Source: Penicillus capitatus
Taxonomy: Eukaryota > Plantae > Chlorophyta
Reading direction: 5' to 3'
Length of the DNA stretch: 64,000 bases
NCBI GenBank assembly: GCA_965649825.1
Contig: OZ287696.1
Span: 477,101 to 541,100, forward strand
The position numbers and the translations under genes are program-made. Positions 1 to 64,000 of the stretch are shown piece by piece. A model generated the notes under the pieces. That model had not been told where the DNA came from. It searched no databases and saw only the letters and a list, made by a program, of their open reading frames with translations. Each line of letters begins with the position of its first letter. Position 1 is the first letter of the stretch.

Positions 1-596
1 TCACAACGTCGGATCCAGACCCAACCTCTGACATAGCCAGCGCACCAACCTTCTCTCCTGCCATCCAGTCACTGCTGGAAGAATGCCATGGGATGTCGAG
101 CGATAAAGTCTCTATACCTGAGATAAGATCGGGCAAGTACCTTAATGCCTGATCTTTGGTGGCATGTCGCTGTAACTGAGAGATGCAGATGTTGCTATGG
201 GCACCATACGCCAAGGCAATGGATCCCGAGGCTCGACTGAGCTCTTCCATGGCGATACAATGGTGCAAGTAGCTTAATCCGAGGCCCCCATAGGCTGGAG
301 ACGCGGTAATACCTAAAAACAGGGTTGTGTCTGCTATGATCTAATGAGGAGTGTCGAATACCGTGCAGTCCGAAGTCTGCCATGCGTTTCCATAGGTTCA
401 CTTCAGAGGGAAAGCTGTTCTCCTGGTCCACTCGAGCCGCATAGGGGGCTATGTGCTCACGGGCAAAATCATGTACGACGGTTCGAAATTCCTCGACATC
501 TTCAAAGCCTTCATTGCTGGCAATTTCGCCGAGATCTCGCTTGGTAAGACGTTGCACCGACGTATATCGCCACAATCGACGTGCAGCGCACCGCAT
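1..596 (-). CDS. IVD: Isovaleryl-CoA dehydrogenase, mitochondrial (3' end runs off the window)
   Basis: Spliced reading MRCAARR...[20 protein letters not shown]...[12 protein letters not shown]|[46 protein letters not shown]...YLPDLISG|[18 protein letters not shown]. These are acyl-CoA dehydrogenase/IVD signatures, with two GT-AG introns and an N-terminal presequence. Confidence 0.93.
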
Positions 597-748
597 CGTG
601 CTCTAAGAAGCCGAAACGGCAGTCGTCCTTGACGCTTGTTGACGTGGACACTGATGTGACGTCGTTGTGTTGAGATGACAGTGTCCGAAGCAGTCGACTA
701 TCCCGGAGGTCGTCCGTCTGATTTTTTTCAAGTCGCCTGCGTCGCCGT

Positions 749-1408
749 ATGGGTTCTCTCACATTCGACATTGACTTACACGAACAACGCGAAGCGCGAC
801 CGTATAAAGTGAGACACTTCATGCGAGAAGTACTGTGACCACGTGAGCGACGACGTGTGGCGTAGCTGCACAAAAACATTTCCTTAACCGACGGCACAAC
901 ACGCACAAATTTAGAGATTGGCAGGTCGCTCATCTTCCGCCTCTTTTCGTTGATGTGAAGCTTTGTCTCACATTGTAGCCCTTTGCGTGATACGGGTTGC
1001 TTGGCGGAGTTACAGACACTACTGCAGGTGATGCATATGGTCCCAGATGCCTCGATGGGACGTTTGACGGTTCCGTAGGGATTTCCTGTTCAGCATTCGC
1101 CGAAGATCACAGCTTTTGGAGTGTCTCCGCCTGTCCGCAGTGGGCGGAAGGGAGGAGCCGAAAATCCGTTGACATTTGATCCAACATGGCAGAGATTGAC
1201 GCGAACATATGTGTGTCGCAATCTTCACGCCATACGGAAAAACGAACGTCGAACACATGTCAGACGCATCTGGTCAGGCAACGACAATGTCTTGGCGGCG
1301 GCAGTGGGTGAAGAGTGGGCCTCCACTGTCGACGAGACATACGATGACAGCAGGGATGATGAACCGGGGAAGAATCCCTTTGCATGTGAAGTTCGTTATT
1401 ATGACTAG
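749..1408 (+). CDS. Hypothetical protein, about 165 aa, 4 exons
   Basis: In-frame GT-AG splice model MGSLTFDIDLHEQREARPYK|LHKNISLTDGTTRTNLEIGS|PLRDTGCLAELQTLLQ|GFPVQHSPKITAFGVSPP...KNPFACEVRYYD*. No family recognised. Confidence 0.5.
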
Positions 1409-1879
1409 TTTTGCACACGTGGCCCTTTATTTGACTGGTGGGGAGGAGTAGGTCTAACTAAGTCTTCAAAGCATGTGTGCGACGATAGGTCTCACTGTGC
1501 GCACGGAGCTTTGTTTAGTCAATTTTTTGCTGCACACAATGTCACATACTGTCCAAATTGGCTTCCAGAAATGAGATGGCCAGGTGTCAGAGTGGATCCT
1601 GTTGCAAGCATCTGTCACTTATACACGCTCGTAGAGCTGGGTCGGTTTTTTTTTTCCTTTTGACGAATGCACATCCGTCGTTATCACTGTCAGACACAAC
1701 TGTATTTTGGCCTGCAACACAAGAATTTGAGGTCCTCTATCCTCGTCATAAAGAGATGGTCACGGTTCCCATGAATTCTCAACGACAGAATGGGTTAAGG
1801 GAATAACATGGCAATGTGCGGTATGGTATGGTATGGTGGTTGATGTAAAGCAACATTACATGGTATCCGATCCATCCCT

Positions 1880-2940
1880 CTACGGTTCTTTCTTGCGCTC
1901 TTCAATGAGTGCATTACGTAGCTCTTGTAATTCCGATAGCGTGTCTTCGGGCATCGCATCTCGCAAGACGGCCTCTTTCGATGTTGTTTCTTGATCCTGC
2001 AATATCATATCGAGATCTCTCTTAGACTTCTGGACCTCGGACAGAAAGAAATCGGAACTCCTGATGGTTCAATGACAGGAGAGCGGAGCAAAAGGCAGAG
2101 ATGACTTACTGACAGTCGACCATGGGGGGCTGAATGCAGGTATCGCGTGCATCATTATCAGAAGTCACCACTGTGATCCTCCGCGTCCCTTCAGCTAGAT
2201 ACCTATCAGCTTCGATTTTGAGGCCGAAATCTGCTTCGTATTCGGTACAGTATACGATGTCCATTCCATATGACGACTGTCGATTCATCGACTCATCTGG
2301 CGGCTGAGCTTCGGGCAGGACGAGGGTCGGGGAGCTTTACCTGAATAGCGATTGCCGACGGCGTCGTATACGATGCATGTCCGAAAGCCCCTTCCTTGAC
2401 TGTAGATGCTGATGTCCTCTTCCATCATCTCGCGCCGTTCCCTGAACTCCTTCCCGTTAAAACGTCGCTTTTCTGTCAATGCAGAACGGCATGTGTTGTG
2501 CAACTTCCTCGCAGCTTCTTCACCTTGCTTTGCCATTTCGGCTAACAGATTGTACCCATCGATCACCAATCCTTCTGGATTCTCTGTCATATCCGACCCA
2601 TAAAGATTCTTCAGATGTTGGGGTGCATCATCGAGTTCATGCGGATTATATCCTTCCCTTTCCATCGCAGTTTCTCCCGGCATGTTCTTGTGTCGGTAAC
2701 ATCTTGAACCCTTTCTTGAACCCTTTGAACCTGTCGTCGTTGTGTTGCTCTCGGTGTTTGCCTGTCGATCACCATAGTAAGTGGAGAGAGATGACAGAAC
2801 GGGCGAATCACGTCTCTCTCCGCTTCTTTCTCCCCAAGCGTCTTCTTTCGATTGCGAAATCTTTCGCCGTTCGTTGGCGACGTGACTTTCGTATTTTTCC
2901 TTGACTTCAGATCATCGTATTGAAGGAAGGAGATCCATGG
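1880..2940 (-). CDS. YacP/Rae1-like NYN-domain ribonuclease (5' end approximate)
   Basis: Motifs LVIDGYN, CIVYDA, EADFGLKIE and ITVVTSD in the ORFs at 2285-2683 and 2106-2288. The last exon ends EERKKEP* (TAG at 1880-1882). Confidence 0.8.
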
Positions 2941-3369
2941 AATGATGGCAGATCACTTCGGAGTTGTTCAAGACCCGAACGGCGTTGCGCAATCCACCCA
3001 GGTCACGGATATCTTCAGATGTCAATCTCTTCGGTGTATCCTGCGACTCCTGCAACTCTTTCATCTGGACACCCACCCTATGCTGTCTATGCGTCTATGA
3101 ATTGGTCAATCTGTCACCTTTTGTCGATGGCGACCTTTCTTACGGCACCATATCACTAACTCTGTCCGTTCTCGAACGACGCGATCGCGGATCGAGATTT
3201 CCCGACCTCGAGTCAAACGTCCGTATCTGTCTAGAAAAGACATATCGCTTTACCGACGGACGATGAATAAAAAATGAACAACATCACGCACCTGGAGTGG
3301 TCATATGCTACGACACGTGGCTTCGAGATATATCGAGGCAAAGTCTCGAGCTACCGAAGCTCCGACCGC

Positions 3370-4610
3370 ATGCGGCCCATGACACAAGGACGACAATGGA
3401 CGCTTCCGACAAACGCAGGCAGTGCACTGCCACAACGTCCAGTCCGTGGCCTCGCGCGACGATTTCCGCCGAGAAGACTATTTGGAAAGGGATCCAGACT
3501 AAAATGGTCTGCCATGCGAATGGATAGCGATTGGCAAGGAGAACACAGTCGACAGCGGAGCCTTCTCTCAACAGACGACGGCGAGACAGAGTTCGTGGCG
3601 GAGACACTATTGCCAACACGCTCTGGACTCTTTCGTCTCAGGGGATACAGACACAGCGTTTCAGCCTTCCTTCCCCTCATATGTATGTTCGAACTGTTGT
3701 GCAGGTGGATGGATGGCGGACGTGTTCCGAGCCGGCCGCTATTATCAGTGGTGACATCGAAGGACTCTCCGAAGTGCGTTCTGTTATACGATGTTCTGAA
3801 AGAATGTGTGATGTGTGTATGCAGGTTCCTGTTCGGGTTCACGACGCTTGTTTCACTTCAGGTGGGGCAGACAGCGGTTGACTCGTCGGATATCAACGTG
3901 GTGGTGCAGAGGTTCTTGGGTCCATGAAGTGTGACTGCGCCGAGCAATTGCAGCTTGCGCTAGCGTACATTCAAAAGAATTCTCCCGGAATGGTGATCTA
4001 TCTCCAACAGGAAGGACGGGGCATCGGATTGGCTAACAAAATCGCGGCATATGCCATCCAAGTGGCCATCGTATGGATCACTGTGCCTGTAAAGCGGATG
4101 CATGTCTTAGGAATCTGGTTTGGACACGGTGGATGCGAATACGGCATTGGGATTACCTATCGACTGTCGTGAATACACATCTGTTGCAAACATTCTCAAA
4201 GATTTGAACATTGGCAGCATCAAGCTTATGGTCACTCTATTGCAAGAAAGAGGGAAAAATCTAAGGTTTTCTGTCTAGACGAACAATCCTAGAAAAGTGC
4301 ATGTCCTGGAGAGCCTCGGTATTGAAATTACGGAACGGATTCCGTGTCTCGTTCAGCCCGGCCTATACAATCAAGTGAACTGCAGTTTCGGATCGGATCA
4401 AAATGATCATCAAGTGCGATCTGGTAGAGATATTTGGAGGTCAAAGAGAAACGCATGGATCATGTGTTGGACGGCAGTTGGTGTTTCTGGGATCACGATG
4501 GCGATCTTTCTGTGTTGGAACCAGGTCTGTGGCCCAGTTCTCCACTCTCCTCGTCTCATCGCGCTGCTGTAGGAAACGACGTGACACCTGAAGATCGTCC
4601 GACTGAGTGA
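3370..4610 (+). CDS. ribA: GTP cyclohydrolase II (RibA-type, no DHBP synthase domain), with a transit-peptide-like N-terminus
   Basis: [40 protein letters not shown] (three Zn-binding Cys), [50 protein letters not shown]. Confidence 0.93.
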
Positions 4611-4774
4611 TACGTGGCTATACTCTATGTGCGTGATATGCCTGTCCTGACGACCTTTATTGTTTATGTGGACAATGATGTGACCTTTCATCATTTTCCT
4701 TGTCTTCGCTCGTTCGATACCGGCGCTGTTGTCGCGTTAACTCTGTCCGTTACTTGGCGAGAGCGACGTAGGAC

Positions 4775-6855
4775 ATGAGATTCAAGACGCTGCAGATAGT
4801 CTGGCACGAAAGTCAGCCAATCTTTGCGATCGAGTTTCTGTCAGACGGCGTCGTCGCCACTGGCGGTGCCGACAAAGTCATCCGCGTAGCCTTCTTACCT
4901 GTCTACTCGGCAACGCACCCATGAGCTTCATGTTCTAGACGTGGAGCGTAAGAGCCGTGATGCGGATGACGTCTTTGTGTGACGCTTTCTCTGCCGAAGG
5001 TCGATAAGAGTTTGGAAAAGAGCCTCGGCGTGACATTGGAGAGCGAATTGACTGGGCTCAACGGTTCCGTCAATTGCATTCGCCGTTCTCCTCGATGTGC
5101 TTTCCATCCTACCTGATGATCCTCATGAAAATCGCCGTGTCACGGACAGATGATCTGTTTGCAAGTGGAGGAGACAGAGGAGAAGTCATTGTGTGGAAAA
5201 GGAACGCAGAATATACAAAGGAGTCAGAAACGCAAGCAAAACCATGGAAGGCTGCTTCTTTCCTCAGGCACAGATAGCAGGTCATACTGAGTGAGACGAC
5301 GGTTAACTTTTCAGGGGTCATGCCAATGACATTTTTGATATGGACTGGTCATCTGATGGGTCATCCCTGGCGACGGTGTCGCTAGAAGGGGTCACAATTA
5401 TATGGGATATACAGAGAGAACAAGCAAAGGTCGTCGGAGATGGTTTTATACTTAAGAGAAGGGCGATGGATTTCTGGATGCGCAGATACGTTTGTGTGAT
5501 CATCATCATTACGTCCAAGGAGTGGCATGGGATCCTCTGAATCATTTCTTGGTGACACAAGGAGGCGATCGACGATGCAAGATCTACACACGATCTGCCG
5601 CATCGCATTCCAAGAAGGAGACGGCTGCCAAATCTGCAGGACAATGGAAAGTCGGAAGAACACTGCATAAAACAAAGAACGCCTTACGTACAGCAATCTC
5701 TGTCGTTCCGTCCACTGCTGACTGACAACGTCGATGCAGATGAAGAAGCATCACCATCTGCCAGAGAGTTTCTCTTTCACGACGACACCTTGACCAGCTT
5801 TTTCAGGCGACTGGCGTGGTCGCCTGAAGGTATGGATGGCATCCTTCGTGAGTTAGATGGCAGGGCGTAATGCAGGTTCGTTCCTGGTGGTTCCTGCTGG
5901 ATTGAAGAGATTTGGCTCTGAGAATCAGGCAGCCATCCACGTTGCATATGTATACATTAGAGGGAAATGGTACCTATATAATCCATTTGTGCAATATCGG
6001 GTTGCCCTGCCTGGTGGTGAATGTAGGTCAGTGCCTGGCGCTTGTCTGTTGGGCATCGGCGAGCCCTTTGTCGCCGTACGCTTCTGTCCGGTCCTCTTCG
6101 AGAACAGCACAGATGGCGACGAGAATGTGTTCTCGGATCTTCCCTACACGGTTGTATTTGCGTGTGCCACTCTGCACAGTGTCTTCATCTACACAACGCA
6201 GGTTACTACATGAGAGATGATCGATCGAGGTGTCCGTCATCTTGCCTTTGTGCAGAAATCCACGCCTGTCGCTTTGCTGTGCGGATTGCATTTTTCGACC
6301 ATTACGGATATGGCATGGTCTGCCGATGGGACACATCTGATGATCGCCTCTCGAGATGGCTACTGCACGGTGGTACAGTTTGAAGAAGCCGAACTGGGTG
6401 TACCCTTCGATCGTTCCACCCTCGCCAGCACCGATGCTGCGGCATCTGAATGGTTTGAATCTCTGGAAGAGGTGCAAAACCGCAAAGATCTGCTTCCTGC
6501 GAAGAGACACATCCGGCCACAGAAATTGGCGTCTGATGAAAAGAGACCTAATCTCGGGCGTCAGTGTCCAAGCGGCGTGCAGAGTCCAGCTCGTGCGAGA
6601 CGCAGGATCACGCCCATCGTTGTGGCAGAGGATGCCGAGGTCGAGAGCCAGACTGCGCCGCCCAAAGAGACAGACGAGAAGATCGCCGAGATGATGTCCT
6701 CTCGACAGACCCCGAGTTCCTCGTTCTTTTCAGAACTGAAGAGATTGGCCGGAAAGGACGAAGCCAAGACAGATTCTCCAAACAAAGGCACCACCTCATT
6801 GACAGATCTCTTTGCCATGAGCGCTCAACACGCCAAGGACCGCTTTGGACTGTAA
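4775..6855 (+). CDS. FAS2: Chromatin assembly factor 1 subunit B (p60/FAS2/Cac2), WD40
   Basis: MRFKTLQIVWHESQPIFAIEF, YVQGVAWDPLNHFLVTQGGDR, FFRRLAWSPEGSFLVVPAG, VAVRFCPVLF, LHFSTITDMAWSADG, SRDGYCT, and a C-terminal RRRITP (B-domain-like). Confidence 0.92.
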
Positions 6856-7097
6856 GCAAAGCAGTGAGGAGCGGCAGGCAATCATACAAGTATGCCGAGC
6901 TGCGTGCGCTCTTACACAGCTAAAGACTCATCGTCAGTCAGATTATGTCTACGTACACGTATTAAATGAAAGGGGTTTGGCATTCTCAGCTTGTCTGCAC
7001 ATGTCGAGTGAATAATAGAGGCCTTCAGAGAACCCACCACGACAACAACGGCGACAATAACAACAATAACATAGAAAAGTGAGGTATCGACTGTCTT

Positions 7098-10000
7098 CTA
7101 CACTTCGAACGTTGTTGGACCAAATCCGTCGCAGTGCAATGCCCACATCTTATGAAACACCTTTTCGAGGTCTTTAACCCATCCCGCTGTGTCGAACAAT
7201 GGACAGGACAATCTTCGACGCTTTAACTCTTCTCTTAATCCAATACGTTTCTCATGATTCAAGCCTAGCTCCACAGCTTTCTCTTCGTACTCGACATGAT
7301 CCGTAACCACCATTTCACTCCCGAGACCGGTAGCCGTGCACAGACTCGCAGCCACACGAGATGCCATACGATCCAAGGGAAGAGTGATCATGGGACATCC
7401 ACCCCATAATACATCACAGCCTGTTGTGTGGGCATTGCACAGAGGGGTATCCAGGAAGACATCGGCCAAGCCAGAACGTTTGATATGGATATCTTTCTGT
7501 GCCACGTCTGTGAAAATGATTCTGTTGTGATCAACACCGTGATCCACAGCTCTTTGGCGGATCTTCTGTTCGCCGTAGGGAGGAAAACGCAACAACCAGA
7601 GAACGGAATCCGGAACGCGGTTCAAGATATTGCACCACGCTTCGAATGTCCTGGGATCGTATTTATACAGCTGATTGGAGCATGAGTAGATGATCTTGTC
7701 CTCGGGCAGTCCAAAATCGGTTCTGCTCGGCAAGTTCTCCCCTGTCAACAGATCTCTGTGTTGCTGTTTGTAGTCGTTGACAAAATAACAGTTGGGCATT
7801 AAGGCCAGTTTCTCTGAATAGCAGTCCCAGTGCTCTTGAGGGGCGACGACTTTGTCGGTGATCAAATACGGCAAGAAGGATGCACCTGTCGTTGCAGGGA
7901 ATCCCATGTACGAAGTCTGGATGGGAGCCGGAAGCAAAGCAAAGATCTCATTTCTGGCTCCTTTGGTATATCCATTTAAGTTTACGGCAATCTGGATACC
8001 GTCAGCAGAAATTTTGCCGGCGATATCGACGACGTTCCAGGAGGAGACATCAACGAAATGCTCGGCTTCTCGTTCGATCTTCTGACGCCATTCGGAATCA
8101 TCATTGGGGGAAAGCGCATAGCAGAACACTTCTATCTCCATACGATCATGGTATCCAAATACTGAGGCCATAAGATGCGACAGGGGATGGTTGCCAAAAT
8201 CACTGCTGACATATCCGATCTTCAATCTCTGTCCCGGAACCAGATGCGTGGCAGGCGGATGTGCAAACTTAGGCGCACCCAGACGCGATGCCGTCATCAA
8301 GCAGTGCTCTGCGTACTTCTTGCTAATTTCCAGTGCCAGATCTCGCGAGAAGGGATAGGCCATTGCATGGAAAGGCTGGACGGGTGGCAGCCTTCCGTTT
8401 GCCAGATCACGACGCACTTCACTCTCCAGTCTGAAAAAGAGATTGTCTCGGTCTTGCCAATCGCAGATACACTGCAAACTATGGACCAGATTAGCAAACG
8501 CCTCTGGGAAATCTGGACGAATCGTCAAGGCTCTTTTATAAGATGCAATCGCCACATCGTGCCGTGCTGCATCCTTGTATGCCGATGCCAGATTGGCATG
8601 AGCTTCAGGTGATTCAGGCTGCAACAGGGCAATGTGCTCGTAGCAGGAGATAGCTTCTGCTGCTCGTCCTTGCATCTTCAGAATGCCGCCCAGGTTGTTG
8701 TAAGCAACGGCCAATCTCTGCGCTTGTTGGGCAGCTGCAATTTGTGGATTGGTGCGATAGGCAGCTGCCATTGCAGCATTCTGAGGACGCTGGTACTGTA
8801 ACTGAATGCAGGATGTGTAACATTGAATGGCTTCTTCAGTACGGCCGGCTTCACGGAATGCGTTTCCCAAGTTATTGTAGGCTTCGGGAAAGTTAGGTTC
8901 AATCACGAGCGCTTGTTGATAAGTCTGAATGGATTGAGCCAATTTTCCTTGGTCGTAATAGATTCCTGTAAACTCCCCAGATTCAATGCAATCACTCTTT
9001 CAAAGAAGCTGGAAGGAACCTGCAAGGTTTCCAAGAGAGAGGGCACATCCCGGTCGGAGTTTGACCACTCGCTCAAAACATGCAGCAGCGTCGTCTTTTC
9101 TCTTGAGTTCTTTCAGGGAAACACCCATGCCTGTATAGGCATCGGCATAGTTCAGCTTCACTCTTATTGCTTGCTACACCATTCAAGAGTGGAATTTGAA
9201 TCAGAATGGCAAATGGGATGCTACTTCATAGCACATGACAGCTTGAAGGTGGTTTCCAGCTTCACGGAACAAGTCTCCCAAACCACGCCATGCCGGCGCA
9301 TAGGCTTTATTCAAACGCAGTGCTTCAGAGTAACATCTCTGAGCTGCCTGTCTGCCAACTTGTCCCTGAGCTCTCCACAAGTCACCCAGATTGTTATGTA
9401 CATCGACCTGTCACATCATATGCTTCGTTTGTAACGCGCTCGCGACATCGTGACAGAAACGCACTAGATTCGGATCTAGACGTAAAGCTGTCATGTAGCA
9501 TTCCATGGCTTGCGGAATTAGTCCCTTCTGCACAAGAGCACTCGCCATATTGTTATAAGCATCTGTGAAGCCTGGTTTCAATCGAATGGCAGACTGGAAA
9601 CACACAGACAACGACAGTATCTCGACAGGTGTCTTGTGGTGGATGTCGGACCTGATAGTAGATAATGGCCATATCATAATTTCCCATTTGTTGTAAAGCA
9701 TTAGCCAGATTAGCGTGCGCCTCTGCCATTGTTGGATCCAGAAGAATACATCGGTCGTTAAAGGCGATACATTGCTCATAGTTCTTCATCTGATAATAGA
9801 TCGCCCCTATCAAGAGCAAGACTTCGGTTCGATTTGAGTTCTCGACATATGCCTATCCAGCCAAACAGATGCATAACAGATAGATGGACAGATTCAGGCA
9901 CACGTACAGGTTGGCAGTTCTGTAGAGCCAGAGGGTAGTTTCCTTGACGATACGCTTCGTGCGCTTGACGTAGCAGCAGCTCTGGATCTTGCAACATGAC

Positions 10001-10453
10001 CGTCGCCTGCGAAGGCACTTGAACATTTCCTTGTAACACAGAAGCGTTCTGCATGACGTTGCTGTGCTGGTCCATCGCCCAGACGCCTGGAGACGGATTA
10101 TCAGTATCTCTATTCCCTGGCCGTATCCATCCACACCTTCCAGAACACATCCCTCGTTGACGCAACTCACCGTTTTCAAGCTCTTCGCGTGAGGCGCCGT
10201 AGTGGACGGACGCGACCGCCGTGCGCTGTTGTGGATGCATCAGTCCGTTTGCTTCGGTATTTGAGGCCGACGAGGAACGGTACGCCGAGTTCGTATCACG
10301 TCCGGAGACCGTCGCAATTCGAAAAGACGTCCCGTCATCGCCGACGCGTTCGTTTGTTGCGAGACCAAGCAAACGACTGTCGACCACTGCTGTCGCCCCG
10401 GGATCCATTCCATTCCCGACCCCACCCGGATTCTCTAAAGGCAAACCTGACAT
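7098..10453 (-). CDS. SEC: O-GlcNAc transferase, SECRET AGENT type (TPR repeats + GT41)
   Basis: Multiple TPRs (AEAHANLANALQQ, PEAYNNLGN). Catalytic motifs GYVSSDFGNHPLSHLM, NLNGYTKGAR, YMGFP, YKYDP, DVFLDTPLCNAHTTGCD and SRVAASL. Confidence 0.96.
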
Positions 10454-10733
10454 CGTTCGACGACCTCACCAAGGCTGTCGGCTCAAAATTCGATAAGACT
10501 ACGGCAAGCGAGGTTCCGTAGAGTAGCGCCACGTTTTAAAACGCACTTCCACGGACACCGCCACGCGACACGTACGCATTCAAGACAGTGAAGTTGATGT
10601 GACAGCGAGATGATCCGTTTGAACCCGCCTGACGTTATCATCGCGACAGTGACATGTTCACCAGTCCAGCCTCGTTCTTGTGGTCGTACAAACGCACGAC
10701 GCTGAATCGATTCTTCATCTCTTCGCACGCACA

Positions 10734-11111
10734 ATGTCTGTCGCCAGCCACGAATCGAACAGGAGCGTTTTCGAGTTAGTCGCCGAGCGATATCAATGGG
10801 TGCGTGAGAGCATGCGTCGTCCCTGGCGCATTATCCCTCCTAAGGCTCAGCCCGGTACGCAAACGGACATCGCCCCAGAAGAAAACCATTCTTTCGCGAG
10901 CTTTCGCTCAGAGCCGGCGCTCAAGGACGAGGACAAAGTGCACTCGTGGGATGACGGCGTGCCTGGACTGAAACATGTGGATTCGTTTGCGCTGTCAAAA
11001 GAAATGGTGCAGCAGGCAGAGGGCGAAGGAAAGGGCCCGTTTCGTTTTCTCAATAACATTTTATTGCAAGCCATTGCTGTTGTCTGCATCGTCTGCCTTA
11101 TCATCAAATGA
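10734..11111 (+). CDS. Hypothetical tail-anchored membrane protein, about 125 aa, intronless
   Basis: ORF MSVASHESNRSVF...FRFLNNILLQAIAVVCIVCLIIK*. A single hydrophobic segment lies at the extreme C-terminus. Confidence 0.55.
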   Translation: MSVASHESNRSVFELVAERYQWVRESMRRPWRIIPPKAQPGTQTDIAPEENHSFASFRSEPALKDEDKVHSWDDGVPGLKHVDSFALSKEMVQQAEGEGKGPFRFLNNILLQAIAVVCIVCLIIK

Positions 11112-11628
11112 TGTGACGGCTGGCTGCAGTGAGCGTCTCTGGGTAGCAGCCGTCTCAACATGATTCACCACAAGGCATGCACGATTTCTCTTGTTTTTAT
11201 AAATCTTTCAGAAACAAACTACCTTTTGTCGTGAACTGTCTCTCGTCTCGAAGAATGAGAAGTGTGAGACTGAAGAGGAGAAACACCATTCCTTTTATCG
11301 TTTGTACATGTTGTTGTCTGATTGGACTGCGGGAAAGCCGAATATTCGGTTGAATCTGAGTGTTGATTGATATGCACCGTTGTCTATGCTGGATTCCTTT
11401 TACAATGAAAAGTGTTAATGGTATAGGATTGAGTGGATAGGCAGACAGACACTGATGGGGTCTTAACCGGATGGATCCGTCTTTGAGGAGTGCACTAGGT
11501 CATTGCCATCTCTCTACATGATCGCGTACCGTATACCGACCGTATTTGTGCCTCTTACACGGCGAATCCGCACTCGCAGCGCGCTCGCATCGTCTTCTCT
11601 GTATCTGTGCGCAGCAGCATCGTCGAGA

Positions 11629-13082
11629 ATGAGTGAACAATTGGCGTTGGTGTTGGTTGGCGATTTGATGATGGGTCGAGTTGTCGACGCAGCGCTAAGC
11701 AAACACGGTCTGCGCCACGTCTGGGGCAATTTCCAGCCACTCATGAGCGGCGGACTGGCACGCAATCAAATCGTGGCCGGAAACCTCGAATGTGCCAGTG
11801 CGTCTCGCGACTTCGCATCGAACACAGCTTGAGTGAATGGAGATGTGCAGTCACGACACACGAAGAGAAATACGAGAAGGAATTCAATTTCAAGCTATCG
11901 CCGACGAATGCACGTGTCCTGAGGTAGAGGACGAATGAGGGAAGAAGGACTGGTGGATGGCCTGGCTTAGGATGGCGGCATTAGACTACGTGTCATTAGC
12001 CAACAATCACTCCATGGATTTCTTGGCTCCGGGATTGCTGGAGACGCAGCGTGTGCTGGAAGATACCGGCATTGCGTTCTCTGGAGTTGGCAAAAAGAAA
12101 GAGGCCATGATGCCAGCCTATCTCAAAAAAGATGAATATAAGATCGCTTTCTTTTCATTTTCAGATCATTATGACAAATGGGCAGCAACAGACACCGTTA
12201 TCACGCCTTTTCTCAGCTGTTAGATGTTGATACGGCTTTTTGTCATAGGAGACCGGAATTAACTTCATTAATCCAGCAGACTACGATTTGAGTGAATTCA
12301 AGAAACAGCTGAAATTTGCTCGGGAGGAGAAGGGAGCCGATTTCGTGATGGTGTCGATTCATTGGGGTCCAAACTGGTCCTGGCATCCATCCGTCTCTAT
12401 CTGCAACCTGGCACACGATTTCGCCGAAGCGGGCGTAGACCTTGTCTTTGGTCACAGTGCCCATCACATTCAAGCAAGACACGAAAGCTGACGATCTGTA
12501 CCGATTACTGCACGGCAGGGAATTGAGGTCTACAAGGGTGTCCCGATCATTTACGGAGCTGGAAGCTTCGTGGACGACTATGCCCTGGAAAAACTGTATC
12601 GAAACGACCTCGGCTTTCTTTTCTGCGTTCGAATCGACAGAAGAAAAATCCAACAGTTTATATCCCTTACTCCCACGCCTTTCATTACCAAGCTAGAGAT
12701 TGTGCACAGAATCGAGCTGTTGCCAGCCAAGATCGAACACGTTCGACAAGCAGAGGGCGAAGATCCGCCTTACATTTCCAAGGCATATCCCTTCGATGGC
12801 CCAAACAGAGGCAGGAATGACCAGAGCGTGAATGGATGCTGTAGGTGATGCGTGCCGCAGGCGAAGATTACGAATGGTTATCGAAGAAGATGACGCAGCT
12901 GTGTCGTTTCTTCGGCACACAGGTGCGTGCATCTCATCTCATTTCCACCCTCATTATCAAACCCTATCTGCGGTGTTTAGATTGAGGATCGTGGGGAAGA
13001 GAAGGGCATGTGTATCGACATGGCACCGCACGAAATCAAGGTCAAGAAGAAAAACACTCCAAAGCAGTTTCCCGGTCCATAA
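11629..13082 (+). CDS. CapA/PGA_cap-family (poly-gamma-glutamate synthesis-like) metallophosphoesterase-fold protein
   Basis: LVLVGDLMMGR, GNLECAVT, FNFKLSP, VSLANNHSMDF, VSIHWGPN, VDLVFGHSAHHIQGIEVYKG, PIIYGAGSFVDDY. The model has 6 introns, one of them GC-AG (12783-12844). Confidence 0.88.
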
Positions 13083-13099
13083 ACGATCAACTAACCGTT

Positions 13100-13104
13100 T
13101 GTAA
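13100..13104 (+). promoter_or_regulatory. TGTAA chlorophyte-type polyadenylation signal (CapA gene; representative example)
   Basis: TGTAA lies 18 nt after the stop. The same motif follows the stops of YacP (1856-1860, -), SQD2 (20358-20362), MnSOD (27248-27252, -), LysM (30135-30139), ArfGAP (46457-46461) and GTE (50459-50463), and overlaps the stops of FAS2 and the pseudo-helicase. Confidence 0.6.
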
Positions 13105-13276
13105 TGCACATTGTGCAGTATACATATATCGTGCCGAACACGGCATCGGCCCGTTCTGAATGAAACATTTGTGATTTCGTGGCAAACGCGAAATTGCAAA
13201 ACGCGACTGTTTCAAAATCGTTTTGTTTTGTCTTTGCCGCGAATACGAGCATTGTTCCTCGAGTTCAACGCCACCG

Positions 13277-16200
13277 ATGGAGAACAGGCTAAGAAACTAT
13301 AGCAGACTTCTGTCCGGCAAGATCGTGGACGGCATCCGGCCAGATGTGGTGGACAAAAAGATGGACGCCGGTGCGTATGCTATAGAATGCCTTGTATCCC
13401 ATCCGGAACGCAGAGAAGCTTTTGTCTTGGAACGAGACATCGCGCTTTCAAGTGCTGAGCCATTGCCAGTGCGCTCAGAAGATGTTTGTCAGTCGATGGC
13501 GACGGCGGATATTGTACAAACGCCAAGAAGACCTTTCTGTTCCGAGGCGGATATCCTGGTGGAACGAATGTCTGTGACCAGAAGCAACAAAAGCGCCTTT
13601 GATACTGCCCAACGTAAAGTACGTCGTCCTTCGTCTGACCGATGCGGAATGTGGATGCCGCGTAGTTTACCGTGTTTGTTGCGACGAAGTTGACGACAAC
13701 GGACAGCGAAAGGGGCATCGATCACGTGCTTCGTCGTGTGAGCAAACTCAACGGCCACACGGTGGTCGAATTTCGAGACAGGGTCGATTTTAAGCCAAAT
13801 ACCTCAGTCATATACTTCAAGCCAAGCGGTCCACGTTGCCTTGTCGTCAAACAATTCATGGGAACCAGAGCTACCGTGACACCAATAGATACGGAGTTTC
13901 CCGACAGGTTGTTGTTCGAAGGCGACGCGCCGAATGAACCGCCGAGAGTTTGTCTGGAGTCCGTGGATATCAGTTCGATATTGTATCATGCCGTAGAAGA
14001 GCAGCAGTACTCGGATGACGTTAATGACATTCAGACTGAGCGACAGTGTCATCATCATTTGCCAATGTCAACGAGAGGCACGCAGGAAGATGGCAGCTCG
14101 TCTGTCCGCCGTGACCTTCCAACTGCTGACGGCAGAGGGCAGGACGAAGAAAGGGCAAGCACTCTTCAACCGTCAGGTGCACGTACGTGTATAGATCGCT
14201 GTCGGATTCAGGTCGGCTCGTCAACATCAAGATTGGCCCGGGAACCGACGACGTCGGCCGGCGACCGGATGTCTCGTGGTGCTGAGAAACATGCGATGCT
14301 CCGCAACATAGCTCGCCAGTTCACCGTCGAAGAGCTGGTGGACGCTCTGACGGAATGCTTTCCGCGCGATGATGTGCGACGGGCGTTTGAGACGGCAGAG
14401 CGTCAAACCACGGCGAGCATAGTGGCCGCGACATCATTAGATGACCAGAGCGTACAAGAAGAACGTCCGTTCAAGATGGCGTCTCGTGTGGAGATGCATA
14501 GACAGAGCTCTGTGGACATACTCGATCCCCTTTTCTGTCTAACAGAGTCAGCTGCATCGATAACTGAGGAAACGAGAGATGCAGCTAAGAGTCTATCCAA
14601 TCCCCCGGCGAAAATGACACGCACGTCGATATTCGCTGGGGACGGAATGGAGCATCGTTCACAAGCAGAGACAGAGGAATGGGGGCGCCCAGATGACGCG
14701 CTCTCCAAACGACACTATGAGAAAAAGGACATTGACGCACGTGTGATATGCCACCGTATTGACAGTTCCTCGTTGATGGATGAAAAATCTGTTGCGGAAA
14801 CAGCAAAAACGGGGCCAGAGGAAAGCACATGGTCGACAAAGATCGGAAGATCGAGTGTTACCACACTTCAGGATGGCGCTGGACCTTCGTCGAAGGGCTC
14901 TCAGCAGAGATCTATTTTGCCACTAAAACTGAAAAAGCGATCGGAGAATAGACACAAACCGTGTCTGGAAGATGAGATGTCAGATTCGACATCTTCAACA
15001 GGCGATGAGAAACCGCCGTGTCCCACAAACGTGAAAACCCCAAACGACGACGATGCCCAACTTCTACAATATGCAGAGTATGGCGTCAGCTCCTATGTAC
15101 GACAGAGGAGCACATTCTAATTGATTGTTCTAGGGACGCTCAAAGAAGCCAGCAGAAGATGGCCGTCCTCGTCAGGGGACAGGACGATGGTGAACGCGTG
15201 GAAAAACTGCTGGAATCATATAACGCTGTTTACTTTCCACCGTAATGGCCCTTACACGCTCGATGCATGCAACAATCTTGATACAGGGGAGCACTGAACG
15301 ACAGCAAGTTTGATAGGTTGCTCGACAAGCATAATATCTTGATTACGATGCCTTCCGTTTGGAAGAAGCTGTCAAGGGAGCGCCATCTGCCAAAAGTCAA
15401 ATATCTTGTAAGATTCAAGAGATCCGATAACCGATTTATGCAGATGTGCTGTCCGGTGGTAGGTGGATGTGTCCAACGGATATCATAGAGAGTGTCTTGA
15501 AGAGATCGTCAGGATCTATTCACAGCTAAGGTTTGAGGTAGAAACGAATATCAAGGTCGTGTGCATTCTCTTATTAACAGTATGGATGACGAGATTCTTG
15601 ACTTTTAGATGATAGACGTTAATCGATCAACGCCGAGCCTTTCTGGCACATCCACATCTGTCACAAAGCCTAAGACTCCATCCACAAGAACTCTTGTCCA
15701 CACGAACATAGAAGACAGAGCGAAGGAATTGAACTCCGAAACAGAATCGTTCATTGAACGCGCTGCAACTCTTCCACAGTTGCAGACCCAGGGAGACGAC
15801 AAGGGTCCACATAAAGAGTACGTTATCAACCTTTCGGAAGAAATACATCAAGTTGTCGAAGACACGAAGAACACAGTAAAACGCTTGATTGGACACGTGA
15901 ATCGGAATCTTCGGGAAATAGGTTTGTTCAACTAAGTTTATGCCGTTCTGATTGCATGGACGTTTGTTTTTCTCGTAGGCATCCAACCAGTCGATGCAAC
16001 GATTAGTAACGAGCGTGTCTCTATTGCTTTCGATGGAGCTGTGAAAAACTGGGCATCAAAGACAGAGAAGAACATCAAAGGGCTGCGAGAGAGAGATCTG
16101 AAACAATTTGAAGATTGCCTCAACCTCGTTATGTGTCTATCTGAAAGTACTATTCTCATTCCCTTTAGCGGGATAAAGTACGTAAGAACAGTCATCAAGT

Positions 16201-16688
16201 CCCAAACAGAAGATCTGCAGCCAGAGTTGAAGCAAAATTGGATTCCCCAAAGGTTGCAAGAAAACGACAGAATTCATCGAGATATTGACGACGACTGCAA
16301 ATGTTTTGCTAAATTAGTAAGTCTGTTACTAAAGTTCGAGAATTGTCCTAATTTTCATGCTGTTCTATACACACACTCTGCTGGGTGTATGGTTTCGATC
16401 GAGACTTTGCTTTCAAACCATCCTTCCTTGTCCTGGCTCACCGTCACCAAGCAGTGTACAAAGAGCGGTGATCGGAGGTACAGAATGTCAAAAACGGAAA
16501 GAGAAAAGCATGTCAGAACCTTTGTCAAAAGCGAAAAGGCGTTGTTGATTCTTACCGGCGCCTACAGAGATGTTTCGAACGATGGAGTTGACATTAATGC
16601 TGTCTATTTCTATGGAGTGCCTAAAGCAAAGCATAACGAGTACTCTCTGCCCGACAGAGTATTCACCATTGCACACGATCTTATGTAA
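13277..16688 (+). CDS. About 1000-aa protein: unknown N-terminal region, long disordered linker and a degenerate (inactive) DEAD-box-like two-RecA-domain module
   Basis: Seven-exon all-GT-AG in-frame model: 13277-13618, 13690-15077, 15134-15241, 15287-15407, 15463-15537, 15609-15921, 15980-16688. It yields MAVLVRGQDDGERVEKLL...NILITMPSVWKKL...LPKVKYLVDVSNGYHRECLEEIVRIYSQL and AVLYTHS...MSKTEREKHVRTFVKSEKALLILTG...GVDINAVYFYGVP. Confidence 0.65.
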
Positions 16689-17088
16689 CGATTAATTCGC
16701 AAGTGCCGTGCCAAGAAAGAACACTTGTTAGATCACACATCTTATGGCCTGATTGTTTGGTAGCGTATATCGATTGTGTTTAAGGTATTTGTCTCTCCCC
16801 TTTTCAGTCCATTTTTGGCTGCACATCTACAGAATGTCAGTTTGCCCTCGATGAGAACGAGCAGAAGTCCTATGCGCTTTCTCTTTTTCAAGTTACTAGA
16901 ACTTTGGAATTTCCTCAGTGCTCAGTATTGATTTGTTGCGCAGGCCACGAAATGATCGTTATTAGTACTATCAAAATGGGAAAGGATGATGATGAATGAC
17001 GAATCATGGGATGGATGTATCGAGAACTAGTTATTCTAGTTTTGTAAGGATGGATGGTTAGACTGCAATGAAAAACCGTGCCAGAGTA

Positions 17089-18340
17089 TCACACATGCTG
17101 CAGCGTCCAATCCAACGTTAGTTCTACGATTTTCTCATGTCCTGGTTCTTTTAGCAAAAAATGCCACATATCATTGACTTCCTCAAATCTCTTGTCAGAT
17201 GCCTGTGAACCAACGATAGATTGACAGAAGGTATATGGGAGATGTGAGAAATGGAGAGTACTTTGGACAGGTCCATCAATTTCTGAGATCCCTCAAAGTC
17301 TGTCATCTCATCCTCTCTGCTGTGCACGACCAGAAATGGAAACGACATGTTGGGCATTTCTTTCAGGGTCATCTCGGTTGCTCTCAAATACTCTGTTGAC
17401 GTCCGAGCTCTCGCATAGTGATGAAAGCACAGCGGATCTGAAGACAGCAGAAGTTGAGTAAGCGGTAGAAATGCACTCCGAATCCTCTTCTACCATTATC
17501 GAAGGCCTCTTGAATCTCTGGGAATTTATCGTTCTTTGCTGTTTTCGCGACGCACAGGTATGGTGTAAGGGTGCTCAGCACAGATGCTAACGGCCTAGAA
17601 TCAGCAAACTGTCATAGAAGGATGCAGTTATGTTCGAGTCACATCACCGCAGATAACGATTCACTCCTTGCTGAGTGATCTTCTCCAATGACAACATCGG
17701 AGCTAATAGCACGGCCCCTTTGAACAAGGCACCCTAAACACCCAACAGACCCTGAGCTGTATCTACAGGAGAAAGTCCGTTGTTACCCTCTGATGGATAG
17801 CATTGACAGCAATACATCCACCTAGACTGGCTCCTAATATGACAATTGACAAACCGCTGAATCCTGGCAAATCTTCTCCCGTGTTGACATCCCTGGTGGG
17901 ACAGCATTGCTTGCAACAGAGGCCAGATGATGATGGTCTCACTCCACGAAGTGCAGGAGATCGTCGACTAGGTCTTGAAAGCGATTGACATAACATCGCG
18001 CATTGTTCAGACTACTCGACAATCCATGTCCTTGGAAATCCAAACCGCACACAGACAAGCCACGTTTGTTCGCCTGCTCGACAAACGACTCTGTATAGGA
18101 AAACTGTCCCGGCGTAGTCTACACAACACGTCTGCAGAAGCATTTGGGATACCGACCGGCACACACCGAATGTTTCAAGTAATCGAATCCCATATGTGCT
18201 CCATGTCCGTGGACGGCGACGATGACGCCACAGGGCTTCTCTGATGGCCAGAAGTAGCGGCAGAGCTGGATTCCTCGGGGATTCTCTCGATACTGTACAA
18301 AGCCTTTTGGACCGAGTGCTGTTTCGTTCGGCACGTCCAT
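17089..18340 (-). CDS. Monoacylglycerol lipase/lysophospholipase (Hydrolase_4 alpha/beta hydrolase)
   Basis: VIVAVHGHGAH, LDFQGHGLS, nucleophile elbow ILGASLGG, FLVVHSREDEMTD (Asp), MWHFLLKEPG (His). Confidence 0.9.
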
Positions 18341-18478
18341 TTTCTAGAGGTACGTGCAGACGTTGGTTGTCAGTGCACTTGACATCTGTCACATCATGAT
18401 GATCTCCCATGTCGAACGAAGATTCTTCTGGGATTCTTTGAACGGCCTGATCGCCTGTTGCTCATTAGACGCAGTCGA

Positions 18479-20201
18479 ATGATGCTTCCGAAGACGCTGA
18501 GCGTGGGTACGTCGCTGCGGACCCCGCCTTTCGATATCCACGACCGATGCCGCGTCTGTCAACTGACGCTATCCCATTCGACTCCCAAACGCAGGCCTAT
18601 TGCCAAATGTAAACTTCAGCCGCCGTCAGTAGTTCAGATGTCGCAGTATGGTGCCATCCAGTGACGCCTTTGCCCATTCGAACGAACCGTTCGCTAAAGA
18701 AGGAGAGAATCGTTCGTCTCCAGTCCATGTCGGGCTCGACCCACGCATCCAATCAAAATGTCCCCAAGAGAATTGCGATTCTTGTTGAGCCTTCTCCTTT
18801 CACCTATGTCTCTGGATACAAAAATCGATTCTGCAATACGATCAAGCATCTGGTGGAGGCGGGATGCGAAGTGATGGTTGTGACCACAGGTACAGCACAT
18901 AATGTTGATGAAGTGACGGCTGCATCATCTGTGATGCATACAGGTCGAGGGTTTAAGTGGCCAGGGGCTGACAGTTCTGCCATGAAAGATGCGCCGGAAA
19001 CATATTATGGCGCACAGGTGGTCAATAGCTACAGCTTTGGATTTCCGTTCTATCCACAATTGCCTTTGACCCTCGGTCTCTCTCCACGAATCTACAAAAA
19101 ATTGGCAGACTTCAAACCAGATATTATTCATTGCAGTACACCTGGTTTCCTGGTGTTCGCTGCATGGGTCTACTCAAAGTTGCTCAAAGTGCCTCTGGCG
19201 CTGTCTTACCACACACATGTCCCAAAGTATGCGCCAAAATACAATGTGGCCTTTTTGGTGCCGCTGCTTTGGACTCTCATTCGCATGATGCACACCGCTG
19301 CTCAACTGACACTCCTCACGAGCACGTTGATGCAGAAGGAATTCCGTTCTGAGAAAGCCGCCCCAGACGAGACACTACACGTCTGTCTTCTCGCCCAGTG
19401 TGATTGGATGCATGTATGAGAGATGTGTGATTAGGTGTGGCGCAAGGGAGTGGATACAGAGGTCTTCCATCCTCGGTTCCGTTCTCCAGAGATGCGTAAG
19501 AGGCTGACAGATGGTCATCCCGAAGATCCAGTGATGGTTTATGTCGGCCGCCTTGGTAGTGAAAAGAACTTGACCTTTCTCAAAGCAATTATGGCACGTC
19601 TGCCACATCTACGTCTGGCCTTCGTTGGCGATGGGCCCTCAAGGGAAGAACTCGAATCCTCCTTTGCCGGAACGAAGACGGTGTTCATGGGAATGCTGCA
19701 TGGAGAAGAGCTATCGGCCGCTTATGCCAGTGCCGATGTCTTTGTCATGCCGTCCGAGACAGAAACACTTGGTTTTGTGGTAATGGAGGCCATGGCTTCA
19801 CAGATACCTGTCGTGGCTGTTCGAGCTGGCGGTATTCCGGACATCATCGATGATAAACGTACTCGTTTGTTGCTACACACATTTCTGTCAGGGGTTCTGG
19901 TGTAGAGAAGGGCGGATTTCTCTATGACTCTGGTGATGTGACAGCAGCAACGTCGCTGGTTCAGTCACTCATCGAAAATGAAGACTACAGGTGAGGCGTG
20001 ATGACGTGACAGGCTGTATAACGGATGTGATTGTGTAGAATGAAAATGGGCATGGAAGCGCGTGCACAAGTGCAACGATGGGACTGGAGAGCAGCAACCA
20101 TGCATTTGCTGACAGTGCTGTACCCCATGGCTATCGCCCGATTCAAAGAACAAGCTGCCGAAAATCAGACAATGCCAAACCCTGCTCCTGCGGCAATCTG
20201 A
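18479..20201 (+). CDS. SQD2: Sulfoquinovosyltransferase (sulfolipid synthase, GT4)
   Basis: RIAILVEPSPFTYVSGYKNRF, SYHTHVPKY, WRKGVDTEVFHP, YVGRLGSEKN, FVGDGP, FVMPSETETLGFVVMEAMAS, RWDWRAAT. A transit-peptide-like first exon starts at 18479. Confidence 0.95.
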
Positions 20202-20451
20202 TACAGAATAGAGCCCACGATCCATTCTTTGCTTCTTAGGAAATCCTTCACCGAATTTCAGATTTTCCTTTCGTTGCTGAATGTCTTCCGTGTGATGATC
20301 TGCAGGTGTGATGTATTGGCAATGACAAACAAAGATCAAATATGCAACAGCGGTTTATGTAAGAGGCTGGATGGTATTGCCGGCAGACAGAGAGCAGCAT
20401 CATTGACAGAACAGGTTCAGCAACGGACAGCATTCCTCTACGAGAGCCTGT

Positions 20452-22622
20452 TTATTTGAGAAGACTCTTGACAACGCTCTTGACATGAAGACGCTTCAAA
20501 TCGACGTAGGTCTGGCCGCATCCGACGAACACAATAGGCGCCCCAGAGGTGTAGACCATGGAACAGGCTGCCCCAACCTATCATCCATCATTCATGTCAT
20601 CGCAAAGGGGAGTGTATGGAAAACGCGAGTACTTTGTCGTCAATGGTATCAAACTTGGTCAACACGATTCCGTCGATCAAGTGTGGCTTCACACTTCGGG
20701 AGAGGTCTGCCAAGCGCTGGTTGAATTTCGTCAGCTGATCGACGGCATCGTTGCCAACGAGGGCCTCTCCCACAAACAGCACCAAATCAGGCTCGTTCAA
20801 GTTGATTAGACCAGAAAGGGCACGCATCAACGGTTCATTGTCTTGCATGCGACCTGAAGGAACAGTGCGTTCGAGACTCAAGGGCCTGCCTGTCACATCA
20901 AAGGGTCTACCCGCTGTGTCGACCAGAAGGACATCGATGCCTTTGTTCTGTGCTTCTCGAGTGGCCTCAAATGCAACCTTGGCAGGATCTTTCTCGTAGC
21001 CCCTTTCAAAGAGTGGGACTTGGAGACGCTGGCAGTGAGTACGAAGCTGTTCGACAGCTCCTGCACGGAAAGTATCGCAGGCCGCAATCATCACCTACGA
21101 TCGTTCATTGTCTTCGGAACAGATAGTGCCGACAGAGACAGGTATACCTTGTTTTTGTTTTGCAGCAACCAGTAGGCAATTTTGGCCAAGTTTGTCGATT
21201 TGCCCACCCCATTAACACCGACGAATACAATGACGTAGGGTTTTGCCCTAGCCCTCGTGCGTTCGATCTCTGCCAGGATATTGATCGATCTCTTGGGTGT
21301 CAAGATGCGTTCCAATGCTTCGCCAAAGGCGCTTACAACGGCAGAAGAGACACCTGTAAAGCTCTGGAGTTTCTGTCCCTCCAAATTGAGCGCCACAGAT
21401 TCACACAGTCTACACACAGCATAACACTCAACCTTTGCTGCTAACAAGGTATCATACTTTTCTGCAATCTCCTGCGCCACATTGCGCTCCATGAGCTTGC
21501 GTTTCATGCTGTCCAGTGCATTCTGGAAATCATCTCTCTTTAAGGCGTTACTGCCCATGACGTTTACAGAGATTCCGCGCCAAAAGGAAGACAGCATTCC
21601 TGAAGATGGCTTTCCTGGTTTCTCTTCCTCCTCCGCAATCTCGATATCCGAATCGTCCGTTTCTTCCATTCGACTCACGTCTTTCAAATCTAATGCCTCT
21701 TCCACTCTTGCATTGCCATTAACAGAGTAGTCCAGTTTCTTAACATCAGACGTCTCCGCCCAAACCCGTTTTTCTTTTTTCTTTGCCGTGGTGGCAGATG
21801 GTTTCTCCTTCTCTTTGGTAGTTTTGCTCCGAGCGACAGTGGTTTTGTTGTTGCCACGCATTCCTTTTCCCTTGAGCTTGCTCACATCAAACGCCGAGTC
21901 TTCCTGAACATATCCATCCTCTCAGGTCATGAACTGTCACATCCATCAGAGTATCAAAGATTACTGATGATCTTTCGTGTGTCGGAGGAGAGACATCGCG
22001 GCTGTTCGTGTCTGCCGTGATGCCATCCTCCTCATCCTCGTCCGTTTTTTCTTGTGTCGTGTCCGCCTTGACGCCATGACTTGTTGCATTTTTCTACATC
22101 CACACACTCGTCTCGTCAGTCTTCGGCCAATTCATGGCCAGACAGACCTTAATATTGACATGAGGTCGGTTTTTAAGTGTGAGATGTTGCTTTCGTTTTA
22201 CATCAACTTCCATCTCACACTTTTTTAAGACTTTCCTGAACGTGTCTTCAAACGCATCGTAGCGACTAATGTCGGGTTTATAGACGACAGCAAATTCATC
22301 GCGTATTTTTTCGAGAAGCGCATCGACGTACAGCAGCGACAACGCTTTTTGATACACAGCTACGAATACCAAGCTGAGTCCCTGTCGAACGCACACCATC
22401 GGCTCATGCATCGCGGTAGTGCATGCATACATTATGAAAACTCCATTTGAGGGTGTATGGTGCGCCTTGGGTAGGCGCATAGTCGTAGCTGTCGCTTCCC
22501 GCACGGTCTTCCAACAAGCAGTCTCGAATGAGCGACCCTACGGGGTCACCACGGAGCGCCGCCAACTGAAACGTCCATAGCAATGCACCGCCGCGTGTAA
22601 AAATCGCAAAGTAGTCTAGCAT
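20452..22622 (-). CDS. SRPRA: Signal recognition particle receptor alpha subunit
   Basis: [16 protein letters not shown] (SRX domain), [66 protein letters not shown]. Confidence 0.96.
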
Positions 22623-22694
22623 GGTGGCGTCGGTGAGCAAATTCACTGCGCAGCTGCACAAACATACCCATCGAATGATTCCGAGTCTTTATTC

Positions 22695-23774
22695 ATGTAT
22701 GGAGCATGGACCGGCGTCGCCCTCGGAGCGCTGTTTTGGCTGTGGCGCCGAGCGCGGAGAAGAAGACAACGCGAACAGGAACAGAATCGCCGTGCCCATC
22801 TGCCTGCGAACAACGACCTCTCGGAAGCGACGTCTCTAGTCGTCACGAACGCTCAGAACGTTGAACTGCATGTGCGGCTCTGGGAGGCCCAGACAGCAGA
22901 AGGCGTCGTCCTTGCCATCCATACCTTTGCATGGAACTCAGCATGCTTTGCCGAATTGGCTGAGACATTGAAACCGCGCCATTTCAACGTGGTTGCCTAC
23001 GATTTGCAAGGACACGGATGCAGTGGCAGCAACGAAAACACGCGGGGCGATCTGCGCCGATTCGATCATTTCTTAACGGATGCTGAAAAGCTCATTCACT
23101 TTACGAAGCAGACGTATCCCCAACTGCCTCTGTTTGTATTGGGAGACGGATTTGGAGCCACACTAGCCCTACACGTGGCCCTTCGATCAGATCGGCAGAT
23201 TCAAGGCTTGGTGCTATGCGGACCTTATGTACTGCCAGATCTCGATCAGCACCCGCCCAGTCATATCACTCCCGTGCTCTTCGCTTTGCAGAAGCTCCTC
23301 CCAGATCTGAGGATTTCGACAGTGGAAATGGGAAAGAACCCGGTTCATCGAGAAACGGACCCCCCATTGCAGTCACCAACACTGCGGTTTTTCGTAAGGG
23401 CACACCGATCGCTGAAGCATCTTAGAAAACGCGTGCATCAACTGAAATGTCCTTTTATCACCTTACATGCCGCCTGTGACCCAAGAGCTTCGTCTCAGCA
23501 TTCGAGAGAGCTCTTCTCCAGAGCCAAATCCCAAGAGAAGACGCTCATGATCTATGACAACAAGCATAGCTGCCTGTTCGGAGAGAACGAAGAAGATCGA
23601 AGTCATGTGATGACGGATATTCTTGCATGGCTGGATGCCAGAACGCATGCCTTCGAGCGATCGCCTCGAGCCGAACAACCACCACAGAGAGAAGCAATAC
23701 CCTCCACTTCTGAATGTTCTATTTCCAAACGTCAGCAACGATTCCTCGATCTCATGAGTCGCAATGGTTTCTGA
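22695..23774 (+). CDS. Membrane-anchored Hydrolase_4 family protein lacking the catalytic serine (pseudo-lipase), intronless
   Basis: N-terminal TM followed by an Arg-rich stretch; VAYDLQGHGCS, FDHFLTD. The elbow reads LFVLGDGFG instead of GxSxG. Asp (LHAACD) and His (NKHSCL) are retained. Confidence 0.82.
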   Translation: MYGAWTGVALGALFWLWRRARRRRQREQEQNRRAHLPANNDLSEATSLVVTNAQNVELHVRLWEAQTAEGVVLAIHTFAWNSACFAELAETLKPRHFNVVAYDLQGHGCSGSNENTRGDLRRFDHFLTDAEKLIHFTKQTYPQLPLFVLGDGFGATLALHVALRSDRQIQGLVLCGPYVLPDLDQHPPSHITPVLFALQKLLPDLRISTVEMGKNPVHRETDPPLQSPTLRFFVRAHRSLKHLRKRVHQLKCPFITLHAACDPRASSQHSRELFSRAKSQEKTLMIYDNKHSCLFGENEEDRSHVMTDILAWLDARTHAFERSPRAEQPPQREAIPSTSECSISKRQQRFLDLMSRNGF

Positions 23775-23872
23775 ACGTTGCTTTAATGAGTTAAACGATT
23801 GCGTTTTTCTTTATTTTGGAGATCGTACGAGGATGACTGGATCAATTATTGCATTGACGGACGACGACGACG

Positions 23873-24163
23873 ATGCAAGCAGCCGCTCGACGTTTGGTGA
23901 CGCAAGGATGGCGTCAGGCGCAAAGACGCGTCTTCTCGGCGTCGGCCGGTAAAGAAGAACATCGGAAGCAAATGGATATGTGGCGTAACATTACCTATGT
24001 CGCTGTGGTCGGATGCGGGGCGTTGCTATTCTACACTTTCTCAAACGAGCATCCCCATCCAGAGAAGCCTCCTCCCTATCCCTATCTCCGAATTCGCAAC
24101 AAACCATTTCCATGGGGCGATTGCGGCCTTCTGGAGAGAGACTGCCCGAGTCGCGAGTCCTGA
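23873..24163 (+). CDS. COX6A: Cytochrome c oxidase subunit 6A
   Basis: Mitochondrial presequence, WRNITYVAV, one TM, and PPPYPYLRIRNKPFPWGDCGL. Confidence 0.92.
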   Translation: MQAAARRLVTQGWRQAQRRVFSASAGKEEHRKQMDMWRNITYVAVVGCGALLFYTFSNEHPHPEKPPPYPYLRIRNKPFPWGDCGLLERDCPSRES

Positions 24164-24492
24164 TGATGCATGTATGGACACATTACAACGCTTTTGTGGA
24201 AGATCCTTTGGTAACTGAACAAAACATGGACGATTACAATTGTGCGATCACGACGATGATGATCAGATCGACATCTAGAATAGAATCATGATGCGTTTGC
24301 CGTCGGATGCCCCAATTGCTTACTTTCGAGGTACTTCACTGGCATGGCCAAATCCCCCTGACCTCCCCGAAACGAATCTTCTCATCATTATTCGATGCAT
24401 GGCGCTGCATGCTTATTTCACGGCGACTTGGGCGCCGCTGGCCTGGTTGGCCGTTCATGACGACCTGATTTCTAAAGAACGATGAAAAAATG

Positions 24493-25944
24493 TCAACGCA
24501 TTTTCAGGGCGTATATGGATTCCTCTGCTGCTCTGTCCAGCGCATTCCTCGCCTCGGGCAGAGAGGTCAGTAGTGCCAGCATGCCCATTACTGTGCCTTT
24601 GTATGCCTGGCTAATTCTCCTTGAGAGTTTTCTGTCTCCACTCTCCTAATCCACATGCTCAGAGAACAGCGAAATATAAAAGTGTCATACTTCTGCCGCT
24701 GTCTTCAATTTCGTCTGGTATTTGTCGAAGACTCTTCTGACAAGTGGTTTCCAGATTCGACCACGGGCATTGACGAACCAGTTGTTAATCTGAGCGATCT
24801 TCAGACCTGTGGTAAGGCTCAAAGCCACTTTCTCCTGGCTGACAGGATAGGGCATCATTAAGTGCGACAGGAGCCATTCCTTCAATATGGCTGTTGTTTT
24901 CTTTGGCAAGTTTTCGCGTTTTGGGTGAACGCGGCGCTTCGTAGAAGGACGACAGAGTTGCCTCTGCTCTGTCTCTGCTATGCTTTGTAGTGGAAGCTCT
25001 GAGTAGATGTAAGACTGTCCTGAGAGCTGTGTGTGACAATGAGTGACATCCTTTGTTGGTTGAAGATGTCCACGGGGCGAAAGACAATGATTGACTGACC
25101 AATTTCGCCCATCATCGTCTCCACTCGATACGACAATGCTTCTGTGAAGTTGTCCCCCTCCTGCAGTGTAGTGCATTTGCGAATCCGCTGTCAGCCATTC
25201 TGGATTCTGCGTTTGGGTCATCAAGTGCGGTACTGTAGGTAACCGAGGCGGATTTGACATCCGTGCTCTCTCAAATGTCATGGAAGAGTGATGACCATAC
25301 ACTCCTCTGTTGCATCTCGCATTGGTGTATGGATCACACGGAGCTTCGGCAAGAAATTCTGCTGATCTATAAGTATTCCCTGTATCGTGCACAAAACGAA
25401 AAGGATTGACGTGAGGGTCTTGTCCCGTTGGAAACATCATCTAACATCGCAAGTGTCAATGCGCTGCTTGCTCTCTGCGGTATGCCTTACTTGTCGGTTC
25501 GATCCATTGTCATGCATTCTGTTGAGGGCTGTTCTGAATTCAGCATCGGCCATAGTGGCTCTTTTCGTATTTCGATGGCAAAGCATCTCATGCTCCACGT
25601 CGACAGAGCTTCTGTACGTGTCGCTAAGATCATCCGATGGACCCTCGGGTCTATTCATGATGCCTCGCACAGATCCAAAGACAGCCTGGTTCCCAACCCC
25701 TCTGTTGCTATTGGTGCGATAATCTGCCATTTCTGATCTTAAACGAATGCCATCTTGCAGTCTGCTGAAGTTCGGTAGATCGGTCATTGATGGCATTAGT
25801 TTCATCTTCAGAAAGGACTCCAGTCCATCCGTCATCGAGCTTCGTCTCATGGCGTTCGTTTCATCTGGAAGCACTGCAAAGCGAAACAGATGTCTGACAC
25901 CGGTGGATCAATAGGCTCAGCTTACCAGAATTATCCGACGTCAT
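24493..25944 (-). CDS. TALE-class (BELL-like) homeodomain transcription factor
   Basis: RENLPKKTTAILKEWLLSHLMMPYPVSQEKVALSLTTGLKIAQINNWFVNARGRIWKP with the PYP loop. Four-exon model MTSDNS|VLPDE...|MMFPTG...KTAAE|AYKGTV...LKMR*. Confidence 0.88.
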
Positions 25945-26744
25945 TGTACAGATCTTCCGTCGAGGTGTATTGGCAAGTGCGTCTACTCTGCAAATAAGGT
26001 AAGTGAGCAAAAGAGAAAAGAGGCCTCGCGCGCTACTCCGTCGTGCACGCCGCGACGACAGTAACCGCCGTCGTTCAAAACCGCTCACTAGCGTTATTGG
26101 TCGTACGCATATATAGTGAAAGTTTGTTTGTTCGCCAATTGCATTCGCGAACCTACTCTCTAGAGCGTGGGTTGTTAACCAGATATGTGGCCGTCGACGC
26201 CGAGAGATCAATTGGCGACAAGACAGCGAAAACAACACGACGCGGTGGACACTGACGGGCAGAACACGGCAACTGTACTGGTCGCCGCGGACGTGCGAGG
26301 CGACGAGTAGCACACGAACAAAGTTTCAGTCAGAAATGCATGACAGAGTCCACTGACCCCACGAAACGCTCAGGAAGGCATATCCTTCTCTGCGAAAAAG
26401 CATCGCACTATGTCTGCTTCTAGCAACGATCAACAAAAACAGTTACTAAGAACGCGCGCTCGGAAAACGAATCGACGCAACGTATGAAACCACGCGCTAC
26501 TGCAGAAATGTTGAGCTTATGGACAAGTACGCCTTCTGGCATTACCTCTCGATCGACTCAATGACGTTCGTTCGTAAAAAAGAAGACCCCGCAGTCACCG
26601 TCTTGTGCACGAAGCAAGTGCGTGTTCGCGAAGAAAGGCTATGCGTCAAGCTACACAGTGGTTGGTCCATGTCATGTCACGCCGGATTGCAACTGTCTAG
26701 ATCGATGTGACGTCAACGTCTACTGAACGACACCCGACTGATGC

Positions 26745-27205
26745 TTAAGATTTGAGCCAAGGCTTTCGCTTTGTATTTGAAAAGGGCGGCGCATCGACGC
26801 GGTCTTGGAATTCGATGACTTCGTTTCGGAGCAACGGCATCTCTCTAGAGCTCCTTGCTTTGGGATTTCGTCTCGTCTTGGATGGCACCTCCCTGCACTC
26901 ACAGTACATGCAGTGCGCCGAATTCCGACAGCGCTGTGTGGTGCCGAACCTCTTACGTGTCCCTTTGCCTATAGATGTCGCCAAAGCGCCGCCATCGTTA
27001 GGTCGAGCGGCGTTTATTTTCGTCTGTCGCCTTCTGTCGGCGGAAGTCGTTTCCTCTGCCTCTTGTTGTTTGCGCAAAGACAGAGCCTGTCATGTCATCT
27101 TCTCATGGTCTGGTATCGTCGCCTCGTTTTTACTTCTTTGCGTTCGGTTTGAAGACGACGCATGCGTCGCTCTATGGACTGACGCTTCTTTTCGATCTTT
27201 CCCAT
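26745..27205 (-). CDS. Small basic hypothetical protein (possibly CCDC137-like); exon structure uncertain
   Basis: MGKIEKKRQSIERRMRRLQTERKE|ALSLRKQQEAEE...RNEVIEFQDRVDAPPFSNTKRKPWLKS*. The resemblance to a 'V.F.E.V.APP' motif is weak. Confidence 0.45.
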
Positions 27206-27265
27206 CGAATACCATTCACATGCAACCGACGTACAAAATCACCACCATTACAAATTCAAAAAATG

Positions 27266-28086
27266 TCATCCTTTAGCCGCAGCAAAACGTTGCTCGACGT
27301 CATGCCAGTTGACCACCTTCCAGATGGCCTTCAAATAATCCGGCCGGACATTTTTGTACTGCAAGTAATAGGCGTGTTCCCACACATCCACACCCAACAA
27401 TGGCACGAGTACCTGGACCAAATGCGTTTCTTACTATCTATGAGAGATGACAGAGATGTTAAGTACTTTGCCTTTGATGGTGAGAGGGTCTTGGTTGGCA
27501 CGTGTTTCGATGACTAGATTTTGGCTCTCTTTACTGTAGGCCAACCATCCCCATCCTGACCCTTGTACTGCTGCTGTTTTTGCGCTGAATTCCGTGATGA
27601 ATTTTTCCAAGCTTCCGAATCGTGCATTCACGGCGGCGGCCAGTTCTCCTTCCGGAGGGCGGAACTTCTGCAGACATACCATCCATCCTTATCAACACAA
27701 GACAGGACATGTATTTTCGCCTCTCACCGAAGGTGGGCATAGATTTGTCCAGAAGATGCTGTGGTTCACATGACCTATAGAGTGAGTGGCCTTAGATCAT
27801 GCTTCTGTGCGAGAATAGAGTGACCTCCTCCATTGAACTGAACTGCCGAATTGAGGGCAATGACAGTTTCGATGTCACGCGCTGCCGCTGCCTCGTTCTG
27901 TTTCTCGAGCGCCGCATTCAGATTCTTCACATACGTTGCGTGATGTTTGCTGTGATGCAGTTCCATGATCTCCCCGGAGATGACCGGCTCGAGTTCTCCG
28001 TAGCCGTAAGGCAGATCTGGCAACGTGTACGTTGCGATGCACCGCCTTTGAGCGCTGCTGAGACAGCATCCAAAGCGTCGAAGCAT
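27266..28086 (-). CDS. MSD: Manganese superoxide dismutase, mitochondrial
   Basis: [31 protein letters not shown]|[43 protein letters not shown] and QD are Mn-type determinants. Confidence 0.96.
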
Positions 28087-28110
28087 TTTGCGTCAGATCA
28101 ATGATGGTAC

Positions 28111-28730
28111 ATGGGCACGTTTTGGCAAATAATGAAGTGCCAAAATCTCGTTTGGTCACTGCAGAACTCCACGTCTGGCGTCAAAGGCAGGCGTCGCATC
28201 CTGTGTCGACAGCGAAGATGGCATTGGAGAACACGCCGCTGCGTTCGCTTCCCGGCAGCTTCCGCATCGGCGTCCGACGACATGCGAAGGCCACGTACGT
28301 CACGGGAAAGAGATTCGGAGCATTTAGAGTTGCTTTGGGGAGTAACGAAGGTCAGGAGACCTGATCTGCCCAGGACAAATGCCTCGACATGTCAGCTGTT
28401 TAGCGCGGGAAGCCACGCATGTGTGAATGCTGCCGTGGACAGGGAACACAGGAATGCAGTTTTTGCAACGGAACAGGTATTTAGGCCCTGTGTCTTACCT
28501 CTCATCTATAGAGATCGCGATGTCCAGGTGTGATGACAGTTGGCGAGACATTGTACTGTAGCTGGGAGTCGTGTACAGAATGCCCTGTCTGTAAAGCAAA
28601 GGCATGGCCTATTCGTTACCTGTGTACAGGAAGAGCGTCTGTTGCCGTTTAGGGAGTTGTAAAATGCAAGCACTGTCAAGGAACGGGTTATCGGGCGGCA
28701 TGGATGGAGAGATCCAAATGTACCGACTGA
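28111..28730 (+). CDS. DnaJ-type zinc-finger (CxxCxGxG) protein, probably plastid-targeted (start 28111 or 28132)
   Basis: Four repeats CECCRGQG, CSFCNGTG, CPVCKAKG and CKHCQGTG, then GYRAAWM. The third intron is GC-AG (28602-28652). Confidence 0.85.
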
Positions 28731-28933
28731 CTCAAGAGTGAGACAAACCCATACGTTTTCTTTCTTCCCAACAAAATGATCAGCGAAGACGGGGAGATCT
28801 GTATGAAGTTCAACGTGTATGATATGACGCGGAACAGCCATTCTCTGTGAATGATTTCATTTGCGTTCGCAACTTCGTCCGGCGTTGCGTCTGAGCCGTT
28901 TTACCGAGGAATCGTTGCCGATAGTCGATAGCC

Positions 28934-30023
28934 ATGGCTTCCGTACCGTCAAGCGAGAAGGGGTCCGAAGATTCGGCGTGTGCTGAGCTCCCGGAGAGCG
29001 ACACTCCTGGACCGTCTTCCACAAGCGTGGGAAGCGAGATTAAACCACAAAAGGAGTTCTTTGTTCACAAAGTGCCTTTGCTTCGGTTTTGCTAATCTCC
29101 GCAATGAAATATATGACCAGGTCTTGAAACATGACACACTGGCAGGTCTGGCTGTCCGCTATGGTCTCTCGGTAAGAAGACAGACACTAGAGTCGGGATG
29201 GCAACGGTGATTGGCTGTCAGGTGTTTGATATTAAGAAGGCTAACGGACTGGTGTCAGAAAGGGGGATCTATGCACGCGAGACATTAATCATACCATTGC
29301 ATCCATCCAGTGACATGGGGTGTGTCTGCTTTCATGTACAGAGAGAGGAAGAGTGATGTCTGAGATGCTGTTCAGGAAATTAGACCATGAGATTTCGCAG
29401 GAATGGATAGGAATGTCATCCGTCGATGCATTCAAGGGATCTTTTCAGCCATCCACTTCCAGACAGCCATATCCTCTATGCACTAGACCCTATCGGAGTG
29501 AGGTCATTGGGTTTGGGAGAAAAGTGTGAGAGCTGTTATAGGCACACTATCATGGAGCGGATTGCTTGATGATCAGGAAATGCGATCCGTGTCCGAAATT
29601 GAGTTAGAAACGTTGGACGATGACAGACAACATCAGCGGTCAAACGATGCATCGTGGCCGTGGAGGAATACAAGTTTTGAAAGGAATAGGAGTGTCTATG
29701 TACCGTCGTCTCCCGCTGCTCTCATGCGGAATTCGCAGCCTCAGAAATCAGCGACAATTTCTGAATACCTGACATCGATGGCGACGTCCTTTATCAAAAC
29801 GACAGAACAGTTATTCAGTAGTCATCCCTCCCCGACAGGACATCCGTCAAAATCTGCGACACTGTTTGAGAAATTAAAGAAAGCAGCATCGAGGACAACG
29901 CTGTATGAGAGTTTAGCAGGACAGGCGCCGGAAGAGCCGAGGCAGCAAGCGGAGCGTTTGAGACCCAAAGGAGCAACAGAAGGGAATTTATCTGGAGCAA
30001 AAGATCTGTCAAAAATGGATTGA
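28934..30023 (+). CDS. Intracellular LysM-domain protein with a long Ser-rich C-terminus
   Basis: Spliced FFVHK|VLKHDTLAGLAVRYGLS|VFDIKKANGLVSERGIYARETLIIP. No signal peptide. Confidence 0.85.
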
Positions 30024-30199
30024 ATAACACACAAGAGACGAAAGGGGCTGCTGCGCAATAAAGCTTCCTCATTGGCAACAAGGATCATTTGCTTCTATAC
30101 CAGGCTTTCAAATTCAATCGACCCAACCATCCCTTGTAATAACTGTCGCTGTATGTCATGGACACTGAGGGGGAGGATGTTTGCCGATGGCTGTCACAG

Positions 30200-33100
30200 T
30201 TAAGCAAAAAGACTGTACTCGTGGTCAAGTCCCAGATAGCAATCGGATACAAGGAACAGCTCAATATGCTCTGTATTCGTTGATGCTTCTTTAAAGAATT
30301 TGAGCTTCACCGATCGCTTCACATTGTCCGGAATCGAAACGCGTTTCAGGACGAGCAGTTCACCCGTTGCTCGATCTCCAATGACACACCACCAGCTCTC
30401 ATCTTTGATCTTAGGAAAACGCGGAGCAAAGGCCGTGCCAATGGGTTTCTCACTCTTTCGCAGACGCCTGACGGTTAACTGCAATTCGACGAAATGTGTG
30501 AGCAGAGGCGGCGCATCGTTATCTGTGCCTTCATGCTGAACATCCTGTGGCTGACGTATGACTTTGGGCCTTCTGAAATCGACAGTCACCGATGGAAGAC
30601 GACGACACATCTAAGCAGGACAAAATGATAAAGAGTGAGAAAAGTGTGATCGATCGGACCTCGATGGCCTGTTGCGTCGGTCGTTCATCAATGATGGGCG
30701 TCAGAATCTGAAGGAGAATATCCACCTTGCGCTCCACAACTGCAATCATTTCGGAAACACTCTCTATCCCTGCAGAAGCGAGCGCTGCCACACACTGTTC
30801 TGTGAGATGTGGCACTGTAAGTAGACTACTGGCATCGAACCAACGTGCCTGAATAACAGACGTCACATAGATGATTGGAGAATTCAGTCAGACCTGCATA
30901 AGGGACTGGATAAGTCGCATGATCGAGAGGGCAGTGTTGAGCCATCCAGCATCGGCTGCAATGTCCACCATTGCTTGCAGCAGACGCAGACTGTTGTCCA
31001 ATGCTCCCTTCGTATCTGTGACGTAGTCCGTAATCGGAACGGGCAATCGGGAGAGGTGTGCTTGAAGCAGAAGATTTGTCTTTGTGTGTGCATCCCCAAT
31101 CGTTGCCATATCCACTGGCCAACGCACGTCCTCTGCTAACAACATATTCAATTTGTCTTCGTTGTGACGCACAGGCAGATCATCATACTCAGCTGCGTGG
31201 CACAGAATCTAACAGCATCACATGTCACGAGGCGAAGGCCTTGGCACTGGGATGAAGAGCTGACATGCAGGATGGATGACATGTCGTTGTTGGAATTGAG
31301 ATTCTGCGAAATCATGGCCATCGTTTCGTGTTTTATATAGAAGAAGGATGCAATTCTGCCCATTGTGAGAGACTGCAAGGAGCCATCCTCTTCCACTTTG
31401 AGACATCCAGCATTCTCCAGTGTCCCGCAAACGTTTTCTACCATGTCTGAGAGAAACATGTTGATATCGTTGGCATCTGTGCTGTCCAACGAATAGAATG
31501 AAGGATTTCGAAGGAGTCGGCGAAAAAAGTACGTCCAGGTCAAGTAATCCACAGCATCTTGCTTCGATGCAATCGTCCCTGCCACGATCTCTGCATTCAA
31601 ATGATCAGATACCTAAAAACAACCCTTTGCCTATCGGTGCAGGATGAGATGGCTTAACATGTTCCGGCAACGAAGATTCCACCGGAAAAGGCTCGTAGAG
31701 GAATTTTTTGTAGAAGGGCTTCTTGGGTTCATGTACCATAATGACTGCCACTCCATGGGCATCATACTGAGGCCGTCCAGCACGACCCATCATCTGAAGG
31801 ATATCTGTGATTGGCATATCGACATAGCGATGTGTTGGGGCATCGAAATATTCCGTCCCCTAGGTTTACGCATATAAGCAGAGAGGCAAGAAGAGATGTA
31901 TGTGTGAGACCTTGATGATGACGAGATGGGTGGGTGTGTTCACACCCCAGGCCAGTGTCGATGTTGCCACCAAGACCTGGATCTTTTGTTCGACAAAGAG
32001 TCGCTCGACAATCGACCGGTCCTTATTGTTCAGTCCAGCGTGATGCATGCCAATGCCAAACTGCAATGTGTGCTTCAAACTTGCATCCTGGACACAGTGC
32101 TCTGTAGAAAACAGATGCAGTCGGGCGGCGTCTTGCTTTGATATGTTCCAGAACTTCTGTCGTCTCCGATTCATCGAGTTGCAGAAATTGCTGTGGGCGT
32201 TGATCTGCTGCGGCAAAGGCAATGAGATCCAATGCTGTTAGCCGCGTTTGACGGCGACTTGAGACAAACACCAGAACAGGCTTTGTCGGAGAGTGCAGTT
32301 GTATGGCTGCGTAAGCAGGCTTGTTCATGGATGCCATTCTCGGACAGTAGAACTTCCCTGTCACATTCAAGCCCATCGATCCATGAACGATGACGGTTAA
32401 GGAGTCAGTCACCTGCGAATCCCTGAATGTGACATTCAAGGGGAACAGGACGGACAGATGGACGAAAATTGAAGAGGCCCTCTTCTTCGACGCCCATCCA
32501 TTCTGCCACATCTGGAGCATTGGCAAGTGCTGTACTTAAGCCCATGATGCGAATGGATGTCTTCATTTGAGAGGCGATGTAACGCATGCGTGAGACGATG
32601 ACTTCGATGATCGGCCCACGATCGGCGCCCAGCAAATGGATTTCGTCAATCACCATCAGTCCCACTTTGCGGACATAGGAACGTGACTGCCAGTTGCGCG
32701 AAATCCCGTCCCACTTCTCAGGTGTCGCAATGATGATATTGGCTGCGCTCAATGATCTAGAAACGATGTGACGTTGGTTCTTGATCTTCAGAGCTGAAAA
32801 AGAGTGACTTGATATCTGGTGTGTAATCTCCTGTCAATTCGATCATCTTCTTGTCGAGGAGCGGACAGAGTTTGTTTCCCCAATCATCTAACCGTTCTCT
32901 GACGAGTGCCTTCAGCGGTGCAATGTACACGACTCTCTGATCCGAATGAAGAGTAAAGAGCCTCAACATCGCCAACTCTGCAGAGATTGTCTTCCCTGAG
33001 CCCGTCGGCGCTCCCAGCAGCACATTCTGATTGGTGTGATATAGTGTATGAAACACCTGGGTCTGGATCGGATTAAAATGCGAGAAACTAAGAGACAGCG

Positions 33101-36100
33101 GTGATTGTACGAAAGGATCGCCCATACTTACCTGTACAAAGACTCATAGACGGGGTTCTTGAGCACACTCACAGGGAGAGGATCTAGATCCAGGAGTTCT
33201 GTATGTGAAGGCATGGATTGCGGTAGAATCATGGTCTTGAACGAGATCGGCATGAATGCTTCGGAGCCCAGCCAGGTGTCATGTATCACACGGACAATGT
33301 ACTGTGTGGGCAGAGGTTGGACGATTGGAATAGCAAAGGTCATTCGATGGACGCCCTCTCTCATCATGTTCCGTGTCAGGATCCACGATTCTTGATGATA
33401 AATAATCTCCGTTTCGGTATCGACGACCCATACAAGCCACTTCATCTGATTTCCATGATGCTTCTCCTGTACATAAGAAAAAGGTCACATCACCTAGGAA
33501 TGATCCCGGGGTAGGGCATACCTGCCATCTAAATGTTGGCATCAGTTCGAGGCGGACTTGAACGACCGTTGACGTAATGGGCTGCATTTGGCCATGCAGT
33601 TCCAGAGATGGAAAAAACGCCAGGCATTCCTGTATGACAATCCCAGCAGAGGGATGATTGAGGAGTCTCTGGACCTCAGCCGATTCCAAATCCGCTAGAT
33701 CGTCAAGCGACATCTTCTTCTTCTCCAGTTTGTTTGCCAGGCTCTCTGGCAGCAGAGGACTGAACTGCCTCAGTGGATGCATATGTGGCCAAATCTTCCT
33801 CTCCAGAGCTTTGCATAGATCCAGCAATGTCACGGCAGATGTGCTCCATCCACGTTTCATACAGATCTCAAACAACGCTCGGCAAATGCGTGGGGCATTC
33901 TGTGAGATGTACATCATATCGGCGACGAGGGAAAAGGCTTCCACTGTTTGGTGTGAGACATAGGTCTGAATCAGAACATTGACCTTTCCAGGGGGCTCCT
34001 CCACGGCATCCCTCACGGCAAACGGACACCCTTGCATAAGTTGTTCGAGCTCCTGCAGCTCCTCCTCTCGCACCATGATGTTCTCGAACTCATGGCACTC
34101 TGAAATCAGGGCCAAGATCTCAGAAGTGCTCATGCTATTGTGCAGCGTCTCGTTGAAATGGTGGATGGATTCATGGTGGATGTAGAAATGACTGGCGATT
34201 CTGCCCTGTTCGGTGACGTAAAGCTGTCCAGATCTGCCATCGAATCGCGACATACGGCAACGATTGAGTTCTTTTGCAGCTTGAATGATCAGATCCCTTC
34301 GGTGCTCTTCGAGATGCCGATCTGCCATGACACTTTCCCAGGTGATCCCATAGACCAAAGGATTTTGAACAGAGCGGATGTGCATGTAGGTATAAGACAG
34401 CCAAGCAGATGCTTCCTTGATATTGGAGACAGTGCCCAAGACAATCTCTGCATTCAGATGATCGACAAGACCTGAAGCAAAATGCGATTCGATTGGGACT
34501 CTCGATGTCAACATTCCTGAAACGTCACATCACATGGCCATGGTCTCAGCATAAGGTCCGCACCTAAGTAGTCTGCAAGTTTTGCATGCGTTGTGATGAT
34601 GATGCCTTCTCCTGTCACATCAAATTGCGGCCGACCAGCACGGCCAAAGATCTGTTGGACGTCCAAAAGGCCGATATCTGTAAACTTCCCCTGCTGGGCG
34701 TCATAGAGCTGAGTGCCTTTGATGATGACGGTATGGGCTGGTAAGTTTACGCCCCAAGCCAATGTCGCTGTACAGCAGAGGACTTTGATACGTCCCTTTG
34801 AGAAATTCCTCTCCATCAGATTCCGATCCGATCTCAACATTCCGGCATGGTGTATCCCGATCCCTGCACATAGAGACAGCTTCGTCTCAGCTTCTATTCT
34901 CTCATGGACCAACCTGAAGAAAAGAGTTCCACCATCTCTCTGTTCCTGGATTTCTGGATCTCTTTCTTGACCAGAGGGTAGATCTCTTTGTCTTCGCACG
35001 AGAAGAGCTGCGTGTAATTTCTGCCTTGACTCGTCTCTGCCAAGAAACGACCCGTTTTGCCTGTCTCCTTGCGCGAATGAACAAATACCATTGCCTGTTT
35101 TCCTTTCCTTAAGGCATCGACGACCTGAACATCAGCTGTCTATACAGTACTGTTTGGATGGTAATACGGGAGACTTTGAGAAAGCAGATCTCATTCATGA
35201 GATTGTTGCGTCGTACGAATTGGGGCTCGGTCACACCTAGAAACTGCATAGCCAGGGGGACAGGACGATAGGAGGCATCAAAAAAGAACAATCCAGTCTC
35301 CAGATTCACGGCAAGGAACTGCGCAACATCTTTGTAGTTGGGCAGCGTTGCAGAGAGTCCAACAATACGAATCATGCTCTGCGAGACTTCGACCTGCAGG
35401 ACACTGTAGAGACAGGCACTTGAAGCTGGCTGGAAGCTGTACTTGACGCAAGGTACGAGCGACGATGGTCTCAATCACTGGCCCACGACTGTCGTTGAGC
35501 AGGTGGACTTCATCAATGATCAGGAGCTTCACAAGAGATGAAATATCCACTTCTCCGCCCTTTCGAGTAATGACATCCCACTTCTCAGGAGTGCTGACAA
35601 TCATCTGCGTTTCTGCAAGTTCCTTCTTGCTCAGCTGCATGTCTCCTGTCCATTCTTTCACTGTCAGGCCAAGCGGTGCCAGTCTCTTGGAGAACGTGGC
35701 CGTCATCTCAGCTGCCAACGCTTTCATCGGAGCAATGTAAATAATCTTGAAGGCCGATTTCTGTACGACACCATGCTGAATGTGCTGTCCAATCTCTCTC
35801 AATACAGTGATCATGGCAATGTTTGTCTTTCCTGCTCCAGTTGGAGCGCAGACAAGAAGATTCTCATTCGAGTGAAAAGCTGCTGGGAAGATTCGGCTCT
35901 GAATTCGATTGAGTGATGTGTACCCCTCGAAAGCTAATTGGGCCCAATCCTTCAGGTCTGCAATTTGAACGAGAACATCCTCTGCCTTTGGCTTTGCCCT
36001 GACTGCCGGAATACTGATCTCTTCGTAGCCTTTGAGAACTCTGCAGAGAAGCCAGTTGTGGCAGAAATGCCTTGTATGGATGGATCACCTCCGCACAGAT

Positions 36101-37748
36101 CCTTCTGGCAGAATGCCGCCTGCTCCTCGTTGTGCATGTGCACTGATCATATCGTCATCAAACATCCAGACCTTGGAGCTTGTGTCAGCTGCCAACAATG
36201 CCTCAAACCCCGCTTCGAATAGCCACTCCAAATCTTTGCCTGCACCAATGAACAGCTGGGATCGATCCTCAATGCAATACAATGTTGATCATCTCACCAA
36301 TCACCCCTTTCGCTTTCCTGCGATCCTTGAGCTCCCTTTTCTTCTGTCTTTTCTCCGAGGCCGTCGTGATCGAGAACGAAGTGCCGTGCATTGGATTCCG
36401 TTCAGATGCCTCCATGCTTCGGGCTTTCTGTATCCCCTCACTGATGACCGTTATTAAACCATCGCGGTTCTCAGTGAGACGTTGGATCAGAGAAAAGTGC
36501 TCCCAGCCAATCAGCTCTCCCACTTCGTTCGCCAACAGATCACCTGTCCCATTGTCTTCAATGAGCAAGCGACCTCTACGTGAGATGAGGAACGTAACTG
36601 GACCCCGTTGTCAGCAGAGCACTGCACATCGCGATGGGCAGATCGGAATTCCGCGTTTCCGTCGCCTTTTCCACTTGATCGCACCAATCCTGTAGCCATT
36701 TGATATTTATCGTCTCCTGCCTGTGACGTCTCTCTGAAGATTCCTCGCTTTCGGCCACCGTTGTCTGTTTTGGATACAATTGATGATGATCATCGACGCC
36801 CAAATTGCCGGTGCCTTTGTCGAATGCTCTGGAAACGTCTTCGATCGAGGCAGGGTGATGTGGATCGGGTTTTGGCTCGAAGGCCTTAACACTCTCCTCA
36901 ACTGTCAGGCACTTCAGTATCAGCCCATCTCCTTATACCGTTCCTCACCTTCCTCTTCTGTCACCCCGGCCGCGGAGAGAATTCTGTCCCTTGTGGCGCC
37001 ATCGTAGACAGGATCTCTGTACACCATATCCCATCCAAACTCACGATCCAATGCAACAGGTTCCTCTTCACTCTCCTCTCGCAGTCTCGTCTCGATGCCG
37101 TTCCGTTCGCAGAGATCTCTGAGATGATCATAGGACGACAGCATTTCATGGGCGGCCGTTTCTTCGATGACGCCAATTCTCTCTTTCAGCACAGCCTTCC
37201 ATGTTTGCACTGCTGCTTCGTTGCCTCTTTGGCAAGACTCTTTCGACATAGAGTGGGACAGAGACACATCCCAGACAACCGATGCGTATTCCTGCAGTTC
37301 TTCTGATGCCAAATCTGCCTTTAACAAATGTCCGACGCTCTATACACATGCACTCGTATCGATGGATGGTCACTCTTTTGAAAGACCTGCAGGAATCGCT
37401 CATAGGCTTCTCGGCATTCCTTGGAAGCTACGGAGAAACGACATCACACCTGTCTTGTCATCATCATTGCCTGATCGTTTTTCTTACTTGTCTCCCATTG
37501 ATGAAACAATCGAAGAGCGAGTCCTGTGCGTCCCAACACTCTGCGCTCTGTCGTCTGGCGTCTCTGGAGCTCTGTCCGACGCATCACGTACTCGGCATCC
37601 ACATCTAACACACCACCCTTCTCGGTCGCGTAGGCACGCAGCATCGTCGTCAGTCGCGGAGCCTAAACCAACGTCCATGTAAGCACAAGCACCATCAATG
37701 CTCACACACTTCATTCTCTGCCAGGCAGAATGTCAAAAGCCCTTCCAT
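30200..37748 (-). CDS. ASCC3: ASCC3/Slh1-type Ski2-like helicase with two helicase-Sec63 cassettes (plant DExH14 type); start approximate
   Basis: Two Walker A motifs ([16 protein letters not shown]), IIDEVHLL and [31 protein letters not shown] and [12 protein letters not shown], Sec63 segments. The N-terminal [10 protein letters not shown]...[13 protein letters not shown] and NIKWLQDWC match DExH14 rather than Brr2. Confidence 0.93.
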
Positions 37749-38243
37749 TGCGTTGTTTCGAAGAAGAGTGGCGTATATACGTATGTATGTACGTTTGGGT
37801 CGTCGTTCATTTTTCGAATAAATGGTTTAAACGTCGATCTTCGTTCGAGCGAGACTTCATATCGGAGAAACGTACAAGTCATCGTCCTTCGTTTGACAGT
37901 ACCAATCAAGTATGCAGGATCGAAGAGATTGCTGCAATCCACGCGGATAAGTGCTATTGGGGCGGCGGATAACATCTCCTATGGCCTGTTTGTCAGTCGG
38001 CTTGTGCATTCACGTTTCAAAAACACGTCAATCTGTGCGTTCGATGTACGTGGCACCTAGAAAGAGTCTCGGCTAGTCCTCCACTTCTTTGTATGTGACA
38101 TGCAGCCGTTAGATTCGACGGAATCGATATCTGAGTTAGCCCCCGTTTTCCGCGAGCTCTGCCGCCTGGATTAAGAGAGAGGTCTCGATGGTTGCATTAG
38201 ATTGTCATCATTGTTGTCTTGAGAATTTGTTTGAAGGTCGGGA

Positions 38244-39001
38244 ATGAACGGAACTTATCGCGACCGACGCATCACGCACAACGGACGTCCCGCAACTGTT
38301 CTGCAAGACTACTGGGACAACGATACCTTTGAGTTCGCCGTGGTGCGTGCCTTCGTGCCATACGCGTGTCGACGCCTCTCCTGTGGGAAACACAGATTCG
38401 CTATCTAGACAAAAACGCCACGGGACCAGCGATTCATGTGATTCGTGGCCTTGAGACCGTCGAGAAAGGCCTCCTGCCTATAGAAGAGGAAAAGCAGACG
38501 GAAGAGAAGCCGCCAGCAGAAGAAACAAGTCAGGAAGAGGAGACAGGCGGCAGCGAAACACCAGAGACGCCTTCCGTTGCGAAGCGCACCGCCAAAAACA
38601 TCGCTCTGCCAGAATACGGTCCCACAGACTCCCATTACGTCTTGTCGCCAACGGGAAAATGGATTCCGCGCCAAACGGCACGTAAAGAGACAGATGTGGC
38701 GCTGTCAGCCTGGATCGATGTGGACTATCCGCCTCGATCTGTGTGGCCGGTTGAGTACATTGCTGATGATCGTGTAAATACAGAAGGCAAACACGAGTTC
38801 CTCATCAAGTTCTTGGTAGGGGAGAGAGATTGATACCGCGATCATCCTCCACAGTCATGACATGTGCTGCAGGGGTATGAGTTGAATCCTGGTGTGGAAG
38901 GAGATCCATCAAATTATGGAGATTGGTATTCGAAAGAGGAAAACGTAGACCCGGCAGATATCCGGGAGTATCGTAAAAAGAAAGCAAGGCGTTCCATCTA
39001 A
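38244..39001 (+). CDS. Protein with a C-terminal chromodomain-like module and an acidic linker (5' end uncertain)
   Basis: Spliced WPVEYIADDRVNTEGKHEFLIKFL|GYELNPG...DWYSKEENVDPADIREY resembles the chromo pattern VE.I...R.....EY/FL(V/I)KW.GY. Confidence 0.6.
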
Positions 39002-39231
39002 ATTCGTGCTGATTGTTAAACGCTGCTGCTCATGCGCAGATTCAGTCATGTGAACAGTGTTTTGCTGACTATCGATCAATCAATGAACTTATCAACAACA
39101 ACGTCCTTAATGCTGTTTTGTCACATCTAACTAGCTCGAAGAATGTCTTCCTTGTTTATTTGCTGAGCATCTGTTCGTCTTGTCACTTCCAGGGCGCCCT
39201 GATTGGTACGGGTTTCTATTCTTATCTCATT

Positions 39232-42055
39232 TCATAGTAGATCTGCATCAAAACAACCAATAAGGAAGAATGGCAATGAAAAACTGATGAACAGAAAAAG
39301 AGAATGCGCATAATGCGCGCGATGCGCAGAAGAAGATGTGCTCTCATCCTCTCCATCGACTGCTGCTTCGTCTTCCAAGCCGCTTTGCTGTCCTACATCC
39401 TTGAGAGCTGCTAAACAATGTTCACAGCAGATCGATTCCGCGTTGTCCATAGGATTCTCCAGATTCATCGGGCAGAAGACAGGGGCATCGTTCTCTTTGA
39501 TTCTGATGTCGAAGAAGTCGGCAGTATCGTCGGGCACGTCTGTACTATTTATGCATTGCTGAATTGAGGGCATGGAATTCTCAGTGTCACGCTCGATCAA
39601 ATACAGCTCTTCCTGCCAACAACAACACCACCGTGTGTGTCGATGTGGACAGGATGACCTTACGGTGCAGATTTCTGGTGCCTCATTTACAGATTTGAAT
39701 TCACAGATGTAGTCAAGCGCGTCGTGGCAATTGCGAACGGCAACATTGTAACGCGTGCCTCGTGCGTCGATCGCTGCACATCGCTCATCTGCAGCAATAG
39801 CGGCATCATTGCGTGTCCAGAAATCTTCTCTCGTCTCCATCTTCCGTGCCTTACCCGAAAGCCAACCCCATTTCTCGTCTCTGGAAGGAGATTTCAAGCC
39901 AATCCATGCGGAGTCCACTGAGGAGAGACTCGAAAGCAGAGATTGCTCGTGAAGGGAACGTATCTCAGCTAAAGTACCGCCCATTTCTCGGCAGATCTGT
40001 CGTGCTTGATTGAAGCTGACATGCTGTTGGGATTCCTTCGATGCAACATATACCCTCTCCGTCGAGGAATCTTTGTAGCACTCTGCTTTGGGATACACGC
40101 TCGGACATTCCTTTTCTTTTCCCCTCAGTATCTGCAGCAATTGGATGAGTGCAGGGCGACACGAGAGACGCCGAGCACTTGGACTTGACAGCGATCGATG
40201 GGGTAGACAGAACACTGACCGATGTGACGAGATAGCTGTCCCACAACCTCAGAGTAACTCAATCCATTCTCTTCGAGAGTCGTTAGGGGAATATCGACGG
40301 CGACGACGCCGAGGAGCTTTCCTCTCCGTGGACCGTTCGCAGCATGAGAGAACATGGGACGTGTGGCTGTCGTCATCAGACCCAGTCCGCTAAAGTCCTC
40401 ATAAAATCGGCTCCAAATGATCCTCTTTTCATTCTCTATCAATTGACCAGCGAAGAAGCTGATGTACGGCAACAGTTGTTCCAAGATATCTTGACCCGCT
40501 ACGAACGAACATCTGTGCTGTTCTCTGAATGGACAGGAGAGAGGAGTACGTTCAATGTGCATGTGTGTTCCGTTGTGTAAGCAGGCAATGCGTTGAGGGA
40601 GTCGGAAGTCTGCGTCTTCTCCTACAGTGATCACGAAAATTGACGCTTTTCCATGAACGTGTGATGGCTCTAATGTCTCCTGTTGCTTATCCAGCGAATC
40701 CAGGATTCCATGAGCCTTATCATGAAAATCTGAACAATCATGGACATCTCCTTCAGCACAGAGCCAGCCATCTGTGATCCAAAAAATGACCTGGAATCAC
40801 ACAAAAGAGTGAGAAAAGAGTGAGATCATCACGAGGATGGACTTGTTGGCATCCAGTCGACTTTATTTCCTCCTGTTGAGCTCGTCGGAATGTGTGAAAT
40901 GCCGTTTTCAAGCCATCCACTGTGCTTTTCTTTCCATGTGGTCTTGCCTCATCTAATCGACTTTTCAACGTGACTTTGTTGGTATCACTAGCACCCATCA
41001 GCACAGCATCATCATCATCCCGTTCAAAATCCTCATCCCCCACAATAACTAATCGCATAGCATCTGCAAAGTGCAACAAATCAATAGCGGTCTTCGCAGC
41101 CTCCTTCGCCAAATCCCATCTTGTTGCCGATGAGTTAGAACCGGCACGCAGCGCCATCGAACCTGACAACCGCCATTCAATCACACTGTATCCATATGGC
41201 ACAGGAGAAAAAGATTACTCGAGGCATCCAGCAAGAAAACAATATCTTTGGGAGCACTCGTGGCATCCGAATACCAAGGACGCGCCCTCTGCATCACACA
41301 AACGCACACTGCCCCATTCAATGCGCGAAGCGAGAAAGAGAAGGTCAACCGGATCGTATTGCTCGCAATGACCGAGGTGAACATCGCTTGGACCATCTGT
41401 CAATCCCCTTGGGGATGCTGCTCCGGGATATGTTCTGCACAGTGTCCATCACCCTCTGCACTTAGCACAGTGGGTCCTTTATGGGAAGGATTCTTACATC
41501 GCAATGCCTCCAGATGTGCCAAAGTATATCCAGCTGTCAGCTGTTGGCTCCAGCAATCTAAATGCGTCTTGGAGCCCCTGGGACAGTCCCTCGCATCTTG
41601 CTCACGGGTGTGAATCAGATCACTTGATAGATACAGGATTCTTCTGCAATGAGAGGTGCTAGATTCAGCGGGTCTACATTCGGTGGCGTTGTTATATATC
41701 CATGCTCTAACGAGATCTGTAATGCGTGTTTGTCGAAAGCGGGTTGCTTGGCTCGGTGACGGTTACGTACTTTTCGCGTCGTGCAGGTGTCTCCGCAGAC
41801 GCCCATAGACCCAACGCGGTTGCTGCAGGATTGGAAGGTATCCAAAGAATGCGAGCATGCATGATGAGCACATGTGCAGTTTCGGGCTATCTCCCGCTTG
41901 TTATGATATCCAGCCTCAATCGTCTCGGATAACGTCTGCAGCATGTCCGTGGCTCTGAAACGGGTATTGACGCGTTCGAGAGCATCCGGCTCCGAATCCG
42001 ATGTGACGAGGAAAAGGAATAGCGCTAGAAGCCCGAGTTGTCGACGCTTCGTCAT
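39232..42055 (-). CDS. Alpha2delta/CACHD1-like secreted protein: signal peptide, dCache with inserted VWA, C-type lectin domain, GPI-like tail
   Basis: MTKRRQLGLLALFLFLVTS; YDP|RARPWY; PKDIVFLLDAS|SSM; GKKSTVDG; WITDG; WSRFYEDFSGLGLMTTATRP; GKLLGVVAVD. The CTLD reads ARQICREMGGTLAEI..SAWIGL..ERCAAI..RNCHDALDYICE, and the C-terminus is hydrophobic. Confidence 0.85.
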
Positions 42056-42170
42056 TTCACCGGACAGACGCGAATGCAACTGTGTGTTCGTAGACGTTGA
42101 ACCGATGGGACGTCGTTCGTGCATTTATGGTCTGTCCCATCGCCATCCACGACACAAAAAAACCCGTAAC

Positions 42171-43284
42171 ATGTCGGCGTCCAATAAGGCTGGGCCTAGC
42201 GCCAGTGACAAAGAGAGCAATTCAGGTCGCGAGGAACTGATGCAACATGCTGTCGAGTTCCTCCAGCATCCAAAAGTGGTGCATTTTGTGTGAGATGTGG
42301 GTAAAGGGGGAGTGACGGGTTAGGTACGAGATGCAACGGACGACGCTAAAAAAGCTTTTCTCAAGAAACAGGGACTCACGGATGACGACATCGCTTTAGC
42401 CTTTGCGACGGTCCGCCTTCGAGAGAACCGATCTCTGACGTTGGGTCCACCCGCAGAACCACCTTCGTTTTTTCGAAATTTCGTCGGGAAGGTATACGCG
42501 TCACGAAGTCTTTGCGTCGATCACTATCGACTGCTCTCTAGGGTCTAATGGCATTGAGTGTCGTGGGAGGCGTTGCCGTGAGCGCCGGTCCTTTTCTACA
42601 TCGATGTTATACCGAGATGAAAGACATTCTGACGTCGATCCAGGAAGACGCCCAGCGCCAACGCATTGATTTAGAGCGCCTGGCAGATACCTATTCTCAC
42701 GGATTGGATGCCATCAAATCCGAACTGGATGAGTAATCTCATACAGCCAATGGCCGTTCTGAGATGACCGTTCTAGTGTCCGTCATCTTCAAGGGAAGCA
42801 GTCCGAAGAGGTCGTTGCCGTGAGACGGAAGATCGGCGAGATTCGCAGAACGTTGGACAGGGAGCTAGAGAGCCGGAATAAACTTCGGGAAGAGGAACCA
42901 GATTTGCTGACATTGGAACGTGCCTGTAGTCCCATTAGTTCTTTAGATGATCAGCCAGGCGTAGAAGATCGTATCTTCAACCCTTTGTACGGATCGGAAT
43001 AGAGCAACGTGGATGTGACTGTAGAGGCGGCTGCATCTTCTGCTGCCCATCAAAGCGCAGCCCATCACGTCGTTGCTCCGTCAAGTGCAGTGAGCGGAAC
43101 GCTGCTTGATCAAGTCCAATCACAAGATGCTCTGCAGCCAAACGGTTCGTGTCCCATGGCGACAGAGACAGAACAGAAAAGTGAACAGGAGTGTGAGAGA
43201 GAAGGTGCTGGAACCGACAAGGAGCTGGATTATGAACCGACCTATCCTGGCGGCGGCGTTGTCATGTACAGAATTCGTAACTAA
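42171..43284 (+). CDS. PEX14: Peroxisomal membrane docking protein PEX14 (3' end approximate)
   Basis: Pex14_N motif REELMQHAVEFLQHPK|VRDATDDAKKAFLKKQGLTDDDIALAF, followed by a hydrophobic segment and a coiled coil. Confidence 0.8.
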
Positions 43285-43564
43285 TGACAAAGGGCAAAGC
43301 ATTTCGTCGGAAGCACTGGGCATGGGGACTGCTTCTGTTTTGTGTTATCATGTTCCTTTCCTGTCTTCGTCTGTGTACATAAGAAGATATGATGACAGAG
43401 AAATTGATCACACGTATCTCTTGTCCGAGAGGCGAATCCTTCCTCTCTCAGTGGTCAAAGGAAAAAACTGTCTTCTCTGTCCTTATCTCTTTTGGACGTA
43501 TATGCTTGTTTTCAAGGGATCTCGAAATTCTAGAAAAGTTAAAACACTTTGGGCCTTTTTGATT

Positions 43565-44587
43565 TCATTCTTTGGTTTGTGGAATGCCGATCTAGAAGAA
43601 AGAGAACATGAGGCCAAGTGCGATATACATAAGGGTCTGTGAACTTGGATGCTGCCTTCTGGGTTTTCGACATATATGGCTGACGGCATTGTTTTCTTGG
43701 AGATGGTATGAGACGCATTTACTCCATCACGTTCTGGTTCTTCTTCGACGAGAAGACATTTGATGCAACAGCAAATGCCCCACGCGACAAAGAGGAGCCA
43801 TATGAGAAGTGAAAAGACATAGCAAAACACTGTCCATTCTTGATCAGTTCGGTACAAAGAAAAGGACGGTGGATCAAGTGGGTGATGGCAGTGCACATAA
43901 AGAGCGCAAACGTCCGCCAGATGAACGTACATACCGTACAGTCCACTGTTGAAAAGATGAAAACGGGAGATTGGGATTTTGAGTGAGATGCCTGGACGAT
44001 AGTACAACATCCACACGGACTCTCCGCGTCGAATTCCGCACACCGGCGTTGTCCTTAGCTGATCGACTACAAAACGTATTTTTGCAGGATCCTTTAATCT
44101 ATGTTGCCTAAAAGAGTGAGGTAGACGGATGCGATCCAAGATCCCACTCTTTCTCCGTGCCATACCTGATCAACCGTTTGCTCTCGGAGATTGTGTAGAG
44201 AACAACGCAGCATTGTGAGGTTTGCGTCTGTCTCTGAAGGGTATGCTCTGATAGAACAACAGGGTGTTCCATCGACTTCTCATCGACTCCAAAGGCCTTG
44301 TGCTCGTACAGGAATATTCCTCTCTCCGTTTCCACATCTCCAATCGACACGGCGTGCAGAATGTCTCTCTGCTGCACGGGCAAGAGCTTCTGGTTTTGGA
44401 CGGTCATCGGTGTCTCCCAGAGTTGACTTTCTTCCTCCATGAGCGATCTCTCCTCGCACTCTCGAAAGCGTCTTCCCCCAGTCGTCGCATCTTTGCCGTG
44501 GACTCGCGTGACATCACCTAAAAACGTGATGACAACGACAGCCACCTGGAGCATTTCCGACATAATCGATTTAACACCATCCAGCAC
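43565..44587 (-). CDS. Hypothetical type-I membrane protein
   Basis: Signal-like MLQVAVVVITFLG; spliced ...FNSGLY|EWTVFCYVFSLLIWLLFVAWGICCCIKC (TM plus Cys cluster); cytosolic tail AIYVENPEGSIQ|IGIPQTKE*. Confidence 0.6.
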
Positions 44588-44658
44588 GAGCTAGTTAGCT
44601 TTGAAGAAATCTATCTTCGCTACTCATTCGGACACTCGCCGAGCAGTCTTGTCAGCCA

Positions 44659-46231
44659 ATGGCATCTGGAGAAGCGCTTAAGCGACTCAGAGCTCTTCAG
44701 AACAAAAACGAGAACAAAGTGCATACCAACAACTGACGCAAGAAGGACGCGCGAGCCAGTGAGTGAGTGTAGACGTGCGCGGACTGTGAGAGTCGCAATC
44801 CTCAATGGGCTTCTGTATCGTATGGGGCTTTTCTCTGTCTCGAATGCAGTGGTCAACATCGTGGTCTGGGTGTGCACATCAGTTTCGTCAGGTTGGGTGC
44901 CAAAGAGTGCATCGTTATGCGAGCATCGAACACCTCCTGGACGTGCAGGTCGGTTACGATGGATGCTTGGTCCGAAGAGCAGCTCAAGAAGATGGAGATG
45001 AGTGGCAACGGCAAGATGAATGCCTTCCTTCAGCAGTATGGTGTCGAAAAATCGTGCCCAATCGTCAAGAAATATAACAGTCGTGCTGCCGAAGTTCGTA
45101 TGCTAAGATGATCTGCGATGATGCGATCGATGTGTTGTCTTTAGCTGTATCGAGAGAAAATGACGGCAGAAGCTGAGGGACGTCCCTTCCGTCCACCACC
45201 TCCTTCCTCTGTTCAGACGGTGTCCAAGAAACAAGACAGTGATTTTGATGACTGGGGTAGCTGGGATAGCACAAAGGAGAAGAAAGCGCCTGTCAAGGTT
45301 CTGTCGAAGTACGAGATGCATCGTGGACGATCGTGTTGATGCAGGGGAGGACAAGTTCTTTCACGGAGTCCCAGGCCAAAGCCTCTGCAGCAGATAAAGA
45401 AGCATTCTTTAGTCGCAAGATGGCGGTATGTCATGTACAAAGAGTGATTTGTGTGATCTAATTGAGTTGCAGGAGAATGCTTCGCGCCCTGAAGGGATAC
45501 CTCCGAGTAGGGGAGGCAAGTTTGTCGGTTTTGGCTCATCGCCTTCTCCCAAGTCACACGCACGTGGGTCAGGATCAGATATGAGTGCCATGCTCTACAA
45601 GGGATGGGGAAATCTCACTCAAATCGCTGGCTCTGCAGCTCAACAAGCTACTACTGCCGTCAAGTCTGGAACAGAGAATCTTTCTCACGTTCTAAAGGAT
45701 GGTGACATGGCTGAAAGAGTACAGCAGAATGCACGTGTTCTTGCAGACCGTGGACGAGAACTGGGCCGAACAGGATGGTCCGGTCTTCGTTCCATCTATG
45801 CAACAGTTGCCTCTCGGGTCGAAAATGCAGCCAGAGACACAGGGTACTCCATCGATCTGGGTTCAGGCAAAGTGGCAGCGGATAACCAAAAGAGTAACGG
45901 TTCGTTAAACACAGCATCCTACAGTCGTCTCTCGCACTCCGAATCTGATGGACTGGACAATCTGCTAAACAAGCAGAAGAGAGTCGTGCACGAGCATGAA
46001 GCCTTCCACGGTTTCGGAGAATCCGATCCCGAATCCCCTTCAATGCATCAACGCGATGCGACCGGCAAAGGAACATCCGGCAGCAATGGTTACACATTGG
46101 CGGCCAGCAAACACAGCAGTGGAAGTACATCTGGCCCAATTGTGCACAGTAAGCAGAAGACGAAGGAGTGGGAAGACTGGAATGATTCAGACGAGGAAGA
46201 TGAGGTGGATGAGGATTGGGGAAAATGGTGA
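44659..46231 (+). CDS. ArfGAP1/Gcs1-type ADP-ribosylation factor GTPase-activating protein (AGD6/7-like)
   Basis: [39 protein letters not shown]|[30 protein letters not shown], and a C-terminal DEDWGKW. Confidence 0.93.
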
Positions 46232-46691
46232 TCACGACGAGCTGCTGTCCACCAATGAAGTGCACCTGCTTCATATGTGTCAAAAAGATCATTTGATGAT
46301 GGAGGATGCTCTCTGTTGCGCACGCACGTCTTCTGTAGCTGAATTCGTTGTTCGACATACATTGTTTAATCACAAGCGTCCTCCGATGCTTGCGGAGTCG
46401 CCATCGATGCATCTCGGTCGTTGTGTGATCAACAGGGAGGAACTCCGGAGAGGCCATGTAAGACGCATCTGACAAGGTACCTGCCCTCCTCTGCATCATT
46501 CGTTCTTTCAGTTCTTTCTCGTATTCTTCATCGACGTGACATATGTCGAGGGAAGAACAGAAAGGGTGGCTTTGGGTAGATGTGACGTTTATGGAGGGAT
46601 TGCGTGTTCGTGTGATTCATGTGTTGTGATAGAATTGATCCGATGCAACGTACAGCTAGCTTCTTTTGACACATAACAGTCACATCCAGTC

Positions 46692-48904
46692 TCAAGAAGT
46701 TTCAGAAAGGCATGTCTGATCGCCTCCGGATGTTTCATATAGCAGAATGTAAGCTTGCGATTTCAGTACTTCGGATAGCGATGCCTTTCGCACATCGGAA
46801 TCGCTCACATCGTACCATTGCTGTTCTCCATTGACGGTTCTCGATACAAAAGCTGTGTAGTGTCCAAAACTCAAGCTTCCAGAATGGCAGACCACCGCCT
46901 TGAGCGCATACCTACCATCCAGAACACCACCCTCAATACATATGCATGCATGAGTGGACGTCATAGATCATACTCGGCCGTGCTGGTGGAAGAACTATTA
47001 GGGTCAACAAACGCATTGACGTTCATTTTGGTCTCAAATTTGACAGCGTGTGCCAACTTGCTTATATGTCGCTGTCCCAAAACCTCAAACCGCTTGAGAT
47101 GAATGCACAAGACCTTTGGCGCTTTCCATACGAAATACTGTTTCGTGGAATTCAACGGAGGAATCGGAGGCAGCGGCTCGCGGCTCTTCTTTTTCAGACA
47201 TGGCTTCAGATCGGATTCTTTGCGCGTGTTGGCAGAAGTAGATTCTGTCGTAGCATCTGATGTCTCTCCAGTCGCTTCATCCTCACACTTATCTTCCGAG
47301 TCTTCCTCCTCATCATCCGAAGGGTAGTACTTCCAATTGACTGCTTTGCTCTCGTATGAAGATGGCAAGACGAAAACCTCCGGCCGATCTGAAAACGACA
47401 CTCTTTTCTCTGGATACTCTCCAGCACAGCGCCATGTCACACTTTCGTGGGCAAAGAAATGTTGTAGACACTCATCGAGAGTCTGAAACCGCCGAGCGTC
47501 GCTCACGACCTCAGATTCCTCAACGTCAAAATCAAGATCCTCAAATCGATTGGCCTTTTTTCTTTCTTTCTTCTTGCCTTTTCGTCTTCCTCTGCCGGCG
47601 AAGACCTCATTGTTCACTGTTTCTGGATGCTCCTTGTCGTACAACGACGTCACACTGTCCAGCAAATTGGACGATGTGTCGCTCTGCGAATGTTCTTCCT
47701 CCTCTTCCTCTTCGTCATTGGCAAATAGATCTTGCAGGGCATACCACATATCATCGTTCATTGTGCTTTCTTCTTCGTTTTGCACAACCTCTGATGCACT
47801 ATCATCCACACAGTTATTCTGAAGAGAGCTCTGGTCTGGGGCTGATTGAAGATGCGCTAATGCGCCTGGATCGTTTCTCTCGACGACGTCAGGCAAAACG
47901 GAATCTCTCGACAGTGCACACGATGCAGGTGTTGCATCCACAGAACAGCACGAAGTATCGTCTCTCAGAACAGAAATACTCAGAACTAAAAAATCTTCCT
48001 CTCTTGACTAATGGCAGACCTAACATGATCACTGAGCATACAGAAGAACCATACCTTAATGTACCCACAGCTCTTGCAGGTGATCTTGGATGTCAGTTTG
48101 CCACCAAAAACCTCGTCCATCCAATTCGAATCGCCTTCCTTGTACCTTCCAGCTTCTTCCTAAACAGACAGAAAGATTACAGTAGAAGAGAATCTCACTC
48201 TTACATCTAACTCACAACAAGATGACGGAGAAGAGTCAGTAAGAGTTCATGTGCATCGTGTTGTCCTTTACTCTATATCACAGCATTTAACCTCCTGTCT
48301 GTTTACATGTCCACCTTCCATGCAGACAGGTCCTTGCCTTGAAGAGCGGCTCCGCCACCCGTATGGCTGTTAGCGCTCGATTCGGCTTAAACTGAAATCT
48401 CTTCTCTCCTAAACAGACGCACATCTCGATAACCAGATATTTACCATAAGGAACAGAATGCACCATTTTTTAGAGTGAGATCAAAGAGCTCACACATCGC
48501 GGCCGTAAGCGAGGACGGCGTCATGACTTCTTTAAGATCGCTGCGAGCGAAACAGTTTTTGAGACACGCGCTCGACAGGAGGAGTTGTAAGACGGAATTG
48601 AAATAGCAGGTATTGCGCAGATTGGCCAACCCGACAACACTCCATTTCTCCTCTCCATTCTTCGTCGCCGACGACGAAGCAGTCGCCGTAGACGTTCCTG
48701 CGACATCTCTCTTTCCCTCTGCATCTCTCCTCTCATCAATCTACACAGCTTCGTGGCACGGTCGTTTCGCCGTTTGGTTGGTACGTTCGGTTCTGTGGCA
48801 GAGTTGGACGTCGACGCGAGTGGTGTCTTTTTTGCGTTATTTCGCTTCTGCTTGTTTGTATTCTTACGCCCTTGGGAGCGCTTTTTCCTTTGTTTCCGTC
48901 CCAT
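46692..48904 (-). CDS. Ubiquitin-specific protease (peptidase C19)
   Basis: Cys box GLANLRNTCYFNSVLQ, FK|SKGQHDAHELL, FGGKLTSKITCKSC, LDECLQHFFAHE, PKVLCIHLKRF, and His box VCHSGSLSFGHYTAFV...WYDVSDS...AYILLYE. Confidence 0.93.
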
Positions 48905-48981
48905 CCAACGATCACTTCAAAATCTCGAATGCACAATGAACGTCCGTCATCTCATCGCGCATCTGTATCGAAGAACCGACG

Positions 48982-50437
48982 ATGAAACCGGTCGTTCTGC
49001 GTTTAGACAGTGGCGCTCTTATTGGTACACCGGCCGAGTTAGGCGTCGACTCAACAGAACCGATTGTACGACTCACTGCCGAAGAAGCGGCGAAGAAAGG
49101 ACGTCTTGACTACAGTCACGTCGTCTATGCGCGAAAACTGCTACGACAAGCGGCAGAGGAACTCGGCTATGACTTACGAAAATGTCCCGAGCTTGAAACG
49201 GACGAAGAAAACGAAGAAGAGGTCGACATGATCCATCTCTCTGCCCAGTAAAGAATGCTGCTGTTCTTTAGAGACGTTCCGAGGGAGTGGTGAATGCCAC
49301 GCCTCCGCCGAGAAAGCGAGAGAGAGGTTCGTTTTGATGTGACGTGTATGTGTGACTCAGCTTGGTGGCCTTAGATGATCTGGGACCGCGTTCACCTGGG
49401 GTCTCTTCTTCGTCTCGCCTGGAATTCTACGATAAATGCTTCAAGATCTTGGAAGATACGATTCAGGATCTGGGCAAGGATTCCTCGATATTCATGGCGC
49501 CTGTCGATCCGAGAGAGGTCCCAGATTATTTCTCGGTCGTAAAGGAGCCCATGGATCTGGGAACCATTCAGAAACGACTGGAACAGGGATTCTATGATGC
49601 ACCCAAAGATTTTGCAGACGTAAGTGCAGGGTTTGAACAAAGAGGCTGTAGATGTGCCTTAGGATGTGCGTCTGGTTTGGTCAAACTGCTTTCTCTATAA
49701 TAAGAAAGGAGAGTATATCGAGAAGATAGGCAGGAGAGGATCGACGTGTTTTGAGCATCATTGGGCATTGTCAGGCCTCGCAGAGGAGCCCAGACTCAAG
49801 AGACTGAATGCAGGCCGACCGGCACAGAAGTATGAACCGGAAGAGTTGAACATGGAAACGCCGACGAAGAATTCGAACAAAACAACAGGCCGTCAAACGA
49901 AGACCCGACCGAAACAGAGCAAAGGAGGGCGAAATGTGGCAGCTGCTAATCAGGCAGATGATACCTCCAGCAAAGTGGAGCACGGAACGTACGAAGATCG
50001 CAACATGTCACACGAAGAGATGCAGAATCTGGCTGCCTGTCTGAGCGAACTCAGCGGTTCGATGTTAGAAGGTCGAGTTGCTGAGAGTACCTACCGTCCG
50101 TCTTATGTTGAACCATTCCTGCGCTGTCAGATGTCATCAAGATCATGCAATCGAACGGCAAGTTTGATATGAACAAACAAGACGGTGCAGAGATCGAGTT
50201 GGATATGTCGGAGTTGAATAACAAGACGTTGTGGAAACTGGACGCATACCTGAAGGAGCACAAAGTCCAACCCCCGACCGAAGCAGGGGTGGTGGTGAAC
50301 AAAGTACGTCAGCTCTCCGTTGGCGTTGAGTAGGGGATTTCTATGGATATTTCTCGTAGGGATCGTCCTCATCCGAAAGCAGCAGCAGTTTCAGCTCATC
50401 GGATTCCGGTTCGGACGCCTCCTCTAAATCGGATTGA
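48982..50437 (+). CDS. GTE: Bromodomain + ET-domain transcription regulator (GTE/BET family)
   Basis: IFMAPVDPREVPDYFSVVKEPMDLGTIQKRL...DVRLVWSNCFLYN; ET domain MSHEEMQNL...EIELDMSELNNKTLWKL; Ser-rich SSSSD tail. Confidence 0.9.
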
Positions 50438-50647
50438 TGATTTCCCCTTTGCGATCTGTGTAACGTCCCGAGGAAGTTGTGGCTATTGCCAGCTGCAGAT
50501 GTATCAATCGACAGACTTGCCTACAGACTTTCCTCACACAACTATTGTCTGTTGGGTGACATGTAACGCGTTTTGAGCGATTCAACTACAGTCTTCCACA
50601 TCACTGAACTGACAAGGATCACTCCTGCACCGTCCTTGAACTGTGGC

Positions 50648-51237
50648 CTACCCAAAGATTCTGATATATCGTTCATGTGCCTCTGAATATCGTGCAGACG
50701 GTTGTCTGGTTGGTTTCACTCTCACCTCCATCTCTGTCACTTCTTTCAAGGTGTTTGTTTTGGGTACCGTCACATCAGGAAGAGTTGCGGGTGGTTTTTC
50801 TGGAAGCTGATCGAAGGAGATCTCTGTATCCGGTTGCACAGACTGACCACCGTAGATTGCTGACTGCCCTGGTGTCACACGATCGAAAATCTGACAGAAG
50901 GTTTTTGTCCTCTTGTCTAACTGCATTGCTTCAGCGCCCTGAGAGGACCTCGACCTATTGGTACCGCAGAAGGAGCCTTGTATACCTGTACCTCAGCAGG
51001 CGTGGGGTTTTCGTCTATTAGATTTTTGTTCTTTTTCTGAAGAGACTGGACATTTGGCAGTTCGTAATGTTTCAAGCTTTAGGGAAGCATGTCGAATGAG
51101 AGACGACACAGTGTCTTGTCGCGTTCCTTGTCGGTATTACCCATGCCAGTGCCGCCCGAATCCGCTCGAACGGTGCCAAAAATGCGTTCGAATGCTTTTC
51201 TGCGTTCCTGGTGCGTTGAATGTTGAATCCCGTTCAT
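50648..51237 (-). pseudogene. Probable 2-exon hypothetical gene with a premature TAA (51079-51081)
   Basis: MNGIQHSTHQERRKAFERIFG...DMLP*SLKHYELP...NPTPAE|GAEAMQLDKRTKTF...AHERYIRIFG*. The duplicate copy has GAA at the stop position (54072-54074). Confidence 0.4.
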
Positions 51238-52214
51238 GGTTTTGATCGGTAAGTGCGCGTCTCGAAAAGAGCAATGATTTTTTCATGCGCAAATCACATG
51301 TCACACAGTGCCGTTATCTTTAGGGACGGGGTCAAAAAGAAACGCAAAGATGTCGAGCACTCACTTTTCTCTCTGTCGATAGCGAAAGAGTGTGAGAAGG
51401 CGTGGAGCGGCGGCAGACTTTTACAATCGAACGTGTGGATTTTTGAGCAGATGTGGCGGGTCTGTTCTGGAAATATGGCTAGCTGGTGCTCGACGCGCCC
51501 GAAACAAAATGATGTTCGGCGATATCGACTTTGAGGTGGTGGCTGTCCAGGGAGCAGGACTTCGAAGAGGAGAATAGCGCATGCTGACGTTCGTTCGTTA
51601 TTCTCCAGTCATTCTCAGCTCCGCTTCATCGGGTCTTGTATCTCCTCGTAAGCCATCTCTAACGTTGGACGCAGCAATCCGTAGGCCGTATGTCCGTAAC
51701 CGGCGCGAGTTTTTAAAGTCTCAATGCTAACGCCAGACAGGACTATCCTGTTATTTAAAAGAAAGAGCTGATATAACTGCGTTTGTGCATGTTTCTGTTT
51801 GCATCGTACCCTGCAGAGATCTGCAAAGTCTTCGCGACTAGTTCAAGTGTATCGCTCTCTGCGACAGTGAAAATGTGACAAGACTGAGCTTCTTCACGTT
51901 CCAGATGCTTTCTCATCTAGAAAGTCACACGAGAACCTCAGATACGATTCACGACCAGATCCTCAACTGAAACGTTGAAACTGATGACGAGAACAACAAG
52001 AGTAAAGATCAACCTTCCAGATTCACAAAGACAATGTATGCAACGTACGACTCGCTGCGCTTAAGAAGGATTCTTTCCCAGAACTTAAGACAGCGGGAAG
52101 AAAAAGAATCCGTCCGTTCTTATTCTTTTACGAATCTAAGAGATCCATAAGAAACAACAAGATCAACTAGTCTGGAACAAAAGGCACAAAGTACATTACG
52201 ACAAAACTTCTCAG
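50859..52214. repeat. Direct repeat copy 1 (about 1.35 kb), paired with 53852-55202
   Basis: Collinear from GCTGACTGCCCTGGTGTCACACGATCG to AAAACTTCTCAG, with scattered substitutions and small indels. Confidence 0.97.
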
Positions 52215-53400
52215 CCGGGCTGTCTCAGAGCATCGAGCTCCGCTTCCACAGTCGTTTTGTTCGGCACCAATGTATAGATCTGCGTCTTCAGTATCACCGA
52301 GGCAAATTCGAGAATCGCACATTCTTCGGTGAGCAATTCGAGGGCGAAGTAGGTATCTGTCGGAACATTTGGGGAATCCATCGATATCCGGCGCCGCATT
52401 CGACGACGGAAATTTCATTTTGTCGGTTAGTTTCATGTTACAGTGGTTCACAGTAAGCATCATGCGCCTTGGCGTGCACAAAAAGGGCACTGGCGCCATA
52501 CACCGTATCCCGACAGAACACAGAAATGCCGAAGACTGTGAAGGAACGTGAACGAGATATGCGACCGAGAGCTGGCGTAACACGTCCTTACGTTCCGCCG
52601 CCGATTCGGACGTTCATTGCAGGAACAAGATGAAGGCTCCACGAGCGATAACTTAATCTTCGATATGGAATTGTCCGTGACTCGCGGGAAGAGTTCGCCG
52701 TTATCGACGATAGCCGCCTGCAAGGATGTGGGCAGCGATCCGATTTAATTGCAGCTATCCATGAAGTTATGGAAAACAACAATCGTCTTACGGAGTTCGA
52801 AAAACAAGTACCGTCGCCCTCTCTTTTTAAAAAGAGTGAGATCTCAAACACAATGGGCGCATCTAGGTCATGCAAGCATATGCATTAGCACGAGCTTCAT
52901 GCGAAGTCGGCTGCGTTTTGGATTTGCGTGTGCTGGCACAGACATTGGAACGTCTCGATTTTGCCGTCAAACTGGTTGACGAGCGGAAAGAGATGCTGCA
53001 CGTCTCTGGCTGTTGCCGAGTGCGCCATCGACCTTCGATGAGCTATCCGTCTCGACTTGATAGAAGCCCATCGAGGACGACGAGAATGCGCGAAATCCTG
53101 GCAGTGAGCCATTGCTCGATAACTGAGAGCCACAGGACTGAGATCCGATAGCAGACCTCGATGAGAAACGCACTTGTATAAAGGCCCAATCGACGGAGAC
53201 AATACCGACAGCACCGCCGACGGCCAACCGACTGACGTGTCTGTGTGATCCTCCCGGAGGCCGCGGGCGTCGTTTTCCGCCTCCTTTCGCTTCTTGTTGA
53301 GAACAGACAACAGGCAGCCACACCCGTCACGGATCGCTTCGTCAAGAAGCTGCCGAAACAGCTCTCTGTAACGGATCACAAAGCATGACACGAACACCAT
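52167..53400 (-). CDS. Hypothetical multi-exon gene; structure unresolved
   Basis: Several protein-like minus-strand segments (RELFRQLLDEAIRDG, AAIVDNGELFPRVTDN, YCEPL|YLLRPRIAHRRMC) with plausible GT-AG sites. No confident full model. Confidence 0.3.
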
Positions 53401-53460
53401 GTATCAGCACCACTTTGGCAGACCCTAAGACGATCGATAAGATGACGCGTTGTGCATTCG

Positions 53461-53860
53461 ATGATTTCCTTCCACGACGTTCTGCTTCGTCAAACAGATG
53501 TGGATCTGTTGAAGGGGCCATATTGGCTCAATGATTAACTCGTGGCTTTCTATTTTGAATACCTCACACATGAAGTCGTGTCAAATGCATCTCTTTGTTT
53601 TCTCCCAGACGCCGCCGCCTTTCTGCTGAAGAATGGGACTGTGGAAGACGTGGACGTCTGTTTCGTCAGACCGTTAAAGCTCAAGAAGTGTGATGTGATT
53701 TTTATGGCCGTGAATGATAATCCAAATGTGACCCAAGCCGAAGGCGGAACGCACTGGAGTTGCCCATCTGGGTGCGGCAGGAATGTAGGTTTGTTCACTT
53801 GGATTCGTATGGCGGCGTAAACAACGAGCCGGCAAGAGATACAGCAAAGAAGCTGACTGC
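53461..53860 (+). pseudogene. SENP8: Disrupted NEDD8-specific protease (SENP8/NEDP1, peptidase C48)
   Basis: MISFHDVLLRQTDVDLLKGPYWLND*LVAFYFEYL...AVNDNPNVTQAEGGTHWS, then a 1-nt frameshift near 53760, then ...RFVHLDSYGGVN...AKKL. It runs into repeat copy 2 and no Cys box is found. Confidence 0.85.
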
Positions 53861-55202
53861 CCTGGTGTCACACGATCGAAAATCTGACAGAAGGTTTGTG
53901 TCCTCTTGTCTAACTGCATTGCTTCAGCGCCCTGAGAGGACCTCGACCTATTGGTACCGCAGAAGGAGCCTTGTATACCTGTACCTCAGCAGGCGTGGGC
54001 TTTTCGTCTATTAGATTTTTGTTCTTTTTCTGAAGAGACTGGGCATTTGGCAGTTCGTAATGTTTCAAGCTTTCGGGAAGCATGTCGAATGAGAGACGAC
54101 ACAGTGTCCTGTCGCGTTCCTTGTCGGTATTACCCATGCCAGTGCCGCCCGAATCCGCTCGAACGGTGCCAAAAATGCGTTCGAATGCTTTTCTGCGTTC
54201 CTGGTGCGTTGAATGCGCGTTGATTGTTTTGATCGGTAAGTGCGCGTCTCGAAAAGAGCAATGATTTTTTCATGCGCAAATCACATGTCACACAGTGCCG
54301 TTATCTTTAGGGACGGGGTCAAAAAGAAACGCAAAGATGTCGAGCACTCACTTCTCTCTCTGTCGATAGCGAAAGAGTGTGAGAAGGCATGGAGCGGCGG
54401 CAGACTTTACAATCGAACGTGTGGATTTTTGAGCAGATGTGGCGGGTCTGTTCTGGAAATATGTTTAGCTGGTGCTCGACGCGCCCGAAACATAATGATG
54501 TTCGGCGATATCGACTTTGAGGTGGTGGCTGTTCAGGGAGCAGGACTTCGAAGAAGAGAATAGCGCATGCTGACGTTCGTACGTTATTCTCAAGTCATTC
54601 TCAGCTCTGCTTCATCGGGTCTTGTATCTCCTCGTAAGCCATTTCTAACGTTAGACGCAGCAATCCGTAGGCCGTATGTCCGTAACCGGCGCGAGTTTTT
54701 AGAGTCTCAACGCTAACGCCAGACAGGACTATCCTGTTATTTAAAAGAAAGAGCTGATATAACTGAGTTTGTGCATGTTTCTGTTTGCATCGTACCCTAC
54801 AGAGATCTGCAAAGTCTTCGCAAATAGTTCAAGTGTATCGCTCTCTGCGACAGTGAAAATGCGACAAGACTGAGCTTCTTCACGTTCCAGATGCTTTCTC
54901 ATCTAGAAAAGTCACACGAGAACCTCAGATACGATTCATGACCAGATCCTCGACTGAAACGTTGAAACTGTTAGCGAGAACAACAAGAGTAAAGATCAAC
55001 CTTCCAGATTCACAAAGACAACGTATGCAACGTACGACTCGCTGCGCTTAAGAAGGATTCTTTCTCAGAACTTAAAACAGCGGGAAGAAAAAGTGTCTGT
55101 CCGTTCTTATTCTTTTACGAATCTAGGAGATCCATAAGAAACAACAAGATCAACAAGTCTGGAACAAAAGGCACAAAGTACATTACGAAAAAAACTTCTC
55201 AG
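53852..55202. repeat. Direct repeat copy 2 (about 1.35 kb)
   Basis: Same sequence as 50859-52214. Confidence 0.97.
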
Positions 55203-55499
55203 ACGACGCCAGAGATGATACTCACGACAACAATCTGCGACAAATACAAAGTGGTGTTCGCACTACAAGAAATGCACTAAGATATGAACAACGGCCATTA
55301 TCACCGCAAGGCTAATCGAAAGAACCTTCCTTGAGACGCCATCTGACAAATGCTAACGAAAATCCACAGTCCACCGAAGCCATAGTTATTATGCACTTGA
55401 CCCCTCCGCAATTGCATTGCTTGAGTTGACAGTTCATCTGCAAAAAAAGTTTGTTTACGCATACATTAAGGCGGCCAACTACTTAAGAAAAAACGTTGC

Positions 55500-57548
55500 T
55501 CAGCACCAGAAGCCCAATTCACCTCCATTGCATGAGAGGGAGACCGCGAGTGTGTTCTTAACAGCCTGTTTTGGGAACTTTCTTGCAAACAGAGGACACT
55601 TCTGATCCATAGGATGGAATCCACTTTTCACAACCTGCAAGCACAATGCCGATCTCAAGCACGACCAGAAGTGAAAGGCCCGGTTACCCAGTCATCGACA
55701 CCCCGTGGGGTAGACGGTTTCAGATCGGCATTGTTATACGTCACGCAATGATCTCTTTCGGATTCGTCGACGAAGAAGGCGTTCGTCGCTGCCTGTGCCT
55801 CGGAGTACTTGCACGTCCAGGCGTCTCCTTTTAACCTGAAAGAAGCGCTCCACTCCGCGGAAACCGTCACGAGGTTTACCGTTTGAAAAGGTCATTGTGG
55901 ATGCCTTCCACATCAACATCACTCGTCGGGTATTCGTTGTCACCTCCTTCCCAATAAGCCGTCGTCAAACTGCCAAAGCAATCCGTCTGAAACGCGACAC
56001 CTTACGCGTGGTTGGCATGCATCACAGTTTACTTCATCGTCTTGTCCGTGGGTGGCGAGAACAGATGGTATGTAGTGCACTGTCGGATCACAAAGACGTT
56101 CGTGCGGGTTACAGTATAGATCAAAGCCTCCGAAGAGTCGGGTGTCACGGACGATCAGTTCAGCGTGAGACCTCATCAACGAGAACCACGGATTGGATGT
56201 GCGCCAATGGGTATCGTTGAAGAACTCCGTAGCCATGCGGCTGTCGTAACTACAATGGGACCGGCCGTCAAAAGGAATGTCTGGAAAGAGGTGTGTACCT
56301 TTCGATATCTCGCAATGGATCATCGCTTTGGCAAGCATTCAGCCGACTTTTGGTGTCTGATAAGAGAGACAGATAGATCATCTCTGGTCTGTACAGTGGC
56401 ACGCAGTACTCGGAGACTAAAACGAATCGCCTAGAAACGACAGCCGTAGTCTCTTCAGATGTCTGTTGCTATCGTACTGGTTTCGCGCATCTTGAAGAGC
56501 ATTCCAAAGCAGCTCAATCTCCGCCCGAACGAAAGAGGATGCTGCCACTTTATCAAACAGACTAACTCTGTTCGGCATTTCGGTGTCGAAAAAGATGCTC
56601 GTCGTTGGGAAGTCGAACTCTTGTGTGGGATACGTGTACACCTGGAAGAGTTTCTGAGATGCAATAACATCCACCCCATCCAGTGTTTCTGCAACGCACG
56701 GTGCATGAAGGTGTGAGACGAGATTGAGCTGACCGTTAAGCAGCCTCTTAATTTCGTCGTCGATGTGTTCGAACTCGGTATTGCATTGAGCAGTTCGCCA
56801 AATGGACTGTGAAGTGGAATTCGCTACCTGTATCCGTTTCTTGCCATCCGATCACATGACGATGTCTCACCTCATTGTCTGATACGCTGTCCTCTGCCTG
56901 TGCATCATATGTGAAACTTCCGTCGAGGCGATCTGACAGATCGAAACGAAATTGAAGGCGACCTTGAAGACAGAGGAAGTTATAGGGATGCTGAGAATAC
57001 CTCTGTACCTGCAGCTTCAAAGAATGCCTTCCAAATAGGTTCGTTGTGGATTTCTCCCATCGTTATATACAGCAATGCCACCCTGGGTGATTTGTCTTCT
57101 TCGGGCAGAACCAGAACTTCGTAGTCCACAAAGTCATTCTTAGTATCGAGCTCTCTTGTCTCGGCTGTGCCAATGACGTTTCTTTGGACCTCTAGAGAGA
57201 TCCTTGTCTGTAGCAGGCGACGTGCTCATCCACAAATCCCCAAAAACAAACAACTCATACGTTTTCGCCCATTGTCTCCCCATCCATCTGCATTCTTTTA
57301 GTCATCAGTGTCTGGCGATAAAATACTGGCTTGGTTAGCATCTTTTTGGCAGATTCGCGCGATTGCTGCAAAGACACAAGAGTTCAGATGGTGTCAACAT
57401 GCATCGCTTTGTCTAGTTCAGGAATTCTGAAAAAGTTCTGTTTGAAAATTACTTGATAAAGGACAATGATGGACAGAAAGATACAGAAAAGGAAAAGGAG
57501 AATCCTTTGGTTTTCCATGGAAATTCGCCAATGTGCAGCCGGCTTCAT
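55500..57548 (-). CDS. Core-2/I-branching (GT14-like, DUF266/Branch) glycosyltransferase, paralog 1, with altered catalytic motifs
   Basis: Type-II TM; PRVALLYITMGEIHNEPIWKAFF, LFQVYTYP, AEIELLWNALQD, RFVLVSEYCVPLY, WRTSNPW, CDPTVHYIPSVL, CPLFARKFP. Confidence 0.85.
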
Positions 57549-57982
57549 GTTTTCGAAGCAGAACGGAGAGCTCACAGTTTAAACTATGGTTAGTAGAATC
57601 GCCTTGAACTGTCCATCAGTGCCTCGAAACGGTTATGGGCAAGATTAACGAGAGGCATTTCCTGCTTCAAAGTGCATCGGGATCGTGTTCTCTCTTACAA
57701 AAGTGGCCGAAGGTTCTTGCGCTGCCAGAATGCTCTGAAATCAAAGTCCAGGTCGGCAGAGTTCAGCGGTATATCTTAGAGCGCGTCAACTCCGATCTAT
57801 GCGGCATTTCAAGGCAGGATGCGATGACTCTTTGTTGAGTGATCGACAGAAGGGGCAGAGGCAGAGATTGGAAGGGCTTGACAGAGTAGACAGGTGGAAC
57901 TGCATCACAGTAGACAGAAGAAGAATAAAGAACAACAAGGAGATTCGTTGAATCGATGGATCTCATGTTTTCGCGGGCTATG

Positions 57983-60150
57983 TTAGCACCAATATCCTAA
58001 TCCGACCCCATCGCACGAAAGCGCTGCATCCAGTGTACGCACAACAGATTCCTTCGGGAATTTTCTGGCAAATAGTCCGCATTGCGAACCCAACGCTCGA
58101 AAACCACTCTCTGTGATCTGCCTCATCACAAAACATCAAAAAAAAAAACGAAAAGCATGACGATCGAGTACCCAGTTATTAGCTTTCTCTGGAAGAGTGA
58201 ATACCAGATCCGTCGTTTTATACACGACACAATGATTCTGATGCATTCTGTCAGCCAGTAGAAATTGTGACGATGCTTGTGCGAGTGCACCCGGACAGGA
58301 AGATGCATCGCCTCTCAATCTGATACCAAAGCCCATATCTGATCCGAAGATGTACGATGTGGTGGCTTTACTGTTGTAAGAGGTGGATATGGACTTCTCC
58401 AGGAGAGAACGATCTTGGATGTGGACCACCCGTCCACCAACTCTCCGTCAGCTTTCCCGTGCAATCCGTCTAAAGTGTGTCTTTCAAGGAGAAGGTTTTG
58501 TGGAATGGCACTTACCTCACTGTCCCGGCCGTGGAGAGCGAGAACTGAGGGAATGTAGCTCTCATCTGCAGCGCAAAAATGCATGTCTCTTGTATGGCAA
58601 TGCGCGTCAAAACGCTCGTAAAGATGAACGTCGTCCACCAGGAGCTCCGCATGAGGTCGCGTCAAGCTAAGCCATTGACCGCTCTTACGCCAAGAAGTCT
58701 CATTGAAGAAGTTCGTCGCCAGTTGTTCATCATATCTATCAGAGCATTCGTCGGTTGGCGTTCCAGCCAGCGTTCATGCCGACCTGTACATGAAACGGTT
58801 CAGCGATTGCGTCTTGCATGCGTCGATGCGGCTCTTGTTTTCCGACAGGAGATTCAAGTAGATGACCTCTGGCCTGTACAGAGGCACACACGACTCGGAA
58901 AGCAACGCGAATTTCCTATAAAAACACAAAGGAGGTTTGGATGAGGTCGCGTCGTTGTTCATACTTATTGCGCGCGTCTTTCAGAGCCGCCCGAAACAGA
59001 TTCAGTTCGGCTTGCACGACAATGGGCATGCCCCATGCATTGGTCAGGTTCACGCGTTCGGCGATCTCCGTTCCGTGAAAGACGCTCGTGTCTGGATACT
59101 GGTATCCGACTGTCGGATGCGTATAGACTGTGAAGAGTCTCTGACTCGATACAACGTTCGGCACATCTCTCGAAGCTGTTTCTCCGAAACGCGAAAATGT
59201 AGATGCCAGCCATCCACGTGCAGCGCACTTTCGAGCAATCTTTCTGTCTCATTGTCGATGTGCATCGACTCCTTGTCGCAGTTAACAGATCGACGCGGAG
59301 CCTTTTCTTCCTGCAAAGCACGCCGTCCTAACTGCCGAAAGAGCTTTGATGCGAGGAGAGAAGGGAAACAACAGGATGACACCTCGTTCTTGATCATGTC
59401 AAACTTTTTTCGTCCCTCTCCCCATGTGAAGTGCAGTTCTGGACTGTCTGGAAATTCGAAGCGAAATTGAAGACGTCCTTGGGAAAGAAACCGTACGTTT
59501 AGTGATCGCACTCCGGACGTCGCACCTGCGGCCTCAAAGAATGCTCGCCATACGGGCTCATTGTGGATTTCGCCGACGACGGGAAACAGCAAAGCCACTT
59601 TCGGGTGCTCGTCCTTTTCGATCGGAGCGATGCTATCCGAATCCTTCGACTTCGAGAACCGCAATTTAGGATGTCCGACGTGGAATGCGTGAGAGACATC
59701 TGGGCTGTCGACAGCGGTACTGTCCCTTGCGTATGGTACGTGATCATCCTATGTCGATACGTACAAAGCCAGACATGCTTTCGCACGAGGTCCTCGATGT
59801 GTGAGGGGGAGGCCTCACATTCGCGCTGGATGCGTTCGTACAACAGTCTGCTGTAAGCGTCGCGTTTCGATGCAGCGAAGTGAAGACGCCGACAACGGCC
59901 GTTTTCGAGAACGCGTATGAACCCTAGAACCATAACGACAGTCCATCGCGACCCCTCCACTCCATCCGTTTGGTTTGAGACCAGACAGCAACCAGGTACG
60001 TATGTTTTGACCTCACCTCGTGGCGGTAGATGACGAGCAACGGTATGCAGAGAATGCAAAGGAGGATGACCACCTTGCGCTTAGGAATCCGTCTTCCAAC
60101 CTCTGCTTCTGTCTTCGCTACTCCACTGCACGCCCAAATTTCTGCCACGC
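57983..60150 (-). CDS. Core-2/I-branching (GT14-like, DUF266/Branch) glycosyltransferase, paralog 2, canonical motifs (start codon not located)
   Basis: Type-II TM; PKVALLFPVVGEIHNEPVWRAFF, LFTVYTHP, AELNLFRAALKD, FALLSESCVPLY, WRKSGQW, CAADESYIPSVL, CGLFARKFP. Confidence 0.9.
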
Positions 60151-60555
60151 CACGCTTCGCATTGGATGCGTGTTACTTTAAGTCTGAGCTGCGCTGTGTA
60201 GTCAGGCCGAGCGTTTGTCGACGTATTTGACTCCTCGGCGAAGCATTTGAGAAAACGCCACGCATACTTACCGTATTCAACACTGCTGACAGACAGTGAC
60301 GTTTCGACTCCTATACATTGCCATGTGTTTTTACACAGTCAGATTGAGCAACGTCTTCGTTCTCTGATCAAATCCCAAGCGGACCTTTACGTCCCTCGAG
60401 ACATTCAACCTTCCCCTGCGCCGACAGAAATACCGATCGTTTGAGAGGGAAGCGTAAAGAAGGCCTTGTTGAATATATGGTCGTTTGACAAAGACGACCA
60501 CAATTGCCAGCCACTCCTGCTTGGCTCGTTCGGGTCACGTCACCACCCATCCACC

Positions 60556-61872
60556 ATGCGAGCCGATTGCTCATGCTGCTCTGACGCAGTCATGAAGAAA
60601 CCGCGTAAAACATCGTTGTTCTGGTCCGTGGCTTGTCCTGTCTTTGCCATCGGGTTCTTTTCAGGCGTGTTTCTAAACCACGTTACTTCCTCGAAGCATG
60701 CGTTCTTTGCAACGAGGCCTACGAATGTGAATCTTGTTGCGTCGTCGATAACGACCGAAACGCCGTCGTGTCCGTACCACCCTCCTGAGGTTCGGTATGC
60801 GCCTCTCGGCCCAGAGTTCACAAAAGAAATGTGGTGGGAAGACGTCGGAAACCGCACCCTCTACGTCGCCCCCTACACTGGACTCGCCAACACGCTACAG
60901 GCAATGGGATCGGCGCTTACAATCTCCTACAGACACAAGATCAACATACGGGTACTCTCAATTCAGGAATCGTTGGATGCATAGATGCTGTCTAGTTTGT
61001 CTTCAATCCCGATTGGTTCGGCCGAGCACAATGGGATGACCTTTTTTCTTTTCCGCTAATCAATTTCACCAGAACTTTTCCAGATGGAGAACGAAACGTT
61101 CACAAAACAACGTCCTGTAAGGTCGGATCGCCGCCTTTTAACTGGAAGGACGCAGAAGTGGAGTGGACGTCGAATCCAGAAGGCCCCGGTGAGATCGGTT
61201 GCGTGACGACATGCTGTTGGAGAGAGCCTCCATTTCCTCAAAATATTCTCTGGTTTTACAAAATCTTGCGCCCATCGGATAAGGTTCAGGAACACATCGA
61301 TGAATTCAAGAAGCTGAACGACTGGGATAACTATCAGTGGGTAGGTACCGAGCCTCCTCGTTCCTGATCCGAAAACTGTGGCCCAGGTCGGTGTGCATTT
61401 CAGAAGGACAGACAATATCGTGACGATGCAAGGGCTGATGAAGTTTATGAAAAACCCGGAGATGTTGGCGGCTGTAGACACATCGACAGCTGAGACGATG
61501 CTCCCAACGGAGAACTACTTAAAGCTGATGCAAGATCTTGCCGATAGATGGCCTGTGCACGACGTGGGACCGTATCAGGTGGTGAAACCCATTCGTTTTT
61601 TCTTGGCGACGGACAAGGATGAGTCCAAGAATCGGATTATGAGCCAATTTGCGCAAAACCAAGTGGTCTCCTTTGAAAAGGGTATAGATGAGCACGGTCT
61701 GAGAGTAGAGGTCTGGGGACTACAGTTGGCAGTCATAGATATGTTTTTGTTAGCCTCCTGCAGTGTTGTGATAGGAACACCGTTTAGTACATTCTCGGAA
61801 GCTGCCACGTACATTGGCGGCGCGCTGCAGCTGGAGCCCAATTTTGCTTACTCGAATGGCTCCCCGCAGTAG
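60556..61872 (+). CDS. Type-II membrane fucosyltransferase-superfamily protein (GT23/FUT8-NodZ-like motifs)
   Basis: Three-exon intact model: TM, GLANTL, VGVHFRRTD, FFLATD, AVIDMFLLASCSVVIGTPFSTFS. Confidence 0.82.
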
Positions 61873-61939
61873 AACGCAAATAAAAACTTGCTTGACTGAC
61901 ATCATCACTATCAGTTGGATTTTCTTCTGTTTGCTTCGT

Positions 61940-63403
61940 ATGATACGACACGCGCATCATCAACGAAATCTGCCAAGGCTTTGTGTCAAACCGACTCGGA
62001 TGTATCCTGCCAGAGTTGCCACTGCGTCGCCGCCGCCGTCCTTCCACAGTGTGTTTGATTTGGCAAAAGCGAAATCGCCAGACCTCGATGCGTTTGATCG
62101 AATCTTCGACGTCTATGCCTGCGAGGCGTCATGCTCCGTCGGCGAGATGCTCTCCCAGAAGTACGGTATGACGGTAGTTGGACGAGGCCATGCGCAACGC
62201 TCATTGCTCAAAGCCTGTTGCAGATGTTCCGACAGATAATCGGCAGTTTGTCATGAGCTTGAGCAACAGGTTCAGTCATGAGCAGACATGGTTCAATGCT
62301 GAACGCCGCAAGAAACCGCAGATCACTACAGAGAATGGATCCGTTCAAGATCCTACGCAAAACGGCGCGTCTTGTGATTTCTGTGATCCCTATCGATTCA
62401 CAGCGTCAGACGATTTTGGCAGGTCGCACATTCCATTCGGCATTTGCCCAATCGATGCTGCTAAACTTCAGGATTGAGACGCCCAGAGTGGTGTCAGCAT
62501 CGAATCTGTTTAAGTACTGTGCGCCGGGTCATGGTCTGCTCGTCTTCCGCCATCACCACCCGTTGGAATTCGACTCGGCCACTGTGCATGATTTGATGCA
62601 GTGTACACAGGAATGGATCAAAAAAGCGTCGAAGCAGCACCCCACTGCTTTGTACCCGCTGCTTATCTGGAATTGCTTAGAACGGTCTGGAGGCAGTCAA
62701 TTCCATGGACATGCTCAGATTATGCTAAGCGAGGTGCAACCAATGCATTGCGAATTGCCCTCGATGTCGCGAGTAGGTTCCTTTACCTTGTTATCAAAGA
62801 TTGAAAGCCGCCCAAGAGTCCTATGCTTCATCGTATGGCGATAAATCCTATCTGGTCACTCTTTTCGAGGCCTACCGAGAAGTGGGATTGCTGGAAACTT
62901 TTGGCAATGCTTCAGAAACGTCTGCCTGCTGGGATTAGCGATGCGCTTACTGAGAGATTGCATGTGGGCGTAGGTGTGTTGTCTACCCGAGTCTCACTCC
63001 ATGGAAGGACATGGAGGTGGTGCTGTGGAGCAGCTCACTTACGACTCCTGCATTTTGCTGTGCGCTTTCTTTGGTTTTGAAGACATTGATGGAGAAGTTC
63101 GGCATGCAGAGTTTCAATGTAGGCATTCAAGGAATGTCACTGCATCACACACCTCCATCCTGGCCAGAGCCATCCGAAGTCGGCGGAGTCATGGCAAGGT
63201 CAGGATACTGCCAATGACGATGCCATAGATGGAGAACCCTGCCGCCTAGAGTGGTATCTCGTGGGAAGATGACCAGCCGCGCCTCCGATTTTGGCGGAAT
63301 GGAGGTGTTTGGAGGCGCATCGATCGGACACACAGATCCCTTTGAGATAAAGAGAGTCATTCACGAAGACTTTCTGCAGTCACAAGAGAGGACGGATATC
63401 TAA
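61940..63403 (+). CDS. GalT/HIT-superfamily nucleotidyltransferase-like protein with an organellar-type presequence
   Basis: CDFC Zn-like motif, SASNLFKY, HGLLVF..HHPLEF, WNCLERSGGSQFHGHAQ (HxHxQ), SFNVGI, SDFGGMEVFGGASIGHTDPF. Confidence 0.7.
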
Positions 63404-63430
63404 AGCTGTTCGTTGGGTACAATCTCATAT

Positions 63431-64000
63431 TCATTCCTTTTTTCGAAAACGGAGAAAAGGGATCCGTTTTCGCACCGCTGGCTCTTCTTTCTGGTCATTG
63501 GATTCTTCATTCAGATCAAAGCGCACAGTTGGCCGGGTCTTGCTTTTCTCTTTCGGCGACGTCGAGACCCTTTCTGTAAAGGAGTTCTGACTACCCGTCA
63601 GTTCCCGATTCAGACGATGAGCGGGATGGAAGATGTTTTGTTGGTTGCTCGGGAAGAAGGAATAACTTGGCAGTCGATTGAGGGAGGACTCCAGCAACAA
63701 ATCCCTGTCACGCTCCTCCTCCTCACTCTTGGAGAAGACCATGTGAACGAGACTAAGCGATTGCTGTGAACTCCGTAGCTGCAGATCATCTTTAGGAGGA
63801 GGCACACGATCCACCTCCGTCGCAAAGCGCCGGGAAGGAAAGGACGGTGTGCGCCCAACCATCTCCGGGCCCACAGGAGACGAAGAAGAGAGGGGACTCT
63901 TTGGCAGATGCGTTTTCTCCCGAGAAGAACGAGGAGCGCCCTTCTTTTCTGTTGCGATGGGCTTGGGCTTGGGAGTTCTTGAAAGAGGGGGTAATATTAT
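63431..64000 (-). CDS. C-terminal disordered part of a gene starting beyond the window
   Basis: Open minus frame ...RPTVRFDLNEE...RIPFLRFRKKE*. Low complexity, no family recognised. Confidence 0.45.
   Translation of the reverse strand: MILPPLSRTPKPKPIATEKKGAPRSSREKTHLPKSPLSSSSPVGPEMVGRTPSFPSRRFATEVDRVPPPKDDLQLRSSQQSLSLVHMVFSKSEEEERDRDLLLESSLNRLPSYSFFPSNQQNIFHPAHRLNRELTGSQNSFTERVSTSPKEKSKTRPTVRFDLNEESNDQKEEPAVRKRIPFLRFRKKE

Follow-up and report, generated by a model that had tools for sequence, protein, structure and literature searches.

Along the plus strand of the window (the whole 64,000-nt stretch of Penicillus capitatus DNA that was analysed), the interval 13277-16688 presents itself as a run of open reading frame (ORF) pieces (13223-13693, 13672-15120, 15018-15245, 15318-15488, 15463-15612, 15609-15935 and 16041-16688), which raises the question of whether these pieces belong to one gene and what protein such a gene would encode. 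Standard domain annotation overlooks the gene, with Pfam silent and gene callers breaking it into fragments. The first-pass annotation had read the fragments as one long hidden gene with four introns, coding for a catalytically dead DEAD-box-like helicase. Six places with a frame change or a stop occur along the interval, and they are accommodated by six GT-AG introns of 45-57 nt rather than four. With these predicted introns alone taken out, and no stop read through, the pieces splice into one open frame of seven exons and 1,032 amino acids. As predicted from its sequence, the interval is a single protein-coding gene with seven exons and six short introns, laid out as follows.

13277..13618, +, exon 1 (aa 1-114), beginning at the first in-frame ATG
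13619..13665, +, intron 1, 47 nt, GTACGT...TAG, phase 0
13666..15077, +, exon 2 (aa 115-584), a short conserved N-terminal region followed by a long polar linker
15078..15133, +, intron 2, 56 nt, GTATGG...CTAAT...TCTAG, phase 2
15134..15241, +, exon 3 (aa 585-620), strand-helix-strand MAVLV...AVYF, equivalent of the motif Ia region
15242..15286, +, intron 3, 45 nt, GTAATG...ACAG, phase 2
15287..15407, +, exon 4 (aa 621-661), with ILITMPSVW, equivalent of the RIG-I motif Ic IIILTPQIL
15408..15462, +, intron 4, 55 nt, GTAAGA...GGTAG, phase 0
15463..15555, +, exon 5 (aa 662-692), with a motif II remnant
15556..15608, +, intron 5, 53 nt, GTCGTG...TTTTAG, phase 0
15609..15921, +, exon 6 (aa 693-796), linker and first helices of a Hel2i-like insertion (long helices predicted)
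15922..15978, +, intron 6, 57 nt, GTTTGT...CTCGTAG, phase 1, with equal phase in orthologous loci L001, L003 and L002
15979..16688, +, exon 7 (aa 797-1032 and stop), remaining helical insertion and Hel2 domain

Both codon usage and orthologous introns agree with the hidden gene proposed earlier. All seven exons have a positive codon-usage score in the model frame and a lower one in each of the five other frames; exon 1 scores +0.14 in its own frame and negative in the others, and is 61% identical in amino acids to L001 5011-5343. The introns match the style of the genome, since those of the neighbouring Brr2 gene are typically 46-51 nt long and end in TAG. L001 and L003 have introns 2-6 at identical positions and in identical phases, and L002 shares intron 6 as well. 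Counterparts lie at L001 5344-5390 for intron 1 (equal position and length, 42 of 47 bases identical), at L001 6798-6850 and L003 5222-5273 for intron 2 (equal phase and position), and at L001 6959-7003 and L003 5388-5427 for intron 3. The end of exon 5 was placed at 15555 because its closing NIK is conserved in both L001 and L003, and an alternative end at 15537 was dropped on the same ground.

Relatives of the gene are few. An exhaustive phmmer search matched only orthologous fragments, from four genomes, and a word-indexed search of 5.8 billion proteins found nothing with the full gene model and only the gene itself and L003 with the exon 7 alignment. Two scans of JGI metagenome and metatranscriptome contigs for transcripts or relatives yielded no copy, and neither Rfam nor tRNA scans found anything in the window. 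In line with the earlier description of an uncharacterised N-terminal region followed by a long linker, no relatives of the N-terminal region were detected beyond its orthologues, and the linker is of low complexity.

The family membership of the C-terminal part emerges from profile and fold comparisons. The Pfam models DEAD, ResIII and Helicase_C gave no match at E<=10 on the ORF pieces, the spliced halves or the four orthologues, and a phmmer search of the PDB with the C half returned noise only. As there are just four related genomes, the profiles are thin (Neff ~2). The A2 profile matched RIG-I, LGP2 and DCL1 alone in the PDB (E 0.003-0.03), and the four-species Hel2 profile (A5) matched LGP2 (3.3e-4), DCL1 (4.4e-4) and MDA5 (0.05), all nine of its matches being RIG-I-like receptors or Dicer; a column-shuffled control gave one unrelated match (E 1.1). 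An hhalign comparison with a 20-sequence RIG-I profile reached E 1.3e-4 at a probability of only 54%, in a collinear alignment of profile positions 60-484 with RIG-I 286-718 (425 versus 433 residues). The hhalign comparison of the Hel1 part puts the motif Ic equivalent of exon 4 (TTPQVW in L003) at the collinear position. The regions delimited in this way are the following.

14917..14934, +, LPLKLK motif, invariant in three species and immediately upstream of the helicase-like core
15055..15632, +, Hel1-like alpha/beta region (aa ~578-700), spanning introns 2-5
15633..16283, +, all-helical insertion (aa ~701-898) at the Hel2i position, spanning intron 6
16284..16685, +, Hel2-like RecA2 domain (aa 899-1032), with profile and hhalign matches

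Structure prediction points the same way. A single-sequence AlphaFold2 (AF2) model of the C half had a pLDDT of 37 and is not usable alone. A second model, built from an alignment of exact exon translations from the orthologous loci, was likewise of low confidence (mean pLDDT 45), with its Hel1-like region predicted as H-E-H-E-H-E-H-E at pLDDT 60-74, lacking strand beta1 and the Gly-rich P-loop, and with some 200 residues of predicted helices between the lobes. Foldseek on this model returned MDA5, LGP2, RIG-I, Dicer, FANCM or Hef for all of its top 46 matches, and no DEAD-box protein in the top 50; alignments to MDA5, LGP2 and RIG-I span the full length of the model, and the single-sequence model gave the same direction. 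The best match was 5e-7, but TM-scores were 0.13-0.20, and given these and the low pLDDT the fold argument depends on local similarity in 3Di/AA. The expectation of two RecA-like domains was borne out for one of them: Hel2 is similar to the RIG-I-like receptor/Dicer clade across motifs IV-V, with LGP2 and DCL1 as matches, whereas the Hel1-only profile found no match in the PDB and its hhalign score of 27.3 was marginal, 60 column shuffles having reached up to 26.1. The first RecA-like domain has weak independent support, and the Hel1-Hel2i-Hel2 order is suggested by the collinear hhalign alignment and by the predicted succession of alpha/beta, all-alpha and alpha/beta parts in the model.

Loss of the catalytic motifs, as the first-pass annotation had maintained, is confirmed for the motif II glutamate, motif VI and the Gly-rich P-loop. 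The peptides that it had quoted are all present in the translated gene model: SSTGDEKP (aa 557-564, 14992-15015), MAVLVRGQDDG (594-604), NILITMPSV (637-645), LPKVKYLVDVS (655-665, across intron 4), LEEIVRIYSQL (673-683) and MSKTEREK...LILT (966-989). Its assignment of SSTGDEKP to motif I, however, does not hold, as this peptide is conserved in neither orthologue and sits in a disorder-like stretch. At motif II, LVD is invariant (A4 columns L87, V88 and D89) and is followed by VSN, VSD or SMS; of the expected DECH only the Asp is kept, and among the RIG-I invariants it and the Thr of motif V alone are invariant here. Hel2 has motif IV as FHAVLYT, motif IVa as RMSK and a motif V remnant as ILTGAYRD. 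Motif III is not conserved, the motif VI arginines are absent, and neither a conserved G-x-G-K-T nor Q-x-x-G-R-x-R occurs in any species aligned. Because the P-loop, the motif II Glu, motif III and the motif VI arginines are gone, the protein is most likely unable to bind or hydrolyse ATP. It stops 25 residues past the motif V remnant, at a position alike in four species. With the protein ending after Hel2, the pincer and the C-terminal RNA-end-binding domain of RIG-I (PF11648, no Pfam match) are absent, as are the Dicer nuclease modules and an ERCC4 nuclease domain (no Pfam match). N-terminal CARDs gave no Pfam match on the N half, and the N-terminal profile found nothing relevant in the PDB; its match to TrpA (E 0.025) was taken as chance.

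The gene order OGT-PGA_cap-gene-hydrolase, with the hydrolase gene downstream and convergent, is kept in three genomes, and within a syntenic block otherwise 92-95% identical no segment has diverged as far as this gene, taken as a whole. Against L001, pooled dS is 0.62, dN 0.27 and omega 0.435, with omega values of 0.38 in the C half, 0.48 in the N half and 0.38-0.56 in exon 2 (NG86). The dN/dS comparison with relatives that had been proposed as a check therefore speaks against neutrality (omega 0.44, z = 9): the gene is fast-evolving yet not neutral, with omega well below 1. An intact ORF, conserved splice sites and dN/dS < 1, as expected of a functional gene, are all found. A seeming frameshift in exon 2 of L001 was rejected, an extra 55-nt intron with the consensus donor AAG|GTAAGT absorbing it.

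On these grounds, the explanation that we favour, and hold to be probable though far from settled, is a single seven-exon gene whose product carries a dead RIG-I/Dicer-type core behind a lineage-restricted N-terminus and linker and works non-enzymatically. As part of it, the C-terminal ~450 residues probably descend from the SF2 helicase core of the RIG-I-like receptor/Dicer type and not from a DEAD-box protein. Two rival accounts concern the gene itself. A division into two adjacent genes, with exons 1-2 closed by the stop codon at 15118-15120 and the ATG at 15159 opening a second gene, would fit an unspliced intron 2, which leads to that stop with an ATG (that of MAVLV) 39 nt downstream; but intron 2 begins with a good donor and has CTAAT as branch site and TAG as acceptor, its position and phase are conserved in three species, and the implied intergenic gap of 38 nt is implausible. 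Moreover, L003 has Val at the position of this Met and no Met anywhere in exon 3, so exons 3-7 are not a separate gene, and the division ranks among the least probable readings. A decaying pseudogene or non-functional relic would account for the lost catalytic motifs and for the fast evolution, the protein being 57-62% identical to L001 versus 99.5% for OGT. Since dN (0.27) is about the divergence of the short introns, which are 78% identical to L001, constraint is weak. Nevertheless, both alleles (the window and L004) carry the 1,032-codon ORF intact, as do the orthologues L003 and, given its extra intron, L001; the most distant orthologues, at 26-28% identity, still keep splice sites and phases; and pN is significantly below pS (z = 7.1 for the C half and 6.3 for the N half, 9 when pooled by hand), which leaves a relic very unlikely.

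The remaining rivals concern the nature of the core. The degenerate DEAD-box (DDX) helicase of the first-pass annotation draws on the MAVLV-to-LVD spacing and hydrophobic pattern, which look like those of motifs Ia-II in SF2 cores generally, DEAD-box ones among them, and its dead SF2 helicase stands; its DEAD-box class does not, all significant profile or fold matches falling in the RIG-I-like receptor/Dicer/FANCM clade, whose members have a helical Hel2i insertion. Hundreds of DEAD-box chains are in the PDB, yet neither the profiles nor the Foldseek top 50 nor Pfam retrieved one; DEAD-box proteins have no large inter-lobe insertion, whereas one of ~200 helical residues is predicted here; and L003 keeps TPQ, the motif Ic of the RIG-I/FANCM type, rather than TPGR. 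A DEAD-box origin is accordingly held to be very improbable. An orphan specific to the lineage, whose weak matches would reflect chance or generic alpha/beta similarity, is unlikely, if less so: the silence of Pfam, the phmmer result, the negative Hel1 profile and the low-confidence model would all suit it, but HMM-to-sequence, profile-to-profile and 3Di fold searches agree on one narrow clade, at collinear positions and with a negative shuffled control. That the protein is still an active NTPase using non-canonical residues could be argued from the Asp of motif II and from a K-T pair, which survive near the expected place (NVKTPN in the window, YTKT in L003); the lack of a Gly-rich loop, catalytic Glu or arginine finger in every species compared makes it hardly credible.

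For the dead RIG-I/Dicer-type core, the closest known systems by sequence profile and fold are the RIG-I-like receptors (RIG-I/DDX58, MDA5/IFIH1 and LGP2/DHX58), which are signalling ATPases activated by duplex RNA. The order predicted for the protein, with Hel1, helical insertion and Hel2 at near-equal length, is theirs, and their pattern between motif IV and the beginning of motif V, F..vl.T......L..L.WLT......RM.K.....F....lliLT, is kept; as in LGP2, no CARD was detected. Unlike them, this protein has no G-x-G-K-T, DECH (apart from its Asp), TAS or Q-x-x-G-R-x-R, no pincer and no PF11648 domain, and it goes undetected by Pfam helicase models; an unrelated N-terminal half of 570 residues is present here. 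Dicer helicase domains, such as those of Arabidopsis DCL1 and the ancestral Dicer, are represented by DCL1 as the second-best Hel2 profile match, and in the Foldseek top 11, and the same HEL1-HEL2i-HEL2 build is predicted here, whereas DUF283, PAZ and RNase III modules are missing and the ATPase motifs lost. Both the RIG-I-like receptor architecture and the Dicer HEL1-HEL2i-HEL2 build have been described (PMC8659333).

More distant comparisons place the protein among further members and analogues of this group. The textbook example of a Hef-type helicase core turned binding module after losing its ATPase motifs is XPF. FANCM, Hef and XPF belong to the same structural clade, but Foldseek matches to FANCM (rank 29) and Hef (rank 49) are weak, the sequence profile matches RIG-I-like receptors and Dicer rather than FANCM or XPF, and the ERCC4 nuclease and (HhH)2 domain of XPF, whose 'helicase-like domain' is referred to in PMC5510004, are missing after the core. 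FRH, the parallel drawn in the first-pass annotation, is an Mtr4-type enzyme with intact motifs. In C. elegans, drh-2 is a truncated copy, while DRH-1 and DRH-3, invertebrate members of the same clade, are set apart by their description as active dsRNA-dependent ATPases with a C-terminal domain, unlike the gene here. These Dicer-related helicases (DRH) are described in PMC7397212. Utp25/Def, a known pseudohelicase (PMC9539457), shares the concept of an SF2 scaffold kept without catalysis, but is DEAD-box-derived, universal and slowly evolving, whereas the present gene is probably RIG-I/Dicer-derived, restricted to few genomes and fast-evolving.

Animals sense double-stranded RNA mainly through RIG-I-like receptors and Dicer, whose ATPase cycle is regarded as central to RNA discrimination. 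A naturally ATPase-dead member without the C-terminal RNA-end reader, yet kept by selection across species, would offer a natural experiment on the capacities of the Hel1-Hel2i-Hel2 scaffold in the absence of catalysis, as XPF does for the Hef/FANCM branch. The product would fall into three parts: an N-terminal region restricted to the lineage, an extended linker of low complexity and a C-terminal core of ~450 residues of the Hel1-Hel2i-type-Hel2 build. We infer that it acts as a non-enzymatic scaffold or regulator, probably binding partners rather than working as an enzyme; the scaffold or RNA-clamp role put forward in the first-pass annotation is likewise inferred. Duplex RNA, partner proteins or both would be bound through the Hel2 and Hel2i surfaces that it retains, and an active helicase of the RIG-I or Dicer type may be modulated in this way; the linker and polymorphic N-terminus could serve as interaction modules.

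Rapid divergence and local hyper-polymorphism point to a testable conflict-driven role. A dead RIG-I/Dicer-type protein engaged in ongoing genetic conflict, with its N-terminal half polymorphic through balancing or diversifying selection, is a speculative and rather doubtful extension of the favoured explanation; such a protein may act as an antiviral sensor adaptor, serve as a decoy that draws off viral suppressors, or regulate an active RIG-I-/Dicer-type helicase. The variation in question maps as follows.

13367..15209, +, hyper-polymorphic segment with 30 single-base differences from allele L004

Twenty of these differences are non-synonymous and ten synonymous; the flanks (~3.7 kb each) have just four apiece, and the polymorphism of the N-terminal exons 1-2 is about 15 times that of the flanks.

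Between window positions 13223 and 16688 (+), only ORF fragments are visible, and the frame changes or stops at six places. When frame-keeping GT-AG pairs were enumerated and those with consensus signals chosen, six introns of 47, 56, 45, 55, 53 and 57 nt joined the fragments into a single frame encoding 1,032 aa; no stop is read through, and predicted introns alone are removed. The first-pass annotation had anticipated a product of about 1000 aa, which agrees with this model, and four introns, which are too few. The exons from GT-AG enumeration are as follows:

13277-13618, + strand, exon 1
13666-15077, + strand, exon 2
15134-15241, + strand, exon 3
15287-15407, + strand, exon 4
15463-15555, + strand, exon 5
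15609-15921, + strand, exon 6
15979-16688, + strand, exon 7

A codon log-odds score trained on seven of the window's ORFs that Pfam confirms is positive in the model frame for 7/7 exons, and the other five frames all score lower. The surrounding DNA is eukaryotic nuclear, with a GC content of about 49%, and very short introns interrupt its well-conserved genes, two in Brr2 being 51 and 46 nt long (GT...TAG). In addition to genes for SRP receptor alpha, a GT4 glycosyltransferase and an S33 hydrolase, the window contains:

6217-6855, + strand, CAF1B/HIR1 beta-propeller fragment
7098-8942, - strand, OGT
about 11457-12848, + strand, intron-containing PGA_cap-family gene
24685-25440, - strand, TALE-class homeobox (Homeobox_KN)
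about 30000-36000, - strand, Brr2/SNRNP200
39232-40215, - strand, C-type lectin domain ORF

The homeobox and lectin genes, with the CAF1B/HIR1 fragment as a further clue, suggest that the DNA comes from an animal with a small genome.

Across 1.84 billion representatives, exhaustive phmmer searching retrieved just ten proteins; each is a gene-caller fragment of this gene, and they come from four assemblies. Their contigs define four loci: L004, an allele from the same species that is 99.3% identical to the window; L001, from a sister species, with the neighbourhood OGT-PGA_cap-gene as in the window; L003, from a distant species, where the gene order is OGT-PGA_cap-gene-hydrolase-GT-SRP receptor; and L002, a 2.3-kb contig. 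All six intron sites are common to the window and L001, introns 2-6 of L003 match in position and phase, and so does the last intron in L002. Exons 3-7 cannot be a separate gene, since exon 3 of L003 lacks a methionine. An apparent -5-nt frameshift in exon 2 of L001 is absorbed by an extra 55-nt intron (AAG|GTAAGT...TGTCAG, L001 5856-5910). In view of the exon scores, the kept introns and the resolved frameshift, the gene is evidently intact in every genome where it is readable, and genomic comparison establishes it as real and conserved. The extra L001 intron falls inside the window's exon 2, in the disordered linker, with its donor created by the 5-nt difference, and looks like a recent intron gain.

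Divergence from L001 was estimated by the Nei-Gojobori method.

Substitution rates between the window and L001
Whole gene (1,005 codons): dS 0.62, dN 0.27, omega 0.435
N half: dS 0.589, dN 0.283, omega 0.48
C half: dS 0.671, dN 0.256, omega 0.38
Exons of Hel1 (first RecA-like lobe): dS 0.703, dN 0.205, omega 0.29
Hel2 (second RecA-like lobe): dS 0.611, dN 0.239, omega 0.39

Neutral evolution, which by the first-pass annotation would have counted against its reading, is not seen: omega is 0.435, and pN falls short of pS by 6-7 standard errors in either half and by ~9 when pooled by hand calculation. The gene thus evolves fast, yet not neutrally. Constraint on it is weak, since dN is close to the divergence that its short introns show (78% identity). 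Its neighbours are much more constrained (omega versus L001 of 0.007 for OGT, 0.05-0.10 for PGA_cap and 0.09 for the hydrolase). At the DNA level the window matches L001 with 92-95% identity upstream (8200-11200), 65-82% over the gene and 82-86% downstream. It is the most diverged stretch of the conserved syntenic block (window 8200-18200 versus L001), and its dS (0.62) is ~2x that of OGT (0.32).

Residues 1-235 are conserved between the window species and L001 only (58-62% identity) and have no relatives in Pfam or PDB. What L003 shares starts at about residue 310 and comprises AEKHAMLRNIARQF...RRAFETAE, which is a short helical segment, then a linker of polar residues and an invariant LPLKLK. 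L003 (3640-4330) seemingly lacks exon 1 and the beginning of exon 2, roughly 310 residues, and no start codon was found for its model, so this N-terminal part may have been added in a lineage-specific way.

The C-terminal half is invisible to single-sequence methods: Pfam DEAD, ResIII and Helicase_C do not match the protein even at E<=10, and phmmer of this half against PDB returns only noise. When a four-species profile of the C-terminal part (A2) was compared with all PDB sequences, the only matches below E 0.03 were RIG-I, LGP2 and Arabidopsis DCL1, covering the end of the helical insertion (Hel2i) plus Hel2; a second segment, collinear but insignificant, places dklldkndvlitmPsvW opposite RIG-I EQIVENNDIIILTPQIL. 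Its last 135 columns (A5) match LGP2 (3.3e-4), DCL1 (4.4e-4) and MDA5 (0.05 and 0.13), and 9/9 matches with E no higher than 10 belong to RIG-I-like receptors or Dicer, against a single unrelated match (E 1.1) for a column-shuffled control. Compared profile to profile with an alignment of 20 vertebrate RIG-I sequences (A6), query 330-481 pairs with RIG-I 558-715 (E 1.3e-4, probability 54%), and at low alignment stringency the collinear match widens to cover motifs Ia through V (425 residues versus 433). These alignments establish Hel2 as homologous to the RIG-I-like receptor/Dicer clade (background in PMC8659333), with which the overall layout is consistent; on the four sequences, RIG-I-like receptor, Dicer and FANCM are all candidate parents. 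Hel1 is weakly suggested: as a profile on its own this region has no match in PDB, and its best hhalign segment lands precisely where collinearity puts motifs Ib-Ic, scoring 27.3 versus a maximum of 26.1 among 60 column shuffles.

AF2 prediction reaches a pLDDT of 37 without an alignment and a mean of 45 (Hel1 60-74, Hel2 50-63) with a thin MSA of exact orthologue exon translations (A8). The predicted order is a helix and four strand-helix units, ~200 aa of long helices, and strand-helix-strand-helix-strand-strand, a modelled pattern corresponding to RecA1 minus its first strand, a helical insertion and RecA2. Against 350,542 PDB chains, Foldseek ranks 1-46 are MDA5, LGP2, RIG-I, Dicer, FANCM, DCL4 and Hef (best E 5e-7, alignments of 460-550 columns), with TM-scores of just 0.13-0.20 because the lobes are misplaced in the model, and the result counts as local-structure support rather than a solved fold. 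The single-sequence model places RIG-I and the ancestral Dicer helicase at ranks 1-4, non-significantly, and DEAD-box proteins appear in neither list. The hidden, catalytically dead SF2-type protein of ~1000 aa proposed earlier stands, whereas its DEAD-box assignment gives way to a RIG-I/Dicer-type core by profile and Foldseek matches; the observation is partly confirmed and its interpretation partly supported.

Motifs were compared with the RIG-I invariants. Motif I (PTGxGKT) has no conserved counterpart in the alignment: where the window has SSTGDEKP, previously put forward for it, L001 has STRSDQLP, and L003 cannot be aligned there. An alternative candidate remnant, with its glycines all gone, is the dipeptide K-T located closer to the first helix (window NVKTPN, L003 YTKT). 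Motif Ic (RIG-I TPQ) reads TMPS, TMPS and TTPQ across orthologues. At motif II (RIG-I DECH), LVD is invariant and the next three residues are VSN, VSD or SMS, which leaves no species with the catalytic Glu. For motif III (RIG-I TAS) the window alone has NRS; motif IV retains F-h-x-h-h-x-T; and an invariant R-M-x-K at motif IVa is equivalent to RIG-I G-M-T. Of motif V (RIG-I TSVxEEGxD), Thr alone is invariant; four positions further along, an Arg is invariant too, giving T-[GA]-x-[YF]-R. Motif VI (QxxGRxR) is absent, the protein stopping 25 residues past motif V in 4/4 species; as the convergent hydrolase gene comes next, there is no pincer, RIG-I C-terminal domain or Dicer module. Residues required for ATP binding and hydrolysis have evidently been lost. 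The protein would act without catalysis, as a scaffold or regulator binding RNA or protein, the closest analogies including LGP2, which regulates MDA5, XPF, a Hef-type core turned binding module, and Utp25, a DEAD-box pseudohelicase (PMC9539457).

Elsewhere in the block, the PGA_cap gene (11457-12848 +), of the bacterial-type poly-gamma-glutamate capsule synthesis, CapA-like family, adjoins OGT, is kept in all three genomes with this synteny (omega 0.05-0.10) and may have been acquired horizontally long ago. A 225-aa ATG ORF at 9776-10453 (-), without a Pfam match and 85% identical to L001 (omega 0.36), is a second gene that evolves fast and escapes annotation. The gene studied has no copy in JGI metatranscriptomes of relatives. 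JGI entries in the 90% cluster of OGT (7101-8906 -) include a 992-aa product from a 3.5-kb contig, which looks like a spliced OGT transcript from the same or a close organism.

Between the window and L004, 30/38 single-base differences (window 9672-18896) lie in exons 1-3 (13367-15209, L004 3696-5538), with zero in introns or exons 4-7 and four per 3.7-kb flank; allele divergence is about 1.6% in the cluster versus about 0.1% in the flanks, a ~15-fold excess. The 30 substitutions comprise 20 non-synonymous and 10 synonymous changes (Pn/Ps 2.0), and since Dn/Ds counts versus L001 are also about 2.0 by rough hand estimate, the McDonald-Kreitman contrast shows no signal of adaptive fixation. The excess, in which synonymous sites share, needs another cause, the candidates being old balanced haplotypes, a paralogue acting as donor in gene conversion, and an assembly effect. 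Beyond 18927 the alleles no longer align in ungapped register, which suggests an indel inside or beside the GT4 glycosyltransferase gene (18661-19419).

Follow-up and report, generated by a model that had tools for sequence, protein, structure and literature searches.

The alpha2delta proteins are major drug targets. In alpha2delta-1, cryo-EM has resolved Tyr238, Arg243, Trp245, Tyr452, Asp454, Thr463 and Asp493 in contact with L-Leu and gabapentin (10.1101/2022.12.05.519047), and the link between this motif and function rests on mutagenesis in bacteria and in alpha2delta-1 (PMC8915833). Presence of the motif does not guarantee that a given ligand is bound, since alpha2delta-3 and alpha2delta-4 retain it yet bind neither gabapentinoids nor bulky amino acids (PMC9901441). 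Computational work has revealed single-domain Cache+VWA proteins in most supergroups of eukaryotes, Archaeplastida among them (Gumerov et al. 2022, PNAS, PMC8915833).

Here a gene was analysed within a window of 64,000 nucleotides (the whole stretch of DNA under study) from the green alga Penicillus capitatus. As judged by its domains, the encoded protein belongs to the eukaryotic family of dCache_1AA domains with a VWA insertion defined by Gumerov et al. (2022); it is thus part of a family known from earlier in silico work, and all statements on its function are inferred from sequence. We propose that it is probably a secreted, tethered Cache(VWA) glycoprotein of a chlorophyte clade, carrying a C-type lectin-like domain (CTLD), which would serve as an amino-acid-binding co-receptor acting via a partner.

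Gene structure and domain order

The gene lies on the minus strand, with an ATG at 42055-42053 and a stop codon ending at 39232, and its 10 exons encode a product of 780 aa (Table 1). Splice sites were chosen by GT-AG rules together with a residue-by-residue match to homologs. The model rests on genomic sequence, with homologs guiding the choice of sites, such that the motifs might align only through exon choice in an artefactual model or a pseudogene. However, all nine introns are GT-AG and measure 46-63 nt, and the motif-bearing segments lie within long exons. Two motifs are split, YDP/RARPWY by the intron at 41349-41289 and DAS/SS by the intron at 41218-41163, and each has a single frame-preserving GT-AG solution that restores the homolog sequence. 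The product is collinear along its whole length with five orthologs that share 40-42% identity with it, the best among database matches to the 780-aa protein, with all conserved cysteines and motif residues intact, and the ortholog in L001 is encoded as the equivalent protein by a nearly intron-free ORF. An artefact or pseudogene is therefore very improbable. A naive 812-aa splice model, with wrong frames in exons 2-3 and a 38-nt intron, was dropped after tblastn with a Caulerpa homolog.

One intron, at 40549-40499, is in frame and stop-free, which sequence alone cannot prove to be spliced; its retention would add 17 aa within the VWA domain (797-aa product). These 17 residues were absent from all homologs, including the uninterrupted genomic ORF in L001, and lengths equalled those of the homologs exactly once the segment was removed. 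It is very probably an intron, giving a product of 780 aa rather than 797 aa. All of the short motifs quoted in the first-pass annotation were recovered at 39232-42055 on the minus strand after intron removal. This is an intact green-algal nuclear gene, and its nearest relatives are from siphonous (Bryopsidales-type) green algae.

The predicted protein comprises, in order, a signal peptide-like start, a Cys-rich N-terminus, a Cache (PDC) domain split by a VWA domain, a CTLD, a 6-Cys module, an acidic linker and a hydrophobic C-terminus. The signal-like start noted at first pass, MTKRRQLGLLALFLFLV, was present when read by eye, and homologs begin with MTKLL... or MTKH... followed by a hydrophobic stretch. 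The Cys-rich N-terminus was likewise recovered, and its cysteine pattern is kept in the family consensus; neither this region (residues 21-95) nor the C-terminal 6-Cys module (residues 649-725) gave a Pfam match. The acidic linker, SSSA stretch and hydrophobic end described earlier were all found, in a layout repeated in orthologs. By eye the C-terminus, composed of SSSA, an 8-residue spacer, 17 hydrophobic residues and DADLL, fits a GPI signal, and it could be either a GPI-attachment-signal-like tail or a membrane anchor nearly devoid of a cytosolic tail. Other members of the CTLD clade carry a TM segment and a tail of 65-155 aa. Taken together, the predicted termini indicate that the protein is membrane-tethered at the surface without a cytosolic domain.

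Table 1. Features of the Penicillus capitatus gene and its predicted product (positions are those of the window)
Feature	Residues and motifs	Position	Strand	Basis
Coding region		39232..42055	-	GT-AG rules and collinearity with homologs P0001, P0003-5
Exons 1-5		42055-41771, 41716-41624, 41577-41498, 41434-41350, 41288-41219	-	
Exons 6-10		41162-40843, 40790-40550, 40498-40179, 40131-39664, 39612-39232	-	
Probable in-frame stop-free intron	51 nt, GTACTC...CGTAG	40499..40549	-	homolog comparison
Signal-peptide-like N-terminus	1-20, MTKRRQLGLLALFLFLVTSD	41996..42055	-	direct reading of sequence
Cys-rich N-terminal region	21-95; C60, C62, C67, C77, C87, C91	41771..41995	-	family consensus
Cache/PDC, N-terminal part	96-193, across three introns	41253..41716	-	aligns to alpha2delta-1 155-248, PctA and other bacterial dCache_1 sensors
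Motif residues, first half	W142, A152, YDPRARPWY segment (Y179, R184, W186, Y187 at 41271-41358)	within 41253..41716	-	
VWA inserted in Cache module	194-411	40440..41252	-	Pfam VWA_2 2e-9, VWA 1.4e-5; Foldseek
MIDAS D-x-S-x-S	D202-x-S204-x-S206	41158-41228	-	
Lys at canonical MIDAS Thr position	Lys283	40927-40929	-	column counts, ortholog/paralog comparison
MIDAS, T-D	T317-D318	40767-40775	-	
Cache/PDC, C-terminal part	412-500	40126..40439	-	aligns to alpha2delta-1 430-498; Pfam MCP-like_PDC_1
Motif residues, second half	WSRFYEDFSGLGLMTT (Y424, D426, T435), LLGVVAVD (D460), conserved two-Cys segment (C487, C495)	within 40126..40439	-	
Long-form CTLD	503-648; C507, C516, C545, C616, C633, C641; WIGL at 574	39682..40119	-	Pfam, PDB
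6-Cys module	649-725; C653, C674, C701, C716, C717, C720; ...PVFCP...CCxxCL	39400..39681	-	ortholog conservation
Acidic linker, Ser-rich SSSA stretch and hydrophobic C-terminus	726-745 (linker), 746-780	39235..39399	-	direct reading

The VWA-split Cache module and its putative pocket

A profile of the N-terminal module was searched against the PDB, where alpha2delta-1 was the sole match (E 1e-15, chain residues 155-498), covering both halves of the motif and the VWA domain. To search for Cache relatives, the VWA domain was cut out in silico from a 33-sequence family profile. The excised profile matched alpha2delta-1 (2e-27), CACHD1 contiguously over residues 715-833 (2.6e-27) and the bacterial sensors PctA (4.8e-14), Mlp37 (1e-12), PctB/PctC (5e-10) and Tlp3 (1e-4), and the VWA-excised gene product scored 30.3 bits against Pfam MCP-like_PDC_1 (gathering cut-off 27). 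These matches bear out the first-pass proposal of an alpha2delta/CACHD1-like module, and by profile comparison homology to the VWA-interrupted Cache module of alpha2delta/CACHD1 extends over the N-terminal two thirds of the protein. Together with the Pfam scores for Lectin_C, VWA_2 and VWA, they lie well outside what chance would produce. The accompanying statement that the motif of CACHD1 is itself split by a VWA domain was not supported, as PMC8915833 places that motif in the uninterrupted second dCache.

The ligand-holding residues were all present in the algal protein (Y179, R184, W186, Y424, D426, T435 and D460), and the alpha2delta-1 contact residues listed above are their equivalents. 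Y179, R184, W186, Y187, Y424 and D460 were unchanged across the five orthologs. In a family alignment of 156 sequences the column of Y179 held 114 Y and 31 F, with the expected residue in 145 sequences for R184, 147 for W186, 140 for Y424, 131 for T435 and 136 for D460; mean column identity of the family alignments was 16-29%. The VWA domain (196-387 by Pfam) sits between W186/Y187 and Y424 and holds the halves of the motif apart, so the amino-acid signature does occur in the split arrangement first described. The Y-to-D spacing is 35 residues, compared with '~27-34' in PMC8915833.

The module had also been called a dCache domain, and here the evidence divides. Its ligand-binding 'distal' PDC is supported by the MCP-like_PDC_1 match, but profiles detected no second, membrane-proximal PDC after it. 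In the VWA-excised sequence the Pfam dCache_1 match was limited to profile positions 91-157 of 240, and PctA aligned with the excised profile over residues 84-174 only. Since a single PDC is detectable and the gap between D460 and the first CTLD cysteine spans only 46 residues, the dCache label is doubtful. In bacterial dCache receptors, the membrane-proximal PDC module transmits signals. PF08473 and PF02743 gave no matches outside the split module, and Lectin_C follows it, consistent with the earlier view that a CTLD stands in place of the second dCache of alpha2delta. An AlphaFold2 model of the ortholog P0003 (10-row alignment) had a mean pLDDT of 52, with the Cache parts at 23-37 and acceptable VWA and CTLD regions; Foldseek on this model ranked alpha2delta-1 chains first, with a low TM-score.

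VWA and lectin-like domains and the proposed role

Within the VWA domain D202, S204, S206 and D318 are present. The MIDAS Thr column of the 156-sequence alignment contained T in 121 sequences and S in 10, and the gene product has Lys283 at this position, as do its nearest orthologs, whereas most paralogs keep Thr. Therefore, of the complete MIDAS claimed at first pass, the strings DAS/SS, GKKST and ITDG were found but the completeness was not. T285, within GKKST, was considered as the MIDAS Thr and rejected, being two residues downstream of the Thr column and not conserved. A classical metal-bridged MIDAS site is unlikely, and the missing Thr makes the alpha2delta mode of channel docking questionable.

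This bears on whether the protein is a true alpha2delta counterpart, which would dock on an algal four-domain voltage-gated Ca2+ channel and control how the channel is trafficked or gated, with modulation by the amino-acid pocket. alpha2delta-1 is the closest solved relative; the two share a layout of signal peptide, Cache(VWA) and a hydrophobic, GPI-like C-terminal end; and CaV alpha1 homologs exist in green algae (PMC4202318). The Chloropicon homolog is moreover auto-annotated as a 'voltage-dependent calcium channel subunit', although this name is an automatic transfer and not evidence. However, current enhancement by alpha2delta-1/2 needs an intact MIDAS, which coordinates an Asp of alpha1 (PMC9901441), and the MIDAS Thr is Lys throughout the orthogroup. 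The algal protein also has no second dCache (VGCC_alpha2), a large portion of alpha2delta, and CACHD1 shows that proteins of this type can work with partners other than channels, such as Frizzled and LRP6 (PMC7615972). We regard a channel subunit of this kind as distinctly unlikely. The 64-kb window itself contains no channel gene. The first-pass suggestions of a GPI anchor, a Ca2+-channel partner and a part in settlement or symbiont recognition are speculative.

The CTLD matched Pfam PF00059 (Lectin_C) at 1.2e-15 over profile positions 3-107 of 107. PDB matches included the mannose receptor, DEC-205 and DC-SIGN, Foldseek returned langerin, NKp80 and CD94, and the six cysteines were invariant in the five orthologs. 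In an alignment to mannose-receptor CTLDs neither EPN nor QPD was found in the domain, and the WND position reads V-A-V before C633. The initial description, of a CTLD with WIGL and the core cysteine pattern and lacking EPN/QPD and WND, was accurate; by these features the domain is a genuine but non-canonical CTLD in which a Ca2+-sugar site is unlikely.

VWA and CTLD are classical adhesion modules, and they might mediate aggregation of cell surfaces or cytoplasm, wound plugging or attachment in siphonous algae, as parts of an adhesion, matrix or wound-response protein whose Cache domain is structural or constitutively occupied and not a sensor. The C-terminal tether and Cys-rich stalk would suit surface display, Bryopsidales hold paralogs (four in Ostreobium and two in Caulerpa), and lectin-mediated wound healing is a known trait of this group (10.1101/2023.11.22.568388). 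Such a role seems unlikely, given a CTLD without the Ca2+/sugar motif and a MIDAS that is degenerate in the orthogroup. Furthermore, no positions in the family are more conserved than those that clamp the ligand, unicellular Chloropicon included, which argues for a selected small-molecule site.

The amino-acid-binding co-receptor that we favour would thus be a glycoprotein that is secreted and tethered to the membrane. It would belong to the eukaryotic family of 'Cache with inserted VWA' proteins, with alpha2delta and CACHD1 as distant relatives, and within it to a clade known so far from chlorophytes, in which the Cache-VWA module is followed by a CTLD and a small Cys-rich stalk. Y179, R184 and W186 correspond to the residues that clamp the alpha-carboxylate, and Y424, D426 and D460 to those that clamp the alpha-amino group, of a free amino acid in alpha2delta-1 and bacterial chemoreceptors. 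The closed Cache pocket may therefore bind a free L-amino acid, or a small amino-carboxylate resembling one; which side chains it prefers and whether it takes gabapentin are not predictable. Ala152 does occupy the position at which Phe obstructs bulky ligands in alpha2delta-3/4, and on this basis larger side chains would be tolerated. Lacking a cytosolic domain, the protein would have to pass on ligand occupancy as alpha2delta and CACHD1 do, via a partner alongside it in the membrane or via changes in trafficking or stability, and the VWA and non-canonical CTLD may offer contact surfaces for protein or glycan.

More tentatively, and with considerable doubt, the chlorophyte Cache-VWA-CTLD clade might represent a so far unrecognised class of extracellular receptors for amino acids in eukaryotes, independent of Ca2+ channels, in which a tethered or single-pass protein couples occupancy of the universal amino-acid pocket to the engagement of partners by its lectin-type domain or VWA. 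If so, green algae, giant single-celled seaweeds included, would be able to detect dissolved amino acids given off by wounds, bacteria or hosts, and the clade would reveal a role of alpha2delta-like proteins that preceded their recruitment to animal channels. With regard to an ancestral, channel-independent role of alpha2delta, the algal relative could serve as a natural experiment on the pocket by itself, because the full pocket is kept while the second Cache is swapped for a lectin-type domain and the MIDAS Thr is lost. RNAi is usable in Bryopsis (PMC12961179), which makes function testable.

Distribution of the family and comparison with known systems

A search for the Cache-VWA family recovered 1492 representatives at E<=1e-3, falling into dozens of clusters at 50% identity. 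A CTLD was present in about 35 of 150 representative relatives; its bearers come from Bryopsis, Caulerpa, Ostreobium, Neomeris and Chloropicon and form one clade in a rough NJ tree. They include Chloropicon primus QDZ18890.1 (automatically named "voltage-dependent calcium channel subunit"), Bryopsis sp. KO-2023 GMH32949.1, Ostreobium quekettii CAD7695492.1, CAD7696239.1, CAD7702828.1 and CAD7697429.1, Caulerpa lentillifera g1464 and g7071, and transcripts of Neomeris dumetosa. A further search with a 31-sequence profile returned mostly animal mannose receptors and one extra ortholog. This is a widespread, unstudied green-algal family rather than a one-off, and its CTLD clade shows that such domains do occur in green algae, Bryopsis included, contrary to a genome survey that had reported none there.

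The architecture had been thought undescribed. We found no paper on a Cache-VWA and lectin fusion, and no experimentally characterised Cache(VWA)+CTLD homolog, but databases already hold the architecture in the five genera named above. The word 'lectin' does not occur in the main text of PMC8915833, which does not describe the CTLD-bearing clade, the Cys-rich stalk or the orthogroup with Lys for Thr in the MIDAS.

Compared with the database Cache(VWA)+CTLD homologs, the Penicillus capitatus protein shows 26-42% identity, and several of these homologs have a TM segment and a cytosolic tail of 65-155 aa in place of a terminal hydrophobic end. In alpha2delta (CACNA2D1-4; PDB 7MIX chain D, 6JP5 chain F) the VWA domain interrupts Cache at the same point as in the alga, and YDxRxRPWY ... 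WxxxYxD ... GLxxT ... GVxGxD is common to both, residue for residue. Both also have a signal peptide, a C-terminal hydrophobic segment and essentially no cytosolic part. In contrast to alpha2delta, the algal protein lacks a second dCache/VGCC_alpha2 and the long VWA_N helical region, has a Cys-rich N-terminus, carries Lys for the MIDAS Thr, and continues after Cache with a CTLD and a 6-Cys module; identity is only ~20-25% across the aligned parts.

Bacterial dCache_1AA ligand-binding domains (PctA 5LTX, PctC 5LTV, Mlp37 6IOP, Mlp24 3C8C, Tlp3 4XMQ) share the ligand-binding PDC and the motif, and were matched by profile after VWA removal (E 5e-14 to 1e-4). Unlike the algal protein, they are uninterrupted, possess a second, membrane-proximal PDC, and are connected via a transmembrane helix to a signalling domain in the cytoplasm. 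With animal C-type lectin receptors (mannose receptor, DEC-205, DC-SIGN, langerin) the algal CTLD has WIGL and the long-form six-Cys pattern in common, whereas it lacks the EPN/QPD and WND ligands and is a single domain appended to a Cache-VWA module. CACHD1 (PDB 8S7C) differs from the algal protein in having two dCache domains, with the motif in the second, uninterrupted one (PMC8915833); it also carries a transmembrane helix and a cytosolic tail, and a CTLD is absent. An alpha2delta-like character at the cell surface and a degenerate MIDAS are common to CACHD1 and the alga. The VWA-excised algal module can be aligned without a break to the second dCache of CACHD1 (E 2.6e-27), and CACHD1 sets an example for co-receptor function with partners other than channels.

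Gene structure and genomic setting

The gene was modelled by translating the three minus frames and enumerating GT-AG introns, followed by tblastn-guided correction using Caulerpa lentillifera g1464.t1 (P0001), the sole close database homolog known at that stage. In the final model, nine GT-AG introns, each 46-63 nt long, separate ten exons that together encode a product of 780 aa. Its start and stop match exactly those proposed in the first-pass annotation, every sequence string quoted there was found in the gene, and the motifs YDP|RARPWY and DAS|SS are indeed each interrupted by one intron. One 51-nt segment is in-frame and stop-free; we infer that it is an intron solely from the absence of its 17 residues from all homologs, and the almost intron-free genomic ORF of the homologous locus L001 also lacks them. 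The L001 ortholog (975-3341 of a Caulerpa-like genomic contig, GC 42%) has one intron, the remainder being a single ORF, and comparison with the window introns within 39613-41770 placed it where window intron 1 lies. Nine introns versus one indicates that related algae have gained or lost introns on a large scale. The window gene is real and intact. The public gene model of P0001 lacks 16 residues at ~447-450, which make up the LMTT...PMF strand in the Cache module. The window gene, alpha2delta and the uninterrupted L001 genomic ORF all have them, and this gap is probably a mis-predicted annotation intron.

The locus is surrounded by ordinary eukaryotic nuclear genes, and seven long ORFs with eukaryotic housekeeping domains fit a segment of nuclear algal chromosome. 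The divergent PEX14-like gene begins only ~115 bp away from the start codon of the Cache-VWA-CTLD gene (CTLD, C-type lectin-like domain); a short bidirectional promoter region probably serves both.

Features of the window gene and its neighbours
Feature	Position	Strand	Basis or remark
Cache-VWA-CTLD gene	ATG 42055-42053, stop ends 39232	-	final homolog-guided model
Intron (inferred), 51 nt	40549-40499	-	in-frame, stop-free
N-terminal Cys-rich segment, 6 Cys	41771-41995	-	conserved
Lys283 codon	40927-40929	-	family MIDAS Thr column
C-terminal 6-Cys module	39400-39681	-	conserved, directly after CTLD
PEX14-like gene	42174-42560	+	Pfam Pex14_N 1.2e-13
O-GlcNAc transferase (GT41+TPR)	7098-8942	-	long ORF
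GT4 glycosyltransferase	18661-19419	+	long ORF
SRP receptor alpha	21091-21885	-	long ORF
Alpha/beta hydrolase	22695-23774	+	long ORF
TALE homeobox	24685-25440	-	long ORF
Brr2/SNRNP200 Sec63 domain	33279-34514	-	long ORF
Ubiquitin hydrolase	46961-47941	-	long ORF

The VWA-interrupted Cache module and its pocket

Pfam detected Lectin_C (1.2e-15), VWA_2 (2e-9) and VWA (1.4e-5) in the window protein, together with a sub-threshold match to the first PDC (Cache) module of chemoreceptor dCache domains. With a profile built from two sequences of the N-terminal module, alpha2delta-1 chains were the only PDB matches (E 1e-15), the alignment spanning the pre-motif segment, YDxRxRPWY, the entire VWA and the post-VWA segment up to LGVMGVDV. 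When the VWA was removed in silico from 33 family members, the window protein among them, the resulting profile matched alpha2delta-1 (2e-27), CACHD1 (2.6e-27, contiguous across its uninterrupted second dCache) and the bacterial amino-acid sensors PctA (4.8e-14), Mlp37 (1e-12) and Tlp3 (1e-4), as well as Mlp24, PctB and PctC (about 5e-10). The VWA-excised window sequence also scored above the Pfam gathering score for MCP-like_PDC_1. At the sequence level, these matches establish that a VWA domain interrupts a ligand-binding Cache module.

Of the dCache initially proposed, the ligand-binding PDC module is detectable, whereas a membrane-proximal PDC module gave no match in profile searches; D460 lies 46 residues from the CTLD, and there appears to be no room for this second module. 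The accompanying claim that a VWA splits the CACHD1 motif was mistaken, as that motif sits in the second, uninterrupted dCache (PMC8915833). An AlphaFold2 model of the ortholog P0003, built from a shallow alignment (mean pLDDT 52), was acceptable for the VWA and CTLD and unreliable for both Cache parts, so the Cache fold rests on the profile evidence. Foldseek with this model returned alpha2delta-1 chains at the top, then generic VWA proteins and CTLDs.

HMMER alignments to rabbit alpha2delta-1, whose L-Leu/gabapentin pocket includes Trp207, Tyr238, Arg243, Trp245, Tyr452, Asp454, Thr463 and Asp493 (10.1101/2022.12.05.519047), placed W142, Y179, R184, W186, Y424, D426, T435 and D460 of the window protein at these respective positions. 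All eight are without variation among five orthologs, and pocket positions are near-invariant among 156 relatives (R 145, W 147, Y 140, T 131, D 136), whereas the family alignments average just 16-29% column identity. Positions facing the ligand side chain differ, with V209, Y219, A455 and L456 of alpha2delta-1 replaced by Y144, T154, F427 and S428. A Phe at one pocket position of alpha2delta-3/4, Ala217 in alpha2delta-1, is reported to block bulky ligands (PMC9901441); here the window protein has Ala152, and most family members carry F, M or Y. The ligand class may reasonably be taken to be an alpha-amino acid-like zwitterion, while specificity is not predictable.

Metal site, lectin domain and C-terminus

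The VWA had been credited with a complete MIDAS. Residues D202, S204, S206 and D318 are conserved; however, the family Thr column (T in 121 and S in 10 of a 156-sequence comparison) is Lys283 in the window protein. Caulerpa-type orthologs have G-x-K at this spot, and G-x-T-N/D-F is retained in the Caulerpa, Ostreobium, Neomeris and Chloropicon paralogs. The MIDAS is therefore degenerate throughout the window/Caulerpa-type orthogroup, a lineage-specific and apparently selected change.

The long-form CTLD has six invariant Cys; it lacks EPN/QPD and WND, bearing out the original description. Both Cys-rich segments (the C-terminal one reading C-x-C...CPxxL...CCxxCL) are common to the CTLD-bearing clade, gave no Pfam match and may be undescribed small domains. 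At the C-terminus, an acidic linker and SSSA are followed, after a spacer of 8 residues, by 17 hydrophobic residues that end five residues ahead of the stop codon, a layout that would fit a GPI signal.

Family membership and relation to alpha2delta

An exhaustive HMMER search with a Cache-VWA profile against 1.84 billion representatives returned 1492 proteins at E<=1e-3 (86 at E<=1e-30), mostly 450-900 aa and spanning the whole module. Pfam Lectin_C was found in 23 of the 78 top matches, and a local CTLD HMM detected the domain in about 35 of 150 representatives. In a rough NJ tree the CTLD-bearing members fall within one clade (35 of its 47 leaves), suggesting a single fusion event. Exact look-up identified members in Bryopsis sp. 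KO-2023, Caulerpa lentillifera (two paralogs), Ostreobium quekettii (four proteins), Neomeris dumetosa and Chloropicon primus, so the architecture is not unique to the window. The Chloropicon entry already bears the name 'voltage-dependent calcium channel subunit' / 'C-type lectin domain-containing protein'. The best matches of the window protein reach only 40-42% identity.

Moran and Zakon (2014) did not find alpha2delta beyond animals, and Gumerov et al. (2022; PMC8915833) described VWA-inserted dCache_1AA proteins, some with a single dCache, across most eukaryotic groups, Archaeplastida among them. The main text of the latter does not mention lectin domains, and our literature search found no paper uniting dCache, VWA and C-type lectin. 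By sequence, the window protein belongs to this known eukaryotic Cache(VWA) family; for its chlorophyte clade with an appended CTLD, no printed description was found. The Bryopsis genome preprint (10.1101/2023.11.22.568388) identified no C-type lectin, yet the Bryopsis homolog GMH32949.1 (P0006) matches Lectin_C at 4.5e-12, and CTLDs seem to have been overlooked in siphonous green algae.

Most likely, the window protein would be tethered and extracellular, bind a free amino acid or similar ligand in its closed pocket, and act through a partner. Roughly half of the full-length CTLD-clade members end in a similar hydrophobic, GPI-signal-like tail, and in the others a transmembrane segment is followed by a tail of 65-155 aa, echoing alpha2delta (GPI) versus CACHD1 (TM). 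The protein is not an alpha2delta ortholog, because two features that define that family are missing: it lacks the second dCache, and its MIDAS, which alpha2delta-1/2 need for channel enhancement, is not intact.
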